DNA of 32,000 nucleotides from Parvibaculaceae bacterium. GTDB taxonomy: Bacteria > Pseudomonadota > Alphaproteobacteria > RS24. Position 1 is the stretch's first letter, and every line of letters begins with the position of its first letter. A model generated the notes under the pieces. It was not told where the DNA came from. It saw only the letters and a list, made by a program, of their open reading frames with translations, and searched no databases. The translations under genes and the position numbers were made by a program. Shown here in pieces: positions 1 through 32,000 of this stretch. Where the stretch lies: positions 127,065-159,064 of the forward strand of contig OZ240687.1 of assembly GCA_965199285.1 (NCBI GenBank), read 5' to 3'.

Positions 1-1128
1 GCCAGATACAAGCGGGGCGGTACGGATGCCAAAATCTTCAATGATAAGGGATAGGCTGAGCGCGCCTATTGGGGCAGCGCCAATAAAAGCGAGATTGTAA
101 AAGGCTAAAATTGAAGCCCGCAAATGGGCGGGTGCATTGCTTTGCAAGGCGGTGCGGCTCATTGACATGTTAAAGCCGCCACATATCCCCCAAGCGATAC
201 AGGTGAGTAAAAATATCGGGTAAGTTGGGGCGATTGCCATCACTACTACACAGGCTGAGCCAAGCAGGCTACCATAAACCATAAACCGCCCTTGATGGTG
301 AATGGGCGGACGAAACATAAGAAAAAGAGTGGTCGCAATCGTACCACACCAAAAGGCAAAACTCATAATCGCAATTTCTGATTGGCCGCCGCCATAAAGA
401 TCTTTTACGATTAGCGGAAGACCAACCATAAACAAGCCAACAAATAAAATCCCTGTCGCAAGGCTGGCCAGTGTCATGGGTAAAAGAATGGGAGATGAGA
501 AAATGGTTCTGGCACCGGCAAGAAGCTGCTGATCATTCTTTTGATTTTGCGCGTTTTTATCGACAAGAGAAGGGTAAGCAGGCAGCAATAAGGTGATCAA
601 TAGACCAAAAATTTGGGTGATAATTTGCATGAAAGGAAGCGCCCAAACCCCATATGAAGAGGTTCCCCATGCCAGCGAAAAGCCAATAAGTTGAGCGATA
701 AATTGGGTCATTAACACCATCATAATCGCTTGTTGCGTGTCGCGCTTGGTGACGCGCGAAACAAGCGCATCGCGCGCCGGCAGTGAAAATGATAACAACA
801 CCCCCATGCTTAAGCCATAAATAATGAGATGTTGATAGATAAGCTGATCGCTCACCACCATCCAGCAAATAAAGGCGGGCGGCAGCATCGCAAGCGCATG
901 AATAAAGAGTAGCATTTTGCGGGCATCGACGCGATCCGCAATATGGCCTGCGAAAATTAGCAAGAGAATTTGCGGCAAAGATAAAGAAAACTGTGCAATC
1001 GCTAGCTCTAATGGTGTGACATCCAGATAAAGCGTCGCCAGCACAGGAACCATCACATATTGCAGCCCTAAATTTATAAACCAAGACGCAACACCGCCTA
1101 AGTAAAATAGTAATGCCCTCTCATTCAT
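1..1128 (-). CDS. MFS transporter (first 376 codons; 3' end runs off the window)
   Basis: Absent from the ORF track because it has no stop in the window. My own minus-strand translation from the ATG at 1128-1126 is open all the way to position 1. It reads MNERALLFYLGGVASWFINLGLQYVMVPVLATLYLDVTPLELAIAQFSLSLPQILLLIFAGHIADRVDARKML... This is a multi-pass hydrophobic protein with an MFS loop motif (GHIADRVDARK). The track ORF 557..1084(-) is another frame on the same strand and reads like a shadow ORF. Confidence 0.75.
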   Translation of the reverse strand, partial: MNERALLFYLGGVASWFINLGLQYVMVPVLATLYLDVTPLELAIAQFSLSLPQILLLIFAGHIADRVDARKMLLFIHALAMLPPAFICWMVVSDQLIYQHLIIYGLSMGVLLSFSLPARDALVSRVTKRDTQQAIMMVLMTQFIAQLIGFSLAWGTSSYGVWALPFMQIITQIFGLLITLLLPAYPSLVDKNAQNQKNDQQLLAGARTIFSSPILLPMTLASLATGILFVGLFMVGLPLIVKDLYGGGQSEIAIMSFAFWCGTIATTLFLMFRPPIHHQGRFMVYGSLLGSACVVVMAIAPTYPIFLLTCIAWGICGGFNMSMSRTALQSNAPAHLRASILAFYNLAFIGAAPIGALSLSLIIEDFGIRTAPLVSG

Positions 1129-1203
1129 TATGAATACCTTTCATTACAAGACTTTATGACAGAATTTGCGGCTGTGGTCACCCGTAAAGTTAAATATACA
1201 TTT

Positions 1204-1269
1204 GGTTGTATTGATTAATTAATCAATTTAATGTATTAGAAAAATATTAATAGTTGATTCAATACAACC
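1204..1269. promoter_or_regulatory. Nested dyad-symmetry (operator-like) element in an AT-rich intergenic region
   Basis: GGTTGTATTGA (1204-1214) is the exact reverse complement of TCAATACAACC (1259-1269). Inside these arms lie a perfect 16-bp palindrome TTGATTAATTAATCAA (1211-1226) and a 9-bp palindrome TTGATTCAA (1254-1262). Both are TTGA..TCAA dyads. The element sits between the divergent MFS gene and the DnaA-like HTH gene. Confidence 0.45.
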
Positions 1270-1426
1270 TATACCTCAGGAGGCTTTGGGGGTAATGAGA
1301 AATATAAAATGTTATATGAATCTTGGTTTAGATTCTTGTTCTATATGCATTTTTAGAAAAGTATGCACGTATTTGCGTGCTGCTGGATAATAGCTCAACA
1401 CATAATTGGATATGTAGGAGGATATT

Positions 1427-1846
1427 ATGCCAGCCGATAAAGCGCGCATGTTTTTATATGATTTCTCGCCGGACGTGCTGCTCACCGCCAGTGTGAGGGA
1501 TGTTTACGCATGTGCAATGATAAAATTGGTTGCAAATCATACGGCTTTATCATCTCACACTAGTGAAGCCTATCTGATGGGGCCAAGCCGCGGGCGAAAA
1601 ATCCTCGCGCGGGCGCGGCAAAAAAGCCAATATTTAATGAATATTGTTTTTGCCATGGACTATACGCAGATCGGTAAATATACCAAACGTGACCGTACGA
1701 GTGTTGCTCATGCTTGTGGGGTGATAGAAGAAAGTCGTGATAATCTTGTCGTAGATAAGTCTTTATTTTTTACCGAAATGGCATTGCAAGCGATGGCGCA
1801 GGTGAGTTGGGGGGAAGATTATCTGGCGGCAGGGGAACAAAAATGA
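1427..1846 (+). CDS. DnaA domain-IV-like helix-turn-helix protein (candidate GafY-like N-terminal half of a GTA activator)
   Basis: 139-aa ORF with a strong RBS (AGGAGG at 1415-1420, 6 nt before the ATG). The C-terminal half reads GRKILARARQKSQYLMNIVFAMDYTQIGKYTKRDRTSVAHACGVIEESRD, which follows the DnaA C-terminal DNA-binding pattern (R..ARQ...YL....IG....RDHTTV.HA...IE). The functional call as a GTA activator is inference. Confidence 0.7.
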   Translation: MPADKARMFLYDFSPDVLLTASVRDVYACAMIKLVANHTALSSHTSEAYLMGPSRGRKILARARQKSQYLMNIVFAMDYTQIGKYTKRDRTSVAHACGVIEESRDNLVVDKSLFFTEMALQAMAQVSWGEDYLAAGEQK

Positions 1847-2610
1847 CTCCCGCTTTGCTTCAAGAGTTTCGCCGTATTGCACCGCGTTTGGTGCGCGCTG
1901 GTTCATTTCTTGCGGTACAGGATAAAACCCAGTTTGGATTATTTATTGCTCGCAATAAAGCCCGCCGTCCGGTTGTGAAAATAGATACACAAATTGTGAT
2001 GGCTTGGCAAAAACATGACTTGCTTGATGGCGATCAGCATAAATTTGTTCTAAGTAAGGCAGGTCATGCACTCTGGCGTCGCTTAAATGCAAATGGCGAT
2101 AAATTTCGGGCGCAGCATCAAATTATTCAGAATGTCAAAATTGATGATGATCATCGTAACGTCAAAAAAAATATGTCTGAAACGCCTTTGGCGTGGCTAA
2201 GGGCACGCAATCATCAGTCTGGCGTTTCGATAACCGATATCGAGTTTGATGCTGGTGAAAGATTGCGAGAAGATTTTGATGCTGCCCAACTAAACGCCCG
2301 GCTTACTGTTGATCTCACACAGGCGGTTAGTAGTAAAGGGCGACGGATCACGAATCGGGAAATTGTGCCGCTTAATGCTCTGGATGCACGCAAGCGTTTG
2401 CAACAGGCTTTGCAATATGCAGGGCCGGGATTGGCGGATATGTTGCTGATGACGTGTTGTGAATTATGTGGGATAGAAGAAAGCGAAAAGCGGTTTGGCT
2501 GGCCGCGTCGATCCGGCAAGCTGATGCTCAAAATGGGACTCGCGCGATTGGCGGTATTTTATGGGTTGCAAACCGATGAGGCGGCTTCGGAATCTTTGCG
2601 AATGCGTTGA
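1843..2610 (+). CDS. DUF6456-like protein (candidate GafZ-like C-terminal half of a GTA activator)
   Basis: The track ORF is 1807..2610. I prefer the ATG at 1843, which forms an ATGA overlap with the upstream stop and has GGGGAA just before it, giving 255 aa. The motifs SETPLAWLRAR and AGERLREDFDAAQL match my memory of DUF6456-family proteins. The C-terminus (KRFGWPRRSGKLMLKMGLARLAVFYGL) looks like an HTH. Confidence 0.65.
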   Translation: MTPALLQEFRRIAPRLVRAGSFLAVQDKTQFGLFIARNKARRPVVKIDTQIVMAWQKHDLLDGDQHKFVLSKAGHALWRRLNANGDKFRAQHQIIQNVKIDDDHRNVKKNMSETPLAWLRARNHQSGVSITDIEFDAGERLREDFDAAQLNARLTVDLTQAVSSKGRRITNREIVPLNALDARKRLQQALQYAGPGLADMLLMTCCELCGIEESEKRFGWPRRSGKLMLKMGLARLAVFYGLQTDEAASESLRMR

Positions 2611-2975
2611 ACCATTGCATAAAACCCGTTCGAACGTTGGGCACTTAAATGTTCGGAAAGGCCGAGTTGTTGAAAAATATCGGTAATATCTTGTGCCAAT
2701 ATATTTTGCGTAGGCTGCCCAGAATAAAGATCAATTAAAATAGCGATCAATCCTTTAACGATATGTGCATCACTATCCCCCCGAATGATAAGCTGCCCGT
2801 TCTCAAGCTTGCTTACCAGCCATACCTGACTGGCACAGCCGTGTACTTTATAGGTATCCGAATATTCATTCTCGGCAAGGGAGGCAAGGGATTGCCCGAG
2901 CTCAATAATATACCGATAGCGGTCTTCCCAATTATCAAATAGGGCGAAATCATCCAGCAAATCTTGTAAAGCCAT
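2559..2975 (-). CDS. sufE: SufE-family cysteine desulfuration (sulfur acceptor) protein
   Basis: 138 aa. The sequence LLDDFALFDNWEDRYRYIIELGQSL...YKVHGCASQVWL is the typical SufE/CsdE signature, including the acceptor Cys in the GCxSxVWL context. Confidence 0.85.
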   Translation of the reverse strand: MALQDLLDDFALFDNWEDRYRYIIELGQSLASLAENEYSDTYKVHGCASQVWLVSKLENGQLIIRGDSDAHIVKGLIAILIDLYSGQPTQNILAQDITDIFQQLGLSEHLSAQRSNGFYAMVQRIRKDSEAASSVCNP

Positions 2976-3035
2976 GTTTGCTTTCTAATCGCTTATATCT
3001 TGTCGGGCAAGTATAAAATCTGTTAAGTCAGTCAC

Positions 3036-3389
3036 ATGGTTGGCTTAAAGACAGATATGTGGGTGGCCGCTTTTATAAAGCGTTTGCAAGTGGCGGGTGT
3101 TGCGGCATATGTGATGCGGCATGGTGATAATGATGCGGGGGCTTTGTTTTTGCGGGTGAGTGATTTGGCCGGTCATTCCGGCTTATTGGTTTTGGGAACA
3201 GATTTTGAAGGGCGCAGGCTTTGGCGGGTTCGGGCTTCACCAGATACAACAGAGGCAGAAATTGATGAACTTCTTAAGCGTGAAGAAAAATACGATCCCG
3301 ATTTTTGGGTGATTGAAATTGAAGACCGGCAATCTCGACATTTCTTACCAGACCGGATAGAAGGAACATGGGGGAGTGATAATGGATAA
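3036..3389 (+). CDS. DUF1491 family protein
   Basis: 117 aa. MWVAAFIKRLQVAGVAAYVMRHGDNDAGALFLRV ... DPDFWVIEIEDRQSRH matches the conserved alphaproteobacterial DUF1491 pattern as I recall it. Confidence 0.7.
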   Translation: MVGLKTDMWVAAFIKRLQVAGVAAYVMRHGDNDAGALFLRVSDLAGHSGLLVLGTDFEGRRLWRVRASPDTTEAEIDELLKREEKYDPDFWVIEIEDRQSRHFLPDRIEGTWGSDNG

Positions 3390-4494
3390 TATAATCGATA
3401 GTTTACGCAATTTTTGGCAACTCGTAAGAGACGTATTGAGTTCTGGTGAGTATGGCTTTAGTCCCTTGGAACTGATATTTGCGCTTGGCGTTTTTGCGCT
3501 ATTTGCGCTTGCGCGGGGTATCTTGTCGCGCTTTGTGATGGACAGGGCAGGGCGATGGGTTGCAAAAAGCAAAAATGAACTGGATGATGCGTTGCACAGT
3601 GTTTTAGCAAAACCAACTGAATTTTTCTTCCTAACCTTAGGGTTATTTTTTGCCTTTGAGATTTTCCAGATACAAGGTATCGCACAAGACATTTTGAATA
3701 ATATTTTGCGTAGCTTTATTGCCTTTGGTCTGTTTTGGGTGGTTCATGCGACCATTAAACCACTAACCTCGCCTCTGGCGCAATGGAATACGGTGCTATC
3801 TAACGAGATGGTTGAATGGTTTGGTAATATTATTGGGTGGGCTGTTATTGCGATTGGAACGGCAACGATTTTACAAATTTGGGGCATAGAGGTTGCCCCT
3901 ATTATTGCCGGTGTTGGGCTGTTTGGCGTTACGATTGCATTGGGCGCGCAAGATTTGTTCAAAAATCTGTTAGCTGGCGTTTCGATTTTAGTCGAACAGC
4001 GTTTCAAAGTCGGTGACTGGGTTGAAGTGGAAGATGAAATTGAAGGCATAGTCGAGCAAATCGGGTTTCGGTCAACGCGCATTCGTCGTTTGGATAAAGT
4101 ACCGGTCACGGTACCGAATAATTTATTTGCTGATCATGCCTTGATCAACCATTCTGAAATGACCCATCGACGGATTTATTGGCGTATTGGTTTAGCGTAT
4201 AACAGTACCGCCGCACAGCTTACTGAAATATGTGAACAGATAGAACAATGGGTTGATAATAACTCAGACTTTTCTACCCCTGAAGACGTGCCGAGGATGG
4301 TTAATATTGATCGCTTTGCCGATAGCTCGATTGATATTTTGATTTACACATTTACCAATACAACCGATTGGCAAGAATGGTTGCGCCATAAACAGGATTT
4401 AATTCTCGCGATTAAAGAGATTGTGGAAGCCGCTGGGACAAGTTTCGCGTTCCCCAGCCGGTCGATTTATATTGAACAAGGTGATAAGGTTTAA
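3382..4494 (+). CDS. Mechanosensitive ion channel (MscS) family protein
   Basis: The track ORF starts at GTG 3376. The ATG at 3382 has a GGGGAG RBS 5 nt upstream and overlaps the DUF1491 stop by 8 nt. N-terminal TM helices are followed by the MscS core GLFGVTIALGAQDLFKNLLAGVSILVEQRFKVGDWVEV. Confidence 0.85.
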   Translation: MDNIIDSLRNFWQLVRDVLSSGEYGFSPLELIFALGVFALFALARGILSRFVMDRAGRWVAKSKNELDDALHSVLAKPTEFFFLTLGLFFAFEIFQIQGIAQDILNNILRSFIAFGLFWVVHATIKPLTSPLAQWNTVLSNEMVEWFGNIIGWAVIAIGTATILQIWGIEVAPIIAGVGLFGVTIALGAQDLFKNLLAGVSILVEQRFKVGDWVEVEDEIEGIVEQIGFRSTRIRRLDKVPVTVPNNLFADHALINHSEMTHRRIYWRIGLAYNSTAAQLTEICEQIEQWVDNNSDFSTPEDVPRMVNIDRFADSSIDILIYTFTNTTDWQEWLRHKQDLILAIKEIVEAAGTSFAFPSRSIYIEQGDKV

Positions 4495-4513
4495 GCGTGA
4501 GCGTGTATTTATA

Positions 4514-5026
4514 CTAGCGTTGCCATAAAATGCCGCGTCTATCATCGCTGGCGGGCTGGTAGGCATCAGAAAAACTGGATATGGCGTTGGTGAAATCTTC
4601 AAGCGTCATATCATCGGTGACTTCAAACGCATCAATGCCGCAGCGCTGCATGAATTGTAACTGGTCGTAAAGCACTTCGCCACAGGCGCGAATTTCACCC
4701 GTAAAACCAAGCTCGCGTAAAATACGGGCGGAAGAAAATCCGCGCCCATTGCGGTAGATGGGAAATTCGATTGCAACCATCGTGACCATATCAAGATAGG
4801 GGGCAAGCGTATAAACATCCTCCCCCGCTTTTTCACCTGCCCGTAAGATAACCGCCAGAGGTTGGTTGCGATTTTTTAGATTATTGGCTTCGGCTTCCAG
4901 CTGGGATAGAGATATGATGCAAGGGGCATCAGCTAGGGCTGCATCATCGTCTACCAGCGTCCACTCATTTTCAACAAACGCCCATTTAGTATCGGATGAA
5001 TTGGCTTTGATAATTTTAGTCGGCAT
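4514..5026 (-). CDS. DUF934 domain protein (sulfite-reductase-associated)
   Basis: The track ORF 4514..5203 extends into cysI. The internal Met (MPTKIIKANS...) at 5026 gives 170 aa and an 11-nt overlap (ATGCCGACTAA) with the cysI stop. A DUF934 gene downstream of cysI is the usual alphaproteobacterial arrangement. Confidence 0.7.
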   Translation of the reverse strand: MPTKIIKANSSDTKWAFVENEWTLVDDDAALADAPCIISLSQLEAEANNLKNRNQPLAVILRAGEKAGEDVYTLAPYLDMVTMVAIEFPIYRNGRGFSSARILRELGFTGEIRACGEVLYDQLQFMQRCGIDAFEVTDDMTLEDFTNAISSFSDAYQPASDDRRGILWQR

Positions 5027-6671
5027 AAAGACGCTCCTTAAATGGTGGCATCCCAATGCGACGATAAGTATCAATAAAACGCTCATTATCTTGCCGTTCG
5101 ATAAGATAGGTTTCGACCACATTTTCAATCGCATCAATGATTTTATCTTCGGTAAAGGCACGGCCGGTAATCTCGCCAATCGCAGCATCCGTACCAGGTT
5201 CACCCCCTAATGAGATTTGATAAAATTCGGTTCCCTTTTTATCAACTCCTAAAATACCAATATGCCCGACATGGTGATGACCACAGGCATTAATGCAGCC
5301 CGAAATTTTAACCCGCAATTCGCCAATATCATATTGTCGGTCAAGATCAGCAAAGCGATGTGATAGCTCTTGCGCAAGCGGAATAGAGCGGGCATTGGCA
5401 AGGTTACAATAATCCAGCCCTGGGCAGGCAATACTATCGCTGATAAGGTTAAGATTGGGGGTTGCAAGATCATGCTGCTTTAAGATGTCATAAACGGTTT
5501 TGAGATCATCTTTTTTGACATGCGGTAGAACCAGATTTTGTTCATGGGTCACCCGTATTTCGTCATGGCTATAGCGTTGGGCAAGTTCAGCGACAATATC
5601 GATTTGCTGATCTGACGCATCACCGGGGATACCGCCAATTGGTTTAAGGGAAATATTTGCAATCGCATAGCCTGACATTTTATGAGCGACAATATTGGTT
5701 TTGATCCATTGGGCAAATTCCAGATCATCTGTGGAAGCCTGGGTAAGGGCGGCGCTTTCGTCGGGCAGGGTTTCAAAATCCGGATTGGCAAAATAGGCGC
5801 GAATGCGATTGATTTCGGCTTGCGGAAGGGTCAGCATATTATGGGCATCAATTTTAGAAAACTCTTCTTCTACGCGGCGTTGCATTTCATCCGCACCAAT
5901 TTCATGAACCAGAATTTTAATCCGTGCTTTATAAGAATTATCACGCCGCCCATGTAAATTATAAACCCGCATAACGGCTTCAAGATAAGCAAGCAGCTTT
6001 TGGGCTGGAACAAAATCAGCAATTTTTTTGGCGATAAAAGGGGTGCGCCCCTGACCGCCGCCCACATGGACTTCATACCCTGTTTCACCGACTTCATTTT
6101 TGACAATAACGATACCAATATCATGAAACCGGATCGCGGCACGATCTGTTGCATGCGCGCTTACGGCAATTTTGAACTTGCGGGGGAGAAAGCTAAATTC
6201 AGGATGAAAGCTGGACCATTGGCGGATAATCTCGGAAATAATTCGGGGATCTTCAATCTCATCCGCAATCGCGCCGGCAAATTGATCGGCGGTGACATTG
6301 CGGATACAATTTCCTGATGTTTGAATGGCGTGCATTTCGACCGTTGCGAGCTCTTCAAGTAAATCGGGGATGCGCTCAAGCGATGGCCAATTATATTGGA
6401 TATTCTGCCGCGTAGTGAAATGACCATAACCCTTATCATATTTACGGGCAATATGTGCCAGCATCCGCATCTGCCGCGATGATAAAGTACCATAAGGAAT
6501 GGCAACGCGCAGCATATAAGCATGTAATTGCAGATAGACACCATTCATTAACCGAAGTGGTTTGAAAGCATCTTCGCTTAATTTTCCGGTTAGGCGACGA
6601 TGAACCTGATCGCGGAATTGGGCGACCCGATCAGCAACCATTTTATGATCAAATTCATCATAGCGATACAT
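5016..6671 (-). CDS. cysI: Assimilatory sulfite reductase hemoprotein (nitrite/sulfite reductase family)
   Basis: 551 aa. It has nitrite/sulfite reductase 4Fe-4S/siroheme motifs: TTRQNIQYNW, SGNCIRNVT, the Cys cluster ACPGLDYCNLA ... ISGCINACGHHHVG. It is flanked by DUF2849 and DUF934 genes. Confidence 0.88.
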   Translation of the reverse strand: MYRYDEFDHKMVADRVAQFRDQVHRRLTGKLSEDAFKPLRLMNGVYLQLHAYMLRVAIPYGTLSSRQMRMLAHIARKYDKGYGHFTTRQNIQYNWPSLERIPDLLEELATVEMHAIQTSGNCIRNVTADQFAGAIADEIEDPRIISEIIRQWSSFHPEFSFLPRKFKIAVSAHATDRAAIRFHDIGIVIVKNEVGETGYEVHVGGGQGRTPFIAKKIADFVPAQKLLAYLEAVMRVYNLHGRRDNSYKARIKILVHEIGADEMQRRVEEEFSKIDAHNMLTLPQAEINRIRAYFANPDFETLPDESAALTQASTDDLEFAQWIKTNIVAHKMSGYAIANISLKPIGGIPGDASDQQIDIVAELAQRYSHDEIRVTHEQNLVLPHVKKDDLKTVYDILKQHDLATPNLNLISDSIACPGLDYCNLANARSIPLAQELSHRFADLDRQYDIGELRVKISGCINACGHHHVGHIGILGVDKKGTEFYQISLGGEPGTDAAIGEITGRAFTEDKIIDAIENVVETYLIERQDNERFIDTYRRIGMPPFKERLYAD

Positions 6672-6692
6672 ATATATCTCCTAATACATCCT

Positions 6693-7019
6693 CTAATTTT
6701 GGGCTTGTTTGCCGAGATCCATACGAATGGTTGGGCCTTTGGCACGAATCGTTTCACGAACGCTTATTGGCTGGTAAGCAGAATCATCTGAGGTGGCTTC
6801 GATAACCTCGAACAAGTAAGGTTCAACGATATACCCTTCATAATCCTGCGGCATGGCTTCGGCGAGAAGCACATTTGCGGCTTCAGCACCATCAGCAATT
6901 TGCGCTTTTGAAAAATCGTCGATCCAGCTGCCATGCGCATAATAAACCGCTTCCCCATCTGTGAGGCGATTAGCGGTAACGGCCTGAAAGCGTGCACCTT
7001 TTGCACTATGCTGTGCCAT
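6693..7019 (-). CDS. DUF2849 domain protein
   Basis: The track ORF is 6693..7082. The Met at 7019 (MAQHSAKGARFQAVTANRLTDGEAVYY) follows a GGAGGA RBS and gives 108 aa. Its position directly upstream of cysI is typical for DUF2849. Confidence 0.65.
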   Translation of the reverse strand: MAQHSAKGARFQAVTANRLTDGEAVYYAHGSWIDDFSKAQIADGAEAANVLLAEAMPQDYEGYIVEPYLFEVIEATSDDSAYQPISVRETIRAKGPTIRMDLGKQAQN

Positions 7020-7116
7020 TTTATCGTCTTTCCTCCACACTCTAATTGGCTGGAATATGCCCTTTTTTTCAGGTAACTGCAAGTATTCTATGGGAAATAT
7101 TTTATTCTACAATTAT

Positions 7117-7887
7117 TTAGTGTATTTTATGGTGGCTGTCATGCCAATGTCGCAATATGATATATTCCAGCCCGCGCACACTATAAAACAAGCTCACGCC
7201 CAAAATCGCAAGCAGAATGAGGCTGGCAAAAACAACATTGATCTGTAAGCGGTTGCCAGCTTCAATAATCCGCCACGCCAAACCGGTTGAGGTTCCACTA
7301 CCAGCTACAAATTCTGCCACCACCGCACCGATAAGCGCCAGCCCGATCGATATTTTGGCACCCGCAAAAATATGCGGTAAGGCGGATGGTAGCTCGACAT
7401 AATATAATCGCTGCCAGTTTTTTGCCTTTGCGAGTGTCATAAGGTCGTGCAAAGCCGGATCGGTAGAGCGTATACCCAATATCGTATTGGCAAGCATCGG
7501 GAAAAAGGCAATCAGCCAGGCGATAATAATTAAAGCGCGGTTCGTATTTTCAAACCCCACCCATATTAAGATAAGCGGCGCGATGGCAATGACGGGGGTG
7601 ACTTGCAAGGTCACAAGATAGGGGTAGAACATATGCTCCAGCCAGCGCGCGCGGGTGAAGATGATCGCCATCACAATACCACTGACGACAGCCCAGAAAA
7701 AGGCGAGCAGAGTGACGCGTAAAGTTGTCGCGGCGGCGCGAAGCAGATTTTGCATCTCATTGCCAAAGACCGCAATTACCGCACTCGGTGGAGGGAGTAC
7801 AAAGATTGGAATATCATATAAATATACAGCCCCTTCCCAAATCAGTAAGAAAAGGAAGCCACTTAAAAGGGGTAAAGCCCACCGCAT
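7117..7887 (-). CDS. ABC transporter permease (NitT/TauT-type)
   Basis: I chose the start at 7887 (MRWALPLLSGF), which forms a TAATG junction with the ATPase stop. It is a six-TM permease with a binding-protein-dependent transport signature region (ALIIIAWLIAFFPMLANTILGIRSTDPALHDLMTLAKA). Confidence 0.8.
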   Translation of the reverse strand: MRWALPLLSGFLFLLIWEGAVYLYDIPIFVLPPPSAVIAVFGNEMQNLLRAAATTLRVTLLAFFWAVVSGIVMAIIFTRARWLEHMFYPYLVTLQVTPVIAIAPLILIWVGFENTNRALIIIAWLIAFFPMLANTILGIRSTDPALHDLMTLAKAKNWQRLYYVELPSALPHIFAGAKISIGLALIGAVVAEFVAGSGTSTGLAWRIIEAGNRLQINVVFASLILLAILGVSLFYSVRGLEYIILRHWHDSHHKIH

Positions 7888-8594
7888 TAGCTGCTCTCCA
7901 TGCTTTGGTGAAGGGCGGCACTGACGCGTTCGCATGTGTCGAGATATTCTGGTTGGGCGCGAAACTGCTGGTCACGCTTCAAGCTTGTATTGATTTCAAT
8001 ATTGGTAAGTATATGGGCTGGGCGCGGCGAAAGGACAAGAACGCGGTCAGAGAGGTAAACGCTTTCGGTAATGCTATGCGTGACCAAAATTGTGGTGCAA
8101 CCGGTTGTCTGATGAATGCTCCGTAATTCATCCTCAAGCTGATAACGGGTGATTTCATCAAGTGCGGCAAAGGGTTCATCAAGCAGTAATAATTGCGGCT
8201 TTTGTAAAAGCGCGCGCGCGATCGAGACGCGCATTTTCATGCCACCCGATAAATGCTTCGGCAAAGCGGCGGCATAATCCTGCAAGCCGACAAGTTGTAA
8301 AATCTTATCGGCATTTTGAATATCTTTGCCGGCGATTTTAGCAGGCAGGGTGATGTTTTCAATAACATTACGCCATGGCATAAGGGTCGGATCTTGAAAT
8401 ACGAAACCGATATTTTGCGGACACTGGGTAATGGCATGATGGGGAATAAGCCCCGCAATTAGTTTGAGCAATGTGCTTTTGCCACAGCCGGACGCGCCAA
8501 CAATGCTGGTGAAACTTTGCGGCGTAATGGCAAGTGATAAATGATCGAAAATAATATCTTGCCCATATGCAAAAGAAAGTTGGTCAATTTTCAT
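7887..8594 (-). CDS. ABC transporter ATP-binding protein
   Basis: 235 aa with Walker A GASGCGKST, the ABC signature LSGGMKMR and Walker B LLLLDEPF. Confidence 0.9.
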   Translation of the reverse strand: MKIDQLSFAYGQDIIFDHLSLAITPQSFTSIVGASGCGKSTLLKLIAGLIPHHAITQCPQNIGFVFQDPTLMPWRNVIENITLPAKIAGKDIQNADKILQLVGLQDYAAALPKHLSGGMKMRVSIARALLQKPQLLLLDEPFAALDEITRYQLEDELRSIHQTTGCTTILVTHSITESVYLSDRVLVLSPRPAHILTNIEINTSLKRDQQFRAQPEYLDTCERVSAALHQSMESS

Positions 8595-9534
8595 TTATAA
8601 AATCCAAAGTGAAGGCATCTTGCCAAACTAGAGACGTATCATAGATGCCATTTTTTTGCATTAGCGTATAAAAATCACGCCATCGGTTTGCGTCCATATA
8701 ACCGATTTTCTCACCCAGCATATTGCGGTCGCGAATTTGTTTGCGTGCATAAGCAAGTAAAGCCGGCGACATATCAGGATTATTGGCAAGAATTAATGTA
8801 TCACCCGCACTGGGGTTTCCATAAATATATTCTTGCCAGCCTTGTTGGCTGGCACGCACAAAGGCATGAACAATATCAGGGTGCACGGTAATCAGCTGGT
8901 TTTGCGCCATCACCATGGCGGCGTAACCCGGATAGCCATAATCTGAAAGCAGAAAAACCTGCGGGGTGATGCCGCCTTCTATTTCGATTGTATAAGGCTC
9001 GCTGGTGACATAGCCTTGCTGAATGGCTTTGTCATTCACCAAGAAAGGGGCAAGATTAAACGTGTATTTTCTAATTTGCCTATCTTCAAATTGAAACGTT
9101 GATTTCAACCAAATCCAAAAACTGCCAATGGTTGCATCGGCAATCATAATCGGATGCCCGCGCATATCTGCTAATGTACGAATATCTGTGCGCGGATGGG
9201 TGATGAGGACTTGCGGGTCTTTTTGAAATGCGGCCATCACAACTTTCGCATCTATGCCGACTTTTACCATATTGAGCGGAATAAACGCATTTGATCCCAT
9301 TCCAAACTCAATCGCGCCAGCACCCAATAATTGTGGAATATTGATCCCAGGACCACCAGAGATGATGCGAACATCTAGCCCCGCTTTCTCATACAAACCC
9401 ATTGCCTTTGCCTGATAGAAGCCGCCTTGTTCGGCTTGCGCCTTCCAATCGGTCGCAAAGCGAATAATGGGAAGCTCTTGTGCATAAGCAGAGCTTACAA
9501 AAAACGAGAGAAATAATATGGAAAAAAATTTCAT
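8584..9534 (-). CDS. ABC transporter periplasmic substrate-binding protein (NMT1/THI5-like, sulfonate/nitrate/pyrimidine type)
   Basis: The track ORF is 8584..9603. The Met at 9534 begins a signal peptide (MKFFSILFLSFFVSSAYAQ). The gene overlaps the ATPase start by 11 nt. The substrate cannot be deduced from sequence alone. Confidence 0.75.
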   Translation of the reverse strand: MKFFSILFLSFFVSSAYAQELPIIRFATDWKAQAEQGGFYQAKAMGLYEKAGLDVRIISGGPGINIPQLLGAGAIEFGMGSNAFIPLNMVKVGIDAKVVMAAFQKDPQVLITHPRTDIRTLADMRGHPIMIADATIGSFWIWLKSTFQFEDRQIRKYTFNLAPFLVNDKAIQQGYVTSEPYTIEIEGGITPQVFLLSDYGYPGYAAMVMAQNQLITVHPDIVHAFVRASQQGWQEYIYGNPSAGDTLILANNPDMSPALLAYARKQIRDRNMLGEKIGYMDANRWRDFYTLMQKNGIYDTSLVWQDAFTLDFINEN

Positions 9535-9573
9535 AATCGCTATGGTGGCAGAGGAGCGCAGCAAGGTCAAGTA

Positions 9574-10011
9574 ATGAGCTTTTGGAAAAATAAGAAACTG
9601 CAAGATATGACAAAGGCCGAATGGGAGAGCCTGTGTGATGGCTGTGGGAAATGCTGCCTTGTTAAATTGGAAGATGAAGCAACCGGCGCACTTGCCTATA
9701 CAGATATTGCCTGTGATCTTTTGGATTGCCAGAGTTGTCAGTGCAGCGATTATGAAAACCGCATCATGCGGGTGGAAGATTGTGTTTCCCTAACGCCTGA
9801 AACTGTAGCGACGATAGGCTGGTTGCCATCAACATGCGCTTATCGGTTGATTGAGGAAGGAAAGGATTTACCCGATTGGCATCACCTCATTTGCGGTGAT
9901 AAAAATGCTGTTCATGCGCAGGCCATGTCGGTGCGCGGTAGGGTTCACGCGCAAAAAACGATAAAAAATAATTGGGGAAATCATATTATTGATTGGGTCA
10001 TAACCCCATGA
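9574..10011 (+). CDS. ycgN: YcgN-like UPF0260 Cys-rich protein (YkgJ zinc/iron-chelating fold)
   Basis: 145 aa. WESLCDGCGKCCLVKLEDE...YTDIACDLLDCQSCQCSDYENR is the UPF0260/YcgN Cys pattern. Confidence 0.75.
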   Translation: MSFWKNKKLQDMTKAEWESLCDGCGKCCLVKLEDEATGALAYTDIACDLLDCQSCQCSDYENRIMRVEDCVSLTPETVATIGWLPSTCAYRLIEEGKDLPDWHHLICGDKNAVHAQAMSVRGRVHAQKTIKNNWGNHIIDWVITP

Positions 10012-10091
10012 AGAGTTTGTGGATTTTTAATTTAATCCTCTCTAAAAACATTATAAGCATATGAAAAATATAATTTTATTTGATTTTTCGG

Positions 10092-10121
10092 TTGACATAG
10101 CCGCACGCTCAATGCTATAAG
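10092..10121 (+). promoter_or_regulatory. Sigma70-like promoter candidate upstream of the GTA cluster
   Basis: TTGACA (10092-10097), then 16 nt, then GCTATAAG (10114-10121). This resembles the alphaproteobacterial housekeeping consensus (TTGAC.. / GCTANAWC). It rests on sequence resemblance only. Confidence 0.4.
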
Positions 10122-10135
10122 TTATGGCATGATGC

Positions 10136-10175
10136 AAAAAAGTCGGTAAGGAGATGTCTCCCACCTGCTTTTTTT
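10136..10175 (+). terminator. Intrinsic-terminator-like hairpin with flanking A6 and T7 tracts
   Basis: A6 (10136-10141) comes first. The stem pairs G45-C65, G46-C64, T47-A63, G50-C61, G51-C60, A52-T59 and G53-C58, with loop ATGT (10154-10157). Outer pairs G42-C68 and T43.G67 extend it, and T7 (10169-10175) follows. It lies after the promoter candidate and 55 nt before the g1 ATG. Confidence 0.5.
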
Positions 10176-10201
10176 ATGCATTAACTTTTTTATGCATTTA
10201 A
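10168..10201 (+). repeat. Tandem direct repeat C-T(6-7)-ATGCATT-(T)AA, two copies
   Basis: CTTTTTTTATGCATTAA (10168-10184) and CTTTTTTATGCATTTAA (10185-10201). The palindromic ATGCAT cores sit at 10176-10181 and 10192-10197, 16 bp apart, immediately upstream of g1. Confidence 0.7.
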
Positions 10202-10229
10202 TGAATTGAAGTTATCGCGACATTCGAAA

Positions 10230-10535
10230 ATGAATAAGGATAATAAACGCCCTGCCGACATTCTTGATGATGTGCAGGAAAAATTATTACATGCGTTTGA
10301 AGATTTACAACGCAGCCTTCCCCTTCCGGGTGATGAGGTGCCGCAAGATTATGAACGTCTCGCACGGATTATTGAACATATGGTGAAAACGCTCGATACG
10401 CTCAGGCGTTTCGCGCGTGAATATGACAAACAAGAAGAAGAGCAAAACAGCACCAGCCAGTCCACGCTTCTCGCCGAAATTGAACATCGGTTGGGTCGCC
10501 TCTCTGCCACCACAGAAGAGACAGACATTTCTTAA
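10230..10535 (+). CDS. GTA g1-position small protein (small-terminase-like by position)
   Basis: The track ORF starts at TTG 10206. The first ATG is 10230 (MNKDNKRPADILDDVQEKLL...), giving 101 aa. It is predicted helical with an acidic C-terminus. The call rests on its position before TerL only, and no clear RBS precedes either start. Confidence 0.5.
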   Translation: MNKDNKRPADILDDVQEKLLHAFEDLQRSLPLPGDEVPQDYERLARIIEHMVKTLDTLRRFAREYDKQEEEQNSTSQSTLLAEIEHRLGRLSATTEETDIS

Positions 10536-11781
10536 CGGCTTATCAAAGCAAGAAGTTAAAGCGCTGTATTGGTATTGGCCGTTCTGGGCACGAGACGATC
10601 AGTTACCGCCGGACGGGGATTGGACGAGCTGGCTTTTATTAGGTGGACGTGGGGCTGGCAAAACGCGCTCTGGCGCGGAATGGGTGCGGGCGCTGGTGGA
10701 AGCAGATGATAAGGATTCGGGCTGCCGCAATATTGCTCTCATTGGTGAAACACTGGCGGCGGCGCGGCAAGTTATGGTTGAAGGCCCTTCGGGTCTGTTG
10801 AGCGTGTCGCCCCCTTATTTTAAGCCGCGCTTTTATGCCAGCCGCAATATGCTGATCTGGCCAAATGGCGCACGCGCTTATTTATTTTCGGCAATGCGGC
10901 CAGAAAATTTGCGCGGGCCACAATTTGATGCCGCTTGGTGCGATGAATTGGCAAAATGGCGATATGATGAAATGACATGGGATATGCTGCAATTTGGTTT
11001 GCGGTTGGGAGATAATCCGCGTCAGGTTGTCACCACAACGCCAAAACCAACGGCGCTCATTAAACGCCTCTTGGCGGACCCCAAATGCGTTGTGACGCGG
11101 GCCGGAACAAAAGCGAATATCGCCAATCTGGCGCCGTCTTTTATGAAGGATATTGTTGGGCGCTATGAAGGAACCCGGCTTGGTAGGCAAGAATTGGATG
11201 CGGAATTGCTGGAAGATACGCAAGGTGCATTGTGGAATTATGACCTTTTGACGCGTCAGCGTTGCAGTGAGGTTCCGGAATTTGTCCGGATTATTGTTGC
11301 GGTTGATCCGCCGGTTGGTAGTGGTCCGAAAGCAGATGCCTGCGGCATTATTGCCTTAGGGCTAAGCGCGCAAGGGTATGTTTATGTGCTAGATGATTGT
11401 TCGGTGCAAGGCTTAAGCCCCGCCAAATGGGCGCGCCGCGTCATAGATGCGTATCATGATTATGAGGCAAGTGCGCTGGTTGCTGAAATTAATCAGGGCG
11501 GTGAGCTTATTCGCGAATTAATCATCCGCGAGCAGCCGGATGTAAATTATCAAGCGGTACGCGCAACCCGCGGCAAACTTATTCGGGCGGAACCGGTTGC
11601 GGCGCTTTATGAACGTGGAAAAGTGTTTCATATCGGGCGGTTTGACGCGCTTGAAAAAGAAATGTGCCAATATGATGGGCATGGTGCTAGCCCCGACCGC
11701 TTAGATGCGTTGGTGTGGGGTGTCACAGAATTATTGCTGCGCCGCAAGCGCGCCATACGCCCAACCATGCGGCGCTTATAG
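10417..11781 (+). CDS. GTA terminase large subunit (g2 equivalent)
   Basis: 454 aa. The N-terminal GTA TerL pattern is WVASLPPQKRQTFLNGLSKQEVKALYWYWPFWARDDQLPP, and Walker A is LLLGGRGAGKTRSGAEW. The start is uncertain (GTG 10417, ATG 10423 or TTG 10480), and every option overlaps g1. Confidence 0.9.
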   Translation: MNMTNKKKSKTAPASPRFSPKLNIGWVASLPPQKRQTFLNGLSKQEVKALYWYWPFWARDDQLPPDGDWTSWLLLGGRGAGKTRSGAEWVRALVEADDKDSGCRNIALIGETLAAARQVMVEGPSGLLSVSPPYFKPRFYASRNMLIWPNGARAYLFSAMRPENLRGPQFDAAWCDELAKWRYDEMTWDMLQFGLRLGDNPRQVVTTTPKPTALIKRLLADPKCVVTRAGTKANIANLAPSFMKDIVGRYEGTRLGRQELDAELLEDTQGALWNYDLLTRQRCSEVPEFVRIIVAVDPPVGSGPKADACGIIALGLSAQGYVYVLDDCSVQGLSPAKWARRVIDAYHDYEASALVAEINQGGELIRELIIREQPDVNYQAVRATRGKLIRAEPVAALYERGKVFHIGRFDALEKEMCQYDGHGASPDRLDALVWGVTELLLRRKRAIRPTMRRL

Positions 11782-11795
11782 ATTAAGGAGTTAGA

Positions 11796-13010
11796 ATGTC
11801 AGTTTTTGATCCTATGTTAAATAGGTTACCCTTTCGCACGCCGAAAGAGGATTTAGAGAAAAAGCATAGCCGGGTTATGTTCCCCAACACGGATGCGAAT
11901 ATGCAAGCGCGGTGGCCGCAGCATAATTATAGTTCTCATATTCATACTGGATTTCGGCATAATCCGATCGCTTATCGTTGTATTCGGACGATTGCTGAAG
12001 CCAGCGCCTCGTTACCGATTAAAATATTAAATGGCGGGCAAGAAGATGAAACGCATCCGGTTAAAAAATTGCTTGCCTATCCCAATTCTTATCAGACGGG
12101 CATAGATTTGCTGGAGGATTTTTATACTTATTTATTGGTGCATGGCAATAGTTACCTCGAATATGTTGTTGGTGGCGAGCATGAAGGGGGTGATTTTTAT
12201 TCGCTCCGCCCTGATCGGATGAAGCTCGTGCCGGGGCGCGATGGTCGCCCGGTTGCGTATGAATATATGGTGAATGGACAGACCACACGCTTTGCTCAAG
12301 ATGAACATGCCCCCTCTATTTTACATGTGAAAATGAGCGATCCATTGGATGATCATTATGGATATAGTCCTCTTGCTTCGGCAGCAGCGGCGTGTGAGGT
12401 TCATAATACGGCCTGCCAGTGGAATAAATCATTATTTGATAATGCGGCGCGGCCATCTGGCGCTTTAGTTTATCGTGGGGTTGATGGTGCACCGCATTTA
12501 ACCGATGAACAATTTGATCGCCTTAAGCTCGAATTAGAAGAAAATTTTCAAGGCGCGCGTAATGTTGGGCGGCCGCTTTTATTGGAAGGCGGGTTAGAGT
12601 GGAGTGCGATTAGCCTTAGCCCGCAAGACATGGATTTTATCCAAGCCAAACATTCTGCGGCGCGCGATATTGCATTGGCGTTTGGGGTGCCGCCTATGTT
12701 GTTGGGCATTCCCGGTGATAATACTTATGCCAATTATGCGGAAGCAAATCGGGCGCTTTGGCGGCAGACGATTTTGCCACTTGTACAACGGTCTTTGCGT
12801 GCGATCGAACGCCATCTTGCCCATTATTATGCTGACCTCAAACTTACACCTGACCTTAATCAATTGCCTGCCTTATCCGAAGAACGAAACCGATTATGGG
12901 ATCGTGTCGGGGCAGCAGATTATTTAACCGTTAATGAGAAACGGGAAATGGTCGGCTTGCCGCCCCTCGATGCAGGAGATGTGGATGAGGGAGATGAAAA
13001 TGCAGATTAA
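11796..13010 (+). CDS. Phage portal protein, HK97 family (g3 equivalent)
   Basis: 404 aa with RBS AAGGAG at 11785-11790. Portal motifs include NPIAYRCIRTIAEASASLP, HGNSYLE and FGVPPMLLGIPGDNTYANYAEANRALWRQTI. Confidence 0.9.
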   Translation: MSVFDPMLNRLPFRTPKEDLEKKHSRVMFPNTDANMQARWPQHNYSSHIHTGFRHNPIAYRCIRTIAEASASLPIKILNGGQEDETHPVKKLLAYPNSYQTGIDLLEDFYTYLLVHGNSYLEYVVGGEHEGGDFYSLRPDRMKLVPGRDGRPVAYEYMVNGQTTRFAQDEHAPSILHVKMSDPLDDHYGYSPLASAAAACEVHNTACQWNKSLFDNAARPSGALVYRGVDGAPHLTDEQFDRLKLELEENFQGARNVGRPLLLEGGLEWSAISLSPQDMDFIQAKHSAARDIALAFGVPPMLLGIPGDNTYANYAEANRALWRQTILPLVQRSLRAIERHLAHYYADLKLTPDLNQLPALSEERNRLWDRVGAADYLTVNEKREMVGLPPLDAGDVDEGDENAD

Positions 13011-13479
13011 AGGTTATGCAAGCCTGTTTCATGCTCCTGACAAGACAGGCGATGAAATTCTACCCGGCGCATTTCGAAAGACATTAGCACAGCCAACAGA
13101 AGGCTTTGTCCGTATGTTGTATCAACATGATGTAAACCGTCCGATTGGCAAATGGATGACTATTCGTGAGACCAAAAAAGGCCTATGGGTTGAAGGCATA
13201 TTGGCTACCCATTCAAGCGAAGTTAAAAATGTCGCGGCGCTTATTTCGGCTGGTGCTGTTGACGGATTATCGATTGGTTATCGTGTTAATCAGGCCATAA
13301 AAGGGCGTGGGAAAATCCGCCGCTCTATCAGAGAGATTGAGCTGGTGGAAATATCAATTGTAACATTTCCAATGCAATTACAAGCACGTATTCAAAAAAC
13401 AAAAGACTCTGTGGCAACTGCCACAACCCACATGCATGGGGCTGCAAAGCGCCTGCATAAATTATCCATGACCAAGTGA
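13000..13479 (+). CDS. HK97-family prohead protease (g4 equivalent)
   Basis: The track ORF is 12934..13479. The Met at 13000 (MQIKGYASLFHAPDKTGDEILPGAF) overlaps the portal stop by 11 nt. The S49-like prohead protease pattern is YQHD...PIGKW ... DGLSIGY ... EISIVTFP. Confidence 0.85.
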   Translation: MQIKGYASLFHAPDKTGDEILPGAFRKTLAQPTEGFVRMLYQHDVNRPIGKWMTIRETKKGLWVEGILATHSSEVKNVAALISAGAVDGLSIGYRVNQAIKGRGKIRRSIREIELVEISIVTFPMQLQARIQKTKDSVATATTHMHGAAKRLHKLSMTK

Positions 13480-13490
13480 AAGGAAAAAAT

Positions 13491-14702
13491 ATGGAACTGG
13501 AATATGCTTCACAACATGAAGACACACATGAAAATGTGGAAATCAAATCAGCGCTTGATGAGATGCTAACCGCTTTTGAGCAGTTTAAGCATACCAATGA
13601 TGAGCGTTTGGATGAGATTGAAAAGCGACAAGACGCGGATGTGCTCACCGAAGAAAAGCTAGCGCGCATTGATAAGCGTTTGTCACAATTATCAAAAGGT
13701 GTACAAAGTCCGGCTCTTGAAGTTTCAGCATCTAACCGTGATGAGCTGGAAGCGAAAATGGCGTTTTCGGATTATATCCGTTCCGGCAATGCGATGGCGG
13801 TTGCGAATTTATCACGGCGTTCTTATGCTGCGACAAATGGCGATGATGGGGCTTTGTTGGTTCCCGATCAAACTCAGCTTCGGCTTGATAATGTTGTCGG
13901 CATGCAGTCTATTATGCGGCAGCTGGCACATGTGCAACAAGTCATGAGCGGTAGCTATTTGAATGTGGTTTATAGCGATGAAACGGCAAGCGCAAACTGG
14001 GTAGGTGAAACAGCTGCGCGGGCGGAAACAAATGTTGCGCCCTTGCAAGAGCAACGCATTAACTTTTTTGAAATGGTGGCAAATCCTGCTTGCACATCAC
14101 AATTTGTGGAAGATGCAAGCGTCGATGTTGAAAGCTGGTTGGTTGAGAATTTGGCCGAAAGTTTTGCAGAAGTGGAAAGTGAAGCCTTTATCACCGGTAA
14201 TGGCACAAGTCAACCGAAAGGGATTGTAGATGTGACGCTTGGTACGGGCGACAAACAAGTAAGCGCTCTTAAAAGTGGTCAGGCAACAAAATTGGGAACC
14301 GATCCGGTTGCGAAACTTCTGGATTTTTCTTTTGGGCTTGATCGTCGCTATCGCGCCAATGCAAGCTGGTTGATGAATGGCTCAACGCTTTCAGAAATTC
14401 GGAAACTGAAAGATAGTGATGGTAATTATATTTGGGTTCCAAATCTGTCAGCCGGACAAGCGGCAACATTATTGGGTCACCCTGTTTATGAAGAAAGCAA
14501 TATGCCAGATATTGCTGCCAATGCCTTACCAATTGCATTTGGGGATTTCAAATCTGCCTATATGATTATTGATCGGCGCGGCCTCTCATTGCTTCGTGAT
14601 CCGTATAGCAATAAACCTTATATCATGTTCTATTGCACCCGACGCGTCGGTGGCGCGGTGGTCAATTATAAGGCTTATCGGTTGTACCAGATTGCGGCAT
14701 AA
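13491..14702 (+). CDS. HK97-type major capsid protein with an N-terminal coiled-coil (delta-like) domain (g5 equivalent)
   Basis: The track start is GTG 13476. The ATG at 13491 has an AAGGA RBS 6 nt upstream. The C-terminal region (FAEVESEAFITGNGTSQPKGI ... YIWVPNLSAGQAATLLGHPVYE) is typical of the HK97 capsid family. Confidence 0.9.
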   Translation: MELEYASQHEDTHENVEIKSALDEMLTAFEQFKHTNDERLDEIEKRQDADVLTEEKLARIDKRLSQLSKGVQSPALEVSASNRDELEAKMAFSDYIRSGNAMAVANLSRRSYAATNGDDGALLVPDQTQLRLDNVVGMQSIMRQLAHVQQVMSGSYLNVVYSDETASANWVGETAARAETNVAPLQEQRINFFEMVANPACTSQFVEDASVDVESWLVENLAESFAEVESEAFITGNGTSQPKGIVDVTLGTGDKQVSALKSGQATKLGTDPVAKLLDFSFGLDRRYRANASWLMNGSTLSEIRKLKDSDGNYIWVPNLSAGQAATLLGHPVYEESNMPDIAANALPIAFGDFKSAYMIIDRRGLSLLRDPYSNKPYIMFYCTRRVGGAVVNYKAYRLYQIAA

Positions 14703-14704
14703 TT

Positions 14705-15268
14705 ATGATTAGCCTTTTAACACAAGGGCCGCAAATTGAACCCGTAACGGTCGCGCAACTGCGCGACCATTTGCGCTTGGATAGTTCCGAAGATAATCTT
14801 TTGGCGAGCCTGATTAGCTCGGCGCGGATGGTGGTGGAAGCCCAAAGCGGTGTGCATTTGATTAATCAGAAATGGAATTTCATTCTTGATGAATGGCCGC
14901 AAAATCATGTTGCCCTATCGCAATGGCCGGTCATATCTGTGGATAAGATCAATGTGATCGGCACCGAAGTGGAATTAGTTTCACCAGAAACATACCGCCT
15001 CGAAACCTATGCGCGACCCGCCACGATATGGTTAAATGAAGGGCAAATATGGCCACAAATTAAGCGCGATAAAATGGGGATCGTCATTGAAGCATCGATC
15101 GGTTATGGCGCGCGGGCGGATGATGTTCCCGAACCCTTGCGGCATGTCATTATGCTGCTGGCGGCGCATTGGTTTGAAAGCAATGAGTGGAATGGACAAA
15201 TTCCCTCATCGCTTATTCCCGCTTCAATTACCGGCATGCTGCAAAATTATCGGCAAATGCGAATCTAA
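14705..15268 (+). CDS. Head-tail connector/adaptor protein (gp6-like, g6 equivalent)
   Basis: 187 aa. VTVAQLRDHLRLDSSEDNLLASLISSARMVVEAQSG is the phage gp6-like head-tail connector N-terminal pattern. Its position follows the capsid gene. Confidence 0.75.
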   Translation: MISLLTQGPQIEPVTVAQLRDHLRLDSSEDNLLASLISSARMVVEAQSGVHLINQKWNFILDEWPQNHVALSQWPVISVDKINVIGTEVELVSPETYRLETYARPATIWLNEGQIWPQIKRDKMGIVIEASIGYGARADDVPEPLRHVIMLLAAHWFESNEWNGQIPSSLIPASITGMLQNYRQMRI

Positions 15269-15269
15269 A

Positions 15270-15590
15270 ATGCGGCGGCTTAAATTTCAATTACAACAGC
15301 AAAATCTTCATAATGATGGTTTTGTTTGGGAAACCGTTTCTGAACTGTGGGGGCATTTAATGTCCCGCCATCACAAATTGGAAATTCGGGCCGGCGTAGA
15401 AGAGCAAATCGTAACCCATATGATCCGCCTTCATTATCATGAGGGCATTCGTCCGGGTATGCGATTTCTACGCGGCACACGAATATTCGAGATATTGACA
15501 GTCAATGATGTGGGTGAACGCCAGCGCCGTATGGATTGTTTGTGTAGCGAGCAAATTGAACTTGACCCCCTATGGGAGCGTGAGACATGA
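15270..15590 (+). CDS. Head-tail adaptor / head closure protein (g7 equivalent)
   Basis: The track ORF 15036..15590 overlaps g6. The in-frame ATG at 15270 lies 1 nt after the g6 stop and gives 106 aa. Size and position match the SPP1 gp16/HK97 gp9-like adaptor of GTA clusters. Confidence 0.65.
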   Translation: MRRLKFQLQQQNLHNDGFVWETVSELWGHLMSRHHKLEIRAGVEEQIVTHMIRLHYHEGIRPGMRFLRGTRIFEILTVNDVGERQRRMDCLCSEQIELDPLWERET

Positions 15591-15973
15591 GTATGGCTGC
15601 AAATGCGTTATTGGATAGAGTGTTTGAACATATCAGCGCCGATTCCGAATTACAAAAATTATATCATAAGCACGCTGGCCCGCGCCGGCGTTTGCCGCGC
15701 ATATCATTTGATTTTATCGAAACCCAACCGGTTGAGCAGATTGCGGATTTGGAACGCCACAGGCTGCAATTTTCAATCTGGGCAGATTTACACGCAATGG
15801 CGGAAATATTGGATTGGGGTCACAAAATGCGATCCCATTTCGATAATTTAGACGCGCCCGAAAATTATCATTTGGTTGAGTTTCGAGTTTTGCAACAAAA
15901 TCTCAGCCCCGATTATGGGGATCGATTATGGCGTTATGAAATTCAATATGAAGCGCTAACCGAGCCACGCTGA
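15587..15973 (+). CDS. DUF3168-type tail completion/terminator protein (g8 equivalent)
   Basis: 128 aa with an ATGA overlap onto g7. Size and position match the GTA g8 family. Confidence 0.6.
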   Translation: MSMAANALLDRVFEHISADSELQKLYHKHAGPRRRLPRISFDFIETQPVEQIADLERHRLQFSIWADLHAMAEILDWGHKMRSHFDNLDAPENYHLVEFRVLQQNLSPDYGDRLWRYEIQYEALTEPR

Positions 15974-15984
15974 AGGAGATAAAA

Positions 15985-16398
15985 ATGGCAATACAAAGAG
16001 GAAAAGATATTCTGCTGAAAATCAAAAACAAAGAAACCAGCAGTTTTGAAACAATAGGAGGTTTGCGCAGTAGCGAAATCGCATTTAACGCGCAACCTAT
16101 TGATGTCACCAATGCCGGAAGTGCCGGACGCTGGCGCGAATTTCTTGGCAATAGCGGCATTCGTTCCGCCCGCATACGCGGCGAAGGTGTATTTCGTGAT
16201 GAAAGTTCAGATGAGCTTATTCGTGAAATATTTTTTAATGGCGGACAGGAAGAATGGCAACTCGTATTGCCGAATTTTGGGACATTAAGTGGAAATTTCT
16301 CTCTCACAATTCTCAATTATGCAGGCGCGCATGATGGGGAAGTGAATTGGGATATTGAGCTTCTGTCTGCCGGAGAAATACGTTTTGTCACGCTTTAG
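15985..16398 (+). CDS. Major tail (tube) protein, TP901-1-like (g9 equivalent)
   Basis: 137 aa with a strong RBS (GAAGGAGA, 15973-15980). AIQRGKDILLKIKN...FETIGGLRS...I.FNAQPIDVTN matches the GTA major tail protein pattern. Confidence 0.8.
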   Translation: MAIQRGKDILLKIKNKETSSFETIGGLRSSEIAFNAQPIDVTNAGSAGRWREFLGNSGIRSARIRGEGVFRDESSDELIREIFFNGGQEEWQLVLPNFGTLSGNFSLTILNYAGAHDGEVNWDIELLSAGEIRFVTL

Positions 16399-16411
16399 AT
16401 GTGTCCCCTTT

Positions 16412-16729
16412 ATGAGCAATAAAAAGCGCGGCGAGCTCACCCTTATCATCAATGGGCGGCGGCGTTATTTGAAATTAAACTTACATGCGCTGGCGTGTCT
16501 TGAAAGCGCTTATAATGATACCGACATATTGCAGCTGGTGAAAAACTTTGCCGAAACTGGCATGGGGGCGGGTGATGTCGAAAAAATTATTCGTGCCGGT
16601 CTTATTGGTATGGATGACCCGCTTTGTGAAACAGAGCAATCGCTGGATGTGGAAGGCGGGTTTTTGGCCGCCCAAGAGACAGCAATGGAATTACTGCAAC
16701 TTGCCCTAGGATATGATGATGACATATGA
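16412..16729 (+). CDS. GTA family small protein / tail assembly chaperone-like (g10 equivalent)
   Basis: The track ORF is 16355..16729. The Met at 16412 (MSNKKRGELTLIINGRRRYLKLNLHALACLES) lies 13 nt after the g9 stop and gives 105 aa. The pattern and position match GTA g10. Confidence 0.65.
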   Translation: MSNKKRGELTLIINGRRRYLKLNLHALACLESAYNDTDILQLVKNFAETGMGAGDVEKIIRAGLIGMDDPLCETEQSLDVEGGFLAAQETAMELLQLALGYDDDI

Positions 16730-16934
16730 AACCAAAAACTGCCGCGATATGAGATTCCCCTGGCGCGGGATTATGCGCCTCGCGCAATTACATGGAATTG
16801 AGACACAAGCAGCTTGGACAATGACACCAGCTGACCTTTTCTCACTCTTCGATCTTGACACGCGTCAGCCGATCAAGCGGCAGGATATTTTAAGATTAAT
16901 GAAACAATTTCCCGATGAACAGGATAAATCATAA
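16713..16934 (+). CDS. Small GTA tail-assembly protein (g10.1 equivalent)
   Basis: 73 aa. FPWRGIMRLAQLHGIETQAAWTMTPADLFSLF resembles the conserved small ORF between g10 and the tape measure in GTA clusters. The start could be 16713 or 16749. Confidence 0.6.
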   Translation: MMMTYETKNCRDMRFPWRGIMRLAQLHGIETQAAWTMTPADLFSLFDLDTRQPIKRQDILRLMKQFPDEQDKS

Positions 16935-17368
16935 TGCCCTCTGGATTACAAGAATTAGCAAATGCGGCATCACAAGCTGATGCAAATATAAAAGCCGTCA
17001 ATAAAAGTCTGTATGAATTTCAAAAGGCGCAAGACAAATCAGGATTGGCGGCGGTAAAATTAGGGATTTCGATCGTCGAAGCCTTTGGCGATGTTGATGA
17101 GCGTACCCGCAAGCTTTTGCGTCTGATCGAACAATTGGCACAAGTGTTGCAACGGGGAAGTGAGTTACCGCCATCTGCACGTGGTGGCGGGGGCAGATTG
17201 TCCGATCAATCATCGGCATTGGCGCATAGTTTTAACGCCCATAATTCAGGCTCATTGCCGGTGAATATAAATCTACATTCGCCTGATATGGCAGGCTTCC
17301 AAAGGTCGGAGGGGCAGTTGACAACATTATTTGCGCGCGCCCTTTCGCGTGGCTTTCAAGGGTTTTAG
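16934..17368 (+). CDS. Tail tape measure protein, short GTA type (g11 equivalent)
   Basis: 144 aa with a TAATG junction to g10.1. A helical N-terminal part is followed by a Gly/Ser-rich linker (ARGGGGRLSDQSS). Its position before the distal tail protein is typical. Confidence 0.65.
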   Translation: MPSGLQELANAASQADANIKAVNKSLYEFQKAQDKSGLAAVKLGISIVEAFGDVDERTRKLLRLIEQLAQVLQRGSELPPSARGGGGRLSDQSSALAHSFNAHNSGSLPVNINLHSPDMAGFQRSEGQLTTLFARALSRGFQGF

Positions 17369-17379
17369 GTGGAGTGATA

Positions 17380-18033
17380 ATGTCTGATTATTTTCATCAT
17401 GTGGTTATGCCAGAGCATCTGGCTTTTGGGTCAAGCGGCGGACCGCTTTATAAAACTGAAATTGTGCAGACCGCCTCGGGATATGAATATCGTAATGCAC
17501 CTTGGGCGCATAGTTTGCGGCGCTATAATCTCACCAGCGGAGCGCGCCCCTTAGCGGATATTCAAACCCTGCTTGCTTTTTTTGAAGCCCGCCGTGGACG
17601 GCTATATGGGTTTTTATGGCGCGATTGGATGGATGACCGCTCAAGCCTAAATGGACAAGAGATAAGTGCAACAGACCAACCCTTATCTGCGACGGACGCA
17701 CAGGGGCGGCATTTTCATATTTACAAATATTATGGCAGTGGTGAGGATGCGGTGGCGCGGCGGATTAGGAAGCCCAGGCCAGATAATTTTTTACTTGCCA
17801 AAAATAAAACGGCTTTAAGAAAAGATACAGACTATCATTTAGATCATCAAAATGGTGTTGTGACCTTAAATACCGCTCTTGCGCGCGGCGAGGTGCTAAC
17901 GGCAGGGTTTCATTTTTATGTGCCCGTACGCTTTGATACGGATGATCTGGAAGTGCAGCTCAATTCATTTGATACCGGCATTTTACCGTCGGTTCCGCTA
18001 TTAGAGGTTAAGCTGTCGGATGATGCGGCATGA
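17380..18033 (+). CDS. DUF2460-type distal tail protein (g12 equivalent)
   Basis: The ATG at 17380 follows an AGGTGGAG RBS (the track start is GTG 17374). FGSSGGPLYKTEIVQTASGYEYRNAPWAHSLRRYNL ... FFEARRGRLYGFLWRDWMD is the conserved GTA g12 signature. Confidence 0.85.
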   Translation: MSDYFHHVVMPEHLAFGSSGGPLYKTEIVQTASGYEYRNAPWAHSLRRYNLTSGARPLADIQTLLAFFEARRGRLYGFLWRDWMDDRSSLNGQEISATDQPLSATDAQGRHFHIYKYYGSGEDAVARRIRKPRPDNFLLAKNKTALRKDTDYHLDHQNGVVTLNTALARGEVLTAGFHFYVPVRFDTDDLEVQLNSFDTGILPSVPLLEVKLSDDAA

Positions 18034-18869
18034 AAAATTTACCAGAAACATTTAAGGATAATCTCGAATCTGAAGTGACGCATTTATGTCGGTGCTGGCA
18101 AATCACCCGCCGCGATGGTGTGCATTTAGGGCTTACCGATCACAATAATGCGCTTCGCTTTAATAATATATTATTCCATGCCAATGCGGGGATGAATGTC
18201 ACCGCGATTGAACAGCGCAGTGGCTTGTCAGCGCATGGGCTGGATGTGAAAGGGGTGATCGGTTCGCCGTATCTTGCGGCTGAGGATTTGCAAAAAGGGC
18301 TTTACGATCATGCACGCTTGCAAATTTTTCTGGTTGATTGGCAAAATCCAGAAAATCATCTTTTGCTGATTAGTGGAATCTTTGCTGAGGTTACGATTGA
18401 GCAAGGTGCGTTTCAGGTTTCGCTTAAAACAGTAATGTCGCATTTGCAAAATCAGAAAGGGCGGGTTTATCAACGTAGTTGTGATACCGCGCTGGGCGAT
18501 AAGCGTTGTGGTATTGATCTTAGCCAAGATAAATTCCAAGCCAAGCGACAAATTCGAGCGCTTGATAACACCCAATTAACATTTGATAATCTACCGCATC
18601 AGGCGGGATGGTTCGGGCAGGGTAAAATTATCCTTGCATCCGGTCAAGCGATTGATATTCGTGAGGATTCGCAAAAGGATAATCAGCGCATTATTGTTTT
18701 ATGGCAAGCGCCGCCGGCGAATATAAAGCCAGGTGATGAGGTCACATTGCAGGCCGGATGTGACAAGCAATTTTCGACATGCAAAACAAAATTTGCCAAT
18801 CAGATAAATTTTCAGGGCTTTCCGCATTTACCAACCGAAACCACATTGATTTCTGTCGCCGGTTTATAA
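18030..18869 (+). CDS. DUF2163 / BR0599-type tail hub protein (g13 equivalent)
   Basis: 279 aa with an ATGA overlap onto g12. THLCRCWQITRRDGVHLGLTDHNNALRFNNILF ... FQGFPHLP matches the GTA g13 family pattern. Confidence 0.85.
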   Translation: MKNLPETFKDNLESEVTHLCRCWQITRRDGVHLGLTDHNNALRFNNILFHANAGMNVTAIEQRSGLSAHGLDVKGVIGSPYLAAEDLQKGLYDHARLQIFLVDWQNPENHLLLISGIFAEVTIEQGAFQVSLKTVMSHLQNQKGRVYQRSCDTALGDKRCGIDLSQDKFQAKRQIRALDNTQLTFDNLPHQAGWFGQGKIILASGQAIDIREDSQKDNQRIIVLWQAPPANIKPGDEVTLQAGCDKQFSTCKTKFANQINFQGFPHLPTETTLISVAGL

Positions 18870-18871
18870 AT

Positions 18872-19303
18872 ATGTCTACCGATAAGATTATTAAAATTGC
18901 CCGTAGCTGGTGTGATACGCCATATCAGCATCAGGCGAGTGTGAAAGGGGTTGGGGCCGATTGTCTTGGTCTTATTCGCGGTATTTATCGCGAGCTTTAT
19001 GGGCAAGAAGCAGCAACGGTTCCCGCCTATCAAAGACGTGCCCGCCTTGCTGAGGGGGAAGTGTTGTGGCACGCTGCGGCGCAATATTTGCAGGCCGAAT
19101 CTTTGCCTCCCAAGCGCGGATATGTGCTTCTTTTCCGCTTACAGCCGCAACAACCAGCGCGTCATTTAGGGGTGCTTTCTGGCACGGATACAATGATCCA
19201 TGCCGCGCATGATATGAAGGTTTGTGAAGTGCACTATCACCGGTTTTGGCAAAAGCGACTTGTCGCCTGTTTTTCGTTTTCTGCTGTAAAGGATAATTTC
19301 TAA
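18872..19303 (+). CDS. NlpC/P60 family cell-wall peptidase (g14 equivalent)
   Basis: The track ORF is 18779..19303. The ATG at 18872 lies 2 nt after the g13 stop and gives 143 aa. WCDTPYQHQASVKGVGADCLGLIRGIY contains the catalytic Cys context, and MIHAAH contains the His. Confidence 0.85.
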   Translation: MSTDKIIKIARSWCDTPYQHQASVKGVGADCLGLIRGIYRELYGQEAATVPAYQRRARLAEGEVLWHAAAQYLQAESLPPKRGYVLLFRLQPQQPARHLGVLSGTDTMIHAAHDMKVCEVHYHRFWQKRLVACFSFSAVKDNF

Positions 19304-19304
19304 A

Positions 19305-22300
19305 ATGTCTGAATTAAATCTTGTTAGCTCTCCCTCTACGACGACAGGTAACCCATTGTTGCAGATTGCCCTCACGGCAGCGCAATGGCAGCAATCCCAA
19401 AAAACCCCAACCAGAGAATTTGGTCGTCTTGAACAATTACAAATTCTGGGCGTGGGAGAAGGTCATTCGATTCCAATCATTTTTGGCCGCATCAGATTAG
19501 GCGGGCAGTTGATTTGGCAAGGGGGATTAAAAGAGCATGTGCATGAATCGGGTGGCGGTAAATCCAGCAGTGTGCCGCAGCAGCGTCATTATTCTTATAG
19601 CACCCATTTTGCGGTTGGCCTATGCGCTGGCGAAATATCGCATATTGGGCGGGTCTGGGCAGATGGTCGCTTGCTGGATTTAAGCAAATATATTATGCGG
19701 GTGAATAATGGTACGGCGGATCAGTCGCCTGACCCGCTCATCCAATCGGTTGAAGGCGAAAATACACCTGCTTATCGTAGTTTGGCTTATGTCGTGTTTC
19801 AAGATTTCGATTTATCATCATTTGGCAATCGTATTCCGCAGCTTAGTTTTGAAGTGTTTCGGCGTAATGAGGAAGCCGCCAATCTCATACGTGGGGTGAA
19901 TATTATTCCCGGTGCGACGGAATTTGCCTATGCGCCGGATATTCATGTCCGCGCCCATCGCTGGGATATTATTGGTGAGAATGTCAATGCGAGCCCTAGC
20001 TTATCGGATTGGCATGTATCAATAGATGCGTTACAAGATGCTTGCCCTGCCTGCAAGCAGGCAAATTTAGTTGTTGCCTGGTATGGTACTGATCTACGCG
20101 CCGGCGAATGCGTTATCGAACCTCGCGTTCTTGATGGGCAGCGTCGCAACTTACCGCGTGATTGGTTTGTGGCAGGTCGCGGGCGTGGGCAGGTGAATGT
20201 AGTATCGCAGGTAAGAGGGCGGCCAGCCTTTGGCGGTACGCCAAATGACCAATCAATTATCGATGCGATTAAGGATTTGAAAACGCGCGGTATTGCTGTG
20301 ACATTTTATCCCTTTTTGATGATGGATATTCCAGCCGGCAATAATCTGCCGAATTTTGAGGGTGGCAGAGGGCAACCAGCCTATCCATGGCGCGGCCAGA
20401 TTAGCGTGTATCCGCAAAATGTGAATGGCACAAAAGAGGCTTATAACCAGCTTCATCGTTTTGTGTATGGGGCGGATGGCAAAAGCGGCTTAAACGGAAT
20501 GATGGTGCATTATGCAAATCTTTGTGCGCAAGCTGGCGGGGTTGAGGCATTTCTCATCGGCTCAGAATTTGCCGCCCTTAGTCGAGTAAGCCAAGCGCGA
20601 GGTGATTATGTTTTTGCCAAGCTCTTAAAAGAAGTGGCGGCGAATGTGCGGAAGATTTTGCCCAATACCAAAATCTCTTATGCCTCGAATTGGGATGAAT
20701 ATGGGCATTATGTCGAGCATGAATATGGCGATGTTAATTTCCCGCTCGATGAATTTTGGGCGGATGAGAATTGTGACTTCATCGCGATTGATGCTTATTT
20801 CCCGCTTTCAGATTGGCGCGATGGGATGACGCATCTTGATGCCAAAAATGGGGCGCGGTCAATTTCTGATATTGATTATCTCAAAAGCAATATTGAGGGG
20901 GGTGAATATTATGATTGGTATTATGCCTCGCAAGAAGATAGGGACAAGCAGACTCGTACCCCGATTACAGAATGGGTGTTTCGCAGTAAGGATATCCGAA
21001 ATTGGTGGTTGAACACTCATTATACGCGCCGAAATTGGCAACAAGACGCTTCCACCCCATGGCAGGCGCAATCAAAACCGATTTGGTTAACCGAGATTGG
21101 TTGCCCGGCGGTTGATAAGGGCAGTAATGAACCCAATCAGTTTCCGGATAAAAATGCCGCCGCTGCCGCCGCCGGATTGCCCCATTATTCGAACGGGCAA
21201 CGCGATGATGTTATTCAGCGTCATTATATTCGGGCGATAAGCGAATATTTTGAAGACCCCGCGCATAATCCGGTTTCATCTGTCTATCATGCGCCGATGC
21301 TGGCACGCGACAAGATTTCTATATGGGCGTGGGATGCGCGTCCCTTTCCGGTTTTTCCGTATAATACAGGATTATGGGCGGATGGCGTAAATTGGTTTAC
21401 CGGTCATTGGTTAAATGGGCGGGTTTCGAGCGCTGGTCTTGCGGATATGTGGCGGCATATAGCGGATGATCAATTAACGATTAATGCCACGCATGGCAGT
21501 GTTGCGGTTGAAGGCTATTTGATTGATGGCCAACATAGCGCCCGCGAGGCAATGGAACCCTTATTACAAAGTTTTGGCTTAGATGCGGTGGCGGATGGGC
21601 AGGGGATAAAAATTTCTGACCGCGGGCAAGCGGTCAATATAACCCCGCTTACGGAAGATGATTTACTTGCTGGCAGTGGGCGGGCGGTTTTACAAAGAGA
21701 TGATGTCAGCCTTTTGCCCAATCTTTTACAGTTGCAATATTTGCGCGATGATGGGGCTTATGAAACAGCGATTGTAACAGCACGGGTGAATGAGCAATCA
21801 TTACCACAGCTACGTTTAAGCGTGCCCTTAGTGATGTCGCGCGGGCGCGCCGAAACAATCGCGGCGCGTTTATTGCATGAGGTGCGAACCGAATATGAGC
21901 ATATGCGCTTTATATTGCCGCCGCGCTTTGTGTTTCTCGAGCCGGCAGATATATTATCCTATCAAGGTAAACTCTGGCGTATTGTCAGTGTCACTTATCA
22001 AGGCGCGCTTGAAATTGAAGCGATTCATTATGAACCAGCTCTATATTCCAACGCGCAGCAGGATCAACTTTATGAAACGCTTATCGAATCTGTTGCGGCG
22101 GTGGCGCGGCCAGAATTACATATATTGGAATTGCCGATTGCGGCTCAACTGGCAAATGCACAAAATGATTGGCCAGAAGGTGCGCCACTGGCCGCTGTTA
22201 GTGGACGGCCATGGCCATCTTCGGTTCTTATTGAGGATGACACAAATATATGGTCGCAAGAATTAACCCGCCCGTCAATTTTAGGGGTCACGCAATCAGA

Positions 22301-23024
22301 TATGAAAGCCGCCCCGATAGGACGATTTCTCAAAACAATGACGATTGATATTGAAATCTCTGATGGTGAATTGGAAAGCCGCTCTGCTTTACAAGTCTTA
22401 AATGGTTTGAACGCATTTGCGGTGCGAACCGAAAAAGGGTGGGAAATTATCCAATTTGGTGAAGCCCAGCTTATCGGCGAACGGCGCTATCGTTTATCAC
22501 ATATTTTGCGCGGCGCGATGGGTAGCGATGATATGATGGTTGAACTTTTACCCGCAGGCGCGGATTGTGTGTTCCTAAGCACCGCTTTGCGCCCACTTAA
22601 CTTTGCGCGTGAGCGGCTGGTATCAGAGGTTGAATTTGATTATGGCCCCGCCCAGCTTCAACAAGGCACATATGCGTGGCGTAAAACCAGCTATCAGCTC
22701 ACCAATATTGCGTATCGGCCTCTATCACCGGTGCATCTAAAAGCTAAATCACAAGCAAATGGTAACCTTGCCATTAGCTGGATTCGGCGCGGGCGGATTG
22801 ATGCCGATAATTTTGAGACGGAAGAGATTCCGCTCGGCGAAGAACGCGAGCAATATCGGATACGGCTTTATGCAGATGGCGCGATTGTGAAAGACGATAT
22901 TGTCGATGCACCAGACTGGCAATTCACCAGCGCGATGCGCGATAATAGCAAAACATATAAACTCCATGTCGCACAAATCAGTGCCACTTATGGGGCTGGC
23001 GCAGAGGCAGTGTTAAATTTATAA
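19305..23024 (+). CDS. GTA baseplate megatron / host-specificity protein with a central TIM-barrel-like glycoside-hydrolase-like domain (g15 equivalent)
   Basis: 1239 aa. The N-terminal pattern IPIIFGRIRLGGQLIW ... YRSLAYVVFQDFDLSSFGNRIPQLSFEV is present. The central region AFLIGSEFAALS ... WLTEIGCPAVDKGSNEPNQFPD resembles the GTA TIM-barrel-like domain. It is the last and largest gene of the cluster. Confidence 0.88.
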   Translation: MSELNLVSSPSTTTGNPLLQIALTAAQWQQSQKTPTREFGRLEQLQILGVGEGHSIPIIFGRIRLGGQLIWQGGLKEHVHESGGGKSSSVPQQRHYSYSTHFAVGLCAGEISHIGRVWADGRLLDLSKYIMRVNNGTADQSPDPLIQSVEGENTPAYRSLAYVVFQDFDLSSFGNRIPQLSFEVFRRNEEAANLIRGVNIIPGATEFAYAPDIHVRAHRWDIIGENVNASPSLSDWHVSIDALQDACPACKQANLVVAWYGTDLRAGECVIEPRVLDGQRRNLPRDWFVAGRGRGQVNVVSQVRGRPAFGGTPNDQSIIDAIKDLKTRGIAVTFYPFLMMDIPAGNNLPNFEGGRGQPAYPWRGQISVYPQNVNGTKEAYNQLHRFVYGADGKSGLNGMMVHYANLCAQAGGVEAFLIGSEFAALSRVSQARGDYVFAKLLKEVAANVRKILPNTKISYASNWDEYGHYVEHEYGDVNFPLDEFWADENCDFIAIDAYFPLSDWRDGMTHLDAKNGARSISDIDYLKSNIEGGEYYDWYYASQEDRDKQTRTPITEWVFRSKDIRNWWLNTHYTRRNWQQDASTPWQAQSKPIWLTEIGCPAVDKGSNEPNQFPDKNAAAAAAGLPHYSNGQRDDVIQRHYIRAISEYFEDPAHNPVSSVYHAPMLARDKISIWAWDARPFPVFPYNTGLWADGVNWFTGHWLNGRVSSAGLADMWRHIADDQLTINATHGSVAVEGYLIDGQHSAREAMEPLLQSFGLDAVADGQGIKISDRGQAVNITPLTEDDLLAGSGRAVLQRDDVSLLPNLLQLQYLRDDGAYETAIVTARVNEQSLPQLRLSVPLVMSRGRAETIAARLLHEVRTEYEHMRFILPPRFVFLEPADILSYQGKLWRIVSVTYQGALEIEAIHYEPALYSNAQQDQLYETLIESVAAVARPELHILELPIAAQLANAQNDWPEGAPLAAVSGRPWPSSVLIEDDTNIWSQELTRPSILGVTQSDMKAAPIGRFLKTMTIDIEISDGELESRSALQVLNGLNAFAVRTEKGWEIIQFGEAQLIGERRYRLSHILRGAMGSDDMMVELLPAGADCVFLSTALRPLNFARERLVSEVEFDYGPAQLQQGTYAWRKTSYQLTNIAYRPLSPVHLKAKSQANGNLAISWIRRGRIDADNFETEEIPLGEEREQYRIRLYADGAIVKDDIVDAPDWQFTSAMRDNSKTYKLHVAQISATYGAGAEAVLNL

Positions 23025-23082
23025 AGATGGCTGGTCAGATTACAGAAATATGATATTCTCCCTTCCAAACTGAAGAGGAGGT

Positions 23083-23781
23083 ATGATGTCTAGATTAGTC
23101 GAATCATCGCCAAGCGTGAGCGACGCGCTTAACACCCGTTTTTCCTGTCGCGCTTTTTTGGATAAGGCTGTTGAGCCAGCGCTGGTGCGCGAGATTATCG
23201 AAACCGCAACCCGTGCCCCTTCTGGTGGCAATTTGCAGCCATGGCATGTCTGGGCTGTTGGAGGTGAAACATTACAATCGCTCAGTCAGGATGTCTTGTC
23301 GAGATGTGGTGAAACCCCGATGGGAGAGGGAGCGGATTATCATATTTATCCCCCCGATCTGAAAGAACCATATGAGAGTCGTCGTCGTGATATTGGTGAG
23401 CGCATGTATGGATTATTAGGCATTCCGCGTGAGGCAAAGCGCGAACGTGGGGCGTGGATGTTCGAGAATTATAAATTTTTCGGCGCGCCCGTCGGTTTAT
23501 TCTTTGCGATTGACCGTCAAATGCAAGAAGGGCAGTGGTCGGATTTGGGAATGTTTATTCAGTCAATCATGCTGCTCGCGCGCGAAAAGGGGTTGCACAC
23601 ATGCCCACAAGAAATATGGGCGCTGTGGAGCAAAACCATCACCGCATGTCTCGATATTCCTGACCATATGATGTTCTTTTGCGGCCTGTCATTGGGTTAT
23701 GCTGATCCCGATCATCCGGTAAATGCGCTTGAAAGCCCGCGTGCTGACATGGATGAGGTGGCGCATTATATTGACCTGTGA
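23083..23781 (+). CDS. Nitroreductase family protein
   Basis: 232 aa with RBS GAGGAGG at 23075-23081 (the start is ATG 23083 or 23086). RFSCRAFLDKAV ... ATRAPSGGNLQPWHV ... FFGAPVGLFF is the nitroreductase-fold signature. Confidence 0.8.
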   Translation: MMSRLVESSPSVSDALNTRFSCRAFLDKAVEPALVREIIETATRAPSGGNLQPWHVWAVGGETLQSLSQDVLSRCGETPMGEGADYHIYPPDLKEPYESRRRDIGERMYGLLGIPREAKRERGAWMFENYKFFGAPVGLFFAIDRQMQEGQWSDLGMFIQSIMLLAREKGLHTCPQEIWALWSKTITACLDIPDHMMFFCGLSLGYADPDHPVNALESPRADMDEVAHYIDL

Positions 23782-23793
23782 TAGAGGGAGAGA

Positions 23794-24444
23794 ATGCACG
23801 CGCTTTTATTTTGGGTGATGGCGGCACTTTTGGTCGCTGGTGTTTCAATATGCTTGCGGCGTGACCGTCTGTTCGCGCTTTTTTTGCCGCTTGCCGGGCT
23901 GTTGCTTTATCTCATGCTTGGCACGCCACAGCTTCCCGATTTTCCCTTACAATCTCGTTTGAACCAGCCGATTGAAGAACTGCCTGCTGGCGCGATTATT
24001 GTGTTGCTCGAAGAGCGCTTGCGGCAAACCCCTGAAGATGTGAAGGGGCGGCGTTTATTGGCGCGCGCGCAAGCAAGCGTGGGGCAAATTGAAGCGGCAT
24101 CTGCCAACTGGTTGCGCGTTCTTGAAACAGCAGGCGAGGATGCCGAAGCCTATCGCGCGCTTGCCTTATCACGCATAGAGGGAGAGGTCATCCCCGATAC
24201 GAGTTTTGAATTTCTCAAAAAAGCATATAAGCTGGCGCCAGAAGATATTATGACTCGCTATTATCTGGGCTTGGCTTACGCCCAACAAGCCGATATAGAT
24301 AAGGCGCGTGAGATATGGGTGTCGCTATTGGCGGATGTGCCGGCGGGTTTACCGGTCACAAATAAAATTAAGGCGCTGATGGCAGAATTTTCCAATCAGC
24401 CTTCCAGTCGCCATAAAGTAAAAGAGGGCGTAAATGAGTTTTAA
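23794..24444 (+). CDS. ccmI: Cytochrome c-type biogenesis protein CcmI (CycH), short form
   Basis: 216 aa. Two N-terminal TM helices are followed by TPR-like repeats (RRLLARAQASVGQIEAASANWLRVLE ... YYLGLAYAQQADIDKAREIW). It sits directly upstream of ccmE-ccmF-ccmH. Confidence 0.65.
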   Translation: MHALLFWVMAALLVAGVSICLRRDRLFALFLPLAGLLLYLMLGTPQLPDFPLQSRLNQPIEELPAGAIIVLLEERLRQTPEDVKGRRLLARAQASVGQIEAASANWLRVLETAGEDAEAYRALALSRIEGEVIPDTSFEFLKKAYKLAPEDIMTRYYLGLAYAQQADIDKAREIWVSLLADVPAGLPVTNKIKALMAEFSNQPSSRHKVKEGVNEF

Positions 24445-24898
24445 TCGATTTTTCCGCCTCTCCAAATCGAGGCGCGCGCTTGTGCTTGTGCTGGGTTTTT
24501 CGTTTTTGATGCTCACAATCGGGCTCATGCTCACTGCGCTTGAAGATAATATTATTTTCTTCCGTACCCCGTCCGATCTTACCAATGCAGAACGTCACTC
24601 TGACCGCGTGATGCGGCTTGGCGGTTTGGTGAAAGAAGAAAGCTGGCAAGGTGAGGGGCTGGAAAATAAATTCATCATTACCGACCTTGAGAAAGAGGTG
24701 GCGGTGGTCTATCGCGGTATTTTGCCTGACCTGTTTCGCGAAAATCAGGGCGTGATTGCGCAAGGGCGGTTTGTCGATGATTTGTTTATCGCCGATACGG
24801 TGCTTGCCAAACATGATGAAACCTATATGCCCAAAGAGGTTGCCGATCAGTTAAAAAAATCTGGTAAATGGAAGGAGCCCGCGCGCGATGATTATTGA
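24434..24898 (+). CDS. ccmE: Cytochrome c maturation heme chaperone CcmE
   Basis: 154 aa with an N-terminal membrane anchor, an OB-fold region and the heme-binding His motif LAKHDETYMPKEV. Confidence 0.92.
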   Translation: MSFNRFFRLSKSRRALVLVLGFSFLMLTIGLMLTALEDNIIFFRTPSDLTNAERHSDRVMRLGGLVKEESWQGEGLENKFIITDLEKEVAVVYRGILPDLFRENQGVIAQGRFVDDLFIADTVLAKHDETYMPKEVADQLKKSGKWKEPARDDY

Positions 24899-26825
24899 GC
24901 TTGGCCATTTCACTCTTATCTTGGCACTGCTTCTGGCATCAGGGCAAGTGTGGTTTGGGCTGCGCGCCGCCAAGCACGATCATCCGGGTTTACTTCAGCT
25001 GGCGCGGCGGGTTAGTCTTTTACAATTCCTGCTTTTGCTGATTGCCTTCGGGGTGCTTATGCAAGCCTATATTCGCTCAGATTTCTCGGTACTAAATGTG
25101 ACGATTAACAGTCATGTCGCAAAGCCTCTGCTCTATAAGATTTCGGGCGTTTGGGGCAATCATGAAGGCTCGATGTTGCTATGGGTGTTGATTTTAGCTC
25201 TGTTTGGCGCGGCGATCGCTTTTTCTCGACAAGCTATCGAACCGGTTTTTCGAGCGCGGGTGATTGCGGTGCAAGGGGCGGTAAGCTTTTTGTTTCTTGG
25301 CTTTTTGCTCTTTACATCAAATCCTTTTATCCGACTTTTTCCAGCCCCCTTTTCTGGGCAAGGGCTTAATCCGGTTCTACAAGATCCGGCTCTGGCGGCG
25401 CATCCGCCAATGTTATATGTGGGCTATGTCGGTTTTTCGCTTGTCTTTGCTTTTGCTGTCGCTGCCCTTATGGGGCGCGAATTACCACTTAATTGGGCGC
25501 GCCTACTGCGCCCTTGGATTTTGATTGCATGGATTTTTCTGACCATCGGCATCGCGCTTGGATCATATTGGGCGTATTATGAACTTGGCTGGGGCGGGTT
25601 TTGGTTTTGGGATCCGGTTGAAAACGCTTCCCTTATGCCATGGCTTTCGGGTACGGCACTTTTGCATTCAGCTTTGGTGACCCAACAGCGCGATCTTTTG
25701 AAAAGCTGGACAATATTATTAGCGATTTTAACCTTTGGTTTATCGCTGGTCGGGGCGTTTTTGGTGCGTTCCGGTATCCTGACCTCTGTCCATGCTTTTG
25801 CCAATGATCCGGCACGTGGGGTTTATATATTACTTATTCTGGTTTTAATTATGGCAACGGCTCTGTGGCTTTATGCCCGCGCCAGCCGATATTTTTCAGC
25901 ATCTGAAAAAATCATGCCCTTATCTCGTGAAACCGCCTTAGTGGTGAATAATGTATTTTTGGTAACGGCTGTCGCGACGGTGTTTATTGGCACACTTTAT
26001 CCGCTATTTCTTGATGCGCTTGGCGGCGCGAAAATCTCTGTCGGTGCGCCTTATTTCTCGGCTGTCTTTTTACCGCTTATGGTTCCTTTTGTCATTCTAT
26101 TGCCGTTTGGACCATTTTTGCGCTGGCGCAATGGGATGCTTGCTTTGCGTCACTTATCCTTACCGCTGCTGGCAGCGTTGCTTGTTGGGGGTGGAATTTT
26201 TCTCGGTCGGGGTGCTGATATGGCGGTGAGCTTTGCGGTTGCCGGTAGCATCTGGTTGATAATGGGCGGCGGTGCCGATATTGCCATGCGGCTGCGTCTA
26301 TATGAGGGGGATGTAATCCGAAAACTCATAAAAGCAAGGCTTATCCATTTTGCCTCTGGGCTTGCCCATGCCGGCATTGGGGTGATGCTGTTGGGCATTA
26401 TTGGTGCAACCGCTTGGAAAGAGGAAGTGGTGGTTGCCATCGCGCCGCAAGACATTATCGAAATTGGTCATTATAAAATTCGCTTTGCGGGGGTTAAAAA
26501 AACCGAGGGGAAAAATTATCAATCCAGTCAAGCCACTCTTACTTATGTAAGCGGGCCGCATAATTTTGGAACCCTAACGCCAGAGCGGCGCTTTTATCCG
26601 GTTGAACGAAATCAAACCACCGAGGCGGCTATTTATAAACGGCTCGATCAGCATCTTTATGCGGTGCTTGGGGAATCGGCGGATGGCAAATATATTATTC
26701 GGATCTGGCTGCATCCGCTTGTGATGCTGATTTGGATTGGCGCTGGTTTTATGGCGGTGGGGGGATTATGTCGATTGACAGAATTTATCCGCCCCCGAAA
26801 CGTGAAGAATAGGCAAGATATATGA
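24888..26825 (+). CDS. ccmF: Cytochrome c heme lyase subunit CcmF
   Basis: 645 aa and polytopic. The WWD motif is WGGFWFWDPVENASLMPW. It overlaps ccmE by 11 nt. Confidence 0.93.
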   Translation: MIIELGHFTLILALLLASGQVWFGLRAAKHDHPGLLQLARRVSLLQFLLLLIAFGVLMQAYIRSDFSVLNVTINSHVAKPLLYKISGVWGNHEGSMLLWVLILALFGAAIAFSRQAIEPVFRARVIAVQGAVSFLFLGFLLFTSNPFIRLFPAPFSGQGLNPVLQDPALAAHPPMLYVGYVGFSLVFAFAVAALMGRELPLNWARLLRPWILIAWIFLTIGIALGSYWAYYELGWGGFWFWDPVENASLMPWLSGTALLHSALVTQQRDLLKSWTILLAILTFGLSLVGAFLVRSGILTSVHAFANDPARGVYILLILVLIMATALWLYARASRYFSASEKIMPLSRETALVVNNVFLVTAVATVFIGTLYPLFLDALGGAKISVGAPYFSAVFLPLMVPFVILLPFGPFLRWRNGMLALRHLSLPLLAALLVGGGIFLGRGADMAVSFAVAGSIWLIMGGGADIAMRLRLYEGDVIRKLIKARLIHFASGLAHAGIGVMLLGIIGATAWKEEVVVAIAPQDIIEIGHYKIRFAGVKKTEGKNYQSSQATLTYVSGPHNFGTLTPERRFYPVERNQTTEAAIYKRLDQHLYAVLGESADGKYIIRIWLHPLVMLIWIGAGFMAVGGLCRLTEFIRPRNVKNRQDI

Positions 26826-27214
26826 AATATGTTTTAATCATGGGTCTGCTTATTTTCCCAACCCTGCCTATCTATGCGCTTAGCCCAGGTGAGGAACTTT
26901 CCGACCCTATGCTTGAACAACGGGCGCGGGCGCTTTCAGCAGAATTGCGCTGTCTGGTATGTCAAAATCAATCCATTGATGACAGTGATGCGCCTTTAGC
27001 ACGTGACCTTCGGCAGATTGTTCGGCAGCACATTATGGCAGGACAAACCGATGCGGAAATTAAAGATTTTATCGTCGCGCGTTATGGTGAATTTGCTTTG
27101 TTAAAACCCCGCCTTGCACCGCATAATTATGCTTTATGGATTTTTCCGGCATTGTTTTTTTTAATCGCTGTGATTGCGCTTTGGCGTTTATTCGGGTCTA
27201 ATATGCGCGAATAG
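26822..27214 (+). CDS. ccmH: Cytochrome c-type biogenesis protein CcmH (CycL)
   Basis: 130 aa with a signal peptide, the LRCLVCQNQSIDDSDA redox motif and a C-terminal TM helix. It forms an ATGA overlap with ccmF. Confidence 0.9.
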   Translation: MKYVLIMGLLIFPTLPIYALSPGEELSDPMLEQRARALSAELRCLVCQNQSIDDSDAPLARDLRQIVRQHIMAGQTDAEIKDFIVARYGEFALLKPRLAPHNYALWIFPALFFLIAVIALWRLFGSNMRE

Positions 27215-27226
27215 GGGCATAATCGC

Positions 27227-27904
27227 ATGAAAGTGCTTTTGATAGAAGATGATCAACAAGCCGCCACTGCCATTATTGCGGCATTAGCGCGTGAAGAGAT
27301 AATCGTCGCCCATGTGCCGGATGGGGCGGCAGGGTTAAGCCATGCCCAAACTGAAGACTTTGATGTTCTGGTTGTTGATCGTATGCTACCAAAATTAGAT
27401 GGTCTGTCACTGGTTAAAACCTTGCGCGATCAACAATATCAGACTCCGATATTATTCGTTTCGGCGCTTGCCCAAATTGATGATCGAGTGGCAGGGCTTG
27501 AAGCTGGTGCAGATGATTACTTATCCAAACCATTTGCAATGCGTGAGTTGATTGCGCGTTTGCATGTGCTGGTGCGGCGTAAAGCCCCGATAACGCAGAG
27601 TTTGCAGATTGCCGATTTATCTGTCGATTTATTATCGCGTGAGGTTCACCGTCAGGGTGAGATGATTGATGTCCAAGGGCGCGAATATGATTTACTGGTT
27701 TTCCTGTTACAGCATGCCGGTACGATCGTCACCCGCCAGATGCTACTCAAAGAAATATGGCAATTGGATTTTGACCCCCAAACCAATGTGATTGATGTTC
27801 ATATTTCACGCTTGCGGGGCAAAATTGACAAAGGCTTTTCACCGGCTTTATTGCACACAATTAGAGGGCAGGGATATGTCATGCGTGAGGCGGCGCATGA
27901 TTAA
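27227..27904 (+). CDS. OmpR/PhoB-family response regulator
   Basis: 225 aa. The receiver domain has DVLVVDRMLPKLDG and YLSKPF. The winged-helix output domain has VIDVHISRLRGKID. Confidence 0.9.
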   Translation: MKVLLIEDDQQAATAIIAALAREEIIVAHVPDGAAGLSHAQTEDFDVLVVDRMLPKLDGLSLVKTLRDQQYQTPILFVSALAQIDDRVAGLEAGADDYLSKPFAMRELIARLHVLVRRKAPITQSLQIADLSVDLLSREVHRQGEMIDVQGREYDLLVFLLQHAGTIVTRQMLLKEIWQLDFDPQTNVIDVHISRLRGKIDKGFSPALLHTIRGQGYVMREAAHD

Positions 27905-29264
27905 ATTATTACGATCTACCAGTTTTCGGATGGCCTTGCTGTTTATTGGTTTATTTGCAATCTCTTCAATCGTGATTATGGGCTGGCTCTCGTCTTATGC
28001 TGAAGATTATATTCTCAGCGATACAGATCAGACCATTCAATATGAGATTGAAACCATAAAGACGCTTTATCAATCGCAGGGGATGGAAGCGCTTCAAACC
28101 CATATCGATAATCTTAGCCATAATCCGCAAGCCGGTATTTATTTTTTGGTCGATGGCGCTGGCCAAAAACGAGCCGGTAATCTTGATTTTTTACCTCCTC
28201 TGATTAGCTCGCGCCCAAGCGATAAGGGCGAAGGGCAAATTGAATTTCTATTTGAAAATCCGCAAGATAAGACCCACCCTTTGCGCCTCTATGGTCACCA
28301 GCTCTATTTAGAAAATGGCGAAATGATACTGGTCGCCCGCAATATGGCCCCTTATGATGCGCTTTTGCAGCGTGGACGTATTGTGTTTATCCTCAGCGGT
28401 GGCGGGGCTATTCTGCTTGCCTTTTTAGGGGGGCTGATTATGGCGCGCAATAATATGCAGCATGTCATCCGCTTGGGGGAGAATTTGCAAAAAGCACGAA
28501 TAGATGGGAAAGCGCGTCTTCCCTTGCGGCATCGACATGATGAATTTGATAATCTGTCTGAGCAGGTTAATGATTTGCTACACCATATTGAAAAACTTGT
28601 CACAACAATGCGTGAGATGAGTGAGAATATAGCGCATGATTTTCGCAAACCGTTAAATCATTTGCGGGTGGAATTAGAAACCGTCCTGTTATCAGATAAG
28701 ATTGATAGGGAAAAGCTCGAACAAGCTCTAAGCGAAATTGACGCTATCAATCGCGATTTTGATACAATGCTGCTTTTGTCGCGTCTGGATAGTCAATCAA
28801 TAGATATACCCCTCTCTTTGCAAGCGATACATCTTATAATTGCTGAAATTGCGGATTTTTATACCCCGCAAATCGAAGAAGCTGGTATGTCGCTTGCCTG
28901 TGTAATTGAAGACGCGGTGCAGATAAATTGTCATGCTGATTTATTGAAACGCGCACTGGTTAATCTTTTAGAAAATGCACTTACGCATGGGGCGCGGGAA
29001 GGCGGTACAATCACGATCAGTTTGCAGCAGCTTGAAGATGCGGTTGAGCTCTCTATTGCCGATCAAGGGCAGGGGGTTGCCGAACCAGATTTTGAATATA
29101 TTCAGCAACGCTATACAAGGCTTGATCATGCCCGCACCAAAGCCGGTAATGGGATTGGCCTGTCACTCGTCGGCGCGATTGGTGAAGCGCATGGCGGTTA
29201 TTTAAGATTAGCAGAAAATACGCCATCGGGTCTTATTGTCACCATCGGATTGCCGAAGGGATAA
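27897..29264 (+). CDS. Sensor histidine kinase (two TM helices, periplasmic loop, HAMP-like, HisKA, HATPase)
   Basis: The track ORF is 27792..29264. The Met at 27897 (MIKLLRSTSFRMALLFIGLF) overlaps the regulator stop by 8 nt. The H-box is NIAHDFRKPL, the N-box is LLENALTHG and the G-boxes are DQGQGV / GNGIGLSLV. Confidence 0.88.
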   Translation: MIKLLRSTSFRMALLFIGLFAISSIVIMGWLSSYAEDYILSDTDQTIQYEIETIKTLYQSQGMEALQTHIDNLSHNPQAGIYFLVDGAGQKRAGNLDFLPPLISSRPSDKGEGQIEFLFENPQDKTHPLRLYGHQLYLENGEMILVARNMAPYDALLQRGRIVFILSGGGAILLAFLGGLIMARNNMQHVIRLGENLQKARIDGKARLPLRHRHDEFDNLSEQVNDLLHHIEKLVTTMREMSENIAHDFRKPLNHLRVELETVLLSDKIDREKLEQALSEIDAINRDFDTMLLLSRLDSQSIDIPLSLQAIHLIIAEIADFYTPQIEEAGMSLACVIEDAVQINCHADLLKRALVNLLENALTHGAREGGTITISLQQLEDAVELSIADQGQGVAEPDFEYIQQRYTRLDHARTKAGNGIGLSLVGAIGEAHGGYLRLAENTPSGLIVTIGLPKG

Positions 29265-29268
29265 TCTG

Positions 29269-32000
29269 ATGGCGGCATATCTTTTTGACAATATTCAGCC
29301 CCATCCCAGCGCCTTAGATAAAGACCATGCTGAGACATTGAGGGCGGATATTGATGGTATTGAGACCTTGTCACCAAAGGCGCAAGATTTTTTGACATGG
29401 GTTATCAGCAATAGTTCTTACTTATTACGGTTGCTCCGCCGTAACCCCGATTGCCTGGCGGCATTACAAAATCAGTCACCGGAAGATTATCTTGATGAAG
29501 TCATGACAGCGCTTGCCAAAAGCGTGACGAATATCACCGGTAAAGACGATCTGATGGCCGCTTTACGCCATGCCAAGCAGAAACTCGCTCTTACCATTGC
29601 GCTTTGTGATTTGGCGGGGCTTTGGGAGGTGGAGACGGTAACGCTCTATCTCACCCGTTTTGCCGATTTGGCTTGTGATCTTTGTTTGGATGTCTTACTG
29701 CGCGAGGCGCATATAAAGGGGCATCTTGGCGCGCCTGTGTCGGCTGATTGTTCTGGTATTGTCATTCTGGGCATGGGAAAACATGGCGGCTATGAACTTA
29801 ATTATTCTTCTGATATTGACATTATCTTTTTCTATACGGCAGGCGCGCTTCAGCTGAAACAGGGGATGGATGAACGAAAATTCTATGTCCAAATTGTCCG
29901 CGATATGGTGTCTTGTTTGCAGGATATGACCGCAGATGGCTATGTGTTTCGGGTTGATTTGCGCTTGCGTCCTGACCCTGGCGCAACGCCGGTGGCGATA
30001 AGTGTGGATGCGGCGCAGCATTATTATGAGACGTTTGGCCAGAACTGGGAACGCGCAGCGTTCATCAAAGCCCGCCCCATTGCTGGAGATAAAACGGCAG
30101 GGCAAGCGTTTCTCGAGCATCTTATCCCCTATATTTGGCGCCGCTATCTTGATTTTGCCGCGATTGATGATGTTCATAGCATGAAGCGGCAAATCCATGC
30201 GGTGCGCGGGCATGCGCATATTGCCGTTGCAGGGCATAATCTCAAATTGGGGCGCGGGGGTATTCGGGAAATAGAATTTTTTGTTCAAACCCAGCAATTA
30301 ATCGCCGGTGGACAGAATAAAGATTTGCGGGGGCGGCAAACTGTGCCGATGCTGTTTGCACTTGCTAAAGCGGGGTGGATTAAGCCAGAAACGGCAGATG
30401 GTATGGCACGCTCTTACGCCTATTTGCGGCAGTTGGAGCATCGCGCCCAGATGCGGCTTGATGAACAAACCCACAGTCTACCGCAAGATGAAAAAGGATT
30501 GGCTGAATTTGCCAATTTTGCTGGCTATGCTGACGCGGAAGAGTTTTCGCACGCGCTCAAAGCACATCTTACCTATGTGAGTAAAGAATATGCCGCCTTG
30601 TTTGAAACGGCTGAAAATCTTGCTGCGGCGGAAGGTAATCTGGTTTTTGTCGGTAGCGAAGATGATCCGGAAACTGTCGAAACGCTTTCACAGATGGGGT
30701 TCAAACGCCCGTCCGATATGATTGCGATCATTCGCGCTTGGCACACGGGGCGGATGCAGGTCATGCGATCCACCCGCACGCGGGAGATTTTGACCCGTAT
30801 CATGCCACATTTATTACAGGCTTTCGCAGCGACCACAGATGCCGATCAGAGCCTTATCCGGTTTGATCGATTTTTAAGTAAACTGCCCGCCGGAATACAA
30901 TTATTTTCAATGTTTCAGGCGCATCCGCATATTTTATCAATGTTGGTCGATGTGATCGGGGCGGCACCGCGCTTGGCAAATTGGCTGGCGCAAAATCCAA
31001 ATACGATTGATGCAATGCTGGCGACAGATTTTCTTGATCCACTTTCTGATCTAGCCAATGATGCACAACAAAAATTCGCGCTTTACCAGCAGGATGATTT
31101 TCAAAACCGGCTGGATGCCATTCGCCTATTTGTGCATGAGAAACAATTCCGCATTGGGGTTCGCATATTGGCAGAACCAAATGATGCTCTAACCCGCGGG
31201 CAGGCTTTTGCTGATATTGCCGATATTGCGGTCGCGAAAATTATGCCCGCCGCCTTGCAGGATGTCGCGCAAGCACATGGCGAGGTTGAAGAGGGTGAAA
31301 TGCTTATCTTGGGAATGGGTAAATTTGGTGGTCGCGAGATGAGCATGAATTCTGACCTCGATATGATTATGATTTGTGATGCGCCTGATTTTCAGTCTGA
31401 AACAAAGGGGACGAAACCGCTGGATATAAATATGTGGTATGGCCGTGCGGCGCGGCGGATTATGAGCGGGCTTACCGCCCAAACTGCCGAAGGGGCGCTT
31501 TATGAGGTGGATACGCGCCTACGCCCTTCTGGTAATGCTGGTGCCTTGGTTAGTAAATTTGCAAGTTTTATTGATTATCAACATAAAGACGCCTGGGCGT
31601 GGGAGCATATGGCACTTACCCGCGCGCGCTTTATTGCTGGTAGCGACACATTACGCGATAAGGTTGCAACGGCGATTACCGAGATTATCGGCATGAAGCG
31701 TGATGCGAACTCGCTTTATGCAAGCGTGCATGAGATGCGGCAACGCTTAAGGTCGCATTTTCCCATGCAGGGCAGATGGGATATGAAGCATGGCGCTGGC
31801 GGGTTGATGGATATAGAGTTTATTGTCCAAACGCTTATCCTGCTGCACGCGCATCAACACCCCGAAATCATCAAGACGCATACGGGTGAAGGCTTGCAAG
31901 CCTTCGTCAAGAAAGAGATCTTATCGGAGTCTGATTATCAAGCCCTGTACCAAGCCTATCAGTTATTTTCAAATTTGCGGCAAGTGATGAGCTTATGTAC
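29269..32000 (+). CDS. glnE: Bifunctional glutamine synthetase adenylyltransferase/adenylyl-removing enzyme GlnE (3' end runs off the window)
   Basis: Absent from the ORF track because it has no stop in the window. My translation from the ATG at 29269 is open to 32000. It shows two nucleotidyltransferase modules: ILGMGKHGGYELNYSSDIDIIFFY ... GYVFRVDLRLRPDPGATP, and ILGMGKFGGREMSMNSDLDMIMI ... LYEVDTRLRPSGNAGALV. Confidence 0.92.
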   Translation, partial: MAAYLFDNIQPHPSALDKDHAETLRADIDGIETLSPKAQDFLTWVISNSSYLLRLLRRNPDCLAALQNQSPEDYLDEVMTALAKSVTNITGKDDLMAALRHAKQKLALTIALCDLAGLWEVETVTLYLTRFADLACDLCLDVLLREAHIKGHLGAPVSADCSGIVILGMGKHGGYELNYSSDIDIIFFYTAGALQLKQGMDERKFYVQIVRDMVSCLQDMTADGYVFRVDLRLRPDPGATPVAISVDAAQHYYETFGQNWERAAFIKARPIAGDKTAGQAFLEHLIPYIWRRYLDFAAIDDVHSMKRQIHAVRGHAHIAVAGHNLKLGRGGIREIEFFVQTQQLIAGGQNKDLRGRQTVPMLFALAKAGWIKPETADGMARSYAYLRQLEHRAQMRLDEQTHSLPQDEKGLAEFANFAGYADAEEFSHALKAHLTYVSKEYAALFETAENLAAAEGNLVFVGSEDDPETVETLSQMGFKRPSDMIAIIRAWHTGRMQVMRSTRTREILTRIMPHLLQAFAATTDADQSLIRFDRFLSKLPAGIQLFSMFQAHPHILSMLVDVIGAAPRLANWLAQNPNTIDAMLATDFLDPLSDLANDAQQKFALYQQDDFQNRLDAIRLFVHEKQFRIGVRILAEPNDALTRGQAFADIADIAVAKIMPAALQDVAQAHGEVEEGEMLILGMGKFGGREMSMNSDLDMIMICDAPDFQSETKGTKPLDINMWYGRAARRIMSGLTAQTAEGALYEVDTRLRPSGNAGALVSKFASFIDYQHKDAWAWEHMALTRARFIAGSDTLRDKVATAITEIIGMKRDANSLYASVHEMRQRLRSHFPMQGRWDMKHGAGGLMDIEFIVQTLILLHAHQHPEIIKTHTGEGLQAFVKKEILSESDYQALYQAYQLFSNLRQVMSLC

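Follow-up and report, generated by a model that had tools for sequence, protein, structure and literature searches.

In a stretch of 32,000 nucleotides from the genome of a Parvibaculaceae bacterium (hereafter 'the window'), two small genes precede a gene transfer agent (GTA) cluster by several kilobases. Are these genes the split form of the GTA activator GafA, and would they control the cluster? The original prediction, made from the DNA letters and their translations, held that they are and that they probably do. We conclude that the pair is very probably an ortholog of the split GafA-type GTA activator, i.e. of GafY/GafZ of Caulobacter and of the two-gene 'gafA' operon of Hyphomicrobiales. 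Earlier literature already covers the split activator, together with its mechanism and its synteny with sufE (Fogg 2019; Sherlock & Fogg 2022; Gozzi 2022; Tran & Le 2024). Because the order of a DnaA-like gene, a DUF6456 gene, and sufE has been published, the pair is a further example of a known system, and current understanding is unchanged by it. What becomes possible is the naming of the two genes as gafY and gafZ, for which Pfam alone provides only domain labels (Bac_DnaA_C and DUF6456).

The gene pair and its upstream region

The gafY-like gene (ORF1; 1427..1846, + strand) extends from an ATG at 1427 to a stop at 1846 and encodes 139 aa; the gafZ-like gene (ORF2; 1843..2610, + strand) extends from an ATG at 1843 to a stop at 2610 and encodes 255 aa. 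A Shine–Dalgarno sequence, AGGAGG (1416..1421, + strand), is read five bases 5′ of the ORF1 start codon, and the two frames share an ATGA start/stop overlap (1843..1846, + strand), also read from the sequence. The lengths of both frames and their overlap are as originally described, and all peptides quoted at that time are present in the translations. The overlap suggests translational coupling, and the adjacent and co-oriented genes make up one coupled operon. Among the five Parvibaculales loci for which the junction was read, the two genes overlap or are separated by no more than 12 nt (in the relatives, the junction is an overlap of 7–20 nt or a 12-nt gap); since adjacency is kept across Parvibaculales loci, we regard ORF1 and ORF2 as real genes. 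The two domains are also found naturally on a single chain, namely in the 434-aa protein P0165, which carries both Bac_DnaA_C and DUF6456.

A divergent intergenic region (1129..1426) lies between ORF1 and an MFS transporter gene on the − strand that starts at about 1128, and is presumed to be the promoter/operator region of the pair. It includes a perfect 18-bp palindrome, ATTGATTAATTAATCAAT (1210–1227), which is located within a 24-nt inverted repeat (1204–1227 / 1246–1269). On the + strand of this region, a search for sigma-70 consensus promoters gave no call, and alignment of three such regions revealed no convincing conservation, the pair's own upstream region being poorly conserved. A CtrA box (TTAA-N7-TTAA) is found nowhere in the window.

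Relation to GafA, GafY, and GafZ

The DnaA domain-IV-type segment that had been noticed in ORF1 is recognised by Pfam as Bac_DnaA_C (residues 35–98, E 1.3e-8), with a score of 35.2 bits that exceeds the Pfam cut-off of 31.5 bits for this family. Structure agrees: the AF2 model of ORF1 (pLDDT 88.4) retrieves DnaA domain IV in each of its top 12 Foldseek matches in the PDB (rmsd 1.8 Å to 1j1v), and comparison of the ORF1 family profile with E. coli DnaA domain IV (1j1v) yields an E-value of 7.7e-15. ORF1 belongs to the GafY family and is a DNA-binding protein in which DnaA domain IV stands alone. Its interpretation as a DnaA replication initiator was rejected, given a length of 139 aa, a match to domain IV only, and the lack of an AAA+ domain III. 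A word-indexed homolog search with ORF1 returned the query itself and nothing else.

Reference sequences of GafA, GafY, and GafZ were machine-read from a supplementary figure and miss a few residues; aligned with these by BLASTP, ORF1 matches C. crescentus GafY (35% identity over 60 aa, E 9e-9), and ORF2 matches both GafZ (36% over 138 aa, E 2e-18) and R. capsulatus GafA at residues ~110–364 (31% over 263 aa, E 2e-23). The proposed identity of the pair as a split GafA of the GafY/GafZ type is thereby upheld. [quoted passage not shown] By comparison with a profile of the ORF1 family, residues 66–119 of ORF1 fall on GafA residues 18–71 (hhalign, probability 97.1%, E 6.9e-11); pairwise BLASTP gives no significant match of ORF1 to GafA (E 2.6), and the link is one of profile comparison only. 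Judged by profile, ORF1 is the counterpart of the N-terminal DNA-binding domain of GafA. ORF2 covers the C-terminus of GafA as expected but covers the central domain as well: the central (omega-binding) region of GafA aligns with an alpha/beta domain made up of ORF2 residues 1 to ~105, and 93–96% of the length of ORF2 can be aligned with fused GafA-type proteins of 370–400 aa.

The DUF6456 likeness of ORF2 is confirmed by Pfam (residues 108–241, E 9.5e-39), and the family-invariant residues are all kept, including AGERLR, GPGL, CC, and RSGK…Y. The original prediction had assigned contact with RNA polymerase to the sigma-like C-terminus of GafA. [quoted passage not shown] The AF2 model of ORF2 (pLDDT 86.9) has no significant Foldseek match in the PDB, and neither sequence nor profile searches found relatives of solved structure. 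Because no PDB match is significant, the sigma-region-4 likeness of ORF2 is drawn from local Foldseek matches to region 4 of ECF sigma factors, which span ~60 residues and are non-significant (E above 2); by these matches, the DUF6456 domain may end in a sigma-region-4-like helix-turn-helix. ORF2 was rejected as a sigma-70/ECF sigma factor, which would combine region 4 with region 2 (−10 recognition and core binding), since it has these region-4-like local matches but no sigma match in Pfam or NCBIfam. No sequence similarity or significant structural similarity of ORF2 to Q-type anti-terminators or AlpA was detected.

Conservation of the locus

The gene downstream of the pair, sufE (2559..2975, − strand; Pfam SufE, E 5.9e-46), is convergent with ORF2, overlaps its 3′ end by 52 bp, and adjoins the pair in each of the eight Parvibaculales loci of the genome scan. 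A DnaA-like gene followed by a gafA-like gene and a convergent sufE is the published signature of Hyphomicrobiales loci (Sherlock & Fogg 2022), and this order is found at the window locus. The closest relatives found are Parvibaculales, and those among them with the wider gene order of the window also have the layout gafY–gafZ–sufE…GTA; the genes between pair and cluster are housekeeping genes, and the spacing is a matter of conserved synteny. A scan of viral contigs for relatives found none, and the single 'phage' record that holds a homolog has the bacterial synteny regulator–gafY–gafZ–sufE and is probably not phage DNA.

Co-occurrence of the pair with GTA genes, as the original prediction would have it, is observed across six syntenic loci. 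An intact pair accompanies GTA genes in the window and in two relatives (L002 and L010); degradation of the pair is confined to loci that have lost the GTA cluster, and none of the six loci has GTA genes alongside a degraded pair. Degradation is seen in L006 and L012, which represent one lineage: the cluster is lost or survives only as a g15 remnant, gafY is absent, and gafZ is missing its first 87 codons. Decay of the pair upon loss of the cluster amounts to a small natural experiment that favours a functional link, the sample being small and the loss a single, unreplicated lineage event. In another relative, L001, an intact pair is found with a GTA cluster that has an internal deletion. In L006 and L012, the truncated gafZ has synonymous and non-synonymous changes in a ratio of 10:4. 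All four non-synonymous changes are in L012 and at conserved positions, a pattern that looks like decay. Together, the intact pair of L001 and the 10:4 ratio hint at roles beyond the head–tail cluster.

The presumed target and its predicted promoter

An RcGTA-type head–tail cluster, delimited by Pfam assignments from a g1-like to a g15-like ORF (10230..23024, + strand), is the presumed regulatory target of the pair. As predicted, it is on the same strand, its first ORF starting at 10230, 7.62 kb past the ORF2 stop. Pfam identifies genes for a large terminase, a portal, an S78 protease, a capsid protein, a connector, head-completion and tail-completion proteins, a tail tube, GTA-gp10, a DUF2460 protein, a hub, and NlpC/P60, in addition to a 1239-aa protein with GTA_TIM and Rcc01698_C domains. 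The cluster looks complete, and it is probably regulated and functional in this genome.

The predicted GTA promoter (10092..10121, + strand) consists of a −35 element, TTGACA (10092–10097), which is a perfect consensus, and a −10 element, TATAAG (10116–10121), separated by a spacer of 18 nt whose core, GCCGCACGC, is GC-rich and conserved. The window shares TTGAC and the GC-rich spacer with L001, L002, and L006, and the spacer has the position of the palindrome bound by GafZ in Caulobacter (the GafZ-binding element [ZBE]; Tran & Le 2024). Alignment of four Parvibaculales GTA upstream regions further identifies a conserved box, TTATAAGCATATGAAAAAT (10051..10069, + strand), which reads TGTAACTATATGAAAAAAA in relatives and is situated 5′ of the −35 element at a distance of about 25 nt. 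This box is a candidate activator site, for which we infer a factor of the GafY type.

Downstream of the predicted promoter, and ahead of the first GTA ORF, there is an intrinsic-terminator-like hairpin followed by seven T (10136..10175, + strand). The predicted RNA fold has a dG of −14.2 kcal/mol (z −3.9; 0/200 shuffles as stable), and two 13-nt direct repeats, TTTTTTATGCATT, are located 3′ of the hairpin at 10170–10198. L001 and L002 do not conserve the hairpin, and a simple terminator scan does not call it; terminator-like sites are not enriched within the GTA cluster. We consider the hairpin a candidate leader terminator for the GafZ-like protein to override, and it fits anti-termination of the GafZ type. 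The compact promoter/leader region offers a place to test the GafZ anti-termination model outside Caulobacter.

Several candidates for an operator shared by the two upstream regions were rejected. The 18-bp palindrome is not repeated near the GTA promoter. The sequence TATGCATT has three copies in the window (1344, 10175, and 10191), all of them in the two upstream regions, in a number not above chance, and is absent from relatives. CTATATG, resembling the core (ACTATG) of the Caulobacter GafY site, is present in five of nine upstream regions, without positional conservation and against a background of about one occurrence per 4–5 kb. Upon comparison with relatives, no motif was retained as common to the GTA promoter and the upstream region of the pair.

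A proposed mechanism of control

From homology and co-occurrence, we infer that the pair would control the GTA cluster. Once expressed, the GafY-like protein would bind upstream of the GTA promoter and help to recruit RNA polymerase; it would probably also bind upstream of its own promoter. The GafZ-like protein would use its sigma-region-4-like helix-turn-helix to bind the GC-rich element between −35 and −10 (10092–10121) and would then engage RNA polymerase, possibly via its N-terminal domain and the omega subunit, as in GafA. RNA polymerase associated with the GafZ-like protein would read through terminators, most plausibly the hairpin and T-run at 10136–10175, with the result that the 12.8-kb cluster would be transcribed whole. 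The steps of binding and anti-termination are proposed on the strength of the characterised homologs.

A more specific and speculative version, which we think unlikely, would have the GTA cluster controlled chiefly during elongation, as with lambda Q. The promoter (10092–10121), near-consensus and possibly constitutive, would fire into the leader terminator (10136–10175), and the GafZ-like protein, loading at the GC-rich spacer and holding RNA polymerase by a GafA-type omega-binding domain, would be the decisive switch; in Caulobacter GafZ, this domain may have been largely lost. The pair would then occupy an intermediate position between the fused GafA and the GafYZ of Caulobacter. The near-consensus promoter of the window, with a terminator-like hairpin close behind it, resembles lambda PR′–tR′ in this respect.

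Alternative explanations

ORF1 has a true DnaA domain-IV fold, and overexpression of its ortholog in Caulobacter, CCNA_01111, initially reported under the name HdaB, gave replication and cell-division phenotypes (Frandi & Collier 2020, as cited by Gozzi 2022). It could accordingly be a replication regulator of the HdaB type that acts on HdaA/RIDA and stimulates the initiation of chromosome replication, with ORF2 unrelated or accessory and without a direct role at the GTA cluster. We judge this very improbable: the HdaB phenotypes have been reinterpreted as consequences of GTA induction, GafY being present at GTA promoters by ChIP-seq (Gozzi 2022), and ORF1 is coupled to a DUF6456 gene, has its domain fused to DUF6456 in P0165, and belongs to a family whose member was lost in L006 and L012 along with the GTA cluster. 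A reading of the pair as an inactive relic that has ceased to be expressed or has lost the ability to activate anything strikes us as barely credible. Both frames are intact, ORF1 has a strong Shine–Dalgarno sequence, the invariant DUF6456 residues are kept, both AF2 models are confident, and the target cluster is complete; set against this are the decay of the locus in relatives and the lack of a recognised promoter 5′ of ORF1.

The pair could also be a broader regulator with its main targets elsewhere (envelope, stress, fitness, or dispersed GTA accessory genes), in which case the 7.6-kb distance would be inherited synteny without regulatory meaning. The intervening housekeeping genes and the spacing as conserved synteny would accord with this, as would the intact pair beside the broken cluster of L001 and the 10:4 ratio in the truncated gafZ. 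Moreover, Caulobacter GafY binds about 18 other promoters (Tran & Le 2024), and gafA homologs of Brucella were scored as fitness factors (Sherlock & Fogg 2022). However, the head–tail cluster is the principal direct target in both experimental systems, and GafZ binds only there; the non-synonymous changes of L012 have the appearance of decay, and GTA genes are not found with a degraded pair at any locus. We consider a broader regulator improbable and prefer to view the pair as a split GafA-type activator of the GTA cluster.

Comparison with known systems

With domain IV of DnaA (E. coli 1j1v, M. tuberculosis 3pvp), ORF1 shares the fold and the RDxT(T/S)VxHAC recognition helix. Unlike DnaA, it has neither the AAA+ domain nor domains I–II and is a stand-alone protein of 139 aa rather than a replication initiator. 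The functional analogy proposed for GafZ is with processive anti-terminators of the phage Q type (lambda Q, Q21) and with P. aeruginosa AlpA, in which loading between −35 and −10 makes RNA polymerase ignore downstream terminators; membership in these groups is not claimed.

R. capsulatus GafA (rcc01865) has the same domain order as the pair, i.e. a DNA-binding domain, a central domain, and DUF6456, but on a single polypeptide of 382 aa instead of two genes. Its N-terminal helix-turn-helix is a generic HTH in Pfam, whereas ORF1 matches Bac_DnaA_C, and it is under CtrA and quorum-sensing control, whereas the window lacks a CtrA box. The two-gene gafA loci of Hyphomicrobiales (Agrobacterium, Brucella; Fogg 2019; Sherlock & Fogg 2022) have the gene order of the window, with a small DnaA-like gene, a gafA-like gene for a 22–32-kDa product, and a convergent sufE; their upstream neighbour is mucR or a helix-turn-helix regulator gene, whereas here it is the divergent MFS transporter gene.

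In Caulobacter, GafY (CCNA_01111, formerly HdaB) and GafZ (CCNA_01112) are likewise encoded by a two-gene operon and, as in the window, the gene for a small DnaA domain-IV protein precedes that for a DUF6456 protein of ~250 aa; GafY contacts sigma-70, and GafZ is an anti-terminator (Tran & Le 2024). The RcGTA-type cluster of Caulobacter is elsewhere on the chromosome, whereas in the window it is only 7.6 kb from the pair. Alignment to the central region of GafA is obtained for the first ~105 residues of ORF2, whereas the same part of Caulobacter GafZ has been described as poorly similar. Within the window, no RogA-type repressor gene is visible. Finally, the −35 element of the predicted GTA promoter is consensus in the window but degenerate and activator-dependent in Caulobacter, and the terminator-like hairpin, which follows the first gene in Caulobacter, is here in the leader.

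A gafY- and gafZ-like gene pair upstream of a complete GTA cluster

The window encodes a complete RcGTA-type head-tail cluster at 10.2–23.0 kb (+; first ORF from 10230), with Pfam matches for terminase, portal, S78 protease, capsid, connector, head and tail completion proteins, tube, GTA-gp10, DUF2460, hub, NlpC/P60, and a 1239-aa GTA_TIM/Rcc01698_C protein. Upstream on the same strand lie two genes, ORF1 (gafY-like; 1427–1846, ATG at 1427, TGA ending at 1846, 139 aa), preceded by AGGAGG at 1416–1421 (+), and ORF2 (gafZ-like; 1843–2610, ATG at 1843, 255 aa), coupled by an ATGA overlap at 1843–1846 (+); direct reading of the sequence agrees exactly with the positions and overlap first claimed. 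We consider it likely that this pair is orthologous to GafYZ and is the activator of the GTA cluster in the same region.

Pfam places Bac_DnaA_C on ORF1 residues 35–98 (E 1.3e-8, over the gathering score) and DUF6456 on ORF2 residues 108–241 (E 9.5e-39). The NCBIfam matches of ORF1, to DnaA and the PRK06030 ‘hypothetical protein’ models, all stay sub-threshold, and ORF2 has no match there. Neither database supplies a functional name, in line with the expectation that automated labels would reveal little about these genes.

The 7.6 kb separating pair and cluster hold housekeeping genes (sufE, DUF1491, mscS, DUF934, sulfite reductase, DUF2849, an ABC transporter, and a CxxCxxCC protein, here named ycgN). 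ORF2 and the convergent sufE share 52 bp at their 3′ ends (2559–2610; 49 bp in L001 and 31 bp in L002, two related loci), and because these ends overlap there is no space for a terminator between the two genes. The region 3′ of the GTA cluster (23083–29264) encodes a nitroreductase, the cytochrome c maturation genes ccmI, ccmE, ccmF, and ccmH, and an OmpR-type response regulator with a histidine kinase; ORFs at 29695–30297 (−) and 30854–31180 (−) have no Pfam match.

Homology to GafA, GafY, and GafZ

Reference sequences of GafA (the single-chain Rhodobacter capsulatus activator) and of GafY and GafZ (its two-gene form in Caulobacter crescentus) were taken from Tran and Le (2024), in a text lacking a few residues. 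GafY matches ORF1 (E 9e-9, 35% identity across 60 aa), GafZ matches ORF2 (E 2e-18, 36% across 138 aa), and GafA matches ORF2 (E 2e-23, 31% across 263 aa, covering GafA ∼110–364). This homology to all three proteins supports the split GafY/GafZ reading first proposed.

Pairwise comparison of GafA with ORF1 was not significant. When a profile of ORF1 and fifty-two (52) relatives was compared with one of 14 GafA-type N-termini, GafA 18–71 paired with ORF1 66–119 (probability 97.1%, E 6.9e-11). ORF1 can therefore be placed on the GafA N-terminal DNA-binding domain, as predicted, by profile alignment and not by pairwise search. ORF2, judged from the alignments, corresponds to the GafA central and C-terminal domains: fused GafA-type proteins of 370–400 aa align with 93–96% of its length, and all invariant family residues are kept. 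The boundary between the two ORFs falls at the place published for the Hyphomicrobiales split, roughly between Nc (1–86) and Cx (87–382), the GafA constructs of Sherlock and Fogg. The original assignment of ORF2 to the C-terminal half of GafA thus holds for the C-terminal part, but ORF2 also includes the central domain; it is for this central domain, not for the sigma-like C-terminus named in that prediction, that contact of GafA with RNA polymerase has been shown.

An exhaustive HMMER search returned 1441 cluster representatives related to ORF1, and nearly all of the best 150 of these are stand-alone proteins of 120–190 aa. Also among the best 150 is P0165, a 434-aa metagenomic protein carrying Bac_DnaA_C (38–103) and DUF6456 (267–400) in one chain, which is a natural fusion of both gene types. 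The N-terminal domain of Rhodobacterales-type GafA, in contrast, has only generic HTH matches in Pfam (HTH_38, LysR, IclR, MarR).

The AlphaFold2 model of ORF1 (pTM 0.83, pLDDT 88.4) has DnaA domain IV as all 12 of its top Foldseek PDB matches and superposes on the Escherichia coli domain IV–DnaA box complex with an rmsd of 1.8 Å over 91 columns; the ORF1-family profile matches the same E. coli chain (E 7.7e-15). The ORF2 model (pLDDT 86.9) is alpha/beta over residues 1–∼105, with a helical C-terminal domain, and neither sequence, profile, nor Foldseek searches of the PDB with ORF2 gave a significant match. The sole geometrically good local matches, ∼60 residues long, were to ECF sigma region 4 (Foldseek PDB probability 0.66–0.80, E >2); they agree with the published ‘sigma-like’ description while being insufficient by themselves to establish the likeness. 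Among predicted viral structures, the best match to ORF2 was the DUF6456 protein of Roseobacter phage RDJL Phi 1 (E 2e-9), a phage already described by Fogg (2019) as having a GafA homolog.

Synteny and co-loss among relatives

Scans of genome and metagenome collections yielded 13 related loci, the window's own genome, a 2.1-Mb contig, being absent from them; the eight genome-scan loci all derive from Parvibaculales-type MAGs, and the five metagenome contigs are without taxon labels. Nearest of all is a locus from a Parvibaculaceae MAG, at 55% protein identity. The window and five loci (L001, L002, L006, L010, and L012) have in common, with minor gaps, the order MFS transporter, gafY, gafZ, sufE, DUF1491, mscS, DUF934, sulfite reductase, DUF2849, ABC transporter, ycgN, GTA cluster, nitroreductase, and ccm genes. 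The 7.6-kb spacing is therefore inherited synteny and not an operonic link.

The pair is intact beside the complete cluster of the window and in L002 and L010, where GTA genes continue as far as the locus end. L012 (2138–2919 and 10648–12725) lacks gafY, retains residues 88–255 of gafZ, and keeps a GTA remnant consisting of the promoter, a g1 fragment, and the last ∼270 codons of g15 (the first and last cluster ORFs); L006 (9560–10510 and 18239–18647) has likewise lost gafY, its gafZ is missing the first 87 codons, and all that is left of its GTA region is the promoter as far as the −35/spacer. Since their gafZ fragments are ∼97% identical, we count the two as one loss lineage. The fragments differ by 10 synonymous and 4 non-synonymous codon changes, the latter all in L012 and at conserved positions. 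Decay in this one Parvibaculales lineage is stepwise, L012 keeping more of the GTA region than L006.

In none of these six loci do GTA genes stand beside a degraded pair. L001, the closest relative and a 1.54-Mb contig, has intact gafY and gafZ, lacks ycgN, and has a cluster in which terminase residue 337 is joined to capsid residue 242; at 18476–19941, terminase residues 16–337 adjoin capsid residues 242–408 in a different frame, so portal, protease, and the capsid N-terminus have been deleted. The co-occurrence sought in the original prediction is accordingly present, in the form of a single loss lineage with L001 as a partial exception.

Other loci add observations of their own. In Parvibaculum L003 (1771–2418, −) and the equivalent region of L004, a divergent 215-aa XRE-type HTH gene lies immediately upstream of the gafY-like gene; the L003 protein has only an HTH in Pfam, and its layout (N-terminal HTH and ∼120-aa C-terminal part) is reminiscent of Caulobacter RogA, the gafYZ repressor. 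L009 (MW462191.1, 71124–81723) belongs to a 103-kb freshwater record labelled ‘Bacteriophage sp.’ with Tet(X4); at 3390–6308 it encodes a transcriptional regulator, a 151-aa DNA-binding protein, a 268-aa hypothetical protein (4-nt overlap), and a convergent sulfur acceptor (SufE). As this is the bacterial gafY–gafZ–sufE order, the record is probably bacterial DNA.

Predicted promoter and leader of the GTA cluster

Across four aligned loci, the intergenic DNA upstream of the GTA cluster has a mean column identity of 55%. Conserved in it are an upstream box (10051–10069; TGTAACTATATGAAAAA in relatives) and the elements of a predicted promoter, namely −35 TTGACA (10092–10097), a GC-rich spacer core, and −10 TATAAG (10116–10121). 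Between this promoter and the first ORF, the leader RNA can form a hairpin followed by seven U (10136–10175; RNA fold −14.2 kcal/mol, z −3.9, equalled in stability by none of 200 shuffles), a candidate terminator of the kind that a GafZ-type anti-terminator would have to overcome. The hairpin was not called by a simple terminator scan and lacks a conserved counterpart in L001 and L002, and terminator-like sites are not enriched within the cluster. Q-like control, built on a near-consensus promoter, a leader terminator, and a GafZ that keeps a GafA-type central domain, we regard as rather unlikely.

Motifs common to the pair-upstream and GTA-upstream regions were dropped after failing comparison with relatives. 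TATGCATT occurs three times in the 32 kb (1344, 10175, and 10191, all +), always in those two regions, two copies lying within a tandem 13-nt repeat (TTTTTTATGCATT) 3′ of the leader hairpin; it is not conserved in relatives. No CtrA box was found in the window. The divergent MFS/gafY intergenic region contains a perfect 18-bp palindrome (ATTGATTAATTAATCAAT, 1210–1227) within a 24-nt inverted repeat (1204–1269) whose outer 11 bp are perfect (GGTTGTATTGA / TCAATACAACC). The palindrome looks like a candidate operator and does not recur near the GTA promoter.

Comparison with known GTA activators

In Caulobacter, GafY acts with IHF and contacts sigma-70 regions 3–4, GafZ is an anti-terminator, and the GTA promoter has a GafZ-binding palindrome between −35 and −10 with the GafY site upstream (Tran and Le 2024). 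The layout predicted for the window is compatible with that promoter, no single element being ascribable to a factor. Split activators are familiar: Rhizobiales gafA often consists of a DnaA-like and a sigma-like ORF (Fogg 2019); a DnaA-like gene, a gafA-like gene, and sufE are syntenic across Hyphomicrobiales (Sherlock and Fogg 2022); and Gozzi et al., who renamed HdaB as GafY, found the split form commoner than the fused one, with 494 of 759 GafZ homologs having an adjacent GafY. Parvibaculales is likewise an order already known for RcGTA-type clusters. The type of gene pair is therefore already published, and the example here comes from a genome related most closely to Parvibaculales.

Follow-up and report, generated by a model that had tools for sequence, protein, structure and literature searches.

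The CcGTA cluster of Caulobacter is controlled by GafY/GafZ-IHF, with GafZ acting as an anti-terminator (Tran & Le 2024, PMC11150451). GafZ binds an element between the -35 and the -10 (ZBE, GCGCCCG-CTGGCGC), a consensus -35 frees the promoter from GafYZ, and deletion of gafZ cuts the expression of a leader-only reporter four-fold (PMC11150451). [quoted passage not shown] The word 'terminator' occurs neither in Fogg 2019 (PMC6363796) nor in Sherlock & Fogg 2022 (PMC9638019). In the BaGTA of Bartonella, the minimal promoter P_bgtA-K is constitutive and a terminator in the 864-bp leader imposes a default-off state with heterogeneous expression, while a Q-like processive anti-terminator, BrrG, is encoded elsewhere; the authors speculate that the same holds for RcGTA, and no RcGTA-type terminator is identified there (bioRxiv 10.1101/2024.11.20.624540).

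The GTA promoter and leader of the window

In the window, i.e. the whole 32,000-nucleotide stretch of Parvibaculaceae DNA analysed here, the 218-bp gap between ycgN and g1 represents the promoter and 5' leader of an RcGTA-type cluster. A conserved promoter is followed about 45 bases on by a terminator-like hairpin, just upstream of the GTA genes, a layout common to many related bacteria (Table 1). Direct reading of the sequence located all elements named in a preliminary description of this DNA, including TTGACA followed after 16 nt by GCTATAAG (10114-10121), and two 17-nt units, C-T7-ATGCATT-AA (10168-10184) and C-T6-ATGCATT-TAA (10185-10201). For the -10, the alignments favour an extended element with an 18-nt spacer over the 16-nt spacer and GCTATAAG.

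Table 1. Coordinates of the leader elements and of the associated genes in the window
Feature	Position	Strand	Basis or remark
gafY-like gene, DnaA domain-IV-type helix-turn-helix	1427-1846	+	Pfam Bac_DnaA_C, E = 1.3e-8
gafZ-like gene, DUF6456	1843-2610	+	Pfam DUF6456, E = 1.1e-38, profile positions 2-135 of 136
ycgN-family gene	9574-10011	+	NCBIfam YcgN, E = 9e-64; co-directional upstream neighbour
Conserved upstream motif TAAGCATATGAAAAA	10054-10068		Candidate site for an architectural protein or activator
-35 hexamer TTGACA	10092-10097	+	TTGAC (near-)invariant in 60 non-redundant GTA leaders, 1.8-2.0 bits per column
GC-rich spacer element AGCCGCACGCT, candidate GafZ-binding element	10099-10109		Position matches the Caulobacter ZBE
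Extended -10, TGcTATAAG (favoured reading)	10113-10121	+	Aligns with the G-TAGGTT / TGnTA.. block of related promoters
Predicted TSS (about A10129) and conserved initially transcribed region CATGATGCAAAAAAGTCGGT	10128-10147	+	Column conservation, R. capsulatus geometry
Terminator-like hairpin: A6, imperfect stem, AUGU loop, U7	10136-10175	+	About +8 to +47 from the predicted TSS
Two exact 13-nt direct repeats TTTTTTATGCATT, 16 nt apart	10170-10182 and 10186-10198		
g1, first gene of the RcGTA-type cluster	10230-10535	+	Alignment of g1 homologues; cluster extends to 23024

The promoter profile matches 66 loci, which belong to Hyphomicrobiales, Rhodobacterales and Parvibaculales-like genomes; every match is on the sense strand upstream of g1/terminase, and the loci have in common the -35, the GC-rich spacer element and an initially transcribed CATGnT... 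sequence. With a profile built from 31 distant genomes only, the best match in the window fell at 10091-10139 (E = 0.016; promoters of close relatives, E = 1e-4 to 1e-3), and the window promoter has every near-invariant column of the family. In the spacer, these columns include C10106, G10107 and T10109, and 8 of the 11 positions of AGCCGCACGCT match the palindrome AGCGTGACGCT conserved in Hyphomicrobiales. At the start of the transcribed region, C10128, A10129, G10131 and T10133 are conserved, GGCATGATGCAAAAAAGTCGGTAAG aligns with the Rhodobacterales consensus GGCAAGCTGGAAGAAGTGGGCAAG, and CATGAT (10128-10133) agrees with TATAAT at four of six positions, its A and final T being conserved across the 60 leaders. 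The geometry of L044, a Rhodobacterales locus from a MAG labelled Rhodobacter sp., fits the -10 and TSS placement of R. capsulatus. These alignments establish, at the level of sequence, that the window promoter is orthologous to the promoter/leader of alphaproteobacterial GTA clusters, including the first ~20 transcribed bases; the promoter of the preliminary description is real and not a chance match, being the local copy of a promoter conserved in 66 loci. A simple consensus scanner flagged neither the promoter, because the last base of the -10 is a G, nor the hairpin, because its stem has two internal loops.

Further upstream, TAAG(C/T)CA(T/C)TGAAA is found 13-26 nt ahead of the -35 in L008, L090, L092 and L093/94; the reverse strand of the TAAGCATATGAAAAA motif resembles the IHF consensus, from which we infer a possible link to IHF. 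The window contained no CtrA box (TTAA-N7-TTAA). Downstream of the hairpin, the exact 13-nt repeats are too short to be reported by Tandem Repeats Finder, which returned nothing there, and a search for long repeats near the leader was negative. The window strongly avoids ATGCAT (4 observed vs 14-30 expected), with three of the four copies in the GTA leader or 80 nt upstream of gafY, and TATGCATTT occurs exactly twice, at 1344 and 10191. The ATGCAT/T-run repeats are absent from relatives and specific to the window. A further 22-nt direct repeat (10119-10140 / 10209-10230, 73% identity) was rejected, being at about chance level by our estimate.

The ycgN gene ends with TGA at 10009-10011; exact look-up of its product retrieved no matching record, and the order NMT1/ABC - ycgN - g1 - terminase is kept in L001, L004, L006 and L090-L094. 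TTG 10206 and ATG 10230 had both been considered as the start of g1; an alignment of nine g1 homologues places it at ATG 10230, and no Shine-Dalgarno sequence precedes this start, as had been noted. Pfam assignments in the cluster comprise terminase, portal, protease, capsid and GTA_TIM/Rcc01698. The genes of the cluster stand so close together that the leader is the sole non-coding stretch before g15: g1 and terminase overlap, and terminase and portal are separated by 14 nt, which leaves no room for a terminator after gene 1. Attenuation via a leader peptide was considered for a 15-codon ORF (ATG 10154 to TAA 10201, MSPTCFFYALTFLCI) and rejected, because AAGGAG abuts the ATG without spacing, with both located within the stem-loop, and because the ORF overlaps the terminator rather than preceding it.

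The leader hairpin and its counterparts in related clusters

The hairpin has its stem core at 10142-10168, flanked by the A6 (10136-10141) and T7 (10169-10175) runs at the positions previously given, with the U7 tract directly following the closing G-C pair of the stem, as in an intrinsic terminator. Calculation of the folding energy, which the preliminary description had proposed as a check, yielded -13.7 kcal/mol for 10136-10175 (z = -3.80, 1 of 200 shuffles as stable), and -20.3 kcal/mol for the 61-nt hairpin context (z = -3.75). As the G+C-containing stem core amounts to only -7.6 kcal/mol and has two internal loops, we consider the window hairpin by itself to be a predicted terminator of moderate rather than high strength; it also has a C/U mismatch and a U-G pair beside the U-tract and is among the weakest of the set. 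When the complete leader is folded, its minimum free energy (MFE) structure places the 5' end, from +2, in a long helix that is extended by UGAUGCA/UGCAUUA pairing. A search of Rfam 15 with window positions 9500-10800 returned only a sub-threshold IS605-orfB-II match (23 bits vs a gathering score of 88 bits), and twelve related loci gave no Rfam matches. Since the terminator criterion used here is satisfied roughly once in every kb of the window, which is A+T-rich, and the scanner was silent, the window alone constitutes modest evidence beyond chance; the strong evidence for the hairpin as a predicted terminator is comparative.

A contig scan with the terminase alone gave no confirmed relative, and in the scan with a terminase alignment all matches listed were at most 59% identical. 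The nearest terminases, 68-73% identical, are encoded on metagenome contigs, with Parvibaculales/Parvibaculum MAGs among those with 54-61% identity; a search for g1 homologues returned only the query itself. Of 62 non-redundant GTA leaders, 28 have a terminator-like hairpin with a U-tract no further than +100, compared to 3-6% in controls, although these counts overstate the number of independent events because many of the 62 leaders are phylogenetically related. The controls comprised the antisense strand (3/62), the 100 nt just upstream of the promoter (3/62), random windows (3.7%) and shuffled leaders (mean 3.8/62). Leader terminators were found for 14 of 33 co-directional and 14 of 28 divergent upstream ORFs, a comparison we do not rely on because ORF calling in these genomes was too crude.

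The hairpin sequences are unrelated between lineages, with conservation confined to the promoter, the first ~20 nt and the structure. Close relatives carry unrelated hairpins (L008, -22.1; L091, -12.9; L092, -17.3; L093, -14.2 kcal/mol; z = -3.0 to -4.7). Within Rhodobacterales, in a set without the R. capsulatus genome itself, a strong, conserved and covarying hairpin with a U-tract is fixed at +20 to +50 in nearly all loci where testable, including L044, and none of 500 shuffles reached the observed score. A covariance model built from Rhodobacterales leaders only, R1, whose E-values are rough, recovered 13 loci on which it had not been trained (E = 1e-20 to 9e-4) and a 14th, L050, at 9e-3; its best match in the window was 10126-10182, with 14.8 bits and E = 0.0056 to 0.048. 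A second R1 match at 25228-25299 lies inside ccmF and was taken as chance. The leader terminator is absent in three or four close relatives (L001/L004, L006, L009, L003) and in many Hyphomicrobiales, and the element is therefore not obligatory.

The regulators and the comparison with described systems

Both regulatory genes are intact in the window, with the start of the gafZ-like gene overlapping the gafY stop (ATGA); the L008 contig has the same gafY-gafZ pair, with some 6 kb separating it from the GTA cluster. The gafY-like product gave weak PDB matches to DnaA domain IV, whereas a PDB sequence search with GafZ gave no match. According to Sherlock & Fogg 2022 (PMC9638019), R. capsulatus GafA retrieves DUF6456-annotated proteins in BLASTp, and among the 54 GafZ homologues found here some are longer (~340-390 aa) and combine DUF6456 with an HTH Pfam domain, one of them named from Rhodobacteraceae. 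An AlphaFold model from the single GafZ sequence was unusable (pLDDT 35); Foldseek with a model of pLDDT 87 yielded only weak local matches to sigma-factor region 4, with no Q-like fold and no match to Q21.

As in Caulobacter, gafY and gafZ are separate genes in the window, the GTA promoter is of the sigma-70 type and has a GC-rich element in its -35/-10 spacer, and the leader is non-coding; passage of the terminator, which in the window is a predicted one, would likewise be restricted to GafZ-modified polymerase, and an IHF-like site may lie upstream. The window differs in the -35, which is degenerate in Caulobacter (AATCAT) and needs GafY and IHF, whereas the window has the consensus TTGACA, and in the terminator. 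The Caulobacter terGTA consists of three 150-bp GC-rich direct repeats after gene 1, with a leader of about 250 nt. The window instead has a leader of ~100 nt in which one small hairpin with U7 occupies about +8 to +47, and a terminator of the terGTA type (three ~150-bp GC-rich repeats after the first gene) was not encountered. The preliminary description had drawn on Caulobacter work for its model; its reference to GafZ anti-termination was correct, but the mapped terminator lies after the first gene and not in the leader.

With the lambdoid PR'/Q systems (lambda, 21, 82), the window shares a strong promoter, a factor site (here a candidate) in the -35/-10 spacer, an initially transcribed region that is conserved and has an A/T-anchored, -10-like hexamer (here CATGAT, as a candidate), and, a short way downstream, a terminator (here predicted) by which a short RNA would be the default product, with a long structural/lysis operon beyond. 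Lambdoid Q and GafZ have no detectable sequence or Foldseek similarity, and a pause element and loading mechanism of the lambdoid kind are for the window only presumed. The window terminator is also much closer to its promoter than lambda tR'; the lambda 6S RNA measures about 194 nt. The BaGTA arrangement, with a leader terminator behind a constitutive minimal promoter and the anti-terminator gene located elsewhere, parallels the one predicted for the window; BaGTA differs in being an evolutionarily independent GTA with a different regulator, BrrG, and a leader of 864 bp. For RcGTA of R. capsulatus, cluster type and promoter appear orthologous to those of the window, with the difference that GafA is a fusion protein acting via the omega subunit of RNA polymerase, whereas GafY and GafZ are split here.

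A putative promoter-proximal checkpoint and its alternatives

We think that the leader probably forms a promoter-proximal checkpoint in the style of lambda PR'-tR' that is read through by GafZ-modified polymerase. The anti-termination checkpoint put forward in the preliminary description gains support from the orthology of the promoter, the intact gafYZ and the recurrence of leader hairpins; in the literature searched, no such checkpoint is described for RcGTA-type clusters. Transcription would start near A10129, and unmodified polymerase, whether from the GTA promoter or reading through from ycgN, would terminate at about +45 to +48 and release an RNA of ~47 nt. A GafZ-like protein, with GafY, would engage the polymerase at the spacer element and the early transcribed region and render it resistant to termination. 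Only then would g1-g15 be transcribed, the expression of which is presumably lethal. Lambda PR'-qut-tR'/Q and Bartonella BrrG follow this logic, which would here apply to a GafYZ-type GTA.

It is unlikely that the hairpin is merely an insulator, a bidirectional terminator that ends ycgN and antisense g1 transcripts with no role for GafZ, and that either does not act on transcripts from the GTA promoter or attenuates them constitutively. Such a function would suit the lack of any ycgN terminator ahead of the promoter in the window, L092 and L093, which makes the leader hairpin the first terminator met by ycgN read-through, and it would suit the A6/T7 symmetry, by which the hairpin has the bidirectional look ascribed to it, with a terminator-like reading on the minus strand, and a promoter-like site on the minus strand within g1 (10310-10283). 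However, the conserved promoter lies between ycgN and the hairpin, where insulation upstream of the promoter would do equally well, and a terminator past the TSS must act on promoter-initiated polymerase too. Rhodobacterales leaders have the hairpin at a fixed distance, +20, from the promoter, and the sole upstream gene inspected in that order (L044) is not ycgN; across the 62 leaders, terminators were found in 3 within the 100 nt upstream of the promoter and in 28 downstream. The earlier suggestion that the hairpin simply terminates ycgN is weakened accordingly, as the promoter intervenes and the hairpin tracks the promoter beside other upstream genes.

The sequestered 5' end in the MFE fold would suit a stem-loop that adds to the stability of the g1-g15 mRNA or influences how it is translated, with an incidental U-run and no termination; 5'-terminal helices protect bacterial mRNAs. 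We regard this as improbable, since most other lineages have the hairpin starting not at the 5' end but at +13 to +21 or beyond, the U-tract, needless for a stabiliser, almost always follows it, and a GC-rich stem capped by a tetraloop and trailed by U5-7 is the hallmark of an intrinsic terminator. There is very little to be said for a free-standing sRNA of ~47 nt with a constitutive promoter and a trans-acting function of its own. A near-consensus promoter followed by a terminator would yield such an RNA, and R. capsulatus has many uncharacterised sRNAs (PMC5546546), but no Rfam family matched, the hairpin sequence is not conserved between lineages, and the GTA cluster has no other candidate promoter. 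The sRNA of about 50 nt offered earlier as an alternative is not a true one, as a short terminated RNA, comparable to lambda 6S, is the expected by-product of the checkpoint. The clustering of the avoided ATGCAT and the shared TATGCATTT sites near gafY and g1 might point to an element acting at the DNA level, in which the palindrome and the ATGCAT/T-run repeats are protein sites for a repressor or roadblock shared with the gafYZ promoter. The window-specificity of the repeats, their location downstream of a hairpin they leave unexplained, and the lack of an identified candidate binding protein make this a highly unlikely reading.

Returning to the checkpoint, a more far-reaching form of it is conceivable but doubtful, in which the GTA promoter is essentially constitutive and on/off is set wholly at the leader terminator, perhaps throughout RcGTA clusters including those of Rhodobacterales. 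Each round of transcription would then end in an abortive, 6S-like RNA of ~47 nt unless GafZ or the GafA C-terminal domain is loaded, with loading at the spacer palindrome while the early transcribed CATGnT...GTGGG holds the polymerase in a sigma-dependent pause; the ATGCAT/T-run repeats, common to the region upstream of gafYZ, would provide a second, lineage-specific regulatory input. If so, GafA 'activation' as measured would be largely anti-termination.

As GTA production presumably ends in lysis of the producer cell, the switch has to be tight, and how GafA/GafYZ switches the cluster on is an active question. Anti-termination by GafZ is shown only in Caulobacter, where the terminator after gene 1 is an unusual one, and only proposed for the archetypal RcGTA family (PMC11150451; bioRxiv 10.1101/2024.11.20.624540). 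With the comparison made here, the missing cis element can be named: in about half of the surveyed clusters, a conserved early transcribed sequence and, behind it, a predicted intrinsic terminator lie within ~50 nt of the TSS. This arrangement is a sequence signature by which functional GTA promoters can be located, and it may help to explain why GTAs are expressed in a subpopulation of cells only.

The g1 leader in the window

The RcGTA-type gene cluster of the window is complete, running from g1 through the terminase, portal, protease and capsid genes up to g15 (GTA_TIM/Rcc01698-like), which ends at 23024. The gene directly upstream of the leader belongs to the YcgN family and ends at 10011; the order ABC transporter/NMT1 - ycgN - g1 - terminase is common to the contigs with the closest terminases. 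The window belongs to a contig of 2.1 Mb, and even its nearest terminase relatives reach only 68-73% identity. The promoter, A6 and T7 tracts and 17-nt units of the preliminary description were all found in the sequence where it had placed them (see the table), the units sharing an exact 13-nt repeat, TTTTTTATGCATT. Of its two candidate g1 starts, TTG 10206 and ATG 10230, alignment of g1 homologues favoured the ATG, which, as described, lacks a preceding Shine-Dalgarno sequence. The proposed folding of the hairpin was carried out, with 1 of 200 shuffles folding equally well. As a consensus promoter/terminator scanner flagged neither promoter nor hairpin in the leader, the G+C core of the imperfect stem contributes -7.6 kcal/mol, and the terminator criterion used below gives ~1 match per kb in A+T-rich window DNA, the evidence from the window by itself is modest.

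A 15-codon ORF (10154-10201, MSPTCFFYALTFLCI), with AAGGAG directly 5', overlaps both repeats and the hairpin's 3' arm; translation is improbable, the spacing from Shine-Dalgarno sequence to ATG being zero and both lying inside the stem-loop. On the minus strand within g1, a sigma-70-like site (10310-10283, TTGTAA-16-AATAAT, with TG) was noted, from which an antisense transcript would reach the minus-strand face of A6/hairpin/T7.

Features of the window and of related loci (L numbers, contigs carrying a GTA terminase; TSS, predicted start)
Feature	Position	Strand	Properties
gafY-like gene	1427-1846	+	DnaA-type HTH
gafZ-like gene	1843-2610	+	DUF6456, E = 1e-38; ~8 kb upstream of GTA cluster
-35	10092-97		TTGACA, followed by N16
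-10	10114-21		GCTATAAG
A6	10136-41		
T7	10169-75		
17-nt units	10168-10184; 10185-10201		
g1	10230-10535	+	first gene of RcGTA-type cluster
ATGCAT copies	1345; 10176; 10192; 13432		
IHF-like upstream motif	window 10054-10068; L008 3546-3560; L090 ~2417-2431; also L092, L093		
Window hairpin	~+8 to +47 from TSS		-13.7 kcal/mol; z = -3.8
L008 hairpin	+16 to +60 from TSS		-22.1 kcal/mol; z = -4.3
L091 hairpin	+8 to +39 from TSS		-12.9 kcal/mol; z = -3.7
L092 first hairpin (second follows)	+15 to +40 from TSS		-17.3 kcal/mol; z = -4.7
L093/94 hairpin	+13 to +38 from TSS		-14.2 kcal/mol; z = -3.0

Promoter conservation and possible shared regulatory sequences

An intergenic block, TTGACA-(N)-GC-rich-CGCT-(N6-7)-TA...T-(N5-7)-CATG.T, is kept in relatives despite terminase identities of ~65-70%. 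After one iteration, a profile built on this block matched 66 of 97 loci, always on the sense strand and with the terminase match 400-1000 nt further downstream, among them loci of Methylopila, Ancylobacter, Xanthobacter, Maritalea, Ruegeria and Roseicyclus; the Hyphomicrobiales consensus is GGAAAATAnnCnTTGACAGCGTGACGCTGnnnnGGTAGGTTnnnnnCATGCTCCACAAnTGCG. With a profile built from 31 distant genomes only, excluding the window and its clade, the best window match was 10091-10139 (E = 0.016; next E = 1.4). Comparison of 60 non-redundant leaders showed four near-invariant elements, each present in the window: TTGAC, the spacer's C-G-n-T, the final T of the -10, and a start-site CA-n-G-n-T. The spacer element of the window (AGCCGCACGCT, 10099-10109; family palindrome AGCGTGACGCT) has the same location as the Caulobacter GafZ-binding element, GCGCCCG-CTGGCGC, between -35 and -10 (Tran & Le, PMC11150451), and the corresponding stretch of L090-L092, CCGCCCCGCTGG, closely resembles that sequence. 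The predicted start, ~10129, is the A of the conserved CATG, consistent with R. capsulatus, where -10 and TSS precede g1 by 76-125 bp (PMC6363796); for L044, a Rhodobacter-like locus, the TSS is predicted ~100 nt before the point at which g1 is likely to start.

In the window's clade, TAAG(C/T)CA(T/C)TGAAA(A) is kept 13-26 nt upstream of the -35. Compared with the IHF consensus of E. coli, WATCAANNNNTTR, its reverse strand, TTTCAATGACTTA, agrees at 12/13 positions in L008 and L090 and 11/13 in the window. The L008 organism also has TAAGTCATT upstream of its gafY (contig region L097, ~1908).

ATGCAT is strongly depleted in the window, with four copies where a dinucleotide model predicts 29.7 and an order-3 model 13.8. 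GTA regulatory DNA holds three of these copies, two within the GTA leader and the other ~80 nt before gafY (TTCTATATGCATTTTTAG). The sequence TATGCATTT, of which there are just two occurrences (1344 and 10191), may be a protein-binding site common to both regions. Six-base palindromes are generally avoided in the window (observed vs expected: TTTAAA 0 vs 20, GAATTC 1 vs 13, CTGCAG 0 vs 6.6, GGGCCC 0 vs 8.5), and ACCGGT is over-represented (12 vs 3.3); restriction-modification pressure may be reflected here.

Leader hairpins across GTA clusters

In 62 non-redundant leaders, terminator-like hairpins were sought with a home-made finder over the 140 nt that follow the predicted TSS (ViennaRNA hairpin <= -9 kcal/mol, loop 3-10 nt, at least 5 T within the next 7 nt), and were found in 32 on the sense strand vs 6 antisense. 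Within +100 they were present in 28/62 leaders, counts that are not phylogenetically independent, compared with 3/62 antisense, 3/62 when the 100 nt preceding the promoter were scanned, 3.7% of random windows (46/1238) and, on average, 3.8/62 dinucleotide-shuffled leaders (maximum 7). Hairpins within the window's clade are unrelated in sequence and similar in placement; folding across the clade yielded none in L001/L004, L006 and L009, and in the 62-leader scan many Hyphomicrobiales had no leader terminator. The L090 leader, whose cluster is mostly lost, has a hairpin without U-tract. Some leaders without hairpin terminator have short tandem repeats in its place, such as TTGAACCTCAATGCC, repeated at least three times in L006 (3625-3700), and arrays of GGCTTC or GGCTGGCTTC in L020 and L021; the Caulobacter terminator is likewise made of direct repeats.

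In Rhodobacterales the hairpin has a fixed position (+20 to +50), -14 to -26 kcal/mol, GNRA-type loops and a U5-7 tail. Pairing was observed in 94.9% of cells vs 88.3% in shuffles and the covariation score was 0.32 vs 0.20 (0/500 shuffles reaching either value), while shifting the structure by 1-3 columns gave far lower scores. The same hairpin, at the same distance to the terminase, occurs in Rhodobacterales loci missed by the promoter profile. A covariance model (R1) trained on 18 Rhodobacterales leaders recovered 13 loci from outside its training set (E = 1e-20 to 9e-4). In the window it matched best at 10126-10182 (14.8 bits; rough E = 0.048 over 34 sources, or 0.0056 when only the window was searched and filters were off), aligning GGCATGATGCAAAAAAGTCGGTAAG to the consensus GGCAAGCTGGAAGAAGTGGGCAAG. 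The second-best match, 25228-25299, lies within ccmF and was taken as chance; this gene, which encodes a membrane protein with many T-containing codons, shows a strong negative AT skew (-0.30 to -0.37, 25000-26500). No Rfam family matched the leader.

Regulators and a candidate checkpoint

GafA homologues, like the gafZ-like product of the window, are annotated DUF6456 (PMC9638019). For the GafZ structure model (pLDDT 87), no Q-like fold was detected, and local matches resembling sigma region 4 were weak. In the window as in the L008 organism, 6-8 kb separate the gafYZ pair from the GTA cluster downstream. This interval contains sufE/DUF1491/DUF934/sulfite reductase genes in L097, and sulfite reductase was confirmed there in the window too. 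An ATGA overlap of gafY and gafZ (1843-1846; 2501-2504 in L097) suggests translational coupling. L003, L004/L005 and L090 retain promoter, g1 and terminase, but most of the cluster is missing from them: a DUF2793 gene or truncated portal gene directly adjoins the nitroreductase and ccm genes, which form the 3' flank of the intact cluster in the window.

The hairpin is predicted to be transcribed with the leader of the GTA operon and would be one local instance of a class of promoter-proximal terminators that is widespread. It may plausibly serve in addition as terminator or insulator of ycgN, given that in several relatives this gene lacks its own terminator, but this leaves unexplained why the element lies downstream of, and locked to, a conserved start site. 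Less likely are an mRNA-stabilising 5' helix, an independent sRNA or a DNA-level protein site.

The closest system is Caulobacter GafYZ with terGTA, the terminator of its GTA cluster. There, GafZ loads at the promoter and acts as a processive anti-terminator, the promoter no longer needs GafYZ once it is given a consensus -35, and a leader-only reporter drops four-fold without gafZ (PMC11150451). The window differs in having a consensus -35 and in its terminator, predicted to be a small intrinsic one within the leader, whereas that of Caulobacter consists of 150-bp repeats behind gene 1; the design of the window matches lambdoid Q systems and Bartonella BrrG/T_bgtA-K. Taken with these Caulobacter results, the leader-terminator pattern makes a checkpoint resembling lambda PR'-tR' appear the most economical mechanism. 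The strong GTA promoter would fire, unmodified polymerase, including any ycgN read-through, would halt at ~+45, and g1-g15 would be transcribed by GafZ-modified polymerase only. The conserved first transcribed bases, among them an A/T-anchored hexamer at the start site, may act as a signal for pausing or loading. As the cluster is tightly packed, the leader is the sole non-coding stretch for such a checkpoint.

The word 'terminator' occurs in neither R. capsulatus paper (PMC6363796, PMC9638019), a search of the open-access literature for leader terminators of RcGTA-type clusters yielded no description, and in two papers anti-termination by GafA is proposed only as a possibility. The general leader-terminator pattern thus seems to be without earlier description, and the window element is one, fairly weak, example of it.
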